A stretch of DNA of 64,000 nucleotides from Amia ocellicauda (Eukaryota): NCBI RefSeq assembly GCF_036373705.1, contig NC_089863.1, positions 18,979,406-19,043,405 on the forward strand, given 5' to 3'. Position 1 is the stretch's first letter. Every line of letters begins with the position of its first letter. Below, piece after piece: positions 1-64,000 of the stretch. The notes beneath the pieces were generated by a model. That model made no database searches, was not told the DNA's origin, and worked only from the letters and a program-made list of their open reading frames with translations. Both the position numbers and the translations under genes were made by a program.

Positions 1-44
<44 letters not shown>

Positions 45-46
45 AC
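1..46. repeat. (TA)n(GA)n compound microsatellite
   Basis: Window opens with tatatatatatata followed by (ga)15. Confidence 0.9.
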
Positions 47-1051
47 TTACCAAGCACAATTGCTGCACAATCAATACGAAAACAACAATAGTTAAAACAA
101 GGATACACAAAGAAATACATTTTAAAAAAGAAAAAAAGAACAAGATGCAATCAGGAAAGCACATAAAAAATGTCAAACAATATAGCTAATGAAAATTGTC
201 GAGGAGAACAAATGCAGTAGATAATACAACAATACAACAAGTAGCAACGTTGTGTGTTAGATGAGAACTTACAATAAAACTATCTTTAAAAAATGTTCAA
301 TAACTGTTTCATAACATACATTTGGAAGTTCAAGTGTATAAAAATGAGTTTTGAGATGTGATTTAGAAACATGGACCGACTCAGAGGATCTAACGTTAAG
401 AGGTAAAATGGGCCTTTAGGGCAAAAGAACAATCTCAGATTAGATTTCTTAAATTTCAACCTAGACTTTGGAACGGCTACAAATCCCTGGTCTGAAAATC
501 TGAGTGGTCTTCTAATGTTATAGGGAATGTAGGAAGGCGCCAGACTATGCAATACTTTGTATATGATTGTAATATCTTAAAATAAACCAGTGTAGAGAGG
601 CTAGTACTGGGGTAATGTGTGAGCAAGAGCCGGGCCAATGTACGGTAATTTAAGCCTGAAAATGAGGTATTGCAGTAATCGAGACGTGAAGAAATAAAAA
701 CATTAATAATGTTCTCTGTATCTCCAAAATATTAAACAGATCAAACTTCAGCAATGTTTCAATAAGTGAGTACAAATAAAATCAGTGTATATGTATTACA
801 GCCTAGGTAATGACCTGGGTACTTTCACCAGCCAGTGTTGTGTGGAGTAGATGAGCGGGGAGATTAAACTATTTTAATGTGATGATCTGGGGGGTTTAAT
901 AGGAAAATGGGTTCATTGATTATCTTGGATATGGTTGTTAATGGTGTGTAGTGTGTCTTCTATGATGGTTACATTTGTTTTTTGAGAAATAATGGGGATT
1001 AAAATGTCTCTCTCTGTCCCTCCCTCCTCTCTCTCTCTCTCTCTCTCAGGG

Positions 1052-3936
<2,885 letters not shown>

Positions 3937-4529
3937 ACTTTGTGTACTGTACTGTACTGCATTATACCACTATACTGTACTATAAACTGCATTGTACTAC
4001 AGCTGAGATAAAGAGAGAGAGAGAGAGAGGGTGTCTCTGTGCTGTAATGTACTGCATTATAGTAATATACCGTACTAAAGTGCATTCACATAGATTTAAT
4101 ATTTATTTTGAATATATGGTATTATATCAACACTCATGTTTTTACAGCACATTACTGCACTTTCTAAGAAACCCATCACCTGATAAGGAAGCAGCATTTT
4201 GCAGCCTAATTCAAATTTTATATCACAGACAGACAGTAGTTCTCCACTTTATATAGCTGTGGGCAACATCAAAAGTCAGCAAAGTATTGTGCTGAAATGA
4301 ATACTGTCTGGCTGACTGTCAATTTAGGAATTGTTTGCACGATTAGAGAGTTTCCACATCAAAGTCGAGTTTGATAGCTTTGGAGTGAGACATATCGACG
4401 GCAGCTTGGTGGCCTTAGTGGGAATTGTTCAGACTTGTCTGCTGGTTTAAGATTGTTTTGAATTTGCCGCCTGGGTGTAGTTGCGTGGGACGGAAATGGC
4501 TTTTCACAGTTTGTGAAAATGGCTAAATC

Positions 4530-4700
4530 CCAATGCTAGTGTCATTCGCTAGTACCACAGGGTGGAATGGTGTCTCAGTGGATATGACACTTGTTTCTGC
4601 TCTGTCGGATAGTAGATTGGAGTCCTGGCCAGCCCTCGCTGTGTTGACCAATAGATACTCCATGCTGAACTAGGGCACGGTCATTGCTGCCGAGGGGAGT
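4530..4700 (+). mobile_element. Possible tRNA-derived SINE fragment
   Basis: tRNA-like stretch gtgtctcagtggatatgacacttgtttctgctctgtcggatagtagattggagtcctggccagcc, with box-A/box-B-like spacing. Weak call. Confidence 0.3.
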
Positions 4701-5671
4701 GGGTGTCAGATGTGTGTCAGATTCACAAAGCACTCTAATAGCTCTAAGAAAACAGTAGCTTATCAGATTTAAAACTAGTGTACAGGAATAAAGAGGGATT
4801 TTTTTTTACAGTCATGTAATAGTTACAGTAACTTAGTGGCCACTCAGCTGCAGATTTATTTTATATTCATTATTTACAGAGTAGTTACACGTCCACTGAC
4901 AGGTCCCCTGTATGCTCTGTAATTTTCTCTTTCTTGATTTCATTCTTCCCTTTTTTGCCTGGCTTCCTTCCTCTCTTGTTGTCTTGCCAACTCTCTGTCT
5001 CCAGGAGTACTTGCGGAAATTAGAGAAAATGTTAAGAATGCATCCCATGGGGATGGGGGTGGGTAGTGGCTTAACTCGACTAAAACTGTACTTTTTATGG
5101 CACTTAGGAATCTTAGAAAGAGAGAGAGAGATTGTTCTTGCCCTAGATTTCACAATCAGTCAATCAAATAAATACTTTCTGTAATTAATCTTGTTCTGGT
5201 TAATTCCTACCCGCTGTGATGCACGTCTGGAAGTTATTGCACAGGTAGAGTACAGAAATCACTAAAATAGACACATTTTCTGATCAGGCTTTTTCTTACA
5301 GTCACGGACAGTGCGTTATTATATTATCAGGACAAACCACATTTTCCTGCTATTTACCACTACAAAGCAACTGTTTTATTTATTGTATCAGATGGTCTCC
5401 TGGTTTCTCGCTCCCTGCTCCACATCCTCCCTGGCCCCTGTGGCGTCCATCTCAATGCAGCTGTGTGCTTGGATGGCCCTTTGGTGTGGGGCGCCTCTGC
5501 CAATCACAGCTCTTCGCTGAAGTCCACAGCCACAGAAACAGGAAGTCATGTGTGACAGCGATCCAAACAATGTTATTGACCACAAGCTGCTTAAAGCTCT
5601 CAATGGAAAGCAGAACTGGGACTGGATTGTATTTGTGTAGTTTGTAATACATACAAGTGAGGTGCTAAAGT

Positions 5672-6722
5672 TAAGTTACAGTCCAACTACATATTCTTCT
5701 AGAGTACAGACACTGACTGAGCCCTGTACTGTACTGTATATATACACCTGGAGTACAGACACTGACTGAGCCCTGTACTGTACTGTATATATACACCTGG
5801 AGTACAGACACTGACTGAGCCCTGTACTGTATATATACACCTGGAGTACAGACACTGACTGAGACCTGTACTGTATATATACACCTGGAGTACAGACACT
5901 GACTGAGCCCTGTACTGTACTGTATATATACACCTGGAGTACAGACACTGACTGAGCCCTGTACTGTATATATACACCTGGAGTACAGACACTGACTGAG
6001 ACCTGTACTGTATATATACACCTGGAGTACAGACACTGACTGAGCCCTGTACTGTATATATACACCTGGAGTACAGACACTGACTGAGCCCTGTACTGTA
6101 TATATACACCTGGAGTACAGTCACTGACTGAGCCCTGTACTGTACTGTATATATACACCTGGAGTACAGACACTGACTGAGCCCTGTACTGTACTGTATA
6201 TATACACCTGGAGTACAGACACTGACTGAGCCCTGTACTGTATATATACACCTGGAGTACAGACACTGACTGAGCCCTGTACTGTACTGTATATATACAC
6301 CTGGAGTACAGACACTGACTGAGCCCTGTACTGTACTGTATATATACACCTGGAGTACAGACACTGACTGAGCCCTGTACTGTATATATACACCTGGAGT
6401 ACAGTCACTGACTGAGCCCTGTACTGTATATATACACCTGGAGTACAGACACTGACTGAGCCCTGTACTGTACTGTATATATACACCTGGAGTACAGACA
6501 CTGACTGAGCCCTGTACTGTATATATACACCTGGAGTACAGACACTGACTGAGCCCTGTACTGTATATATACACCTGGAGTACAGACACTGACTGAGCCC
6601 TGTACTGTATATATACACCTGGAGTACAGACACTGACTGAGCCCTGTACTATATATATACACCTGGAGTACAGACACTGACCGAGCCCTGTACTGTATAC
6701 ATACACCTGGAGTATATATACT
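5672..6722. repeat. Intergenic minisatellite, 45-50-bp unit (about 22 copies), between the 3' ends of the convergent SULT genes
   Basis: Unit cctggagtacagacactgactgagccctgtactgta(ctgta)tatatacac, with variants carrying or lacking the extra ctgta. It creates spurious long minus-strand ORFs. Confidence 0.95.
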
Positions 6723-7048
6723 CACCCGCACCCCCCCACCCATCACACACACACAGTGTTTCGATGTGTTTTGGCATCAATTTATCGAAGGAACAGAAAC
6801 ACAGACAGCTCAAAAGATATACATCATTTGTTTATTGGTATAAAATTGTGTCTGAGTTTCAGTGGGCTAAGTCAGTGTCGTCGCTATTGTAGTAATCAGA
6901 GCTGAGAGAGGATCGACCCTGCTGTGTGTAACGCACTGAATCAGTTCACACAGTCCCTTGAGTTACTGCCTCTCTGCCCTCAGATTCAGTTTGCAGTTTG
7001 CAGTTCTCACTGTTGTAGTATAATGCAGTACAGTACAGCACACAGTCT

Positions 7049-10532
<3,484 letters not shown>

Positions 10533-10534
10533 CC

Positions 10535-10570
<36 letters not shown>

Positions 10571-10779
10571 CTATTTATGTCTACCTGGTTGTTAGTGTTT
10601 TACTTTTTCTTTTTTCACTTAGAAGGAGAGACTGATGGAGAGAAAGGGAGAAAAAGTAAGCGACCAGTGAAAGGAGGAACAATGGCAGCTCAGTGTAATA
10701 ACATGCTGCAATATGTGAGCTCAGTGGGAACAAACTGGGACATTGTTACCGCAAAACATGGATTAGCATCAGCTGTAAA

Positions 10780-10930
10780 CAGAGCTTGTACAATAGGGGG
10801 CTATAGAAACAGTAAAGCGGATTAGCGCTGTTAAAGTAGGGGTCAATGGAAAAGGTACAGCACAGTATAACAGTGGTGTTACAAAACAGGGGGCTGCAGT
10901 AACAGTACAGTTATGTCCCCTACAGCTTGC
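10780..10930. repeat. Degenerate copies of the SULT intronic minisatellite unit, upstream of gene B
   Basis: Three or four diverged units (gtacaatagggggctatagaaacagtaaagcggattagcgctgtt...), about 70-80% similar to the intronic unit. Confidence 0.6.
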
Positions 10931-12257
10931 CATACAGGTGTGAGCATAAAGTGATTTGTTTCCTGTGAGACACATCCCAGTCCACAGAACAAAACCCTGT
11001 AATGGATTAGTATTCTGAGACTGCCGGAACTGAAATTTGACCATGCAATATATGTATTGTGCTGTTTAAAGGGACCAACACACTATTATTATTTCTTTCT
11101 TTCTTTGCAGATGCCCAGGGTGACTTAAGGTTTTCATAAGAGACATTTCCAAAGCATTTAATGTGCAGTAACTACAATCAGTACAAACTACAACACGCAC
11201 ACGTCAGTGAAGACATAATTGTTCCGCCTCAGGTGTGTACCAAGTGGTGAGGCTGGCATGGGAACAGGAGTAGTAACAGTACACTGATAAAAGGGCTCAA
11301 AATGCAAAAGTAAACAGGAGCTTGAGGGAGCAGAGTTGAATATATGCATAAGAGCAAGATTGCTGAGCTCTCTGATAACGTAATTCAATGTAATACTAAA
11401 TATACGGTATTCTAGTTTTAATTTAAATTAATTTCATAGCACTTTAACTGCTTTTCCACATGCCTGACACTGTGCTAACGAAGCTGTCAGGGAATTCAAG
11501 GAAGCCAGCGTGGCATTAATTACATTCACTATAAGGAACATAAGCTAGTTTTTAAGAAAACGTTGAAGATACACATATCCTATGAAATAAATAATTCTCA
11601 AAAGAACATCTATAATAGGCAAGCACTGATTTTTGGGTGGTAAATATTGTTTTTATTGCACATTTATGAGCACACAAGACCTCATGATGGGATCTACTGG
11701 TGTACCACTGCACGCACAGGCTGCTGGATCATTATCGCTAACCTTGCTCAAACCAAAGTGTGTTTGTTTTACCACAACCACCCTTAACTTTAAGGCTCAA
11801 CTGATGGCAGAAAGCACACTTTTGACACCTGTCGACTGCGTGGTTAGTCGGTCATTGTTATCTGTTAAACACAAGCACTTTTAGATAATGCAGTGTATTT
11901 GTTTTCATTACAGTCAAAAGTGAGCACTCCATTGCAGGTTATATATCTTGGACTTCTTGTGCAATGTTTTACTTTTACAGATTTATACTATAGTTGAAGA
12001 GGAAGGAACTGGTCTTACAATAATAGCAGTCCATTCGCCAGTCTTTCTGCTTGATCAGGCATTGCTTTGACTGCATTGTAATACTAATCATACACTGGAA
12101 AACTACAGTGTTGAATACTGAACAGGTTCAAACAAACAACTTTAGAAAAAACATGAATTATTATGATTTTAAAAGTCCCATGTTTGGTGCATAACCGCAT
12201 GAAAAAACAAAAATGAACAATAACTATACTCTTCTCGATATACAATTAGTAATGACC

Positions 12258-12266
12258 ATTTTTTTT

Positions 12267-12310
<44 letters not shown>

Positions 12311-12312
12311 TC
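12258..12312. repeat. (TTTC)n microsatellite
   Basis: tttctttctttc x13. Confidence 0.95.
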
Positions 12313-12699
12313 CTGTCTTTCAGTTTGCTTATGTCTCCCTTTCTTTTGCTCAATCTGTTTCCTACAATATCTGCTGTCAAAAAAGTCTCCACTGTCCACG
12401 AAGAATTTAAACATGTTTTCAATCACTTCAACAACAACCCACATCAACATTTACATGTTGGCAACACGCCAGGAAACAAAAACGGTGGACTTTAAACAGC
12501 AACCCAAGCACAAAACCTATTGGCTTTCTATTCATTTTTTAAGTCAAGGCTGGAGAGCGGGTGCCACTCTCCACTCTTGTTTCAACATGCTCTTCTCTAT
12601 GTGGAGACACTACAATCACTGGAGTTATAAGTAGCAATGGCCACAAACAATAATAGTAATAATAATAATAATAATGGACTCACTGCGTGCGATTGCTGG

Positions 12700-13002
12700 T
12701 TGCCTGCTTCCAACGAAAAATCACAATTGCACCCCCCGTCTCTCTTTCTCTCTCGCACACACTTATACACTTCTCCCCTCCCTCTTTTCTTCTCTGACCT
12801 ACCAGGCTAGAACAGTACACTCCCACTCTCTATCTCTCTCTCTCTCTCACACACAGACACATTTACACACTTCTCCCCCCTCCCTATTTCTCCATGACCT
12901 AACATTCTGTCTCTCTCTCTCTCTCTCTGCCAGCCTCTTCACCTCATTCACCCTTTCATTTCTATTGTCATTCTCTCTGTCCCATTTTGCCCCCCTCTCC
13001 CT

Positions 13003-13036
<34 letters not shown>

Positions 13037-13075
13037 CTACTACTAACTGAAACCGCTGCCAAACCATTCAAGTCA
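12700..13075. repeat. CT-rich low-complexity region with two tandem copies of a roughly 100-bp unit
   Basis: acacttctcccctccctcttttcttctctgacctac and acacttctcccccctccctatttctccatgacctaac, interspersed with (ct)n tracts. Confidence 0.7.
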
Positions 13076-13329
13076 GTCCTAATCCACACTGACAGACTCA
13101 TAACAGTCTCTACAAATCTAGGCAGACTGACACGGCGGCTCCCCCCTCAGAGCGCCTCACAGCCGTGCTCCCCTGCCCTTGTCACGCCTTGGACACATGT
13201 ACTGCGTTGACTGGAAAAACTTTTTAACTGTGTAAGTTAACTTTAAAGCGAGACACCTGACAGAGACGAATCCCGAGCCTTTACAGCCTGAGCTGCCACA
13301 GCCTGGGGAGAGAGACAGGCCGACCCCGG

Positions 13330-13655
13330 CAGAGAGGAGAGAGAGTGTGGGCCGTGGGAGAAGTGGAGGATGAGGCCCACTTCCTGCCGCACTGCCCTAA
13401 AAACACCGCCATCAGGGACGCCCACCCCCACAGACTCGCAGGCCTGACCCCTGATCTCAGCTGGGGGAGGAGGCACAGACAGCAGACAGAGAGCAGTGCC
13501 ATACTTCAGACTATCTATACTGTCTACACAACAATTGTCTTCAAAATGTCTGTATTTATCATTGCCATTGCCCTGTTCATGAGCACCAGACACGTCTGTC
13601 AATGCTTTGGCAACACCGATGTCAATTAATCCTGCCAATAAAGCTTTATTGATTT
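13330..13655 (+). mobile_element. L2/CR1-type LINE 3' fragment (ORF2 C-terminal zinc-knuckle plus tail)
   Basis: Translation contains EDEAHFLPHCPKNTAIRD, the C..C...E..HFLL.CP.Y...R motif typical of teleost L2-like ORF2 C-termini. It ends at aataaagctttattg. A second copy of the tail lies at 13905-14000. Confidence 0.55.
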
Positions 13656-14269
13656 GACAGAGAGAGAGAGACTGTGATCAACTGTAAGACAGAGAGACAC
13701 GGAGACTAAAAGTGGGGTTGGCAAATGGGAAAATTGTGTGTTTGAGTGCATAAGAGATAGAGATACTGGAGCGAATAGAGAGAAGGAGAAAGAGAGGGAG
13801 AGAGATGGTGAGAGGAGAAAGAGGGAGAGAAAGAGAGTGACAGTGAGAGAGGGAGAGAGAGAAATGCAGATCTTAAATGTATATTTACTGCATCTATTGT
13901 TCACCACTATTGTTCCTGAGCACTGAAGCTGTCTGTCAAAGCTGTGGCCATTCTACTGTCACTTAGTCCTGTCAATAAAGCTTTTCCAAATTGAACTTGA
14001 ATTGAGACGGGGAAAGAAGTGGGGGTGGGGGGAGTGTGTCAGAGTGCAAGAGAGAGGTAAAGAGGGAGCCTGACTCTTAGAAACGTTGTCAATAAATGTA
14101 GAAAGATTAAGAAAACCAGAAAGAAATCACTCACAAGAAACCTGTCTGACGCTCACCTCATTGCAGAAGCGCCATTTGTGTGTTTCTACTGGCGATCTTT
14201 ACTCCCAAGATAAACTGTCATATTAAAGGGTAGGTTAAGACAAGAACAGGTGTTAGTCGAGGGCACGGG

Positions 14270-15000
14270 TCGAAGTGGTGAAACGGGGCCCCCCGCTGAG
14301 TGCAGGAGGGCCACATGGTCAGAGTTGTAAACAGACACGAGCTGACAGCAATGGCCACGTGCAGGGCCCAGAAAATGAAGGGGGGGTTTCAGTCTGTGCC
14401 AGTACAGCTCAGAATTTTGCAGAGTGTACTGGGCATGGGCACGAGCATTAGAATATTCGAAGGGACGTATTTGATTACTTGTGAGATTAGTTGAATTCTG
14501 GGAGATTAAAGAAAATTGTAGGCATATATAAAAACATTAAAAAGCTTCGACTGGAATATAAAAATAAGCTATCAGTCTTACATTATCCTAAGGGTTGTGA
14601 CATTTGAAATTAATGAATGTAAGTCCACACTAGTCTCTCCCCTGCCGTGGATATGGCCACTTTATTAAGAATGCTAATGCAGCTGTACATTTTAGTTTTT
14701 TTTAACCGATACCTTATTTCAATGTAGCCTAAGCAATTTATTTATTTTAGCACAAGAACCTGTATACAGTATACGCACGGTACAGTAGCCCAGTTCTGAA
14801 GATACAGCTCTTTTCAAATTAATATTTTTCCATGTGTAACTTTTATTTTTTTATTATAATTTGTTTGCACAATAATTGGCGTACCTTTTGAAGTTCATAT
14901 ATTTTTTTCATTACTTTTTTATCATTAACGTGAATGCCGAAGGAAAGGTTTTCGATAATGCAATATATATGTTATTATTATATATTTAGTAATAATCAGA
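14270..15000. repeat. Local segmental duplicate, module A (paralog at 17880-18320)
   Basis: About 75-80% identity over more than 400 bp. Shared strings include gtcagaatattgcaaagt, tacttgtgag, gggagattagaaaaaa, taggcatat, aaataagct, ttgcacaataattggcgt. Confidence 0.7.
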
Positions 15001-15299
15001 ATCCAATTTACTGGTATGAAATAAAAATGTATATTAATCATTTAAAACGTAAGCGCTTAATATGTTCAATTGCCGATGGGAAATTAAGTCACATGACTTT
15101 TCATCTTTTTAAAAATACGCATGCGCATGCATGCATCGTGACCACTTAAAGACGGAACCGGAAATGGGACTGGGAAATATACATTTAAATAGGTAAACTA
15201 AAAATTAATATAAATGTATATTAATAAGTATTAATGTTGCTAAATACGCAGTACAATTCAAAATTGTCAATTGAATTAACAGCTGTAATACATGATTTA

Positions 15300-15700
15300 C
15301 TGTCCCGTAGCACATATTACGTATTGAGACATTAATATAGCATGCGCCAGACCCCCCTCCGTGGAGAGTGGGCTCGGCCCGGCTACAAAAAGCAGCGCGC
15401 GCACGCATTCGCTCTTTTCTGCTCGCGGAGACGGTGGGGCGCATGCGCAGGGGCCACAGCGTTGAGGCGCACTGCACGGGTGAGTAACGAGGGGGTAAAC
15501 ATTAGCTAAAATGATTGAAGCCACGAAATACAAGTTCAGTGTAAACGTTTAATTGTTATGAATGTGCGAGTTGGAGTGCAGTGCAGTCCGTGCCAGCAAG
15601 ACGCTGTCGCAGAGCTAGAGCCTGCAGTCAGTTTTCACCTGCGAAGCTTCGTTGTGGCTAATTTGCGTGACTCGTCGATGACGTCACGTTCATAATCAAT
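15300..15700 (+). promoter_or_regulatory. Orphan CpG island / putative promoter with NRF1 site, CRE, and a GT donor after a GC-rich 5' exon
   Basis: CpG-dense in an otherwise AT-rich context. gcgcatgcgca (NRF1 consensus) at about 15445, and tacgcatgcgcatgcatgca at about 15120. tgacgtca (CRE) at about 15682. cacgg|gtgagtaacg is a good donor at 15479. No convincing downstream ORF was found, so the target may be a non-coding exon 1 or a lncRNA. Confidence 0.4.
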
Positions 15701-17344
15701 GCGTTCACACTTACGAGGCCCTGGGCCGCCTCAAATGGAGTCGGGCCTTTTTTAGAGACCCCGTTCACATTTGCGGCCTAAACGACATGCATGCCGGGAA
15801 TAAACATCTGCTCAAGCCAGTGATTAGGTCTGTTTACAGGTGTATGCGCTATATTTATAATTACAACTTGTTAATATTGGTGTGTATATATAGGCTACTG
15901 ATTTGGTTCTATATATCTTTTAAAGTTTTGCAGCCGAAGCTGTCGAATCGAACCAAGTTCCTCGGAAAAACGTGCGACGTTTTCTCTGGACTCCACTGCG
16001 TTTGTAATAGTCTGATCTTTGCATTTTATTTTCCTTTAGCCATTGAAAGCAGCCTCTGACGCGTCTATAGTTTTATCCCCAGACAGCAGCGCTGCACATT
16101 TCCTGGGTTTGCTTTTTAACTGTATGTTCATCCACATTGTAAACAGCGCTTTCATTTCTGCATCGTCCCAGTTGTCGCCTCTAACGCCGGCATTTGTGAT
16201 TGTACTGCTCAGCTCAATAACTGCATTTCGGATTGCATAGTAAATAACTGGTCTCGTTTTTCACGTGTAAAATGCATAGTTACATTTCAGACTTAAATCA
16301 CTACTTGGTACAAGAACAAACAATAGCACGTTTACCAGCTACACGCTTATTTTAATGGACTGAGTAGTTTGAACTGTTAACATTAGAACTAATTACTTAG
16401 CCTAGACTTTTTAAATGTATATAAAGATGTGAGCTAGCGAAATGTATCCGTACATTTTAAGGCTATAGATTGACTTGACATTCAAACAATATAGACAATA
16501 TACTGCGTGTCCTGTAGTAGGGCGAGCTGTCTTGGTGTCCATTTACTTTGCGTTTACTCTCGGTTTACGCGGACACGCAGTCTCTGGGGGCGGGGCTTGT
16601 GTTGCGTCACGCTGACCCTGTTCACATTTGAGTTGAAAAGGTGATCGTCCTAAAACTCGAGTGTGAACGGGGTCCATTACATGTTAACTTTAATTTTGTA
16701 TTTTATTCAATAAAGTGTTGGAAATGGCCAACAGGTGTAAAACCAATGAATATAACCCAGTGTAACCCAGTAACAAGACTGAACTAGTATACTGAAAATA
16801 GTAAATGCCAAAGACACCGTAACACGGTAACCTTGACATTTGGGCTAACCATAATTAAAATTAGGTATACAATACTAATACTAATAGGTTAATGACTCGT
16901 AACTTGCAGAGTTCGTAACGAGCTGTGTACTAAACACGGGTCATCTCCAGTTTGCTGTCATAAGTCCTACTCAATTGACCCATTAAACATTAACGCACAA
17001 AAGGTCCTGAAGCCAGTAATTAGTTTTGAATAGTTGGTCTGTATCTAGTTGAATGGGTTAACCTCTATTGTGGCACAAATCTTTGATAATACTTTAGCAT
17101 TGCAACAGCAAAGTAATTTACAAATGCACAGTGAGATAATATGGGGAGTGGAGTTGGCCCTGCCTGTAGGGTTTGATTACAATCGCATTTCAATCATTTT
17201 TTTTAAGCGGAGGTTCTGTCACACAGCCTCAATCTCACACCAGACTTCTGTCTTCCCAAACATTAGCAACAAATACTTTCCCAGCCTTCACTTTGTTGCC
17301 TCCCTCCTCCACAAATCCAACCCCTGCAGCAGCTCCTTCCTCCT

Positions 17345-17485
17345 TTTACATTACATTTGTCATTTAGCAGATGCTCTTATCCAGGGCGACTTGCATTTGT
17401 ACCCATTTGTACAGCTGGGCATTTTACTGGAGCAAGTACCTTGCTCAAGGGTACAACAGCACTTCCCCTTCTCCTTCTGTGTGTG
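17345..17485 (-). mobile_element. Teleost tRNA-derived SINE, 3' portion (tail motif gtaagtcgccctggataagagcatctgctaaatgac)
   Basis: Reverse complement of the conserved teleost SINE tail. Other copies lie at 23205-23290, 27765-27905, 37960-38185, with a fragment at 11095-11135. Confidence 0.7.
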
Positions 17486-17589
17486 TTGCTTCTGCTGACC
17501 ACCTCCTCATGGCCAGATCAGTTTCCTTAGTCAAGGCGTACTGGCAAAATTACTTGTATTGCAAACATTCAGAAAACCCCAATAGACTG

Positions 17590-17800
17590 ACTGATTGTGG
17601 CTGCTAGGTGTCAGTGTTACTGTGAGCAGCTGGATGTGGATGAGATGCCGTCACTGAGCAGCTTCTCTGTCTGTAATGCACTGGAGGCAGTGCTGCACTG
17701 CTTGGCGCAGTCTGTGTTTCTGACTCCAGTTCATTGTCCTCTGTTTAACGTGATTAGACACTGCACTGTTTTCCAGTAGAGCCTGGTTCAGCACCAGCTC
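17590..17800. repeat. Local duplicate, module B (paralog at 19140-19340)
   Basis: gactgattgtggctgctaggtgtc[a/c]gtgt[t/c]actgtg[a/g]gcagctggatg...gatgccg..actgagcagcttctct is shared. About 80% identity. Confidence 0.7.
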
Positions 17801-17879
17801 AGCTCACCCCCACCCTGCTGCTCAGTGGGAGCCCTTTCCCCAGAGTCTGGGAGAGCGCTGGCCTCTACAGCTCCTGGGG

Positions 17880-18320
17880 GAGAGATGAGACTGGAGAACG
17901 GCAGCTCTGAGGACAGACCACCAGTACAGGTCAGAATATTGCAAAGTATTCCAATATCCTAAGAGATGTTTGTATTTGATTTACTTGTGAGTAGAATTAT
18001 GGGAGATTAGAAAAAAGTAGGCATATTTAGGTGTGGAAAAGCTTTGACTTAAATATAAAAATAAGCTGTCGGTGTCGCACTATCCTGAGGTTTGTGGCCA
18101 TTCAAAATAATAAATGGATGTCTGCATTCGCCTCTCCCCAGAGCAAGTGGATGCATGTTAATTTTCTTAATGCTTCTGGCTAATGCATTTGTACTGTTGC
18201 AGATCTTTTCAGATTGTGTCCACTTGTGACTTGGTTTTAATTAAGGACACTTAATGTTTAACTTATCCTTTTCTTTGCACAATAATTGGCGTCATTGTGC
18301 ACCACTGCAATTGGAAGACT
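17880..18320. repeat. Local duplicate, module A' (paralog of 14270-15000)
   Basis: See module A. Confidence 0.7.
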
Positions 18321-18856
18321 GAGCCCTTTTCCATTTTCAGCCATGCATTGGGGCAGACTGAACATTTATACGAGTAATGGGCGGAACAACATTCAGAACA
18401 ATGACTAAAGCAACTAAATAGTTTTATTGTAAACATTTAACTGGTCTGAATATGCAAGTGAGATTGCAGTGCAGTTTGTGTCAGCAAAGACACTCGCAGA
18501 ACTTGAAATTCAGTCTGAAGGCATAGTTTGAAAGTTAATGGAGTGAGAGATGAAATGTGCTTTTATGAGGTCTGAGCATCATGATGCTTGTTGATGTTCA
18601 TACAGTAGCCTGTAAAGCGGACGTGTAAGGAAGGGAAAGGAGAGTGGACTGCATCTGAAGCCAAACGCCGAGCCATGTCATCCTATAAAACTGTTAATGT
18701 CTTTCAAAGTTCTAAAATGGTATTCTAGTATAAGCGCATGTTTAACTCGCACTTCTGCTGGTGTATTTGAACAAACTAAAGCGAAGTTGAAAACCTTTGC
18801 ACAAAGCTCTAGTTTGTTACTGTGATTCAAGGTCTGTATGTGGTGAAAAGGGCGGG

Positions 18857-18857
<1 letters not shown>

Positions 18858-18904
<47 letters not shown>
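18858..18904. repeat. (CT)n microsatellite
   Basis: ctctctctc... about 23 units. Confidence 0.95.
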
Positions 18905-18908
<4 letters not shown>

Positions 18909-19139
18909 CGCAGCTGCACTCTTGTCCCGCCACCATGAGATTCTGCAGCCTGTGTCGGCGCCTTGGATTTCATGGTTCCTCTGTACTATGCCGGTGTCCC
19001 TTCCACAGACTAAGCCTTTAATATCAGGCCTCCGGGACTAATGAGGAGCAGCAGCCCAGGAAAACTAAACTTAAAGAGATGCGGAAAGGAACCTCCGTCA
19101 ACCAGAGCTGCTCTGCGGTTTGGGGACATGGGTTTGCAG

Positions 19140-19340
19140 TGACTGATTGTGGCTGCTAGGTGTCCGTGTCACTGTGGGCAGCTGGATGAGGATAAGATGC
19201 CGGTACTGAGCAGCTTCTCTTCCTCTAATGCACCATCGGCTCCTGAGCTGGTCGTCTTCTGGACTACACTGCAGGCTGTGCTGGACTGGAACATTGTGCA
19301 CTGGATTGCATTTACTACAGTGTATTGTCCAGTCCTATAG
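19140..19340. repeat. Local duplicate, module B'
   Basis: See module B. Confidence 0.7.
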
Positions 19341-19559
19341 ACTACTGTAGTATACTGGTGAAGTTCATTTCTCACCACACTTCACCATCACCCCCTCAAC
19401 TGCACCCCATCCTCAGGGCAGTAGACTCTGGGCCACACTGTCCACTTACAGGAAGCCGTGCTCCCAGTTTACTGCTGCCTCCTGTAATCTTCTCTAGTCT
19501 GACATCACTGAACTGGAGTCAGAATGCCACCTGGGCCCAGTGTCTTCCGTCTTAATCTG

Positions 19560-20230
19560 AGCAGACGCCACACTGGGGTTACACTGTATTCTGGTACAGT
19601 CCAGTTCTGCTCCAGCTGGATTTGGTCCCAGTCCCGTTTGAAGCTGGGGATCGGTGGCTTTGCCCTTTGGTCAGTCTCCAGTCCACTGAGCACAGTGTCT
19701 CACCCACTGACTTTAAAAGAGGATAATAGCCTACTCTCCCCCTCGGTCACCCGTGTCTTAGACCTGCAAGACTAACTAGAAGATGCATTTGAGTGTGGAA
19801 TGGGGGAGGGGGATTGAAGGGGCTGTGGATGTATTGTTCAGTAGTTTTTTTATTTATTGGTTGGCAACTGGGATTGGGGTTGATTGGTGCCCCCTGTAAC
19901 CTTCTTCAGTCCATCACTGGGCTCAGTCTGGGTTTCTGACTGGATTCATGCTGTTTTCCAGTAGAGCTCAGTTCTGCTCCAGAAGGGTTGGGTCCCAGTC
20001 CTGTGTGAAACCCGGAGTTGGTGGCCTTTCCCTTTGCTGTTTGCTCCAGTCCACTGAGCTCTGGATTTGGGGTTGTTTTCCCCTCTGTGCTCTGACAGGG
20101 TCACTCCCACGGACTTTAATATTGGGCCTCTGGGACTGAGGAGGAGTCTAAGAAAATGAAGAGAAGAGTGGATAAGAGCCTACACCTCCTCAGCCACCCA
20201 TGTCATAGACCTCCAAGACTAACCCCTTGA
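19560..20230. repeat. Tandem pair of module C (19560-19780 and 19940-20230; partial third copy at 18990-19070)
   Basis: Shared strings: ccagttctgctccag..ggatttggtcccagtcc.gt.tgaa.c.gg..t.ggtggc.tt.ccctttg, cagtccactgagc, and gggcctctgggactgaggagga...cctcagccacccatgtcatagacctccaagactaac. Confidence 0.65.
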
Positions 20231-21194
20231 GTGTATAATGGGTGGGGGTGGTGTTAAAGGTGCTGCTGTTGTGTTGAGTAATTATTTGTTGCTCCTTGAT
20301 TGAATTCATTGTTCTTGTTTCTGCCTATTTATTAATTTGATACAAGATATCGGGGAGCTCAGGATCCCGTGATGGGACCCACCTCCGGGGACGGCTATCT
20401 CCCCCTGCTGGAGCCCATGTCCAAGATCTTTTAATGAAAAGATTGTTTTTAAAAATGATTTGAAGAATGAATTTTAATTGTTTTTAAAGAATTAGTTGAT
20501 TTTTAAATGCACCGGTTTTGTTTATTTTATGGTTTTATTTGTTATGATTTATCTGATGCATTTTCAGTTAATTTAAATGTATTTGACCATATTGTTTTTG
20601 TTTAATGGTTTTATTTGGCAGTATTGCCCTTAATCACAAGTTTATTTGATTTATTGCACAGGTTTATTCGAGTATGTATTTTGTTTAAGTTAATCACTGT
20701 AAGATTAAAAAAAAAAAAAAAAACAATTAAGTGATTTTAAGAATTGATTTAAATTTATTTTAATTTTGAATATTTATTTACTGAAATGTAAAATACTTAT
20801 CCTAATAAAACGGTAGTAATTTGAAATGTTAAATTTATAAAATGGGGTGTCTGCAAAGCAACCCTACCGCTGAGGGTTTCATTTTTATTACCATTACTAC
20901 TAAACTGTTGGGTGTAACGGTACAGTCTTGTATAATTTGCACCCTTCATTTGAAATTGTGATTAGCTTAAACCGTGTTCCTTAAACAATACAAATGTATC
21001 TAACTTTGCTGAACACTGATTCAGCATAGGAAGTAACACCGGTCCATGTTGCCCACTGTAATTTCTCAAAATATTGATCTAGGTCTCTGACTTAATGCAG
21101 CTACATGATATCCAATTAAACTGCTTTGAAACTGGGAAAAGATACTTTTACAGGGTACGGGAAAACCCACTGTATCTTATAAACTGGAGACTAC

Positions 21195-22416
21195 ACTCAC
21201 CTAAAGGATTATTAGGAATACCTGTTCAATTTCTCATGAATGCAATTATCTAACCAACCAATCACATGGCAGTTGCTTCAATGCATTTAGGGGTGTGGTC
21301 CTGGTCAAGACAATCGCCTCAACTCCAAACTGAATGTCTGAATGGGAAAGAAAGGTGATTTAAGCAATTTTGAGCGTGGCATGGTTGTTGGTGCCAGACG
21401 GGCCGGTCTGAGTATTTCACAATCTGCTCAGTTACTGGGATTTTCACGCACAACCATTTCTAGGGTTTACAAAGAATGGTGTGAAAAGGGAAAAACATCC
21501 AGTATGCGGCAGTCCTGTGGGCGAAAATGCCTTGTTGATGCTAGAGGTCAGATGAGAATGGGCCGACTGACTCAAGCTGATAGAAGAGCAACTTTGACTG
21601 AAATAACCACTCGTTACAACCGAGGTATGCAGCAAAGCATTTGTGAAGCCACAACACGTACAACCTTGAGGCGGATGGGCTACAACAGCAGAAGACCCCA
21701 CCGGGTACCACTCATCTCCACTACAAATAGGAAAAAGAGGCTACAATTTGCACAAGCTCACCAAAATTGGACAGTTGAAGACTGGAAAAATGTTGCCTGG
21801 TCTGATGAGTCTCGATTTCTGTTGAGACATTCAGATGGTAGAGTCAGAATTTGGCGTAAACAGAATGAGAACATGGATCCATCATGCCTTGTTACCATTG
21901 TGCAGGCTGGTGGTGGTGGTGTAATGGTGTGGGGGATGTTTTCTTGGCACACTTTAGGCCCCTTAGTGCCAATTGGGCATCGTTTAAATGCCACGGCCTA
22001 CCTGAGCATTGTTTCTGACCATGTCCATCCCTTTATGACCACCATGTACCCATCCTCTGATGGCTACTTCCAGCAGGATAATGCACCATGTCACAAAGGT
22101 CGAATCATTTCAAATTGGTTTCTTGAACATGACAATGAGTTCACTGTACTAAACTGGCCCCCACAGTCACCAGATCTCAACCCAATAGAGCATCTTTGGG
22201 ATGTGGTGGAACGGGAGCTTCGTGCCCTGGATGTGCATCCCACAAATCTCCATCAACTGCAAGATGCTATCCTATCAATATGGGCCAACATTTCTAAAGA
22301 ATGCTTTCAGCACCTTGTTGAATCAATGCCACGTAGAATTAAGGCAGTTCTGAAGGCGAAAGGGGGTCAAACACAGTATTAGTATGGTGTTCCTAATAAT
22401 CCTTTAGGTGAGTATA
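21195..22416 (+). mobile_element. Compact Tc1/mariner transposon, apparently intact (1222 bp; 29-bp TIRs; TA target-site duplications)
   Basis: Left TIR CACTCACCTAAAGGATTATTAGGAATACC (21195-21223). The right end 22388-22416 is its reverse complement with 2 mismatches. TA precedes and follows the element (21193-21194 and 22417-22418). There is a single uninterrupted internal ORF. Confidence 0.9.
21342..22382 (+). CDS. Tc1/mariner transposase, 346 aa, full length with catalytic D,D,E intact (D..D with 36 residues before E = DD36E spacing)
   Basis: N-terminal paired-like HTH (GKKGDLSNFERGMVVGARRAGLSISQSAQLLGFSRTTISRVYKEW), catalytic D in WSDESRF, second D in FQQDNAPCH, and E in DLNPIEHLW. Counting DNAPCHKGRIISNWFLEHDNEFTVLNWPPQSPDLNPIE gives 36 residues between the second D and the E. 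There are no frameshifts or stops. Confidence 0.9.
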   Translation: MGKKGDLSNFERGMVVGARRAGLSISQSAQLLGFSRTTISRVYKEWCEKGKTSSMRQSCGRKCLVDARGQMRMGRLTQADRRATLTEITTRYNRGMQQSICEATTRTTLRRMGYNSRRPHRVPLISTTNRKKRLQFAQAHQNWTVEDWKNVAWSDESRFLLRHSDGRVRIWRKQNENMDPSCLVTIVQAGGGGVMVWGMFSWHTLGPLVPIGHRLNATAYLSIVSDHVHPFMTTMYPSSDGYFQQDNAPCHKGRIISNWFLEHDNEFTVLNWPPQSPDLNPIEHLWDVVERELRALDVHPTNLHQLQDAILSIWANISKECFQHLVESMPRRIKAVLKAKGGQTQY

Positions 22417-23204
22417 TAGATTTATCGTAAAGTAAGTTTGCATGAAAATCAATCAGGTATTTATGACACTGGGTGGGCTTGATTAAAATACGTGAAAAGC
22501 AACTTCTGGCTTAGTGGGGATGCATGTAGACTGAATGCAAACCAGTTGGGATGGCTGCAGTATGGAAGTAGGTACTCCTGTTTTCCCAGGACATGTCCAC
22601 AGGTAAACTTAATTAGCAGGGAAGCTTAGGCCTGATTCATTAAACATGTCCGCCTATTTCTAATGTAATGACTTGGCATGGCGGTGCGCATGTATGCAGT
22701 GGCTTTGCTCTCCTTGAAACCGTCTTTAATGTTTGTTTTGTGCTAAATTTCGTTGTATAGTTTTGCAATGACAAAGGTATTCTACAAGGAATAGCAGTCA
22801 AGTGGCAAGCTGTCCAACTAAAGAGCAAACTAAAATAGCTTGGCATTCTTTGACTGTTGAAGTAGCATGGTGTATATGAGGTTGGGAGGAAGAAGATGAT
22901 TCAACAAGGTTTATTTTCACTTATAGGGAGTTCTGTATTTTATTGGGTTACAATTGACATCTCTTCGCAATGCACCTTCTCCCTTTTCTCTGAAATGCAA
23001 AATGTCACTCAGTTCCAGCTTCACTGCACTGGCCAAGCTGCTTTTATGACTAGTGTATTTTGCTTTACATTACCTTTCCCTGTTCGCATGAGAAGGAAGA
23101 GATATTGATTTTGGTTCCCTGGAGGAAATACACAGATAACCAGCTCAGGAATGTATACAGGGTTTGTATATCGGAGAATCACTTTAGATGATTATTATTA
23201 TTAT

Positions 23205-23290
23205 TATTTCTTGGCAGACGCCCTTAGCCAGGGCGACTTACAACATAAGTAAATACATAGTCCAAGACTACAGTTCAGTACAAGGCATCA
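23205..23290 (-). mobile_element. SINE tail fragment (same family as 17345-17485)
   Basis: tcttggcagacgcccttagccagggcgacttacaacataagta. Confidence 0.55.
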
Positions 23291-25852
23291 AACATTACAA
23301 ATTCAAATTTACATTAAACAGAGCAATTGAAAATATAATACATTTTACAACTTCCAATTTACACAGGTAAGTATAGTAAGTGAGGTCATGATTTAACGTG
23401 TTTGAGAGTGACAGTCTGACCCTCCCCCTCCCGCACAGTGCCATTTAGAGCCGCTCTCTGCATTGTGATGGCACAGTGTCACGTGTCTCCACTGACCCGA
23501 GCTGCACCTCTGTGTCCAGGACCGCACAGGAAGTTGACGACCATAATCTCATTCTGTATCAACGAAAAAATACAATAAGACTGGACTTGATCAGATCAAA
23601 ATCTGTTACAAACATCTACTCAATCACAGTATCATTTCATAGCAGGAGCAACTTTCTATTACATACTAATAATAACATTTGTAACACACACACACACATG
23701 TATCTATATATATAGACTAATAATTGAGAAAATAATATGTTTAACATACAGGTTAAAGTGATTTAAAAAAATACTGTGTTAGAGGAAAGTGTGAACCAAA
23801 CCAAAGACCAGGAACGACACGACATGGGCCGTGTCTGAGCTTTTACAATTGCACCTGAAACCCAGCAAGACCAAAGGGAAACACATTGTGACTGAAGTGG
23901 TTTTCTGGAGAAGTCTCATCAACTTATGATGTTCAGTAGCCAGTGGAATAAAACAAGTTCAGTTACCTCTCAATTTCCCCCTGAAGTGACCCGTAGGTCT
24001 AACACATATTGAATACTTAAGGTGTTGCATGTAAGTGGAGACAGAGGTTCCTATTTTAATGGCATATATGGAGTTTTCACTCGTTGCAGACTTCTCTCAG
24101 GCAAGGTCTGATATCACAACCGCACAGCTGCAGTCCAGAGTCTGGGCTGAATGCCAAACCACCTCTTTCAGCAGCTGCACAATTACAGTGACATGAAAGG
24201 TAACATGCGGAGCTGTACAATCAGCGTATAATCTACATGATAATTGCCCGTAAGCAGCACACTATACCTGTAAAGGGTATATGTTTATTAAAATTTGAAA
24301 TCTGAAGTGTGACACATGAGTAACTGCACTGTAAATGAACTGTAAGCGATCAATGCCACGACATTTACAATTCTGACGATTCCATTTGATGACAAAGTGC
24401 ACCATCATAATCAGCCAGAGGAATTTGTTAAGCGAAAGAATACAATCAAATGAAACCGTTTCAGGGTCCTGAAACGTAAGCACAGGTAATTCTGGGGGTT
24501 CGACCTGGGCTCGGTACTGAAACGGCCTTAACCAAAATAGTGAGTGATGCTCTTCTGTCCTCTGACATAGGTGACTACCTATTATTGTTCTTTTAGACAC
24601 ACATGGGTTAGCCCCTCTACACCATGGCGAGCTCATAGCCCTGTATACACCTGATCAAACACTACCTGGTAGTCCCTAAAATGTGTAAAGACAATACAGG
24701 CGGTAAAGCCCTCTGGCACACATCTCTAACTCATCTATTTTGTTCTCTCCGCATTGGATGACAAGCCACAGATGAGGCACGTCCTCCCTGTTTATGTTTA
24801 CATTGTCTCAAGGGGAGGCAACCATGAGGCCTAGGCCTTACGCAGAGGACCCCCAGAGATTGATTTTCTCCTAGAACCATCTATCATTCCACAGGAATTT
24901 TTGATTTTCTCTCCTCTGTGCCAAATGCTTTATTTTATTTGGGGAATTTTGTTTTAAATAACTGGTGTCTTGTTTTTTTATTCTGGAAGCACTCTGTGGC
25001 AACCTCGCTAAGGGCGCTATAACAAATCAAAATTGATTGATTGTGAGGTTGACCTGAGTATACAAACAAACCGTTTGCTTCACACTTATGCGAAGTAAAA
25101 GCTAAAACATTCCAGGTGCTTTTAAAATGCTTTTCTATGTAACTGATCATTCAGACTGTTGAACTACTACAATAAATTCTACAATGGTGTCACTATATGT
25201 ATTCATCTGAAGGTTGTATTGAAAATATGAATATGTTCATAAAAGACAGTGGCTTACATGATCTGTAGTAATTCATGTTTGTATTCTTTGTAATTGACCC
25301 TTCCTCATATTGCGGTAGATTGTGGTATTTTTTTATTTTTGTTAAAAAAAACACTTTAAGAAAGCTGGTATATATTGTTTAATCATAAAATAATTCACAC
25401 AGCTACAACAAATACACACAATCTTTGTTTTTTGTATTTTTATGGACCTTTTCAAAAGTGTGTGTAATTTAGCGGACAAGATTTCAGGTTGCCATTCTAG
25501 TTAAGTTACCCAAATTATGTTTATTTGTCATTGTCTTTTGCCATTCATTATCTTCATGAAATTAAATGTAAAAAATATAGTATGAAAGAAAATGTGAGCA
25601 CTATTCTGTTTTTCACTTCTGTCAAATTAGCTACACATTTAAATTAAATACGTTCACTACATTATGAATTAAACAATTAGCTATTGTCACTGTCATCTGA
25701 GGTGACACCTATTCTCAATATGGTCTCGAGAAAGAGTGCTCGAGCGCTTTCAAAAATGAAACTGGGACACTTTTCAACAATATAATCACATACCTACATT
25801 GTGTAGCTATAGGTTATATTGGTACATGTATTAAAACAAGTTCTACGGGGAT

Positions 25853-26482
25853 CTACAGTGAGGGAAAAAAGTATTTGATCCCCTGCTGATTTTGAACGTT
25901 TGCCCACTGACAAAGAAATGATCAGTCTATAATTTTAATGGTAGGTGTATTTTAACAGTGAGAGACAGAATAACAACAAAAAAATCCAGAAAAACACATT
26001 TCAAAATAGTTATACATTGATTTGCATGTTAATGAGTGAAATAAGTATTTGATCCCCTATCAATCAGTAAGATTTCTGGCTCCCAGGTGTCTTTTATACA
26101 GGTAACGAGCTGAGATTAGGAGCACTCTCTTAAAGGGAGTGCTCCTAATCTCAGCTCGTTACCTGTATAAAAGACACCTGTCCACAGAAGCAATCAATCA
26201 ATCAGATTCCAAACTCTCCACCATGGCCAAGACCAAAGAGCTGTCCAAGGATGTCAGGGACAAGATTGTAGACCTACACAAGGCTGGAATGGGCTTATAC
26301 TTATTTCCCTCATTAACATGCAAATCAATTTATAATTTTTTTGAAATGCGTTTTTCTGGATTTTGTTGTTGTTATTCTGTCTCTCACTGTTAAAATACAC
26401 CTACCATTAAAATTATAGACTGATCATTTCTTTGTCAGTGGGCAAACATACAAAATCAGCAGGGGATCAAATACTTTTTTCC
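25853..26482 (+). mobile_element. Internally deleted (MITE-like) Sleeping-Beauty-type Tc1-like element
   Basis: Left IR tacagtgagggaaaaaagtatttgatcccctgctgattttg...acagtgagagacagaataacaacaaaaaaatccagaaaaac (25856-26000). Transposase start [24 protein letters not shown] (ATG 26223) is truncated after about 30 codons. Right IR 26335-26480 is the exact inverse of the left IR. An internal palindrome ggtaacgagctgagattaggagcactc/gagtgctcctaatctcagctcgttacc lies at 26098-26160. Confidence 0.85.
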
Positions 26483-26689
26483 CTCACTGTATAATAACCT
26501 GTTTGTGCTGGGATCCTATGCTTTTTGGTGAGCCAGCTGGGCTTAGGAGAGGAGGATGCTGGAATGTGGGAGATTTTTGGAGAGGGGCTGCGCGACACAC
26601 CATGCTCCTCTTCACCCTCGCTGACCATCTCAATGGCAAGACCATCCGGGAGTTTGTGGAGAACAGGTTCACTACATGGCCAAAAGTAT

Positions 26690-28140
26690 GTGGACACCTG
26701 CTCCTTGAACATATCATTAAAAAATCCTGGGCATTAATATGGAGTTGGTCCCCTCTTTACTGCTATAAGAGCCTCATCTCTTCTGGGAAGGATTTCTACT
26801 AGATGTTGGAGGTTAAGGTACAATCCTTCAGTTGAAGCAACCCTTCGGGTCCCAGTGAATCAGGCACCCCAGTTAGCGCTTCCAGTAACAGTGTAGACTC
26901 TCAGCAGGAGACAGGCCCAGGAAGTAAAGTCACTGACACAATGTCTGTTCGTTTATCTTTGTTTATTGAAAGTTTCTACAAGCAATATTTCAAAGGAGGT
27001 TCGGGGCCATCCCGAACCTGGATGATATTTTCTTGGCATATATCCCGGGGCAGTTCCGAGACATGGGAAGCAATAATTCATGAGGTATTCTTTATAATTG
27101 GGGAAACAATATTTCATCCAGACATGGAAGCGCTGGTACCAAGGACACAGCACACACTATACTGATGTTATATAATTTTGGTTCGTTAACTAAAGAATGT
27201 CCACAGCAGTATAAATGATCTCTATCTGCCACACAGATAAGTCTGAGCAGAGAAATCCAAATAAGAACAAGGAAACCCTTATAAGAGCAAGTTTTAACTA
27301 GTATCTTACTGGAAAGCAATTTTACCCCAACATTGGATCATTGCTGCAGGGATTTTCTTCCATTCAGCTACAAGAGCATTAGTGAGGTCAGACACTCACA
27401 GCTGGCATTACACTTCATGCCAAAGGTATTTGATGAGGTTGAGGTCAGGGCTCTGTGCAGGCCAATCCAGTTATTCCAAGATCTGGACAATCCATTTCTG
27501 TATGCACGGGGTCATTGTCATGCTGCTCAGCCATGGAAACCCACAGTTATTGTGCTGACGTTGCTTCCAGAGGCAGTTCAGATTGTTGTAACCAAGGAGA
27601 GATGGTTTTACATACTACACTCTTCAGCACTCAGCAATCCTATTTTATGAGCTTGTGTGGCCTTCCAATTTGCATAGACTGTTGTTGCTCCTAGACATTT
27701 CTAGCACATTATTAATATTTGATTTCTTAGCAGACTTATAATTGTTATATCACATTTTACCCATTTATACACTTACTGGAACAATCTAGGTTACAGTACC
27801 TTACTGAAGGGTCTCCCACCTGGAATTAAACACACAACTCTCTCAGCTCCAGAGTCCAGAGCCCTAACCACTATTCCACACTACTGCCCCAGTGGACTGG
27901 GGTAGCTCTAATAGGGCAGAAATTTGACGAACTGACATGTTGGAAAGGTGGCATCCTTTGATGGTGCCATGTTGAAAATCACTGAGCTCTTCAGTATGGC
28001 CCATTCTACTGCCAATGTTTGTTTAAGGAGATTGCAAGGCTGCATGCTTGATTTATACACCTGCCAGCAATGGGTGTGGCTGAAATAGCCGAATCTAACA
28101 CTCATTAGAAGGGGTGTCCACATACTTTTGACCATGTAGT
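26690..28140 (+). mobile_element. Decayed Tc1-like element
   Basis: Ends ccaaaagtatgtggacacctg (26682-26702) and caggtgt...ggggtgtccacatacttttgaccatgtagtg (28105-28140) are inverted. Internal degenerate transposase fragments, e.g. MPKVFDEVEVRALCRP at 27420-27470, are broken by stops and frameshifts. Confidence 0.6.
27765..27905 (-). mobile_element. tRNA-derived SINE copy (tRNA-like head present), inserted in the decayed Tc1 element
   Basis: Reverse complement gives ccccagtccactggggcagtagtgtggaatagtggttagggctctggactctggagctgagagagttgtgtgtttaattccaggtgggagaccc with box A/B-like motifs. Confidence 0.6.
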
Positions 28141-28592
28141 GTTTCGCGCTCTGGACAACAAGAACAGGGGCGATGGCACAAAATACAGGAGATGAAGGCA
28201 GGAAATGATGGCAGCAATTATCTGGCTGTATGACCAGAGTATGTTACTGGCCTGGCAGAGATAGCAGCATGACACTGAGCTCACAGTTATCATAACATCG
28301 CTGCCAGAGCCTAAGATGTGTTTGTAATCGTAAGGTCATTAAATAGTGTAATGTAATACTGTAAAAATCAAAACTGCGCTGAGCTGCATGCTGAACTTTC
28401 TATTCATCCTTAGTAAGTTATTTATATTTTGTTAGGTTTTAGTGTCCTCGTGTGGTGAGAATATATATTGCAGTGTGGCACACTTGCCCTTCTTTCAGAG
28501 AAGGTTAGATGGGTTGCAGAACCAATTAAATGTTTGAAATAGATATGTTTTTTGTGTATGATTTGAATATTTGATTTGTTTATGTTCTTTTA

Positions 28593-28602
<10 letters not shown>

Positions 28603-28643
<41 letters not shown>

Positions 28644-28650
28644 TTGTGTA
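28603..28650. repeat. (TAC)n microsatellite
   Basis: tactactac x16. Confidence 0.95.
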
Positions 28651-29539
28651 ATAGAGAAACAATAATTGACATTTTATTTTAACATAATACAATTATGTTT
28701 TCAGATCAACAAGGTTTTATTCAGAGTTTTGGCTTTCTAATGAAATAGCTATAATTTTACACAATAACCTATATTCAGTCCAAAAACAACCAAACCACTT
28801 TTTATACATGCTAAATAGTAATTTCTATTGGTTGACATTGTATTGGTGTCATGGTGAAAGTGAAACAAAAAAATTGTGTATATGTGGTACCTATAAATAC
28901 TGACACCAGTTTTCCATTTCATGAATACTGCATGATGAACTTCAGTGCTAACACAGAAGCTGTATCTTGGAGGAAGATTCAGACTGAGAACTGAGAGAGG
29001 TTGAGGCCATTGAGAGGTAATTCATTTAAACTTAACTACTGAATTCCAAAAATGTTTGCACTCTGGTTTTCATTAATTATTTTGTGAGTCATACCCTATG
29101 GAAATAAATTATATGCAAAAAATTGATGGATAGATGGATGCAAGGGCACCTTTATAAAATAAAATGTGGAATCTTTGTTACATATAAGGAACATTTATTA
29201 CATATATGGAACATGTGTCACATATAGAGGGCTAAAGGATTAATATTTGCATTTATTTATACTGATATTGTTACTTTAATTTCGCATCGGCCACACCTCA
29301 TTAAGCAACCTAATGTTGAATTAAACTCTTCTCAAAGGTTTTGTTTAAATAATTTTTTGTTTTGTTTTAAAGGAACTTCTTGTACATTTTTCTTTATTAT
29401 TTAAACCACAAACACATACTTTCATAAGGAAATGAACAACTAAAACTATGTATTATATATATCGTGATTTGTTAACTTTTATTGTAAAATTGAAACTCGA
29501 TAGGATGGTTTTGCAGATTTTCTTTGAAAATGTCCCTAG

Positions 29540-29700
29540 CAATAACGCACACAGTCATCATAACATTGTCATGTCGTTCATGAAGTGCAGATTTTCGCAG
29601 TTCTGCGCGGCTCCGCCAATGAAAGCGGAGGATTCTGCAGTTCTGCGCAGAACTGCGAAAATCTGCGCACAAGAACCCGAACTAAAACACGAATATTCAG
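29540..29700 (+). repeat. Roughly 160-bp hairpin element with CCAAT core (second copy, inverted, at 47888-48050)
   Basis: 22-bp inverted arms tgcagattttcgcagttctgcgc ... gcgcagaactgcgaaaatctgc flank gctccgccaatgaaagcgg. The 47888-48050 copy is the reverse complement at about 85% identity. Confidence 0.7.
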
Positions 29701-29879
29701 ACAATAGCGCGACTCCCTGTCTCCGCCGTGCAGCACAATTGAGTGGCTCAGAGGGAGAGGGACAGACCTGACGTTTAAATGTATACCTCACGCGAAATGT
29801 TTTAAACTACTGAAGAAAATCATTCTCAATTATAGTTGTAAGTAGTGTTCATATATACTTGTATGTTCTGTGTCAGGAG

Positions 29880-30860
29880 ACGCTATTGGACCGAGGTAAA
29901 GCTAGTTTTACTTCCGATATTCAACAGACTGCTGTCTCCAATAGCTTCCCAGAAACACAGCGGGTTCTCTCGACACTGGTGGTGATCTGAAGGGAAATGA
30001 GAACTACATTGCACAGCCATAGTCCTTTCCTCCACAAACCCGGCCACACGGGGTTTGAGACGCTAGAGAGTTAGAGACGGGGGTGAAAGTGCCTATTGGC
30101 GAGTTTTAAAGCCTAATAGCTTTCCCCTCTTAGATGATAGGGACATAAAACCAACTTCTTTATGTGCAGGAAGACACCACACAACTTTCACATTCATTTT
30201 CACATTCAGCTATTCATTTTCACCCAAGTTGTAAAAAAAGGTACATCATTGCATTTTTCTTCTTTCTTTCTCTAATAACTGTTTTGTCTTTGTAGGTAGG
30301 GACGTGAAACCAACTTCATTGAGTGCAGAATGGCCATTTACAACTTTCACAACCATTTATTTTAACCCTAGTGGTCGAAAAGGGCACAACATTGCATTTT
30401 TTCCCCTTTCTTTTTCGAATAACTTTTTTGTCTTTGTAGGTAGGGACTTCAAACCACTTTCATTGAGTGCAGAATGGCCATTTACAACTTTCACAACCAT
30501 AAAATAGCCTTTTAGGAACTAGGAATCGGTCTTTGTGTGTTCGTTATTTCCTTAGTTCGTCACACAGTAAGTTGACTTTGTGCCCCTAGTGGGTGGTCTG
30601 GTCACTGATTAAGCCAAGGGGAGAAGTACATCACTGGTGGGTTACAACATGTTTACTATTTCATTGTGAACCTAGTGTTTCGATATATAAAACATAAGTT
30701 CTCTAGTCACTATAAATTCTCTCCTTTGACTATGCCTCACAGAGACTTTGCAAGTACCACTGTGTGTCTGAACTGGTCACTCTCTCCAATTAGCTGGTTG
30801 CCTAATACTTAAAAACCCATAACCTAAACTGATAGTCACACCCTTCTTGTAGATATGGAG
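29880..30860. repeat. Left arm of a large inverted repeat (palindrome); contains an internal roughly 120-bp tandem duplication at 30295-30510
   Basis: Reverse-complementary to 32340-32990 at about 93-97% identity over aligned blocks, e.g. ccacacggggtttgagacgctagagagttagagacgggggtgaaagtgcctattggcgagttttaaagcctaatagctttcccctcttagatgatagggacataaaacc. Confidence 0.9.
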
Positions 30861-31249
30861 AAACTTTCTTTCTTCCACAAGTGCTTCACCTTAGGTGATT
30901 CACCTCATCAATATATTCCACCACAGCAAGTGTTACACAAGGTCACTACCTGAGCTCTTGGCTGCACTCACTGTACACCTGTGACTGTACAGACAAACAG
31001 AGTAGCAACCACATCATCAGGTTGGTAGATGAAACTTCTGTGGTTGGTCTGATTCCCTCCAAAGATTGGACATAAGCCTACAGAAGGGAGGTGTCAGATC
31101 TCAGATGTCAGTACAACAACCTGAGCCTGTGAAGAGGCTTATTACAGTTTATTTAGATTAATTAAGTTAATGTTTGCTCCATGTTTCTTATACAATATGA
31201 AGAATGTAATAAATCAACAATTTAGTCACAATGACAGTATGTATATGTA

Positions 31250-31256
<7 letters not shown>

Positions 31257-31320
<64 letters not shown>
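31257..31320. repeat. (TA)n microsatellite
   Basis: tatatata... about 32 units. Confidence 0.95.
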
Positions 31321-31323
<3 letters not shown>

Positions 31324-31879
31324 TGTATACAAAATAGTATTACAATTGGAGCAGCCACATTTCTGTTCTCACTTTATGTTTCACATTTCTGTTCTCTATA
31401 TCCTATGATGAAGCTTATAAGGCTCTTAAGGTTTTGACTAGAGTAGAAAAAAAACACAGTGAGCTCTCAGTTGCATGGCTTGGAATGTGTTTTATTGTTG
31501 TCATTGGACAATGTACAAACTCTGGCATAACCAGATGTGGGATGCCTATATGTGGGATGCCTATATAAGCCTAATACATTGTATATAGAGTTGAATTCAT
31601 CTGTGACTTCCCTGATGCATCAGTATTCAATTTACCAATGTTAATTTATTGGTTAAGGAGTCTGTGAGTAAATTGGTTTGTCAGTTAATTTGTTCAGTGT
31701 TTGAATCAATTTGAACACCTACAGTAAAGTATTATTGCAAAGAAGTTGGCTTCTGTTTGGAATCTTTTGAAGACCTGCCTCACCACAGAACCTAGTTAAA
31801 AATGAAAGCTTTACACCCTCCAGACCTGAACACAAACAAGACACAAACAAGACAAACAAGCTGATTGTTGATTTAAGGA

Positions 31880-32290
31880 CAGGCAAGAGGAGCGCCTCTC
31901 CCATCATCAGCAACACAGAGGAGGTAGAGAGTGAGCTGCTTCAGGGTCCTGGGGATGCAATGTATGATGACTTTGACTGGACCCACAACATGGAAGCCAT
32001 CATTAAAAAGGCACACCAGTGCCTCCCATTTCTGAGGTGCCTGCAGAGATAGGGATTGAGCATATAGATGCTTGTAAACTTCTACCACAGCATCATTTAG
32101 ATTATCCTGTCCGCATGCATCACAGTGTGGTATCACCACCGCCCAGGACATGTTTAAAATGCAATCCAAAGAGTAGTGAAAGCAGCACAGAATATTATTA
32201 GAGCTGAGCATCAAGCCACCAGCTATCTGTACACCATACCACTCCCCCACACCGCTGCCTTAACCAAGCTTGCCGTACCGTGGGACACCG
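31880..32290 (+). mobile_element. L2-type LINE fragment (ORF2 C-terminal tail region), in the spacer of the palindrome
   Basis: Interrupted translation contains ...ACITVWYHHRPGHV.NAIQRVVKAAQNIIRAEHQATSYLYT..., resembling the conserved teleost L2 ORF2 C-terminal block (TAWYGN...K.LQRVV..AQ.I.G). It carries stops, so it is a decayed copy. Confidence 0.45.
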
Positions 32291-32339
32291 TCTGTCGCTG
32301 TCCCTAGTGCTGAAAGCATTTTTTTTTCTATTTCATTAG

Positions 32340-32990
32340 CACTTGTGAAAGAAAGACATTTCTGTCCATATCTACAAGAAGGGTGTGACTATCAGTTTAG
32401 GTTATGGGTTTTTAAGTATTAGGCCACCCACTAGGGGCACAAATTCAACTTACTGTGTGGAAATAATGAACACACGAAGACCGATTGCTAGTTCCTAAAA
32501 TGCTATTTTATGGTTGTGAAAGTTGTAAATGGCCATTCTGCACTCAATGAAGTTGGTTTCACGTCCCTACCTACAAAGACAAAACAGTTATTAGAGAAAG
32601 AAAGAAGAAAAATGCAATGATGTACCTTTTTTTACAACTTGGGTGAAAATGAATAGCTGAATGTGAAAATGAATGTGAAAGTTGTGTGTTGTCTTCCTGC
32701 ACATAAAGAAGTAGGTTTTATGTCCCTATCATCTAAGAGGGGAAAGCTATTAGGCTTTAAAACTCGCCAATAGGCACTTTCACCCCCGTCTCTAACTCTC
32801 TAGCGTCTCAAACCCCGTGTGGCCGGTGCTGACCCGGTGCCGCGCACTTAGAGCTCGTTGTGAAGTGTAGTCCTCACGTCCCCCTTCAAATCACAAGCAA
32901 TTTCGAAAGAATCCGCTGCTGTGTTTCTCAGAAGCTATTGGAGACAGCACTCCAATGTCTGTTGAATATCGAAAATAAAACTAGCTTTAC
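32340..32990. repeat. Right arm of the large inverted repeat
   Basis: See left arm. Confidence 0.9.
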
Positions 32991-33118
32991 CTCGCTTAGA
33001 AATTAAATTCGGGATTAAATTTGGGGAAATCTCGATGGAAAAGTGCCGAGAACCCAGCTAGCTAAATAAAGCGTACACCTACTTTTCATTCTTCTCCTTC
33101 TTCGTCTACAACATTAAC

Positions 33119-33120
<2 letters not shown>

Positions 33121-33168
<48 letters not shown>
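33121..33168. repeat. (AAT)n microsatellite
   Basis: ataataataata x16. Confidence 0.95.
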
Positions 33169-33170
<2 letters not shown>

Positions 33171-34039
33171 GTTTGTCTAATAGAATTGTGGTTACCCATG
33201 TTTGAAAAATCCTTGATTTCGAGCTAAGTTTCACCTACAGTTTAATACTCTTTGTAATGTAGCAGAATACAGCAAATGCAATTTATTTTTCTGTTCTCAG
33301 CGTCTGAGAGCAGTTCAATTATATAATCCTATATCCTTAATATGGAAGCGTATTGCTGCCACACGAAAACAAAACAAACACAAAATCATGTTTACCACAG
33401 AAATAGAAACATTTAAGTTTTTATTTTTTTTCCGTATTTTGGGGGCATGTTGTTGCCAGGAAAAAAAATACCACAGAAGTGGATAGCAACTGAAACTATA
33501 TTGTTCATGCCAATCGTTCTGAAAAGGCGTCTCTTTAGTTAAATATTTCTTTGTGTTGTGTTGTCATTAAACAAAGTTCAAAACTGCCACAAAATACACT
33601 ACTTAGAAACATGTACCAGACAAATCACTTAATCACAAGTGCAGCCGGAGTTCCATGCTTGGGATTTGAGCCGCTATAAGCACAGCAGCCGCAGCCCGTC
33701 CAGCACAGTAGTGTTAAGCCGCTACATAGAAATCGCAAGTGTCAGACACTGTCCACCTTTAATTTAACCATGGTCTTAAGCATAAATAAATATTACAGTG
33801 TTTGAGCCACGTATACGGAACTGTGCTCAGTATGATGAAAAAACATGCCCGCTTTACTTGAAGTGGCATTGTTTGTGATGGCAGTCCTTCTGACAAATAT
33901 AATATGCCTTTGTCTTATTAAGTAATTTATTCAGTACACAACAAAATTACATCAACAATTTATGTAAGACAGTACAGTATATAAAACATGCAATCATTTG
34001 AATCAATTGTACTTATTTACCCTAAAGATTATTTTATGG

Positions 34040-34185
34040 AAATGGATATATACACCGATCAGCCATAACATTATGAGCACTGACAGGTGAAGTGAATAAC
34101 ACTGATGATCTTTATCATGGCACCTGTCAGTGGGTGGGATATATTAGGCAGCAAGTGAACATTTTGTCCTCAAATGTATAAAGTT
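34040..34185 (+). mobile_element. Solo Tc1-like terminal inverted repeat (same family as the ends of the element at 56490-59950)
   Basis: cgatcagccataacattatgagcactgacaggtgaagtgaataacactgatgatctttatcatggcacctgtcagtgggtgggatatattaggcagcaagtgaacattttgtcctcaaa is near-identical to 56490-56625 and to the reverse complement of 59830-59950. Confidence 0.75.
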
Positions 34186-34419
34186 AATTTAATTGCTTGT
34201 TTTGTTTTCCAGATTGCAAAACCTTTCTCCAATAATTATACATCCAGACGGAGGGATCAACTTACTCAAAATGGGAAACATAATAACTTGCAGAATATGT
34301 GGACAATTTATAGACTTAGATTTTATCAGGTTTCTTTTATCAGTTTTCTTTCCCCATCTTACATTTTCTCTTCATATAATCGCAATTTAACTTATGTAGG
34401 TCATGTTACAATAGACAGA

Positions 34420-34860
34420 AAGATGCAGATGAGGAAAAACAAAAGAGGGAAGAGGAGGAGAGAAAAAAGCAGGAGAGGAGAATGAGGGAAGAGGAGAGAA
34501 GAAAACAGAGGGAAGAGGAGGAGAGAAGACAGGAGCTGGAGAGGAGAAAGGGAAGAGGATGAGAGAAGCTGGGAGCAGGAGAAGAGACTGATGGAAGAGG
34601 AGGAAAGAAGACAGGAGTTGAAGAGGAGTAAGTGGAGATGGGAGGAGGAGAGAAGACAGGAGCTGGAGAGGAGAAAGAGGGAAAAGAGAAGACAGAGGGA
34701 AGAGGAGGAGAGAAGACAGGAGCTGGAGAGAAGACAGAGGGAAGAGGAGGAGCGAAGACAGGAGCTGGAGAGGAGAAAGAGGGAAGAAGAGAGAAGATAA
34801 CAGAGGGAAGAGGAGGAGAGATGCCGGGAGCAGGAGAGGAGAAAGATGGAAGTGAGGCAG
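34420..34860 (+). repeat. Coding-type minisatellite encoding an E/R-rich (EEERRQELERRKRE)n coiled-coil repeat
   Basis: Purine-rich 48-bp-like units (ggaagaggaggagagaagacaggagctggagaggagaaagag). Frame 1 has two in-frame stops (34486, 34798), so either the repeat is partly intronic or UTR, or the locus is decaying. Confidence 0.8.
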
Positions 34861-36290
34861 AGACTGGAAGAAACTAAGAATGATTTGCATGAAAAGAGAA
34901 GAGAAAGTATAAGAGCTGAGCAGGAGAGGTTTGAAACCAAAGTGGAGAGAAAGACATTCCAGTGCCAGTCCAGCTTCCCAGACCACACATACCCTGACCT
35001 TGGATTTCTCAACATCCCTGAAGAAAACATAAACCTCAGGAAACTCTGTCCCGAGCAGATCCTGTCTCTCTCACATTCTCTCCAGGAGCTCTTGTTTGAG
35101 GACTGGGTTGAAGAACTGCCCCAGATGGATACTTTGACTCATGCTCATGTCCTGATTGCAGAGCTGTGTGTGATGGCACTGGATACTGACCATGATGACT
35201 TTCTGGAGCTTACTGCTGACCAGCTGCAGCTGGCAGTGGAGACAGTGGGGCATGCAGTGACAGTTCAGGATGACCGGGAGGAGGAGGAGCTACAGGTACA
35301 GTGTCTGCACTTCACACAGGCCTTGTTCTTGACTTACACACGGCTATTGCTATCGCCAAGGAATGGAGTCAGGGAGAGATTTCATCAGAGCAACTCTTCC
35401 TTCTTCAATTCCTGGAACTCCTCCTCAGAGTCCTGGAGTGGCAGGCAGGCCTATCTAGTGCAAAGGAAAAGCGTCTGGAGCTGATCCTGGAACAGGTAGG
35501 TCAATCTCTGCCTGAAGAAACCAAATCCTTTGCTTGTTTGCTGCCTATTTTGCAGGCACTACTGAGAGCTAACTGGACACCCCTGGATGCACTTGATTGC
35601 ATAGAGAGCTTGGGACAGAAAAAGTTGAACTTCAATGACGCACTGTGTGTCTTAGAGCTGATACAACGGCACAATCTCCCTCCATCCTGGACAGACAGTC
35701 AGGGTAACTCGCTGAACACTCTGCTGGAGTCCACATCCAAATGCAGCAAATTCTACCGCGGACTGGATGAGAAGCTACAAAAGGAAAGCTCACACTGCCT
35801 GGACTCCCTGCTTTCTGAAGTGCAAGAGACAGAGTGTGATCAGCTGAGGAGTGTTATTGGTGCTGTGCTGAAAGACATAAAAGAGATTCAGGAAGAAACA
35901 AAAGACAAGGGAAATGCAGGTAAACCTTACAAGACACTTTTCCATTACCTTTTGAAAGAATCCAGGTTTGGGACAACAGAGCTGAGGATAGTGCTGTCCC
36001 ACCTTTGCAGAGCAATGTTCTACACACATGGTTGGTATCCCTCAGTACCTCAGATAATAAAGTGGTATAACTTGGTTGAAACTTATGGAAGGAAAGACTG
36101 TGAGATCCTAACGCTAGAGAAAGACCCCTGTGTGGCAGCCATGTATGCAGCACTCAGGGTGCTTCAGGGGCATCGGGTGGGCATAGTGCTGGGCTCTACC
36201 TCCTCCAGGTCACAGGACTGGCCTCCTCTCCTATCATTGGTCAATCTTTCATTCACCTCATTCAAACCCTCTCTCCTTCACAGTACTTAA
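34846..36290 (+). CDS. Putative uncharacterised protein-coding gene (E/R-repeat N-terminus, roughly 460-aa alpha-helical unique region); proposed 65-nt intron 35296-35360
   Basis: ORF 34846-35484 (frame 1) and ORF 35301-36290 (frame 3) overlap. Splicing CAG|gtacag (35295/35296) to tatcgccaag|GAATGG (35360/35361) joins them in frame: ...VTVQDDREEEELQ|EWSQGEISSEQLFLLQFLELLLRVLEWQAGLSSAKEKRLE.... Codon usage looks protein-like throughout (LPILQALLRANWTPLDALDCIESLGQKKLNFNDALCVLELIQRHNLPPSW...). I do not recognise a named family. A frameshifted pseudogene is the alternative. Confidence 0.4.
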
Positions 36291-36557
36291 ACCCCTCTGT
36301 TTCATAGATTCATCGTGAAGTCTTGCTTTCTTTCAAGAATCAATTCTGAGCCTTGTTTTGTGTTTGCTTCTCCGTGTTTTTTTACCTCTTGCTATCGTCT
36401 CTCGTTTACCCCTTCTGGATCTCCCCACTAGCCTGTTCGCCTGATCGATCGATCTTGGACTGTCTCTGTTTTCTCTCTCTCATTTTGCCCTTATTGGATT
36501 ATCTGCTTCAACTTCTAGCCTGCACTTGGATGCCTTCCTTTGGTCCTTGTGGACGTG

Positions 36558-36606
<49 letters not shown>
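36558..36606. repeat. (AT)n microsatellite
   Basis: atatatat about 24 units. Confidence 0.95.
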
Positions 36607-36609
<3 letters not shown>

Positions 36610-37392
36610 ATTTACCCTCTCATATGTCATTCAGACTGAAAAATATGACAATATGAATAACAATAAGGCATAGTTTTATTATACTGAATTCAGGCCTGCA
36701 TGTAATATTATAATGTATAACCATTGGTTCACTTTATTAATGTATTCAATGTAACTGCACTGTGTGAGAAGGCATAACAAATGATGCAATAATACAGAAT
36801 GATTTACCTTCTCACACAGAATAAAGTGTGATGTGCTCTAATAGTATGAACTGATGTATTTTCTATTTTTTGTCTTAGCTCTCAAATAGACAAAGACAAG
36901 ATCAAAACACCTAAAAGATGAAAAAAGGACTAAAGCCATGGAAAAGAAAAGCCATTCACATTTGGAAAAAAAGATGAAGGGATAACAGTGTGGCTCAAAT
37001 CGACTTGACAGTTCATCACCTTGAGCTCAAGATCAATGCAACTTTGAAAAATGTAAAACTTAATCAATAATGTAGGCGAGCGCAGGATCGAGGGTGAATA
37101 TTTAGTAAATATTTTAAACACCACACAAACACCTGGAACGCACAATGCTTGAAAAGTGCCCCTGTGGTGTTTTAAAATAAGTTTTGATGAAGAAGTAACC
37201 TGTATAACCGGTTAGCAATAGCTTAAGAATATGACATTGTGTTAAAATTCACCAAAGCACATTGTGTTAAATAGACACATTGTGTTGTAATTTTGTAAAT
37301 TTTAACACAGTTGTTCAATTTAACACATTAGTTCTAAGAGTACATACATAAACAAAAGGAGTTACAACACACTTGTGCTTTAATAGTATCAG

Positions 37393-37398
<6 letters not shown>

Positions 37399-37434
<36 letters not shown>
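37399..37434. repeat. (GT)n microsatellite
   Basis: gtgtgtgt 18 units. Confidence 0.95.
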
Positions 37435-37437
<3 letters not shown>

Positions 37438-37607
37438 GGGGTGCAACAACAAATAATAATGTAATAATAAAAATAATAATGTCCAATAAAGTGAAGAAAT
37501 AATTTGTACCCATCAGTATCTAGGGTAATTTGATTTTTGTATATAATAAACATTAAAGGTTTATCAATTCGTTAACATTTAAACATCCCTATTAGGTAGC
37601 ACAGTAT

Positions 37608-37960
37608 ACAGTGAGGGAAAAAAGTATTTGTTCCCCTGCTGATTTTGTACGTTTGCCCACTGACAAAGAAATGATCAGTCTATAATTTTAATGGTAGGTG
37701 TATTTTAACAGTGAGAGACAGAATAACAACAAAAAAAGCCAGAAAAACGCATTTCAAAAAAGTTATAAATTGATTTGCATGTTAATGAGGGAAATAAGTA
37801 TTTGATCCCCTATCAATCAGCAAGATTTCTGGCTCCCAGGTGTCTTTTATACAGGTAACGAGCTGAGATCTCTTAAAGGGAGTGCTCCTAATCTCAGCTC
37901 ATTACCTGTATAAAAGACACCTGGGAGCCAGAAATCTTGATGTACCAGCTCAGTGGGATG
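37608..37960 (+). mobile_element. Truncated SB-type Tc1-like element (left IR plus internal palindrome only)
   Basis: tacagtgagggaaaaaagtatttgttcccctgctgattttgtacg... is about 95% identical to 25856-26160. Confidence 0.8.
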
Positions 37961-38185
37961 GCAAGAGACAGTCATTACATTACATTATTTGTCATTTAGC
38001 AGATGCTCTTATCCAAGGTGACTTACATTTGTACCCATTTATACAGCTGAGCATTTTACTGGAGTAATCTAAGTGAAGTACCTTGCTCAATGGTACAACA
38101 GCACTGCCCCACCCAGGATTTGAACCCACAACCTTCCAGTTACGAGTCCAGAGCCCTAAGTAGGCAACTTGTTGCAGTCACATCT
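37960..38185 (-). mobile_element. tRNA-derived SINE, near full length
   Basis: Reverse complement gives a tRNA-like head (ttagggctctggactcgtaactggaaggttgtgggttcaaatcctgggtggggcagtgctgttgtacc), then the body, then the tail gtaagtcaccttggataagagcatctgctaaatgacaaataatgtaatg. Confidence 0.75.
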
Positions 38186-38289
38186 GCTATTTCTACTGCA
38201 GGAACTGTAAGCAATTATTACATTACTACTGTAACAGATGCAGCAGCACTAGTAAAAATAATAATAATAATAAAAAATCAGCAGTCTTT

Positions 38290-41200
38290 TTAATCTACAG
38301 AGCCAACAGGAGGCAGAATAACTAGGTCCCTATTCATATCCAGAGTCCAGAAGAAGGGATAGAGCTTATCTCCCTCAGTGAACTGAATGTCAGCGAAGGT
38401 GTAGATATGAGCCCTGGACTCCACTTTGTAAAAGGAGACCCGCCTCCTCCAGAGATCCACACACACCGCCATCCGGCTGGGCTGTAGGCTCTGGGGGAGG
38501 GGAGTCACAGGGTCGGTGAGCGCTGAGAAATCGGAAGAGAAGGATCCCAAAGCCCAGTATCCCTGCTGGGGCGTGAAGGCGAACTTCCCCTTCCTCTGGG
38601 CGGACTCCCGAGCCACGCCTATCCTGCACCAGCCGTTGACCTCCACCATCCAGTAGTGTGTCCCCGAGGTGAAGCTCTCCCGGCTCACGGTGCAGCACCA
38701 GGAGTCGAAGCGCCGGGGGTTGTCGGGAACCTCCCGCAGCTTTCCCCGTCGTACTCTCTTCCCATCCTCGGAGAGGGCGAGCTCACAGTACGCCACGTCA
38801 GGGTCCAGCGTCACGTCCACTGTCCAGGGAGGGGACACAAACATATAGTGTGGTGCGTATAAACAACACGGCCAGGGTGATACCACCACCATCAAAATTC
38901 ATCCACACATTGACAGGGTTCAAGTGAAGCCGAGTGAGACGCAGCAGAAAAGACCATTTTGTTTATTAATGCAGCGGATAAAGGAAATAAACCCACCAGC
39001 AAGCAAAGGAAACATCTATGTACAGTAAAGAATAAGTAATTTAGAAGAAAAGATGGGACAGTGCCGACATGTATTATTACTATTATTAATCAATCAGGCA
39101 GCAGTGTGGAGCACAGGTTAGGGCTTCGGCCTCCTGGGCTATATTGAAGCAATTGTAAGTTGCCCTGGATAAGGGTGTTTGCTAAGAAATATAATTATAA
39201 TATATTTCCAATCTCTAGCGTTAGTTAAAGTCAAATTTAAAAGGATTTTCCAATCACATCATAAAGGATACTCAATGCTGGTGCAGTACACCTTGTCTCT
39301 TACGGTGACGTGTAAATAAAATGTGTGGGAGCGCACAGATGAGGTTGCTTCTCATAAATCAGCAGCAAAGAACACTCACCCCATTTGCCCAGGAGACCTG
39401 CAAGAAACAAGGCCATACGTTAAAGATGAAGAAATATTATTCCAATCAAATTGCCTTTTCATATTGCACACTTATGACAAGAAAGATGCACGCTGAATGT
39501 CTTGTTGTTTTCATGACACATGCTGTAAGTAAGTGTTTTCTACATTGTCAGATTCTGGAAATATTCTTTGAAAGTAATTGTATTTGGCAATTAACTTACA
39601 CATGCCTGTAACCCAAATTCGCAGAGTAAACCAATAATTCAACACAAAAATTGAAAATTCATAAACCACAATTTTGTGCTGTGACTTTATGGGAGACATG
39701 TGAAAAGTAAGACAATACATGCAACTTACATGGCATTTCACAAATAAAAAACAGAGAATGCGCTTTTTATGCTTTATTGAGAATTCAGACAAAAAAGTAA
39801 GAAACACAAAATTGGAGTTTAAACAGCTATGTAGTGGTCATGTGGGTCTTTGAAACTTGCCTCAGATGGAGACTAAATGTTTCCCCTGTCAGGCACTATT
39901 GCTCTCAGGCTGGAGGGAGGACTTGTAACAGGCTCGGGTGAATTAATGCAGAGTGGATCCCCAAGAAATACAAATGTCACCAAATTGATTTACTTACCTT
40001 TAAATGCCCACAGATTCTCCTCCTCTGCAAAAAGAGAAATGGAGTGGAGTCAGCAACCCTGTGAACCCAGCAAGTCCACTGAAATCGTAGCGATTGCTTT
40101 TAAGAAAATAGACTCAAGAAAAGTCTCATCCTGCAATATTAAAAAAGGGGGCTACAGCACAATGTGGAAGTGTAAACCCTCTTCAGAGGCACAGAGAATC
40201 CCCAGCACACTGTTCTCATAGGAGTGACTAATTCAGACATGCTTACAAGTGGACAGCACAGAGATTTTATCTATCTATCTATCTATCCAATGATAATCTT
40301 ATAAAAGGGTCTTTTAGTTTTGTGGATTTTAAGGAATATGCTGCATGTGATTGACTGCCTGGTGAGCCAGAAGAAAGTTCTTGAAAATAGGGTATTAATT
40401 GAGCATCTGGGAGTCTGTGTGTGCAAAAAGGCTAAAGATCCTCCCCACTCGATGATCAGTCACCTATCGCTCTTGAGGTGATGGTCATACACCACTCTGT
40501 TATCTAGATTGAGGGTGCATGTCAAAGGTAACAGTGTCTTTAAGAACAGCTACAGCATTCACAGTGACACACATTATGATCAAGCTACTCACTGTCCATT
40601 CTCCTCCACTGCCTCAACAGAAGAGGAACCGCCACCACACCAGTGACCACAGAGAGAGCTGTGGTGAGGAGGAAGGCCACCATCCACCCACAGGGGTAAG
40701 GGAAGAAGTCCACTGCGAAACAGAACAGGAAGGTTAATCCACAGGAACCCTCACACACAACTCCTCCGCTGCTAATCTGGGCCTACGTAGCAAAGCCACT
40801 ACAATACTGGGACAGACGAGGGCAGTGGCACCCAGTGTAGCACATCATGGAGGTGGTCCTTGTCCTCTTGTTGTCATCATTCCCTTAGTCATGTGAGTCT
40901 AGGCCTAAACAAACTATTTACTTTCTGCTACATATGCCTATTGGGTTTGTCCACTACAACTGAAAAGAAGCCATATCGTGAAAATTATTAAACAAAGAGA
41001 GTAATTTAGACATCAGATGAGAGATTGGAAGAAGAAAACTACATAACATATACTTGATTGCATGGTAGAATAACAAAGATGGTTATTGAATTGTCTGTTG
41101 TGTTGAAACAGCATCCTGCAGTGACTGAAATGAAAAGGGGAACAGCGAGCTACAGAAAGTGACACCTCAGTGTGCAATCGGTTGCAAAGGAAGTGTGTCA

Positions 41201-42492
41201 TGTGACACTTAGGGAGTATCAGCTCTTTGAAAACAGCAGAAGGTCAAGGAATTTGTCTATTCTCGATTACAGTAAGAATTACAACATCTAGTTGAGTAAT
41301 TGAAGTTATGAGCCAGTTAGGATTATTACTATTTTTTATTATTATTTAAATGTGTGCAGTAAAAATCTACTCTATAAGAACTGGAATGTTGCAGATCTAG
41401 GCCAAAAATAGTTTTCCAATTTTTCCAAATAGCCGAAGTAGTATTTAAATATATATTATCAACAGAAGCAATTATTAGTTTTTAGATTCAAATGTTGATT
41501 TCACAAAAACAACATTTTCAATATTTGAAAGTATTTTAATTGAATCTCACAAAACATGGGTAATTAATTGTATGTAAACATAATGTGATATATTGTAACA
41601 ATTGTAAGTCGTACTGGATAAGGGCATCTGCTAAGAGATATAATAATAATATTGTGTATTTGGTGTTCCTGTTCAGGTTTGCTCATTGAAAGTGCTCATA
41701 ATTGCGCTTTAGCAACTGAGAGAACCTGAAGTACTCACTGGCTATGTGGAGCTGGGATGCCCAGTCTGGTTCAGGCACTGTGCTCCGGATCAGGCAACAG
41801 AAGACACTGGAATTCTGTCTGAGTGGGAAGTAGCTTCTGACATTCAAACGCCCCTGACCGTCACTCTCCACCGTGGTCTTGGATTGATTGGTGACGTTGT
41901 GCCCGTTGCTGTCTGTCCACATCACTGTGGGCGCAGGGTACCATCCCTCTGACCTGCACTGCAGCTGGGTTTGACCTCCTTCAGAGTGGAGGGACACTGT
42001 GGACAGGGTCCCCAGAGCTGGCAGGGGTTAGTACAGCTGGGTGAGTCTGTCTGGGTGGTCAGTGAAGCTCATACAAAGACAGCTGAGACATCATCAATGT
42101 TCTAGACCAGAACATATAAAAGTTTAGTATCACCTTATTAGGTACTTTATTCTTATGTCAATGCTCCCCTGATTACCCTGAGAAATGCCACTGGTGTAAA
42201 TGTGACAAGGGAACCCTGTATTACAGTGTATCATCTACATCTACAGGAACAGCAGATAATAGCCACTGGGCTGGGAGTTCACGTGACATACACAATGTGA
42301 AGGTCATTCCTCTTTATTGTCGTACTGGTCGAGAGAAATGCTCTATATTGAGGTATAGAGACACCCAGGCGACCAAGACCGAAAACGTCTATGCCACGTT
42401 GCTCTTTTGAACCAATGAAACTCTCACCTTTAACCTCCACATTTGTCACGAGTAGAACAGTAGTTCTAAAGAGCGGTTTAAATAAATTGTTA

Positions 42493-42557
<65 letters not shown>

Positions 42558-43682
42558 GTTCTCTATCCATCTATTTCTTGATGTAATTGTTGATTCATCG
42601 CAAAAGTGCAGACACCTAAAGAACCAAGACCAATAAACCTCACCTTTCACGACAACGTCAATGAGAGCTTCTTCGTACCACTCGTCAGTTTGAACCAGAC
42701 ATCTGTAGCGACCGTCGTCAGAGCCTCGCACCGCCATCAGGCCCAGAGACACGTTGCCTGTCCTGAACTCCTCTGGGAAGAGTCGTGTCCTGTTCTGGTA
42801 GGCTGCCATCTGCTTCTCGTTGTCGTACTTGCCCCTCCAGTGTAGACACACAGGCGCCGAGTGGTCCTCTCTGAACCACCTGATCTCCATGCCCACTGCG
42901 CTGATGCGGGACGAGAGATGACAAGGCAGAATGGCATCCTCTCCGGCGAAGATGACAAAGGGTTTAGTGGGGCCGAGAACCTGAAAATTCCCTGTGGGGA
43001 GACAAATCACACAGTTGAAGAAACAGTCTTTTATACAGACCAACATATAGATGAAAAAAATATATAGACAGTATGGTCCATGACTAGCATGAAGCACCAG
43101 ATTGTTATAGATGATGGGTCAAATAGAGATGTCTCAAAACCTACACCCAGCTACCAGCACACTCGTCTGTCCCTACACTTCCTCCCATCCATTCTGAACT
43201 TCCTGTTCGAGAAGATGCCCCCAGTGTTGTTGTTGGGGGGGAGGGGATTGACCACCACCCCTGATTAGAAAAATATGAGATTCAGATGGAAACTACAATG
43301 AAGCTTCCATGGAAAAAATACTTCTCCACTGTCTACTTCTGCCCATCAGTGCTGAAACGACAAACCCACTGGGGTCAGAACTACCCAGTCCCAGACACAG
43401 CTTTTCAGACAGTAATACCTCAACAACCTCCTGAGAAGCAGCCTTTAATATAACTGATTTTATGTTCATCTCCTTGGGCTCCTGTGCTCAGAAACCAATG
43501 AGAAGAGCTGAACTGCAGGCATCTGGGGTGGGCTGGGCTGAAACCCTGCTGTTGAGGGTCTGAGCCCCACTTGGCAGAGCAAAGCTGCTCTCACTGTACC
43601 TGATCCTGAGACTGAGCAGTGCTGCAGCAGCAGGGCAATCACACAGAGCCACTCCGAAGGGTCGGGCTTCATCCCTGGAAGA
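38290..43682 (-). CDS. Butyrophilin-like (BTN/BTNL-type) gene: signal peptide, IgV, IgC, TM, mini-exons, B30.2/PRY-SPRY
   Basis: Minus-strand exons, all with GT/AG and a consistent phase 1: 43682-43610 (MKPDPSEWLCVIALLLQHCSVSGS); 42991-42644 (IgV: NFQVLGPTKPFVIFAGEDAILPCHLSSRISAVGMEIRWFRED...DDGRYRCLVQTDEWYEEALIDVVVK); 41996-41739 (IgC: SLHSEGGQTQLQCRSEGWYPAPTVMWTDSNGHNVT...RLNVRSYF...); 40712-40593 (TM: DFFPYPCGWMVAFLLTTALSVVTGVVAVPLLLRQWRRMD); 40024-39998 (27 nt, KEENLWAFK); 39397-39380 (18 nt); 38819-38290 (B30.2: VDVTLDPDVAYCELALSEDGKRV...WMVEVNGWCRIGVARESAQRKGKF...LYPFFWT..., stop TAA 38290-38292). Further small exons between 39400 and 40590 cannot be excluded. The domain order IgV-IgC-TM-heptad mini-exons-B30.2 is diagnostic of butyrophilins. 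Confidence 0.8.
42486..42556. repeat. (ATT)n microsatellite in the BTN-like IgV/IgC intron
   Basis: attattatt about 23 units. It produces the poly-N and poly-L stretches in spurious ORFs. Confidence 0.95.
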
Positions 43683-43859
43683 GACGGACAGATTAGCAGT
43701 GACAATTCCCAGGTGGGGTCAAGTGTGAGGAATCGGTGGGGTGTGGGAGTGTCAGACCCCACTGTGGGAGATGGCGGAACAGCTGTGAATACTGTATTCA
43801 GGCTGTGTTACGCAGATAAGGGAGAATCTGGAAGTTGTAATGGAACACATTCACGCCCC

Positions 43860-44035
43860 TCAACAGACACTTGTGCTAGTAGTAGTAGTATCAACAAAAA
43901 GAGTAGTATTTCTATTAGTAGCAGCCACAGTTGTACAACTAGTAGTAGTAGTAGCAGCAGCTGCAGGGACAGATGTAGAAGTAGCAGAAATAGCATTTGT
44001 AGTAGTAGAAGTAGTAGCAGCAGCAGTAGTAGTGT
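43860..44035. repeat. Imperfect (AGT/AGC)n trinucleotide repeat
   Basis: agtagtagtagcagcagc... It gives Ser-rich and Leu-rich or Val-rich spurious ORFs on both strands. Confidence 0.85.
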
Positions 44036-46736
44036 AAACCTGTGTTTTGGATGTGCTGAAGGGGTTACTTGTCACACTTTAAAATAGGGTGGTGTGATTC
44101 AGAAGGAGGCAGACCGTTGCCAGCTGAGTTTTATCACACAGCCTCACACACTGCCCTCGGTTTACTTCCTCATTACCCAACTCCCTTCCTGTGTGAACTC
44201 CCAGCTTTATTCACAAAACCTCTTCGACAGAGACCTGAAGAGAGCTGTATATGAAACCTTATGAACACACACTGACAATCCCTGAATTGTTTCCATAGCA
44301 AACCTGCTGAACTGAAAGGCCTTCTACCCTTTAACTTTCTTCTGAAGAGCTACTACTTTATGAACTGCTATTAATACTATAAATGTTACTGTACATTGTG
44401 GAACCATTACTAAAATACATTTCTTTGCCCTGAATAAAAACTGAAATATTCAAACATTTTCTTATTTTCTTATGGTGTACTCATTGTCTAGTGCTAAAGT
44501 GAAATTTTCACACACCGTTGAAAATCATAGCATTGTATCCCAACAGTTTGTGTTTTTCCTACTTTCATTTTCATTTGATGAAAGTATAGGAGGCTGTCTT
44601 CTCCATTCTCCCAAAGGTTACATATTAACCACTATTCTAAAAAATACTGTTTCAGTTCACATCAAATGATATACACAAAATAAAGTGAATCTATACGTAG
44701 CAATTAAAAAAATATTAAATTTTAATATGTAGAATAAAAATAAATCCCCATTAATAATTCATATATTTTTTAATTCACCTGAACATCGACAAATGTGATG
44801 CAACTTTTGCACAGTTTAAAGTGAATATTTTGCTCTAAGGAGATTTTTTTGGCAGGTGTAAATTTGCTATTTTAGATTAGTGATACACTTTCTGTAGTTT
44901 ATATATATTGCTACATTCAAACCACAAATACTACACAATGTACTCAGAATGGCAGTCTTTAGCTGCTGGTGACCAAGTGTGGGTTCAGTGGCAACTCCAG
45001 GATTCTCAACTTACTGGGGTAACTTAGAAACCTCATTGATGTTACGTAGTTGTCCATCAACCAAAAGGAGTAATCTTCTAAATGATAGTAATGTTTAGAA
45101 AAACTTTAGTCAAGTCTTCCCGATTGGATGTCTCCGCAGTGTTTCGTTATAGTTGAATAACCTATATTGGAATTATTCTCATTAAATTGGGTCCTTGTTT
45201 GCCTATCAATTAAGGGAGTATATTTCTCCATCTCACTCCCTCATCTCTCTTTGCCTCTTTTTGTCCTTTCTCTCTCTCCTGTCTAAACTCTAGTCTGCAA
45301 AAGAACATGATAATACAAAATAAACACCACCAATGACAATATAATTTACAGAAATATAAATGACAAAATTACGTTTCTTTGGGGGAGATTCCACTTTTGA
45401 CATTCCTGTAATAATGATAAAGATGTATTAAAGAAGACCTCCCATTAGTCCGGGAATGTCACAAATGGAACCTCCCCCAAAGAAACACAGGGTTTCCACA
45501 AAACAATTGTAGAAATTCACTTATATGGGACATTTATATAAAAATTGAGTTGAGTGAAAAGCAATCCTGCTTGAATATTTACAGTTTTCTTTACAATAAA
45601 AGATAAATCTCAAATCTAAGTTTATTAATAATGGCTAAATAGTCTACTGTTAACCTTCATCACCCCATTTCACAAGTTCAACAACCTCTAAAATATTTGC
45701 AAGTTAGTAAAAGTGTAGATAATCCATGACTGCATTATAAAAAAATGTATAAAACCTGTTTTTCATAGTATGGCATTCTTTTTCTTGCAAATACAGATAG
45801 AAATAATCCCTGCACACTGTTCAACTCTTTTCCAACTTTCTGGCAGAGGTGTTGTTGGAATTTGCCATTTAATCAGGCTAGTAATTGGACACAGACTGAC
45901 ACTAATATCTGACAGAGCTAGAAAAAGTACCATGTCAAGTTTTCTATGTGTGTTATTGTAATCGTCACCTGAGGCAATTCAATACTGTATTACTTCAATA
46001 AGGTTCTGCTAGTATCCAGATCTGTTAGTATCTAGTAAATAATTTATAAAACTATGAAAGATGAAAATGAATAATTTACAAGCCGAAGTCATATGTTCAG
46101 TTTTATGACAGATATTTAAAATAATGCAATATAATTTTAAATACTGCATTCACTATTAGTTTACTTTACTCCAAACATGGCCTTCCAAAAAAAAAAAAAA
46201 GTGCGACTACACGAGGAAACTAATGATGAGACTAAAATGAAGGTTTTGTAGCAATTATTAAACAACCTTGAACTTGATTTATTATAGCCTACGCCTCGGA
46301 AACGTTCATTTCGACCTACATACTTTTACATTATTATTTCTTTAAGTGGCGAATTGGCGGATAGAGTTTTAAAAGTTTAAAAATACGCAATGTGAGACAT
46401 GTAGGAAGCCTATATATATTTCAGTTAAACGTGAAGGATACGGTTGGTAATTGTCGTGAAGCGGGGGGGTTACCTGGTCACAGAGAAGCCTTGACGCAGT
46501 TGCACATCTGGCTCTTTCTTGCCGCTGGAGTAAGGTGGGTGCAGTTACACCTCTATTCCGATATAAGGAAGGATCTGAAGAAAATGTATTACAAAAAGTT
46601 TGAAGAACACACCATCTGTGGGATAAGGGAGCGCAGTCTGTACATTGCTGTTTCTACAATGCTAGTTCCTTGTTAGTCTCTTTTTTGTCTCCTGTTTCAT
46701 CCACTGATGAACTCATATGGTTTCTCAATATCTGAA

Positions 46737-46758
46737 TCCCCCCCCCCCCCCCCCCCAG
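46737..46758. repeat. Poly-C homopolymer (about 20 nt)
   Basis: ccccccccccccccccccc. Confidence 0.9.
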
Positions 46759-47887
46759 CCGGGACGGATTTAGAAATTGGAAAAACCATAATAGGCGTAG
46801 GCAACATCAGTGGAAGAAACAGTAAACAAATGCATACAAAAAAGAACTGTAGCCTATTGTTTTGCATGGACGGTGTTTTATTAAACTGGTGTATTTAATA
46901 TTGTTTTACTTTTACTGGGCAAAGCAGACTATGAATCACCAGCAAGTGTTTACATCGTCTGGGGGAAACGATTGCGATGACAAACGGCCGAAAAATGTGA
47001 ATCTGAACCGCAACGACATATTTGTTACACTTTCCAAATTAACAACGAGGTAAAAACACACAAGAAAACGAATGATCGCGAACCGCAACCGTGATCCGTC
47101 ACCCCATTATCAACCCTGACCGCCTACCTTTATATCCAACTGCGATGAAGCGCTGAGGTACTAATCGTGTCATTCCTGTGGTTCATACATTCCCGTTCCT
47201 CGGTAGCATGATATTTGCATGTTTGATCCACAGACATCAATTGTATCGCATTATAGCAGAAGTACAAAAGCCACGTTTGCAACAGGGAATTTTAAACCCG
47301 CCTTTCTGGATTTCCGTAGTTGCATCACTGGGACTATGCCACTGAATTTAAGATGAACCCTGGACACGTTGTAACCATGCTTAGAGGTGGGTTCCTAGGA
47401 CAAAATCACACGCTGTGCTCTGGTGTGAAAGGGATCTGCCCTTTATTCAGTGGCGTGTCCAGGAAATGTTGAATGGCGTGGCCGAGGTGGGCACAGACCC
47501 AATTTATGGGGGCCGTCCATAATCGATGCTTTCAAAGCCAGTGTGAATGGAGAGCAATAGGACAAAAGCAGGCTACCGTAGCCTGCATTTGGGTGGCATT
47601 TCAGTGTGGAAGGGGCTTTTGACGCGGGCAGCCACAGTGACTCAAACAGTCTTTCTGGCTCCGTGCTCTCACACACTGCGTGAAAGTGTACACCAGGGAT
47701 GGCGAGCCTGTGGCACCGTGCCCAGAGTGGCACGCAGAGCCGTATAGGTTGGCACGCCAAGTGAGCGACTATCTGCGTTTGCCAGCCCACCCCTCAATTG
47801 TCTAAATTGATTGGCACTTTATGAAAACCAGTCAGTATATTTGGGAGTGACGGCACCGCCCACAAGTCATTTTCTGAATATTCATAT

Positions 47888-48050
47888 CTTAGGTTGGGTT
47901 CTTGTGCGCAGATTTTCGCAGTTATGCGCAGAACTGCAGAATCCTGCGTTTCCATTGGTGGAGCTGCGCAGATCGGCGCAGAACTGCGAAAATCTGCACT
48001 TCACGGACGAGGTGTTAGTGTTATGATGACTATGCTGCGGTGCGGCGCTG
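47888..48050 (-). repeat. Second copy of the CCAAT-core hairpin element
   Basis: See 29540-29700. Confidence 0.7.
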
Positions 48051-49589
48051 TGGGACCGGGAGGAAGAGGACAAACTGTGAGTCTGAGCTGTTGTGATGAA
48101 TTGTGTCAGCAATGGACGGGTTTGTTGAACACGCTTGTGGAAAGCATTTTGTTAACCGTTATCTCCTGTATCAAATGGAGAAATGGCCACAAGCATTCAT
48201 ATTTAACACTCCAGCAATTTAAAAACTTAAATTTACTTTTTGTAAATTCTCAAAAATAAAGAAATTGTGCTCACGGTAGATTGATACCACTGCATTATGT
48301 TTTGTCTTAAAACATGTGCCACAAGATGTATATTAATCTACCCGTTTTAGTTATTTTACAAAATGTAAAAGCAGTAGATATTAAGTAAATATACGTTGAA
48401 AAAAAACTAAGGCACATTGGTAATGATTGAGTGCAAGTGCAAACAAAACACAAAACAATATGTATAAGGGTTACTAATGCAGCCAAATGAACAAACCTCT
48501 TCTTCTTGTATGTAACGGCAGGGCAATGAGGGAATCTGTGGGACTTTGCTTTGGGGGTAGATTGTGATTTTAATGGGGTTTTTAAATGTACTTTAGCATT
48601 ATAATCCTCAAACTTAATGCGTGATTAAATGTGATTCATGCATTTTACTGCACTGTAGCAATATTGAAACATTTAAATTATGTATTAATGATATAATTCA
48701 TTTATTATTTTATTATTAGGGATAAGGGGGTGGGTTCAAGGTGGTGGGGGGGGGTTGGCAGTGGATGCAGGTGGCGTGTGTGTGCATGGGATGGTTCTAT
48801 CTGTCCATAGTTTTTAGATTTTTCTGTATTGTGGTTTGTTTTGTTGGCATTTTTGATTAATAACTTAAATTACAACAAAAAAATAAATATAAATATTGGT
48901 TAATTAGCCCCTGTATAAACTTTGATATACCTAATTTGTCATTGGCACCCTTTGTAACTTAGCAAAGTATACAAACCAGACTTTAGGCACTCCAGTGAAA
49001 AAAGGTTCACCGTGCCTGGTTTACACTGTCTGTGCCTGCATACAAAAAAAAAGAAAAAAAGAATCTCAGAACTAGGAATCACGCTAAAAGTTCGTTTTAC
49101 ACATAATTTTAGTTGGGATTATGAATTTTTAAACGTTTAAGATTTAAGTTAAATATATCAGTTAAATATCTAACAAAATACATATTTAGCTTTAACATTG
49201 TTTAGTTTAAATCTAAATGTTCAATCAAAATATACATGTTTAATATACCTTTACACTGCTTTGTAAATGTTTGTTAGATACAGGTATATATACAGTTATT
49301 CAAGTCTATGTTAAATAGTAGGGTGCCTAAGCCCCACCCGCAGAAATCTGTGCAGAATCGCGCATCTGAAAAGTTGCTGTGGCAGGCGAGCTGAGGCTGT
49401 GAGACAGATGCAGATCATGAGGGACCTGTTAAGCACCCCAGACTCACTAGAGAAACGTCAACCAGTTAACGTTTAGACACTGCAGTATTTTCTGCTGGAA
49501 AAACTTTACCAACTACTCAACTAAATGCAATTAGACATATCATAATGTATAAATACAATATGATATCAAATAAAAGTAAACGTGGTCCT

Positions 49590-49830
49590 ATCTCTTCCAC
49601 CCCACCAAGATGGCGTTTCTGTGAATGCGCTATGATGACGTCAGGCTGTAGAAACCGCTCTACTTTTGTGCTGAGCAGATAAGGGGCGGAGTTTGTGCTT
49701 CAGTTCAAACCGAGGGAAACAAGTAGAAGCAGCAGCTGCGAGCAGCGGAGTAGCGGTTTCACTTTCTACTCAACACGGACTCACACAGTACTGACCCGCA
49801 CTGAGTAACTACTCACCTCTTACACACAGC
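49590..49830 (+). promoter_or_regulatory. Promoter / 5' UTR of the zinc-finger gene: YY1-like AAGATGGCG, CRE TGACGTCA, GC box GGGGCGG
   Basis: ccaagatggcgtttc (49596-49610), tgatgacgtcagg (49633-49645), aaggggcggag (49681-49691). It lies about 150-240 bp upstream of the ATG at 49831. Confidence 0.55.
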
Positions 49831-52800
49831 ATGTCGGTGTCCGCGGCTCTGAGCGGCCGCCTGTCCTCGGCGCTGGCCGAGCTGATGAGAGCCGCCCTGT
49901 GTGAGATCTGGAAGGCGGTGGAAGAGACGGTGTCGGAGTCCCGGGTGGAAATAACCCGCAGACAGAGAGAAAACGAGGCGCTGAGGCGGAGGCTGCAGGA
50001 GCTCATGGTGGCGGGGGAGGCGGCTGTGTGTCACTGGAGCTCCGGAGCGGACGGGCCGCCTGTGCAGAGCCGAGGAGCCGGGAGGAGAGAGTGGAGCTGC
50101 GGCCGGACGGAGGGGGAGGCCCGGGCCGCCGGCGCTGGTAACATTTATTTAGTAGTGTGTGTGTTGTAAGGGTAGTTCAAAAATCCACAACCTTAGTCCA
50201 ATAAAGATTTGAAGGGGGTGGTCTAGTAGTAGTAGTATTATTATGTATTCTTATTATGATTATGATTATGAGGAAGGCTCCCGGAGAGAGAAGGATACAC
50301 ACAACGGCAATCCTTAGGCTGTATAACTCATTGCTACAGTACAGGTGAACCGCGCAGTTGCTGTCATTGCCTATTTTCGCGGCTGCGTTTTCTACGGCGG
50401 TAGATATATGATGAAAGCTATCGTTGTGTAGAGATACTGTATGGAAGCATATATTGGACTTTATTCAAATGCTAATGCAAAATGGAACATGATTATGCAA
50501 TCCCACAATTGCATAATCATGCCCCATTTATGCAGGCATTATTTGGGACAAAGTGCAAATGCAATAATACAATTTGCATTTTATTATACGAGTAGACTAT
50601 GCATATGCTCTGACAGTATTAAAATGCAAAAGCCAATTAAAATGGCATTTTCAAAGACTTTCCCCACTTCATGATTGACTTTATTCATATGATAATGCAA
50701 AATGGAATATGATTATGCAGATTATCCCACAATTGCATAATCATTTTCCATGTATGCACGTATTATTTGGGACTAAATATTCATGCATGTTCAACCCCGC
50801 TTCATAATGGATTTTATAGTCCCCGCAGAAACTGCCGACATTTTTCTTAAATTCTGCGATTTAAAAATGTATTTTCTGCAGTGATTGAGATCCGATTATT
50901 TTTTCCGTGTAATTCTATGAACAGTTAAAATGCATAAACTGAGAGGATGATGTCTAATTTAACTGGTATACAATTTCCATGTGTCAAAAATCAACATGCA
51001 ACTCTATGATTGCCAATTTGAATGCCAATGCTTACATATTTTAAAATAATTTGATTTAAAAATGCATACAATTACATGAACTGTATGCAAGGGACCCCCC
51101 CCATGCTCAATGTGGAGAAACAAAATTATGTGGGAACACAAAGGAGTGCTGCAAAAATGTATTAATTCCAGTAGTAGCATTGCAGTATAGCAGGATGCAC
51201 CAAAGATTACAGTCAACAAAAATAAGTCAAAACAAACATATATATATGCAAACAACAACTCAGGACTCTAAATGTAACTGAAAATACTTTCAGCTAAACA
51301 GATACATACTTCAGTCTTAACTGAAACCTAGGTGGTGTGTGTACAGGAGGAAGTCTAATTAAGCATCCAGCCCCCTTATGTTGGTGCTGGCAGGCTGACT
51401 CCTCACATAGTGGAAACCAGTGGTTCTCAAACCTGTCCTTTAAAAACAATAAAAGTATTAAATTCCCCCGATAACCCATATTCAACTCTACTCCCCCCAT
51501 AGATATAAACTTGTCCTCGCCTGCCCCTTTAAATATAATACCATTGGTGGTGTTAAAATGGTGATGCACACAGACCAGACAAGTAAACTCATAATGTAAA
51601 CACCCCAAAAAATAAAGGAATATAAATGGAAACATGGTGTTGTTTGTACCAGATTGAACAAAATCTTTAAGGGGAACTCCACTGAAAATCCATATTTTCT
51701 CAGATTATTCTATGAATAGGAACCTGTTCCGTGGAGTGAGTTTTTCATGTCCAGCTCATTCAATGTACCAGAAATCAGAGATCGAGAAATATGCTGTGAC
51801 GTCACTGGGGTGCTATCTCTGGAGCTGCTTTGCTGGAAGTCAAAGGAGAAAATCAGAAAAGTCATGAAATTCATAACAAAATAAATTTGTATGCACGTTC
51901 GATGGCCTCTTCACACTATTTTTCCAAAAGATCCACCTGTTTGTAGTACTAAAACCCAGAACTTTTGCTATAATTTTACATGATTATCTTATTCCAGGCA
52001 CTGCCATGCAAACTACAATTATTTTATCTGGGTGGGGGGAAGGTGGTAGTTTTGCAATATAGTGCGTCTAATCATGATCAACAATGCAGAAACTGATTCT
52101 GTAGTTTGTATGCTTTCATTTGAGTTTTCCCACATGCCTGTGGCCCATATAATGGAGAAACGGCATGTATTTTGTGGGACAAATTTTTGTAAAACTTTTC
52201 CACATAGGCTAGGTTCTTTCAAATGCATTTTTATCCCCTTCATTTCTAATGCTTTTGTCACGCAACAACTTCTACAAGTTTCAATTTGAGTGGTATTTCT
52301 ACATAAAATGTTAATATCAAGATTTCCCATAGACATTAATAGAGGAAAAAGGTTAGAAAGGTCAAAATATAATATGTAATCTAGTTTGTCTAATCATGAT
52401 GAACTATGCATAATATTATACCACAGTTTGTCTAGTTTCATTTGATATGTGTCACATACCTGTACTCCTTATAATGTCCATATTAAATACTTGAGTGTCT
52501 AAGAAGTTCCAACCAGGTGAAAATGGGGCTGAGTGTAAAGGGTTAATCTGCTATTACTGTCATAGGAGGGACAAAACTACATAGCTTAACTTTGTCAACA
52601 TGATCAGTGACCCATAGAGAGGTTTAAAATAGAGAGTTTTTTTTTTTTGGACCAAATGGCGTTCAAAAGTAAAGTTGGAAATGTATCAGTTAAACAGAGA
52701 AGGCGGGAGTGCACAGATCTTCACGAGGACGGCAGCAAGTTATATTTTACTGTCTGTAACAAAGTCCTTGACCACACATTGAAGTCAACAGAAGCGGAAG

Positions 52801-55363
52801 TCCTGCAGCGCTGGTTCCTCCAGCCTGAACTCATTTTAAAATGCTAGGGGACCTTGACAACCGCCATATATAAAATAGTGGCTTCTGAAGAGAGAGAAAA
52901 TGTAGATAGTGTGCCATGAGTACACACACACACACACACAGCTAACTAACATTAACATGTTAACAAATGCAAACTGATTGTCTAACTTGGCTAAATCATT
53001 ATCAGTTTGTTACAGTTAATGCTGAGTATGTCTGATTCCAAGCATCGCTCTGTAGACGTATAAAGCCTTAAGTCTCAGTCTAATAAAAAATAATCTTTGT
53101 TACACTGGTATTTACAAACAGTGTCCACAATACATGCATTAGAGAGATTAACATTTGGATTGTTTTATTATGCTCACAATAGTCCTCTTGTATATTTTAT
53201 GGACTATTGTCTAATAGACACTTGATTTGATTAAGAAAATGCTTTTTTAATAGACAATTTAATGTTTTTAATTTACAGTAATGCTATCTAAAGGAATGTA
53301 TGTTATGCATTTATAGTTCATGTAATTGTATGCATTTTAAAATCAGATTATTTTATTCTATTGATTTTCATAGTGATTTGTCATGACAAATTGGATTTAT
53401 CTACCTGGGCCACATGAACGCTAATACATACAGCAGGTACCATGTGCTAGCAAGTCTTTCTGTGCAAGATATCTCCAGTCCAGCAGGATATGAGCTGCTA
53501 CTGCCACGTCATAACTTTTTCTTTTACTTTGTTGGCAAGCCACTTTGCAATGAATGCAATGAAATTTGGGAAAAGGATTTCAAATTAAAAGATAAACTTG
53601 AATGTTATCTGGCCCTAATAGGAATATAAAATGTGCAGAATACTTAAAAATCAAAAACTCAAAAGAAAGGCAAACATTGACAAGGTACCACATCCTGGCG
53701 ATTGAAACGGGCTGACACAGACGGTCCTGGGTTGCCAGAGAGGAGCGGCTGTGTGGCCCCTGTGAGCAGGGAGAGATCAAAACAGAGACGCACTTCCTGC
53801 TGTCCTGCTCGAAATACACAGATATATGAAAATAACACACACCCCCAAGTTTCTGAACCATTAAGTTTTGAATTCTTACAGGATAATGTGTTATTACAAC
53901 AATCTGTTTAAGGAACAATCAATACATAGGTAATGTGATTGATTTATTTTCTTGATGACTTTAGTGTACTTTCGCATTACAGCCATGTTGTTGCTGAACA
54001 TGTGGACTGTGAAACTCCCTCATCACTCTTATAGGTGTGATTAAGTTGATTTTGTAAACGTCTTTCTCCCCTCCCTTCACGATGACAATATTTTTGGTAT
54101 AGATAGATGCTGTTCTCCTGTCTTGTCTCTCCCCCAGGAACTCTCCCTGACTCTGGGGAAAGGGCTCCCATTGAGCAGCAGCACTGTGAGCAGGAGTGGA
54201 GCACCAGTCTGAGGCAGGACACAGAGCCCACAGCTACTGAAGACAACCAAGGACTGACTGAGCAGCACAGGAGCAGACAGAGTGAGAAGGAGTTCAGGGG
54301 ACTTGAGTCTGGCCACAAGACAGAGCCACAGACTGAGGATTTAACACTGGGACTCGGGGTACTGGGATCTGAGTGCGGACCCAGTGCAGCTAGTGCCGAG
54401 CTTTGCTCTACTGCAACACAGCCTGAACCCAGTGTGGCATCTGATCACATTAAAACGGAGGACAATGAATTGGAGTTAGACGCACATACTCTTCTGAAAG
54501 ATGAGCTCTATAATGTTAGACTGGAGAACATTATAGGAGGTTTCAGTAACCTGGAACCTGAACTCTGTGTAGATAGACTGAGAGAAACAGAATCCGTTGC
54601 CTTGAGGACAGGGCTGAGTGGAGGGAGTGATAGATGTGTGAAGGGTGAGAGCCCAGCTGTGTGTAGACAGCTGTGTCCTAGACTCTGCAGCTCCCACACT
54701 TCCCCCTCAGAACAAGCTCAAAAAGATCAAAGCTCCCATTGCTGCCCCAATTGTGGGAAGACTTTTGATAAGTTTGGAAGCCTTAAAGAACACCTGTGCA
54801 GTCATACACAAAAAGGACGGTATTGTTGCTCCCAGTGTGGGAAGAGCTTCAGCCATGCAGGGAACCTTAAATGTCACCAGCGCATTCACACAGGAGAGAA
54901 ACCTTACTGCTGTTCTCAGTGTGGGAAAACCTTCACTCATGCATGGGGTCTTCGGTCACACCAGCGGGTTCACACAGGAGAAAAAAAATACTGCTGCCCC
55001 CAGTGTGGGAAGAGCTTCCGGCATATAGGAAACCTTAAATGTCACCAGCGCATTCACACAGGAGAGAAACCTCACTGTTGCACCCAGTGTGGGAAGACTT
55101 TCACTCATGCATGGGGTCTTCGGTCACATCAGCGGGTTCACACAGGAGAAAAAACATACTGCTGCCCCCAGTGTGGGAAGAGTTTCCGTCATATAGGGAA
55201 CCTTAAATGTCACCAGCGTATTCATACAGGAGAGAAACCATTCTGTTGCACCCAATGTGGGAAGAGATTTGGTCGTGCATGGGGCCTTCGGTCTCACCAG
55301 CGGGTTCATACGGGAGAAAAAAATACTGTTGCTCCCAGCATGGGAAGAGCTTCACTCAGTTAG
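49831..55363 (+). CDS. C2H2 zinc-finger protein gene with a fish-type (FiNZ-like) N-terminal domain; two coding exons, 49831-50137 and 54138-55363
   Basis: Exon 1: [66 protein letters not shown]...AAGAG, with donor GCT G|gtaaca (phase 1). Exon 2: acceptor tctcccccag|GAACT (phase 1, in frame), encoding [15 protein letters not shown]..., an acidic/Ser linker, then 7 tandem C2H2 fingers ([48 protein letters not shown], and so on, with TGEKxY linkers). The last finger is disrupted by a frameshift ([16 protein letters not shown]; another frame reads [22 protein letters not shown]). Stop at 55361-55363. Confidence 0.75.
50440..50800. repeat. Tandem duplication of a roughly 200-250-bp AT-rich unit in the zinc-finger gene intron
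   Basis: ttgactttattcaaatgctaatgcaaaatggaacatgattatgcaatcccacaattgcataatcatgcccca is repeated at 50680-50760 (gattgactttattcatatgataatgcaaaatggaatatgattatgcagattatcccacaattgcataatcatt). Confidence 0.8.
53690..53830 (+). mobile_element. L2-type LINE fragment (C..C...E..HFLL.C..Y motif)
   Basis: Translation [29 protein letters not shown]. Confidence 0.45.
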
Positions 55364-57175
55364 GAGGCCTTAAATCACAGTAGAGAGATCACACAACGAA
55401 AGTTTTCAATCAACTTCTTAGTTACTTCATTAAAACCTTAATCCTTTCATATGCACCACTGGTGCATCCACTGTTGACTGGTCCCCAGAGAGTACTGCTG
55501 TATCAGAACATTTGCATTGTTATACGTGAAGAAACGTATGGTCTGTCTCTCTGTGTTTGGTTTTCTCTTCTCCCTCTCTTCAGTCTGCTTCCTTTTCTTC
55601 CTATACATTTTTCTTTGGAAACGCAGTCCAAAATGTGCAGAGTGTTCTGCAGGGGCTGTAGGAAGAGATCAGAGGTTTTGCAATGATTGAGGACAGCCCT
55701 GGAATCAGTAATAATTAAAATTACAATTGTGTTATTCAGATTAATTACATTTATATTGTAAAATTACAATGACCAGAAAGCAGAAGGCTGGTTTCATGTT
55801 ATCAGTGTTATCTCTGATTATGGAGTCAACTTTGTGTCTGATTTTGTCATTTTGCTCTCTCTTGAGCAGCACTATGTTCCCTAGTGCAGGACACAGTGAA
55901 GCACCTGCACTGTAAAAGCGATGTTGGGTGTGTTCACTGTGCGTGCTCATGCCTGCCACCAATCCCTTAAAAGCTCCTCATTCTCTTAAATCTAATAGGA
56001 CAGTAATAAAATACACCTACCTGCCTGACTGCTGGTGTGGCACCTGCCTTTAACGTGGTAAATATTCACACTCAATCTACTGCAACAGGTGGCAAGCTGT
56101 GTGAAGCATGAATCTGCTCAGGGCATGTTATTACAGGGTCTTGGCTGCCCTTGACTGAGATTTCCCAGGTTACTGTGTTCTGCTATGTTTCTTTATTTAG
56201 TATTACTTTAAGTTATTGATCAACAGCACTGGTACAATATGACCGATTGCTATTTCTCTTATGTTTATGGTTGAAAATAAGTTTTCTAATTAATTATGAT
56301 GTTTTGTTTATTCGTTAAATTATTCACCTTTTTCTCAGCAAAATAAAATGTTTTTTTCCCTTACCTCTGCTGCCGTTCTTGTAGTTGGGCCTATGAATAA
56401 GCTCTTATACAGCAAGGTAATTGCCTGTATGTTGGTATAGCAAGCAGCAACAAATACATTCAACAAATAGCATGCTTTAAAAACAAACAATGTACACCAA
56501 TCAGCCATAACATTGTTATTCGCTTCATCTGTCAGTGGTCATACTGATAATCTCGTTATCATGGCACCTGTCAGTGGGTGGGATATATTAGGCAGCAAGT
56601 GAACATTTTGTCCTCAAAGTTGATGTGTTAGAAGCAGGAAAAATGGGCAGCGTAAGGATCTGAGCGACTTTGTTTATTATCCATAGTCTTGTTTTGCAAA
56701 GCCCACACCCCAGGCACTGACTTACAGATTTGACCCCACGTATGATCAGGCCATTCCAGGGACAGACTGGGACTAAACAACAGTGCTGGACTTTAACCCA
56801 GACTGGCTCATCACAACCAGCCTATGGATACTTCACCTCCCCACCGATGCACGCACGTTCACACACCAGCCCCTAATACCAGCACCGAGCTGCATCACAG
56901 CTATTCTTGTACGCTAAAGCTGAGGGGACCCCAGTCTACATTGTTCTATGGAATATGGGATACCAGTCTATACTGTGTATATATGAAAATGTAATGTGTA
57001 TCAGTATCTTTCATAATTTATTCTTAGGCTATATTATAATAATTAATATAATTGAGCAAATAAATGAATTAATGAACATAACTGTAAAGAGGAAGACATT
57101 TAAATGTCTATTCCATGTTATCTACAGTACCATCCTTAAATAAGGCAGTGAATAATTTACTGTTGAGCACCATGT

Positions 57176-57943
57176 AGGGGTGTAACGATTTCGATTCTAG
57201 TTTGAAAATTTAAAATTATTAGGTTCTATTTCGAACTGTGAAAATATTCAGATTTTTTGTTATTTTTACATTATATTTACATAAAAGTTGTTTTAATAAA
57301 CAACTAATATTTATGAAACAGGGCCAATAGTCTTAACAGCAGTGTAATCAGCACTGAAAAAAAATTTAGATCATCGAAAATACTATTTTATTGGTATAAG
57401 TATTTTACATTTCAATAATAAAAACAATAAAAACTAATTTTAATACTTATGATGAAAAAAAAATAAAATCAATTCTTAAAATCACTTAAATTTTTTTAAA
57501 TCTTAGTGATTAACATAAACAAAATACATGAACTTCAAATAAACAAGTGCATAAAACAATAAAACAAACTTGTGATTAAAGCAAAACTGCAAACCAACAA
57601 AAAAGGTCAAATACATTGAAATTAACTGAAAATGCACCGGAAAAAGCAAAAAACAAATAAAAAAGATAAAAATAAAAAACAAACCAAAACAGTCCGATGC
57701 ATTTAAAATCAAAATCCTAACGGCCAATGTATTTGACAAAAGAAAAAAACAGAACAAAACTAACCAAAAAACCCAAACAACTAGTGCTTTAAAAACAACT
57801 AAATCTTTAAAAACAGTTAAAATTCGATTTTTAAAAGTCATTTTTTTAAAAAACAATCTTTTTTTTTTTAATCGAGTCGAATCGTGACCTAAAAATCGAA
57901 AGTGAAATCGAATCGAGGATTTGGAGAATCGTTACACCCCTAG
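57176..57943. mobile_element. AT-rich MITE (about 770 bp) with TIR ggggtgtaacgattc, nested in the Tc1-like element
   Basis: 57176 ggtgtaacgatttcgattct ... 57925 cgaatcgaggatttggagaatcgttacacccc. Confidence 0.6.
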
Positions 57944-57959
57944 CACCATGTGTTCTCCT

Positions 57960-58235
57960 AGGACAGGGGTTCTCAACTGAGCTCTCAATTACTTAATTGA
58001 ACCCTTAATTTAACTAATAATGTCCTAAATCTCAGCCTTTAAATTATTTTAAATATTACAGATTTGAAATGAAGTATAGAATTGTGTAAATAACTTATTA
58101 AAGAACCAGATTTTTCATACACATTTTTAAAAGTCAAATCAAAGCCAATTGTTAATTCAATTAAGGTTCAATTAAGTAACTGAGCGCTCGGTTGGTACAA
58201 AAACCAGCAGGGAAGGGGATCCTCCAGGACCAGGT
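57960..58235. mobile_element. Second small MITE-like palindromic element
   Basis: caggggttctcaactgagctctcaattacttaattgaaccc ... ggttcaattaagtaactgagcgctcggttggtacaaaaaccagcagggaaggggatcctccaggaccaggtttgggaaatccggtcctagg, with inverted ends. Confidence 0.5.
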
Positions 58236-58556
58236 TTGGGAAATCCGGTCCTAGGATATATAACAACTTATATATATATAATTTCCATAGATATAAAATG
58301 CAACAGAAATGAGTGCGGTTTCTTCTGCCTTTGCGGTTTAACAGGATTGTTGGTAAAATGGCACAAATATTTAATACATAAAAAATACAATTTGTCCAAT
58401 CAATGTCAGTTAAAATATTAATTAAAATATTCCAAACTACACAATTAGTGACAATATTGAATCTGGTTAAACTAATTCTGCAACAATTCACCTTGTCACA
58501 TTAAAATCACGAGACCTTTTAATACTTATTGACTGCTTTTATATCGTGCCTGCGAT

Positions 58557-58990
58557 TTACCGGCCGAGAGCCCAGATTTGAACATCTCTGGAGAGATCTG
58601 AAAATGGCTGTGCACTGATGCTCCCCATCCAACCTGATGGAGCTTGAGAGGTCCTGCAAAGAAGAATGGGAGAAACTGGCCAAAAATAGGTGTGCCAAGC
58701 TTGTAGCATCATACTCAAAAAACTTGAGGCTGTAATTGGTGCCAAAGGTGCTTCAACAAAGTATTGAGCAAAGGCTGTGAATACTTATGTGCTTTTTTTG
58801 TTTTTTATTTTTAATACATTTGCAAAGATTTCAAACAAACTTTCACATTGTCATTATGGGGTATTGTTTGTAGAATTTTTAGGAAAATAATTAATTTAAT
58901 CCATTTTGGAATAAGGCTGTAACATAACAAAATGTGGAAAAAGTGAAGCGCTGTGAATACTTTGCTGATGCACTTTATACTTATGTAAAA
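58557..58990 (+). mobile_element. Nested 3' fragment of a Sleeping-Beauty-type Tc1-like element (transposase C-terminus plus right IR)
   Basis: Plus-strand translation ...RAQI.TSLERSENGCALMLPIQPDGA.EVLQRRMGETGQK.VCQACSIILKKLEAVIGAKGASTKY*, corresponding to SPDLNPIENLW...CKEEW.K......L...Y.KRL..V...KG..TKY. It is followed by the IR-like tail gctgtgaatactt...tgtggaaaaagtgaagcgctgtgaatactttg. Confidence 0.7.
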
Positions 58991-60099
58991 AACTAAATGT
59001 TGCATTAATGTGTTTCAGTATAAATGAAAAATAATAATAATGCAAGAATCTAGGCAATAATGCAGCAATAGGCAAAACCTATGGAACTACCTTTCCATGT
59101 ATCACAGACATGTCCATTGAAGTACATGATTGTCAGCCTCTTTGTGAGTTATTCAGGTCCCTCAGACATGCCACTGAGCAAAGCTGGGCCTCTCCATGAA
59201 GTGACAGAGGGGCACCTCGGGGTTTGACTCCACTAGACCTCTGAAGGTGTGCTGTGGTATCTGGCACCAAGACGTTAGCAGCAGATCCTTTAAGTCCTGT
59301 AAGTTGCAGGAACTCGTGCACCTTGAGCTCGTGATTCATCAGACCAGGCCACCTTCTTCCATTGCTCCGTGGTCCAGTTCTGATGCTCATGTGCCCATTG
59401 TAGGTGCTTTCAGCAGTGGACAGGGGTCAGCATGGGCACCCTGACTGGTCTGCGGCTACGCAGCCCCATACGCAACAAACTGCGACGCACTGTGTGTTCT
59501 GACACCTTTCTATCAGAACCAGCATTCACTTTTTCAGCAATTTCAGCTACAGTAGCTCGTCTGTTGGATCGGACCACACGGGCCAGCCTTCGCTCCCCAC
59601 GTGAATCAGTGAGCATTGGCCGCCCATGACCCTGTCGCCGGTTCACCGCTTTTCCTTCCTTGGACCACTTTTGATAGGTACTGACCACTACAGACCGGGA
59701 ACACCCCACAAGAGCTGCAGTTTTGGAGATGCTCTGACCCAGTCATCTAGCCATCTCAATGTGGCCCCTGTCAAAGTCGCTCAGATCCATACGCTGCCCA
59801 TTTTTCCTACTTCTAACACATCAACTCTGAGGACAAAATGTTCATTTGCTGCCTAATATATCCCACCCACTGACAGGTGCCATGATAACGAGATTATCAG
59901 TGTTATTCACTTCACCTGTCAGTGGACATAATGTTATGGCTGATTGGCGTATATATAAATGTGTGTGTGTGTATGTGTGCATGTGTGTATGTATGTATGT
60001 GTCATTTTTGAAAAATTTAAGTTACCCTAAAACTGTAGTAATTTAGTTTGAACATAATTCAAGTACATGCTTCGTTTCTTTTTTTTCTTTTCTTTTTGT

Positions 60100-61222
60100 T
60101 TAACAGACATATTTCCAATTACCAAAATAAAAGATGAAAAGATCCCCTCACCGGAAATTCTTCTAATCACTTTTGGTAACATGAGAGAGGTTAAATAAGG
60201 CATCACTCGTTGTGTGTTAGCTGGGTATTTGGTGCGCCAGCTTTAGATAATTAATGTATCCCTCTGGAAATAATGAGTACATGTTTTAAAAAAGTTTTGT
60301 AAGATGTTTATATTTTACCAGAAAGTATGTATAAAGCACTCGTACTCTGAATAAGCAAAACCCTAAAAACGTCTTGTTTGACGTTGAGTGTAACCTCTAC
60401 AGGTTTCTTTGCAAAGTCTAACGTATCTAAGCAAGACAATATCTTTCTGCCCTAACCCCAGTTGAAAATACGTATTGAGAGGTCATCAGCTGCCTTTACG
60501 AGTACCTGCAAAACAGGAAAACGAGAAGGCGGGATATCATAAACTTATTTAATCTTTTAACATGTTTAAAATTCATTATATGTTCGAATACAACAGACGA
60601 ATTGCCACCGCATTTAACACCAACCCCATAAAAACGACACCACGTTCACAGTGCATGCCACAAATCCTGCTGACTTGACTCGGTCTTTCATACATTTAAT
60701 TTACATTAGGTGCATTAGCAATTTTGCACATTATTATTAAATCTTAATAAGGCTTACCGAACTGTAGAGCAGCTCCTCTTCCAGCTCTCGACTGGCGAAT
60801 GTTCCGCGGATCTGAATCTGGAAGCATAGTCTACTTAATTATGGCGAAATAATGCAATATTAGCTCATAACGCAAGACTTATTGGGAAATTACGCTATAT
60901 TATCTCATACAAACGCAATCATTATTGCAAAATTACGCAATATTAACTCATAATAGAACGCGATATTGTATTTTTCGCTGTGGGGCTAATCGGCTTCAGT
61001 ACTTTAATTCGTAATTCACACTGATGGATCACAGTCACAGACACACACTTCGAACATAATGTCTAAACATTGAAAATGATAATAGATATCTGACAGGGGA
61101 GGAGAAAGTGACTTCCACAGCAGCTGGGCGATGCCTCTCGTGTTAGCAAAGGTGATGTGTTAGAAGAATTTCCGCTGAGGCAATCTTTTCATCTTTTATT
61201 TTGGTAATTGGAAATATGCGTG
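60100..61222. mobile_element. Nonautonomous DNA transposon (about 1.1 kb) with roughly 45-bp TIRs
   Basis: 60103 gacatatttccaattaccaaaataaaagatgaaaagatc ... 61180 atcttttcatcttttattttggtaattggaaatatgcg is an exact inverted match. There is no ORF inside. Confidence 0.65.
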
Positions 61223-61477
61223 TTAAAATATAAAAATAAAAATCATTCGGTCTATGCGAGGCAATTCAGTAAAACGATGAACAGATAAGCTTATTTTAAA
61301 ATTAATTAACTGTAGAAGTCATGTATGTATTTTCTTTCACTGCCATGTTTATTTAATTTTAAAGATAATACATCGTAGATATAAATTAAGGAAATCATTG
61401 TCTAAATTCCCCTAATATCATTACCATATATCCTCTAAAAATAAAATAATATAGTATCTATTTTTCCACAAGAAAAC

Positions 61478-64000
61478 CAGTCTCCCAGGAGACTGTCAAA
61501 AATTGCCGGCACCAGCTATATTTCAAGCCAGTGCAAGCGGGGTATTGGGTAAAGTTTTCAACTAGCAATAATCGCGCCTCGGATCAACCTCATCAGCTAC
61601 GATACTGCCACTGCGCAAAGATAAAGCACTGTCAGGGACGCAAAACCAACCCAATTACAACACGAAGCAAGCGTGTCGTGGTGATGTCTCTTAAATATAC
61701 ATTATATTTTAAATACAATGATATTGAAGTATATAAAGGGTCATTATATAAGCATAAACAACGTAATTGGGATGTATGAGAAAACAGTTCAGTCAAGGGC
61801 ATTACATACATCTTTTAAAGATAACCGGGACATCATGGGATATAATATTATGCAAATGTAGAGGATGGAAGGAGGGTAGATTCTTGTGCTTGTAAGTAAT
61901 GCTTGTGGGAAGCACCGGCACTTCTGATGTGAATCTTTTCCCATTAAGTTCAACGCGTTGAATGTTGCCTAATGCCTATGACACACATTTAGTTGAGGAT
62001 CATTGTACCAGTGACACGGAGTCTGAAGCAGAAGTTGCCAGTGCAGACCCTCTGAATCACTGATGGTATGTCAGCAGCACTCTTGAACACATATATGTCA
62101 ATGTGTGTCGCACCCTTCATTGTGACGATGCTTCCCTTTTTGAACTAAATATCAGAAAATGTTGGCAGTGAATAGGAAAACGAATTTTTGTGATATCAGA
62201 ATCTTTCCATTGCTGCACGGCTTGACAAGTGGAAGACATAGAAGACTGTGAAGCAGGTGATATCCACGGGGCCACCAAGTTTTCACCACGAAAGTGTTAT
62301 CAACACTGCAGAAAATTGGACGTTGACATAACTTGATTTTTATTTCAGTTTTTTTCTTTATCAAGTTTCTTAGTGTATACTGTGCTTAACTCGAAACTTC
62401 CTTTTTTAAAGGATTGCAAGACTCGGATTGGGCAAATGATTCGTTCAGTTACGTAACTGATAGCTCAGCTGGAACAAGAAACAGAATGGGTAGGGAGTCC
62501 TCCAGGACCAGGGCTGTGAACCACTGGCCTAGCTACATGGCAATGTGGGATTATTTGATGCAGTTACCCCAGTTTTATGGCTGTGTTTCTGTGTGTCATT
62601 TAGTATGTTTTGTTCATTTTCCTGTTTAGGCAGACTTGTGCTACTTTGAGGATGACTTGAATTCACTTTCCTTGTACAATAGCCTGGCGTTATTTCAATC
62701 ATGTGAATGCCTCAAGCGGTCTACTAATAGCATTGTTTAATTGAGGAACTTCAAGTCAGACTTGCACCATTCATACAATCATGCTATACGCAATCAGAAT
62801 CCGACTTCAGATTTGCGTCATATAATGGTTGTATGTGACAGCTGGAATGACGTCAGACGTCGTAACATTGACATTATTCTGAGGTCATTCCAACTTTCAT
62901 AGACAAGCATTGTATGAGCACAATCTGATGTCTAGGCAACGTCATTCCAACTAACTGTGGCACCTGGAAAGGACCACGGCATATGACATCTTCTTCAGTA
63001 AACCTTATTCAGAAACAAATCGAAGCAGGGAAGCTTTTTTCGGTACAATAGCTTGAAATGGTTCAATGCTTCGGAAAGCTTACTTTCCCCCATCACTAGT
63101 TTTCAGCGATCCTTTATAAAGATCTTGATTGAGCCTGATGGGAATCGTTGCGTTTCTATCATTTGAAAGATGATACAGGGAGTCCAGCGTACAGCGTTTA
63201 AATTGAGGAACGCATTAGCTACGCTCCTCGGATACCTTGACCTACACGTTGTAGCCAGTCGTGAATCTTCTGTTTTTCCACCAGAACACCAGTCTCCCAG
63301 GAGACTGTCAAAAATTGCTGGCACCAGCTATATTTCAAGCCAGTGCAAGCGGGGTATTGGGTAAAGTTTTCAACTAGCAATAATCGCGCCTCGGATCAAC
63401 CTCATCAGCTACGATACTGCCACTGCGCAAAGATAAAGCACTGTCAGGGACGCAAAACCAACCGTCTTACAACACGAAGCAAGCGTGTCGTGGTGATGTC
63501 TCTTAAATATACATTATATTTTAAATACAATGATATTGAAGTATATAAAGGGTCATTATATAAGCATAAACAACGTAATTGGGATGTATGAGAAAACAGT
63601 TCAGTCAAGGGCATTACATACATCTTTTAAAGATAACCGGGACATCATGGGATATAATATTATGCAAATGTAGAGGATGGAAGGAGGGTAGATTCTTGTG
63701 CTTGTAAGTAATGCTTGTGGGAAGCACCGGCACTTCTGATGTGAATCTTTTCCCATTAAGTTCAACGCGTTGAATGTTGCCTAATGCCTATGACACACAT
63801 TTAGTTGAGGATCATTGTACCAGTGACACGGAGTCTGAAGCAGAAGTTGCCAGTGCAGACCCTCTGAATCACTGATGGTATGTCAGCAGCACTCTTGAAC
63901 ACATATATGTCAATGTGTGTCGCACCCTTCATTGTGACGATGCTTCCCTTTTTGAACTAAATATCAGAAAATGTTGGCAGTGAATAGGAAAACGAATTTT
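61478..64000 (+). repeat. Recent tandem duplication: 1809-bp period, at least 1.4 copies, about 99% identical (copy 1 at 61478-62195, copy 2 at 63287-64000, truncated by the window end)
   Basis: About 715 bp, from cagtctcccaggagactgtcaaaaattgcc to gaaaacgaatttt, is repeated with only a few differences (ccaattacaac vs cgtcttacaac). Similarity continues more weakly about 20 bp upstream (tttttccacaagaaaacc vs tttttccaccagaacacc). Confidence 0.9.

Follow-up and report, generated by a model that had tools for sequence, protein, structure and literature searches.

A probably young, structurally complete Incomer (DD36E) Tc1/mariner element in a 64-kb stretch of the Amia ocellicauda genome

The stretch of DNA analysed here, referred to below as the window, comprises 64,000 nucleotides of contig NC_089863.1 of Amia ocellicauda (GCF_036373705.1) and contains a 1225-bp Tc1/mariner element that extends, with both flanking TA dinucleotides, from 21192 to 22416; the element proper (21194..22414) measures 1221 bp. 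With a probability of about 0.9 this element represents a single young and structurally complete Incomer (DD36E) copy that belongs to the nearly invariant cluster B lineage. The identity of the family is already known and the copy is nothing new in kind. Here we present its anatomy and classification, together with an assessment of its age, its activity and its occurrence in bowfins.

Incomer, a DD36E family of Tc1/mariner transposons, was described in 2019 in fish and frogs (Sang et al. 2019, Mob DNA 10:45, PMC6875036). The published element is 1225 bp long, encodes 346 aa, has 29-bp TIRs with CACTC ends and is flanked by a TA duplication, while intact fish copies range from 1169 to 1229 bp and the TIRs of the family from 22 to 32 bp; the DNA-binding domain contains two helix-turn-helix (HTH) motifs, a GRPR-like motif and an NLS (PMC6875036). 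Four Incomer clusters are distinguished; the hosts of cluster B are many ray-finned fishes along with some frogs. Copy numbers of 5418 (266 intact) in Esox lucius and 547 (224 intact) in Paramormyrops are reported in the same survey (PMC6875036).

The features of the window copy are listed in Table 1. Including the TA, the inverted repeat is 31 nt long with arms (21192-21222 and 22386-22416) that are 94% complementary; without the TA the TIR arms are 29 bp long and match each other at 27 of 29 positions. A search of the 64 kb for the 29-bp repeat CACTCACCTAAAGGATTATTAGGAACACC gives precisely two hits, each differing from it at one base, whereas 0.00 occurrences are expected (100 shuffles). The left TIR terminates in CACTC, the right one in TACTC through one substitution. 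A sequence-only reading of the same DNA had placed the element at 21193..22418; the element itself is real, but both ends had been set one to two bases off. Its description of a complete 346-aa ORF free of lesions, of TIRs matching at 27 of 29 bases, of a TA on either side and of a length of about 1.2 kb with short TIRs as fitting Incomer agrees with our data. Neither an empty site ...AAACTGGAGAC-TA-TAGATTTATCG... nor a paralogous copy of the insertion site was found in the window or in the compared loci.

Table 1. Coordinates (window positions), strand and basis of the features of the Incomer copy.
Feature	Position	Strand	Basis or remark
Left TA target-site duplication	21192..21193	.	direct reading; within the 31-nt inverted repeat; published Incomer has TA/TA flanks
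Left 29-bp TIR CACTCACCTAAAGGATTATTAGGAATACC	21194..21222	+	departs from the family consensus at one base, C to T at 21219
5' untranslated region	21223..21341	+	5 differences from the cross-species consensus: 21238, 21254, 21316, 21320, 21339
Transposase ORF, intact, 346 aa, ATG to TAG	21342..22382	+	zero internal stops
First helix-turn-helix, HTH_23, aa 11-47	21372..21482	+	Pfam, E = 1.5e-6
Second helix-turn-helix, HTH_Tnp_Tc3_2, aa 75-142	21564..21767	+	Pfam, E = 5.6e-16
DDE catalytic domain, DDE_3, aa 151-295	21792..22226	+	Pfam; holds D155, D246, E283
Right 29-bp TIR	22386..22414	-	outermost base G to A at 22414; end is TACTC, not CACTC
Right TA target-site duplication	22415..22416	.	direct reading; within the 31-nt inverted repeat

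The catalytic residues of the transposase are D155 (21804-21806), D246 (22077-22079) and E283 (22188-22190), with 90 residues between the first and second D (D1-D2) and 36 between the second D and the E (D2-E). HMMER aligned the catalytic domain of SB100X (5cr4) to residues 119-346 (E = 1.7e-43) with the whole catalytic triad in register, and the longer D2-E stretch of the window protein comes from a clean insertion of two residues (wfleHDnef versus wl--kDnkv). A MAFFT alignment gave a D2-E spacing of 36 for the window copy and for 10/10 published Incomer sequences, and of 34 for 4/4 DD34E references. The intact triad and the count of 36 residues claimed from the letters alone are thus both corroborated, and the two alignments exclude a miscount.

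At the DNA level the element shares 98.9% identity (1210/1224) with the IC_Caau consensus of the goldfish Carassius auratus, 98.6% (1208/1225) with IC_Paki of Paramormyrops kingsleyae and 97.6% with IC_Nofu of Nothobranchius furzeri, in each case with no indels. The transposase protein is 98% identical to a Tc1-like transposase of Cyprinus carpio and 95-96% identical to Paramormyrops proteins. A neighbor-joining (NJ) tree of the DDE domain, proposed earlier as a check, was computed from the reference sequences of Sang et al. 2019 in a reduced set that included DD34E and DD36E references, without Traveler, TRT and Intruder, and bootstrap support was taken as the count of bipartitions. Incomer and the window copy were split from all other sequences in 100/100 bootstraps, the window copy joined Esox, Paramormyrops and Leuciscus in 99/100, and the DD34E references clustered by themselves in 89/100.

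It was also considered that the element might be an ordinary DD34E element of the Tc1/Sleeping Beauty type, with the spacing of 36 an artefact of an indel or of a wrongly chosen catalytic residue. In favour of this, DD34E stands closest among the sister families (DDE-domain identity about 34-36%), the only solved-structure match of the window protein is Sleeping Beauty, and the window holds decayed DD34E-type copies. This explanation was rejected as extremely improbable on account of the aligned SB100X residues, the MAFFT spacing, the separate clades in the tree and the 98.9% identity with a published Incomer consensus. The assignment to DD36E/Incomer rather than to DD34E/Tc1, as first made from spacing, length and TIRs, is therefore retained.

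Amia calva contig L070 also carries an Incomer copy, which sits at a different site and has four derived substitutions in common with the window copy (21659T, 21754A, 22099G and 22154C). Over the 997 bp compared, the private changes number four in the window copy (about 0.4% of positions) and three in the Amia calva copy. From the cross-species consensus the window copy diverges at about 1.1% of positions. On these two low values, about 1.1% from the consensus and about 0.4% private, the copy appears to have been inserted recently.

Seven differences fall into the coding region, six non-synonymous and one synonymous (probability of at least 6 of 7 under neutrality, 0.48), and the ORF would stay intact after seven random coding substitutions with a probability of 0.71, i.e. 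about 0.7. The substitution pattern is compatible with neutral decay since insertion. Differences are denser in the non-coding part (7/180 bases) than in the coding part (7/1041 bases; Fisher p = 0.002), an excess which pure neutral decay after insertion does not predict, and some of the differences may predate the insertion as variants of the lineage. An ORF this intact is accounted for by the youth of the copy and hence gives no evidence for selection or present activity. The intact ORF and its lower number of differences per base relative to the non-coding part could also be read as signs that the transposase was domesticated, having turned from a transposon gene into a host gene that selection preserves. 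Against this, both TIRs and the TA duplication are still there, 6/7 non-synonymous coding differences is the expectation without constraint, near-identical copies occur at unrelated sites across many species, and a neutral young copy already explains the intact ORF; domestication was therefore rejected and is given next to no weight.

The five to seven further sequences in the comparison all lack the TIR mutations at 22414 (G to A) and 21219. Three amino acid changes are private and affect positions conserved among 139 related proteins (counts of non-gap residues): R71M, where 99/109 relatives have R; I77T, where 129/132 have V or I and none of the 132 has T; and T186I, where T is found in 106/126 and also in Sleeping Beauty. 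By analogy with what Tc1, Tc3 and Sleeping Beauty require of their ends, mutation of the terminal base may impair excision. The literature search found no usable paper on terminal-nucleotide requirements and no transposition assay of any Incomer element. In view of the mutated terminal base on the right, the second mutation in the left TIR and the three private changes at conserved residues, the autonomy of the copy is doubtful, and it is unlikely, judged from its sequence, that it could mobilise itself. The potential autonomy ascribed to it in the sequence-only reading thus stands as far as the intact ORF is concerned and is weakened by these five changes.

A stronger form of that view would make the copy a fully autonomous, currently active Incomer with a functional transposase, competent ends and a role as a live source of insertions. 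ORF, DDE triad, three Pfam domains and both TIRs are all recognisable, divergence is very low, the copy of the same sub-lineage at another site in the Amia calva contig implies at least two transpositions, and intact Incomer copies were deemed possibly active in the 2019 survey (PMC6875036). The changed terminus at 22414 and the change at 21219, the three private non-synonymous changes including a T77 seen in 0/132 relatives, and the little information that intactness carries by itself (P = 0.71) argue against it, and we consider such full activity improbable; a young and probably not autonomous Incomer copy is preferred.

At least two transpositions are attributable to the sub-lineage with Q138, G253 and N271, since the Amia calva copy lies elsewhere. 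The combined G253 and N271 signature was found in 0 of 139 related proteins. A metagenome scan delivered only four close DNA copies (L001, L005, L006 and L007), none of which has the variants of the window copy, and viral contigs scanned for a vector of horizontal transfer gave no match. The supplementary files of the 2019 survey that were available, including the species table, do not list Amia, and a search of the literature turned up no publication about DD36E in Amia calva. Bowfins (Holostei) are a slowly evolving 'living fossil' lineage, to which teleosts are distant relatives. Apart from the 97.6% given above for IC_Nofu, the identity of the window copy to teleost copies is at least 98.6%. 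Most likely the family reached the bowfin (Amia) or a close relative by horizontal transfer. That there is an Amia-specific sub-lineage with Q138, G253 and N271 which derives from a very recent horizontal transfer and may still transpose is a tentative proposal, to which we assign somewhat less than even odds.

Recent transposition and horizontal transfer of Incomer are already published (PMC6875036). The earlier suggestion that the copy is a candidate for either process accordingly holds for the family as a whole and is unsupported as regards present activity of this copy. If the proposal of such an Amia sub-lineage is true, the host range of a near-invariant Incomer lineage would widen to holosteans and, according to database matches, to bichirs (Polypterus). 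The lineage is nearly identical in cyprinids, pike, elephantfish, killifish, bichir and frogs; the bowfin would be another deeply divergent host and would strengthen the published conclusion of a very recent, widespread horizontal transfer.

Elsewhere in the window, decayed copies of DD34E type are located at 25854..26491, 37603..37942 and 59329..59799, as the first reading of the sequence had indicated. Other repeats of the window are common to Amia calva at 96-99%. A neighbouring PRY/SPRY exon has its best protein matches in Amia (70%), and a zinc-finger ORF is present at 54107-55360. No homologue emerged when the 329-aa host ORF at 35301-36287 was used as a protein query. Annotators should mask the element or name it Incomer (DD36E) cluster B instead of calling it a host gene; beyond this it has little import. 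A consensus of the host copies is a candidate from which an active Incomer transposase might be rebuilt for use in gene transfer, a purpose for which the window copy is not the best template.

From its membership in Incomer and its homology to Tc1, Tc3 and Sleeping Beauty, a mechanism of transposition can be proposed for the element. The 346-aa transposase would bind the 29-bp TIRs via its paired-like domain with two HTH motifs, the DDE domain with its RNase-H fold would cut both ends of the element, and the excised element would insert at a TA dinucleotide, which would be duplicated in the process.

Compared with the cluster B members of Incomer (IC_Caau, IC_Eslu, IC_Paki and IC_Nofu), the window copy has the same length, ORF, TIR sequence, TA and DD36E spacing, and it differs from their consensus by 14 single-base differences, at least four of which are common to the Amia calva copy and so characterise a sub-lineage of the host. 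The founding element from Rhinella marina (1225 bp, 346 aa, 29-bp TIRs), which is called typical of Incomer (PMC6875036), has the same architecture by its published description. DD34E/Tc1 elements (Tc1, Tc3, Sleeping Beauty, Frog Prince and Passport) share the order of two HTH motifs followed by DDE, the D1-D2 spacing of 90 and the TA target, and presumably also the cut-and-paste mechanism; they differ in the D2-E spacing of 34 instead of 36 and, with a DDE identity of only about 34-36%, form a distinct clade. The repeats of Sleeping Beauty are long and each end holds two binding sites, in contrast to the short 29-bp repeats of Incomer. Traveler (DD35E/TR) and Intruder (DD38E/IT), sibling families of Tc1, are described, like Incomer, as recent offshoots of DD34E/Tc1 that are narrowly distributed, have numerous intact copies among ray-finned fishes and were often transferred horizontally. 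By their descriptions they are set apart from the window copy through D2-E spacings of 35 and 38, respectively, versus 36, and Intruder in addition through its greater length of 1.5-1.7 kb.

The window element is an ordinary, already described Tc1/mariner transposon. The transposase ORF lies between the arms of a 31-nt inverted repeat, each made up of a TA and the 29-bp terminal repeat. Within the 64 kb the 29-mer CACTCACCTAAAGGATTATTAGGAACACC has exactly two occurrences, in inverted orientation and each with one mismatch, against 0.00 matches in shuffled sequence. The complete ORF free of lesions and the terminal inverted repeats with a TA on both sides had been recognized in the sequence-only reading and were found again; the coordinates proposed there (21193-22418) are 1-2 bases off. 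No further copy or solo end of the element is present in the 64-kb window, and the sole other similarity there comes from a decayed Tc1-like fragment whose amino acids are 47% identical to residues 2-158 of the transposase.

Features of the window element and its surroundings (window coordinates; aa, transposase residues)
Feature	Position	Strand	Remarks
Incomer element with both TAs	21192..22416		1225 bp
Inverted repeat arms	21192-21222 / 22386-22416		31 nt, 94% complementary
Transposase ORF	21342..22382	+	uninterrupted, 346 aa
HTH_23	aa 11-47		Pfam
HTH_Tnp_Tc3_2	aa 75-142		Pfam
DDE_3	aa 151-295		Pfam
Sulfotransferase (PF00685) exon sequence	1907..3151	+	inverted duplication
Sulfotransferase (PF00685) exon sequence	7442..9478	-	inverted duplication
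43-bp minisatellite	2264-2975		16.6 copies
43-bp minisatellite	7553-9121		36.5 copies
44-bp minisatellite	5702-6714		between the sulfotransferase copies
Tc1-like element (DD34E-type)	25854..26491		638 bp, internally deleted, between TAs
Partial second copy of this element	37603..37942		
Inner palindrome of the second copy	37818-37869 / 37891-37942		52 nt, near-perfect
Long ORF	34846..35484	+	212 aa
Long ORF, overlapping, different frame	35301..36290	+	329 aa
PRY/SPRY exon	38293..38895	-	butyrophilin-like gene
Ig V-set exon	42282..43097	-	butyrophilin-like gene
C2H2 zinc-finger protein	54107..55363	+	418 aa, single ORF
Decayed Tc1-like transposase fragment	59329..59799	-	2 stop codons

The transposase has D155, D246 and E283 as its catalytic residues, spaced by 90 and 36 residues. 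All three align with the solved catalytic domain of Sleeping Beauty SB100X (5cr4_A, E = 1.7e-43), relative to which the window protein has two more residues between the second D and the E (wfleHDnef vs wl--kDnkv). When the window protein was aligned by MAFFT with the reference DDE domains that accompany the Incomer paper, this spacing came out as 36 in the window protein and in 10/10 Incomer references, whereas the DD34E elements Passport, Frog Prince, Quetzal and Sleeping Beauty have 34; maT and the DD37E references have 37 and IS630 has 35. The spacing of 36 counted earlier held in both alignments. A miscount was considered, and the DD34E alignment, set beforehand as the refuting test, exposed none.

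An NJ tree of the DDE domain unites Incomer and the window element in one split (100/100 bootstraps), places the window element with Esox, Paramormyrops and Leuciscus (99/100) and has DD34E as the sister of Incomer (97/100). Together with the spacing and the DNA identity to published consensus sequences, this makes the earlier assignment to DD36E (Incomer) correct. The transposase shares 98% identity with a Cyprinus carpio protein and 95-96% with Paramormyrops proteins, and the two 90%-identity clusters around it include proteins of Polypterus senegalus, Leuciscus, Cirrhinus, Esox and Xenopus tropicalis.

For Polypterus senegalus at least eight Incomer transposases of the same lineage are annotated (protein clusters of P0001 and P0003), and a full copy at CM029061.1, locus 9851..11077 (L069), has 97.2% DNA identity to the window element and, at its left end, a terminal change (TACTC) of the type described below for the window copy. 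A protein annotated as 'transposase, partial [Vibrio parahaemolyticus]' (P0103) shows 77% identity to the window transposase over 72% of the query, and Incomer copies with 89-98% DNA identity occur in metagenome contigs (L001, L005-L007); they most likely represent fish DNA within bacterial or metagenome assemblies rather than genes of bacteria. A scan of viral contigs delivered no close relative.

The window copy is separated from a cross-species Incomer consensus by 14 positions (1.1%), seven of them in the ORF, one at the outermost right-repeat base and six in the left repeat and 5' untranslated region. The latter six are clustered at 21219..21339 and may be sub-lineage variants or private mutations. 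The density of differences is about six times higher in noncoding (7/180 bases, including the right-repeat change at 22414) than in coding sequence (7/1041; Fisher p = 0.002). Six of the seven ORF differences alter an amino acid (R71M, I77T, R138Q, T186I, A253G, K271N) and one is silent. Without constraint 76% of non-stop substitutions would be non-synonymous and the probability of at least 6 of 7 is 0.48; purifying selection on the ORF is therefore not indicated. Random substitutions simulated in the consensus ORF left it intact in 71% of cases at 7 substitutions, 48% at 14 and 22% at 30. Because of the first value, the intact ORF is simply the expected look of so young a copy and alone is no evidence of activity.

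The three private protein changes of the window copy all fall at conserved positions, judged by non-gap residues among 139 relatives: position 71 is R in 99/109 (M in the window copy), position 77 is V or I in 129/132 and never T (T in the window copy), and position 186 is T in 106/126 and in Sleeping Beauty too (I in the window copy). The right end lacks the terminal C (CACTC to TACTC, read from that end) and position 21219 in the left repeat has changed from C to T; the consensus base is present at both sites in all other sequences compared. According to end-requirement studies, cleavage of Tc1, Tc3 and Sleeping Beauty depends on the outermost bases, and for this reason full autonomy of the window copy appears unlikely. 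The description 'potentially autonomous' is the weaker part of the sequence-only reading. The sub-lineage as a whole was clearly mobile recently. A literature search found no transposition assay for any Incomer element.

Another Incomer copy lies at a different insertion site in an Amia calva contig (L070), with a (TA)n run after the TA. It shares 99.1% identity with the window element over 1006 bp (BLAST, 9 flanking bases included); the locus stops short of the 5' part of its copy, and the comparison covers 997 bp. Within these, both copies have 21659T, 21754A (R138Q), 22099G (A253G) and 22154C (K271N), the window copy alone has the changes at 21553 (R71M), 21571 (I77T), 21898 (T186I) and 22414 (outermost right-repeat base), and the L070 copy has three private differences. 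Because four derived differences are common to the two, they descend from one source element that already carried Q138, G253 and N271, with about 0.3-0.4% private change in each copy since then.

A second Amia calva contig, JAAWVP010010898.1 (L071), shares with the window the 638-bp non-autonomous Tc1-like element (L071 5079-6629, 96-99% identity), and its paralogous gene segments are 69-79% identical to those of the window. The only sequence that a 21-kb Polypterus control locus has in common with the window is its Incomer copy. The 638-bp element has 195-bp inverted repeats (96% complementary) with CAGTGAGGGAAAAAAGTATTTGATCCCC ends and still contains a remnant transposase start; its partial second copy matches the L071 copy at about 96-98% identity.

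Among the neighbouring genes, the butyrophilin-like gene has paralogous segments in two Amia calva contigs (69-79% DNA identity). Its PRY/SPRY exon matches non-teleost ray-finned fishes best, with protein identities of 70% (Amia calva), 64% (Lepisosteus oculatus) and 52-55% (Polyodon and Acipenser), compared to only about 40% for teleosts. These matches and the shared Incomer and Tc1-like copies point to a bowfin or a very close relative as the most likely source of the window; no locus identical to it at 100% turned up. Each sulfotransferase copy leads into a 43-bp minisatellite open in several reading frames. The two overlapping ORFs contain no Pfam domain, and for 35301-36287 no homologue was found in a collection of 5.8 billion proteins; they may represent an exon restricted to the lineage or a gene with a frameshift. 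The zinc-finger protein, whose N-terminal half of about 200 aa is non-finger, has no exact-sequence match among protein records.

The available supplementary files of Sang et al. 2019 (PMC6875036) name neither Amia nor Polypterus and list Lepisosteus with a single truncated Incomer copy; a literature search yielded no report of DD36E in Amia calva. Possibly new are only the host records for bowfin and, from database hits, bichir, and the small host-specific sub-lineage.

The Incomer (DD36E/IC) family was defined by Sang et al. as elements of about 1.2 kb with a TA duplication, short repeats (22-32 bp) and one ORF coding for about 346 aa, nearest to DD34E/Tc1 yet in their own separate clade. 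It was reported from 132 ray-finned fish species, with intact copies in 33/132 (PMC6875036). The occurrence of intact copies, the recent activity and the horizontal transfer of this family are all published, and the earlier link of intact copies to recent transposition or horizontal transfer stands for the family. Aligned to the Text S4 consensus sequences, the window element shows no indel and matches Carassius auratus (IC_Caau) at 1210/1224 (98.9%), Paramormyrops kingsleyae (IC_Paki) at 1208/1225 (98.6%) and Nothobranchius furzeri (IC_Nofu) at 1195/1225 positions (97.6%). In Table S1 (PMC6875036), three species have copies that are 1225 bp long and encode 346 aa, with 29/29-bp repeats, TA/TA and CACTC ends; the totals given are 5418 copies for Esox lucius (266 of them intact), 547 for Paramormyrops kingsleyae (224 intact) and 235 for Leuciscus waleckii (13 intact). 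Their copies start with TACACTCACCTAAAGGATTATTAGGAACACC, and the window element has the same end.

Follow-up and report, generated by a model that had tools for sequence, protein, structure and literature searches.

Evidence for an intact butyrophilin-family gene with two short in-phase exons between transmembrane and B30.2 exons in the bowfin Amia ocellicauda

Does this bowfin locus encode a single intact butyrophilin (BTN/BTNL)-family gene, in which an immunoglobulin-type ectodomain and a transmembrane segment are connected to a B30.2 domain through very short exons, or do these parts belong to separate genes or to a copy in decay? The window, that is, the whole 64-kb stretch of DNA analysed, contains on its minus strand seven colinear coding exons that extend over ~5.4 kb (43672..38290) and are listed with the neighboring repeats in Table 1. 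In this splice model every intron is bounded by GT..AG (12/12 splice sites canonical), the 6/6 exon junctions are in phase 1, and the 1395-nt coding sequence, devoid of internal stops, specifies a product of 464 aa. This product comprises, in order, a signal peptide, IgV, a BTN-type IgC, a transmembrane (TM) helix, the residues of the 27-nt and 18-nt mini-exons and a PRY-SPRY (B30.2) domain. The layout is that of the immunoglobulin superfamily, with one domain per exon and phase 1 throughout. Exon use was judged from the RefSeq model, splice-site quality and conservation among paralogs. The spliced translation matches RefSeq XP_066577974.1 over its entire length (100% identity, 100% coverage, 464/464 residues) with an equal exon structure, and this entry bears the title "butyrophilin subfamily 1 member A1 [Amia ocellicauda]". 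An earlier sequence-only reading had described a butyrophilin-like gene with the full IgV-IgC-TM-B30.2 architecture at 38290-43682, on which the splice model, Pfam, PDB searches, fold comparison and the RefSeq name all agree. The locus is therefore very probably an intact butyrophilin-family gene that had been annotated before as XP_066577974.1. Since this exact protein is named butyrophilin in RefSeq, the gene is not poorly annotated as had been supposed, and its placement among teleosts has to be abandoned, the identical protein being that of a holostean, the bowfin. The gene is genuine but, with its protein already a RefSeq entry, ordinary.

Table 1. Positions of the coding exons and of repeats in and near the gene, in window coordinates
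Feature	Position	Strand	Basis or remark
Exon 1, coding part: ATG and signal peptide MKPDPSEWLCVIALLLQHCSVSGS	43600..43672	-	Splice model; ATG 43672-43670
IgV exon, 348 nt, phase 1-1, residues ~25-141	42644..42991	-	Pfam V-set 5.7e-11, residues 41-139
ATT microsatellite, IgV-IgC intron, 24 imperfect copies	42486..42557	.	TRF
IgC exon, 279 nt, phase 1-1, residues ~141-234, Cys161 and Cys215	41739..42017	-	Pfam C2-set_3
Transmembrane exon, 120 nt, phase 1-1, residues ~234-274	40593..40712	-	Splice model
Mini-exon 1, 27 nt, phase 1-1, (K)EENLWAFK(G)	39998..40024	-	Flanks tttttgcag / gtaagt
Mini-exon 2, 18 nt, phase 1-1, (G)LLGKW	39380..39397	-	Flanks tttcttgcag / gtgagt
SINE-tail-like fragment, 64 bp, mini-exon 2 to B30.2 intron	39140..39203	+	Self-blastn
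B30.2 (PRY-SPRY) exon, coding part, residues ~289-464	38290..38819	-	Pfam; stop TAA 38292-38290
SINE-like repeat, gene orientation	37975..38160	-	Starts 130 nt 3' of stop codon
Tc1-type non-autonomous fragment, downstream of gene	37605..37938	.	94-97% identical to 25854-26493

Each of the Pfam assignments (V-set, C2-set_3, PRY, SPRY) lies above the curated cut-off and well outside what chance would give. Exon 1 ends with the donor CAG/gtacag, and an AG acceptor only 2 nt 5' of the ATG hints that the 5'UTR begins on another exon, more distal and not located. The tblastn match of exon 1 (89% identity, 28 aa) falls short of full identity as its HSP extends into the intron; in the alignment, the N-terminus is kept in all bowfin paralogs. 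Cys48, Trp63 and Cys122 of the IgV domain (AF2 pLDDT ~88-94) are invariant across an alignment of 40 sequences, and the IgC domain corresponds to PF22705 C2-set_3 (BTN3A2-like Ig-C; 3.2e-13, residues 152-219). The TM exon encodes the hydrophobic stretch GWMVAFLLTTALSVVTGVVAVPLLL and, after it, RQWRRMD as a stop-transfer motif. As read from the sequence, the hydrophobic stretch is 25 residues long (242-266) and precedes the basic RQWRR, while AF2 places helices at 242-256 and 261-284 of this region with low confidence. The motif QWRRMD is common to the bowfin paralogs and gar. The B30.2 domain lies on one 530-nt exon (PRY 4.4e-16, SPRY 1.8e-18; AF2 pLDDT ~93-96). The features that characterize the family are thus found together, namely a signal peptide with IgV and its canonical disulfide, a BTN-type IgC, a single TM segment, short in-phase exons and a C-terminal B30.2.

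The best matches of the protein in a PDB sequence search were BTN3A3 (E 7e-73), BTN3A1 and BTN2A1, in the range 1e-73 to 1e-68, with BTNL8 and BTNL3 lower at ~1e-54. The AF2 model has a mean pLDDT of ~80-95 for the three globular domains; its top Foldseek matches are the full-length BTN3A1 and BTN2A1 cryo-EM chains (E 1e-39), and its B30.2 superposes on that of BTN3A1 with a TM-score of 0.90 and an rmsd of 1.5 A. Human BTN3A1, BTN3A3 and BTN2A1 (8zhr, 8zjx, 8za9) have in common with the bowfin gene the type I IgV-IgC-TM-juxtamembrane-B30.2 plan, but they are only 31-33% identical to its protein and the bowfin juxtamembrane linker is much shorter. Most of the basic residues of the BTN3A1 phosphoantigen pocket may be unconserved in the bowfin B30.2, a point that we take as a lead only. 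Could the gene be, as its RefSeq name would have it, a true orthologue of mammalian BTN1A1, with a role in lipid-droplet secretion through the binding of xanthine oxidoreductase? Bovine BTN1A1 is indeed the best ectodomain-only PDB chain (148 bits, vs ~130 for BTN3A1 and ~119 for BTN2A1), with 39% identity in the fold alignment, and the ectodomain has TM-scores of 0.81-0.84 against the BTN1A1 and BTN3A1 ectodomains (0.81 for bovine BTN1A1 4hh8, rmsd 2.8 A). The full-length comparison, however, favors BTN3A/BTN2A, the B30.2 alone is nearest to that of BTN2A2 (B30.2-only PDB search, 3e-38), and the protein groups with bowfin-specific paralogs and not with any single outgroup gene. Fish, moreover, do not lactate. 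A phylogeny of 2026 describes BTNs as class-specific with many lineage-specific duplications (PMC12841164). Such an orthology, together with that role, is improbable, and BTN1A1 in the RefSeq name is an automated best-hit label rather than a demonstrated orthology.

The B30.2 domains of the TRIM family (TRIM7, TRIM21, pyrin) have the PRY-SPRY fold in common with the bowfin domain, with a similarity of E ~1e-29 vs 3e-38 for the BTN B30.2. The bowfin gene differs from this family in that it is without RING, B-box and coiled-coil exons and in that its B30.2 is joined to an Ig-TM ectodomain. The two mini-exons are just as the sequence-only reading had described them, in phase, 27 and 18 nt long and situated between TM and B30.2. 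Both are contained in the identical RefSeq protein, both retain good polypyrimidine tracts, and their peptides are kept in the paralogs with short linkers. Mini-exon 1 is homologous to KEEMLWAFR (P0004) and KKEKMWLFK (P0003), with a tblastn E of 0.014 in a 2-kb search space. Mini-exon 2 aligns with GLHRVW and GLPKVW of paralogs, even if its six codons are too few for statistical significance alone. This last point would suit a situation in which an Ig-only B7/MOG-like gene lies beside a separate B30.2 gene and the mini-exons are chance AG..GT segments. Against it, all parts are on one strand, colinear within 5.4 kb and in phase 1 throughout, and RefSeq joins them into the identical 464-aa product; a RING, a B-box or other upstream exons of a separate B30.2 gene were not seen, tblastn with the BTN protein matching only these exons in the window. 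The joined architecture and the linker peptides moreover recur in 14/14 of the bowfin and gar relatives that were aligned, many further database matches show them too, and the gar mini-exons were mapped on genomic DNA. A pair of adjacent genes is therefore scarcely credible.

In the protein of this gene, the linker from the hydrophobic TM stretch to PRY is only ~22 residues long (267-288); the mini-exons contribute 15 of these, and AF2 confidence is low over the linker (pLDDT 39-57). The linker of BTN3A1 is long. A long coiled-coil juxtamembrane region of the BTN3A1 type was considered and rejected for the bowfin protein, the full-length alignments with BTN3A1 and BTN2A1 requiring ~25-30 additional columns. 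Additional heptad exons had been anticipated between 39400 and 40590; a homology search of the introns from TM to B30.2, based on paralogs whose linkers are longer, revealed no extra paralog-like mini-exon, and the RefSeq model contains none. Short exons in this position are a feature of the BTN family, the number of heptads varying between lineages (PMC6790196, PMC4046983, PMC12841164). Very short in-phase cytoplasmic exons likewise follow the TM exon in chicken BG genes and in the heptad exons of mammalian BTN genes (PMC4046983, PMC6790196), but chicken BG has many repeated 21-nt exons and a long coiled coil, without IgC or B30.2, where bowfin has only a 27-nt and an 18-nt exon. The description of the bowfin mini-exons as heptad-type holds for their position and phase, but not for their length, which is not 21 nt, nor for the heptad pattern, the periodicity read from the sequence being weak. 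As their lengths are multiples of three in phase 1-1, gain, loss, duplication or skipping of such mini-exons would keep the frame.

The relatives of the gene illustrate this freedom. After the identical protein, the next matches are from Amia, Lepisosteus, Atractosteus, Acipenser and Polyodon, all non-teleost ray-finned fishes. About 15 bowfin paralogs are located on the same 36.2-Mb chromosome, and the architecture is common to them and to gar, sturgeon and paddlefish relatives. The bowfin paralogs compared (P0003, P0004, P0008-P0012, P0019, P0021, P0028) resemble this gene in domain order, signal peptide, QWRRMD motif and B30.2. The linker is equally short, 9+6 residues, in P0003, P0004, P0008 and P0009, whereas other paralogs have up to ~30 more linker residues, including a duplicated six-residue unit, VRHGRW/ARHGQW. 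In a spotted gar BTN-like gene (P0034, locus L001), which has the same IgV-IgC-TM-mini-exons-B30.2 organization, the TM exon ends (ATGGACA/GT) at the same phase-1 position as in bowfin, but the AG/GT-flanked phase-1 mini-exons measure 18 then 27 nt (45 nt total) instead of 27 then 18 nt. The gar linker ends in WICSAS, the protein is 57% identical to that of bowfin, and the gene covers 17 kb vs 5.4 kb. Linker length can differ among the bowfin paralogs, and mini-exon order between gar and bowfin, because the mini-exons are frame-neutral.

This copy is the most divergent of the bowfin paralogs and has the longest branch, with 62-65% (~64%) identity to the others, which are 73-90% identical to one another. 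It is altered at 19/144 near-invariant family positions, the second highest count of the 40 sequences, most members being altered at <=6; among the altered motifs are TLDPDTAH, which became TLDPDVAY in PRY, and VCVDIEER, which became VCVDLWRR. These departures from the consensus are compatible with relaxed constraint. The gene is also the sole BTN copy in the 64-kb window, where tblastn with the BTN protein matches only these exons, and it stands amid transposon and SINE debris. These observations would be expected of a duplicate that looks intact but is in decay, a BTN paralog on which selection has relaxed and which is becoming a pseudogene, with no present function. They are countered by the open 1395-nt frame, by the 12 canonical splice sites and the good polypyrimidine tracts at both tiny exons, by the retention of the Ig cysteines and of core B30.2 residues, by the confident AF2 fold of the three domains, and by two other sequences in the set of 40 with similar deviation counts. 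Incipient decay is consequently rather unlikely, and an intact gene remains the preferred reading. An equally doubtful proposal, drawn from the same sequence comparisons and taken as a whole, is that this isolated, fast-evolving copy, with its altered PRY motif and with only 15 linker residues from its mini-exons, may have been neofunctionalised toward a new extracellular or B30.2 ligand, and that the mini-exon order of bowfin and gar may reflect boundary sliding or cassette reshuffling. If it were true, holosteans would constitute a useful outgroup for the evolution of BTN juxtamembrane signalling modules.

The product is a type I membrane protein with IgV and IgC outside the cell, one TM helix and a cytoplasmic PRY-SPRY domain. 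By analogy with mammalian BTN2A1, BTN3A1 and BTNL3/8, the ectodomain, probably dimeric, would be displayed at the cell surface, where lymphocyte receptors would have it as their ligand or co-regulator. Inside the cell the B30.2 would bind a partner, and the juxtamembrane helix would couple the two sides of the membrane. The protein may accordingly serve as an immune ligand at the cell surface, with its B30.2 as a sensor in the cytoplasm. To our knowledge, holostean BTNs have no known ligand or partner. A part in the regulation of T cells, or as a ligand of the gamma-delta TCR, may be envisaged from the mammalian relatives (PMC12841164, PMC6790196). The full BTN architecture, in which short cassette exons in phase 1 connect the TM exon with that of B30.2, has been reported for jawed vertebrates generally (PMC12841164). 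The present locus confirms it in holostean fishes, shows that the RefSeq model for the gene agrees with the raw sequence, and provides one concrete case of modular linker evolution (27+18 in bowfin, 18+27 in gar, longer in paralogs). In the open-access literature searched, no paper combines 'butyrophilin' and 'bowfin', and the bowfin family is undescribed there. The importance of the locus is little beyond bookkeeping, and it holds no surprise for the specialist.

The repeats called for several corrections. The intronic array read as (ATT)23 is present, but it counts 20 perfect units at 42498-42557 (regex count) or the imperfect copies of Table 1. The SINE said to abut the B30.2 exon corresponds to a SINE-like repeat that is indeed nearby, but begins past the stop codon and probably lies within the 3'UTR or immediately after it. 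The repeat carries a B-box-like GGTTCAAATCC, as read from the sequence, ARAGORN called no tRNA, and two more copies occur in the window at 17346-17468 (84.6% identity) and 27752-27867 (70%). The Tc1 fragment attributed to an intron was not recovered there: tblastn found no Tc1 in 38290-43682, and the only Tc1-type piece, whose terminal sequence is tentatively assigned to Tc1, lies 3' of the gene. Its SB-type designation is not borne out either, no Sleeping Beauty terminal repeat being matched at <=3 mismatches anywhere in the window. The related segment at 25854-26493 adjoins weak Tc1 transposase remnants (26737-26811 and 27420-27470, tblastn). An intact Tc1 transposase is also present in the window and served as the tblastn query. 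Finally, the IgC-TM intron contains at 41589-41652 a second copy of the SINE-tail-like fragment, 84% identical to the first by self-blastn.

The minus-strand exons of the butyrophilin (BTN) gene were assembled by script after reading 37500-44500 (see the table). Joining the seven segments gives an open frame of 1395 nt, in which all junctions are in phase 1 and all introns (560-1026 nt) are bounded by GT..AG, with good polypyrimidine tracts. One domain per exon is the classical layout of the immunoglobulin superfamily, and the gene fits it. The gene coordinates and the sizes of both mini-exons had been proposed by an earlier, sequence-only reading, and the assembled exons show them to be exact. 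About 200-370 bp before the start codon, in a putative promoter or 5'UTR region, there is an imperfect low-complexity tract rich in (TAG/CAG)n, for which TRF gives periods of 24 and 30.

Coordinates of the BTN exons and of the other features discussed (window positions)
Feature	Position	Strand	Length
BTN exon, ATG and signal peptide	43672-43600	-	73 nt
BTN exon, IgV	42991-42644	-	348 nt
BTN exon, IgC	42017-41739	-	279 nt
BTN exon, TM	40712-40593	-	120 nt
BTN mini-exon 1	40024-39998	-	27 nt
BTN mini-exon 2	39397-39380	-	18 nt
BTN exon, B30.2, TAA included	38819-38290	-	530 nt
(TAG/CAG)n-rich tract	43860-44040
ATT array (TRF)	42486-42557
Perfect (ATT)20	42498-42557
SINE-like element	38160-37975	-
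SINE-tail-like pieces	39140-39203; 41589-41652		64 bp each
Tc1-type piece	37605-37938
Fragment related to SecA-DEAD-like proteins	34430-36290	+
Its first long ORF	34801-35481	+
Its second long ORF	35274-36287	+
Sulfotransferase fragment 1	1907-3148	+
Sulfotransferase fragment 2	7299-9478	-
Further minisatellite	5674-6721
Intact Tc1/mariner transposase ORF	21342-22379	+	346 aa
Inverted terminal matches of this element	21192-21222; 22386-22416
Degraded Tc1 transposase	59329-59799	-
C2H2 zinc-finger ORF	54107-55360	+	418 aa
U4 snRNA genes	61481-61622; 63293-63434	-

The domain composition, fold and family of the product could be established along with the gene structure. All four Pfam domains exceed the curated cut-offs: V-set (residues 41-139), C2-set_3, the BTN3A2-like Ig-C model (152-219), PRY (291-338) and SPRY (342-447). 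Among PDB sequences, the top matches are BTN3A3 (7e-73), BTN3A1 and BTN2A1 (4e-69), with BTNL8 and BTNL3 at about 1e-54, and the best-scoring ectodomain-only match is BTN1A1 (2e-42). The B30.2 domain alone ranks BTN2A2 (3e-38) ahead of BTN2A1, BTN3A1 and TRIM7 (1e-29), in that order. An AlphaFold2 model built from a 40-sequence alignment has a pLDDT of ~90 for IgV, ~80 for IgC and ~94 for B30.2, and low confidence in the TM/juxtamembrane helix (242-284). When this model is compared with the PDB by Foldseek, the full-length BTN3A1 and BTN2A1 cryo-EM chains rank first (E 1e-39); the bovine BTN1A1 ectodomain gives a TM-score of 0.81 and the BTN3A1 B30.2 domain a TM-score of 0.90 at 1.5 A. Five N-x-S/T sequons are present. 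A MOG/B7-like identity is ruled out by the presence of B30.2, and a TRIM identity by the Ig-TM ectodomain and the lack of RING and B-box.

A large protein search returned P0001, the RefSeq protein XP_066577974.1, as a 464-aa match with 100% identity and 100% coverage, named "butyrophilin subfamily 1 member A1 [Amia ocellicauda]". Since its string is identical to our spliced translation, the RefSeq product holds both mini-exons and none besides. As a gene it is unremarkable: the family is known, and RefSeq already contains this exact structure. The butyrophilin assignment of the sequence-only reading was right at its core, as domains, sequence and fold matches and RefSeq name agree; the "poorly annotated" status that it had added does not apply at this locus. 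Next in the ranking come about 15 bowfin paralogs (57-65% identity) encoded on the 36.2-Mb chromosome that also carries this gene; proteins of gar, alligator gar, sturgeon and paddlefish follow. All of these, like bowfin, are non-teleost ray-finned fishes, and the teleost context first suggested for the gene is thus misplaced. The subfamily name BTN1A1 is a best-hit label. The evidence on one-to-one orthology with mammalian BTN1A1 points in different directions: BTN1A1 is the best ectodomain-only PDB match, B30.2 is closest to BTN2A2 and the full-length protein to BTN3A3, the protein clusters with bowfin paralogs, and BTN duplications are reported to be lineage-specific (PMC12841164).

The linker between TM and B30.2 was compared across the family. 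The peptides encoded by the mini-exons, (K)EENLWAFK and (G)LLGKW, can be aligned with those of four paralogs in which the linker is short (P0004, P0003, P0009 and P0008), with sequences such as KEEMLWAFR/AFLAEN, KKEKMWLFK/GLHRVW and KKETMWLFK/GLPKVW. Linkers of other bowfin paralogs contain up to ~30 extra residues, and in P0010 and P0019 a 6-residue unit is apparently duplicated (VRHGRW ARHGQW). L001, the spotted gar locus encoding the BTN-like protein P0034, shares the ATGGACA|GT phase-1 boundary at the end of its TM exon; next come two AG/GT-flanked mini-exons, of 18 nt (L001 18972-18989) and 27 nt (19746-19772). The total of 45 nt is that of the bowfin gene, but the order is reversed (18+27 versus 27+18). 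From these phase 1-1 exons of 3n nt in bowfin, the longer paralog linkers and the gar arrangement, it follows that the linker is a set of phase 1-1 cassettes with lengths that are multiples of three. Gain, loss, duplication or skipping of such a cassette leaves the frame intact. The gar gene spans 17 kb (L001 10001-26947, CM082495.1) versus 5.4 kb in bowfin. The intron that precedes its B30.2 exon measures 6.6 kb, and upstream of the gene, on the opposite strand, is a trypsin-family gene.

The mini-exons match the "very short exons called heptads" found between TM and B30.2 in mammalian BTN genes (PMC6790196), and the variable bowfin linkers match the varying heptad number of vertebrate BTNs (PMC12841164). 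The repeats of chicken BG, however, are 21-nt units (PMC4046983), unlike the 27 and 18 nt seen here. In our reading the a/d hydrophobic pattern is restricted to L265-W269-M272-(E276)-W279 and is then broken at two glycines. The description "heptad-type" holds for the position and phase of these exons, not for their unit length, and their heptad periodicity is weak. Additional heptad exons had also been anticipated. A tblastn search (word size 2, E up to 50) of 38700-40750 with long linkers from three paralogs (P0010, P0011 and P0021) and three gar proteins (P0037, P0045 and P0034) recovered only mini-exon 1, the end of the TM exon and the beginning of B30.2, the rest being noise (E >0.2). As this low-stringency search revealed no further paralog-like mini-exon in 38820-40592, and the RefSeq model contains no others, extra exons are unsupported.

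Pairwise identities and an NJ tree place P0001 on a long branch, as sister to the remaining bowfin paralogs. Its identity to them is ~64%, versus 73-90% among themselves, and its identity to gar is 57%, versus 59-67% for the other bowfin copies. This pattern fits a post-split duplicate evolving faster than its siblings. Of the 144 positions with at least 90% conservation among the other 39 family members, 19 are altered in P0001, which ranks second among the 40 sequences by number of such changes. Examples are T297V (TLDPDTAH motif), R342T (SGRHYW) and E412W/E413R. P0001 keeps the Ig cysteines, Trp63 and the B30.2 core intact. Such divergence could reflect neofunctionalisation or relaxed constraint.

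By analogy with mammalian BTN2A1, BTN3A1 and BTNL3/8, the product would be a type I surface glycoprotein that probably dimerises and would offer the IgV face to a receptor on lymphocytes. On the cytoplasmic side, B30.2 would interact with a partner inside the cell, and the juxtamembrane helix would relay the state of the protein across the membrane. BTN3A1 has a long coiled coil, whereas the very short bowfin linker argues against a BTN3A1-like coil.

Concerning repeats, the ATT array noted earlier in the IgV-IgC intron is real (24 copies by TRF, 20 of them perfect). The SINE said to abut the B30.2 exon corresponds to a nearby SINE-like element in the gene's orientation, which begins 130 nt past the stop codon. 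It carries the B-box-like GGTTCAAATCC and has two more copies in the window; no tRNA head was found in it by ARAGORN. Two SINE-tail-like pieces are intronic. The proposed intronic SB-type Tc1 fragment did not hold up: no Tc1 remnant was detected in the introns by tblastn with the window's intact transposase or by blastn with the whole element, and a search of the window gave no match to the Sleeping Beauty ITR. The sole nearby Tc1-type sequence, 94-97% identical to 25854-26493, is located on the far side of the SINE, 3' of the gene, and falls outside the interval originally assigned to it.

On the opposite strand, 2 kb downstream of the BTN gene, is an unannotated fragment made up of an E/R/K-rich repeat followed by two long ORFs overlapping in different frames. 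Neither ORF had a match in Pfam or in a word-indexed protein search. A full HMMER search with the second ORF returned 19 relatives (best 2e-92), all of them 'uncharacterized' giants of 1750-3180 aa from gar, Brienomyrus and Cololabis with SecA_DEAD and P-loop_SecA domains; the ORF thus has no relation to the BTN gene. What is present is limited to the helical module of the N-terminus (~350 aa), repeated 2-3 times in the homologs, with a frameshift near 35340 and without the ATPase part. Judged from these features, the fragment is probably a truncated pseudogene derived from a fish gene family that is still undescribed.

When the BTN protein was used as tblastn query, no second BTN or B30.2 copy was found in the window. 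Two sulfotransferase gene fragments of the cytosolic type, inverted relative to each other (Pfam Sulfotransfer_1, 8e-22 and 2.5e-21), have near-identical peptides and minisatellite-filled introns; each runs into a long minisatellite of its own that is open in three frames and encodes a repeating peptide unit; a further minisatellite lies near them. The whole looks like an inverted segmental duplication. The uninterrupted Tc1/mariner transposase ORF (HTH_Tnp_Tc3_2 and DDE_3), flanked by short inverted terminal matches, may belong to a still active element; the second, degraded copy has 47% amino-acid identity. A single-exon C2H2 ORF combines an acidic first half with six or more zinc fingers in tandem (zf-H2C2_2, 1.5e-41). 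Finally, two full-length U4 snRNA genes (Rfam RF00015, 117.5 and 119.2 bits versus a gathering score of 46) stand 1.7 kb apart.
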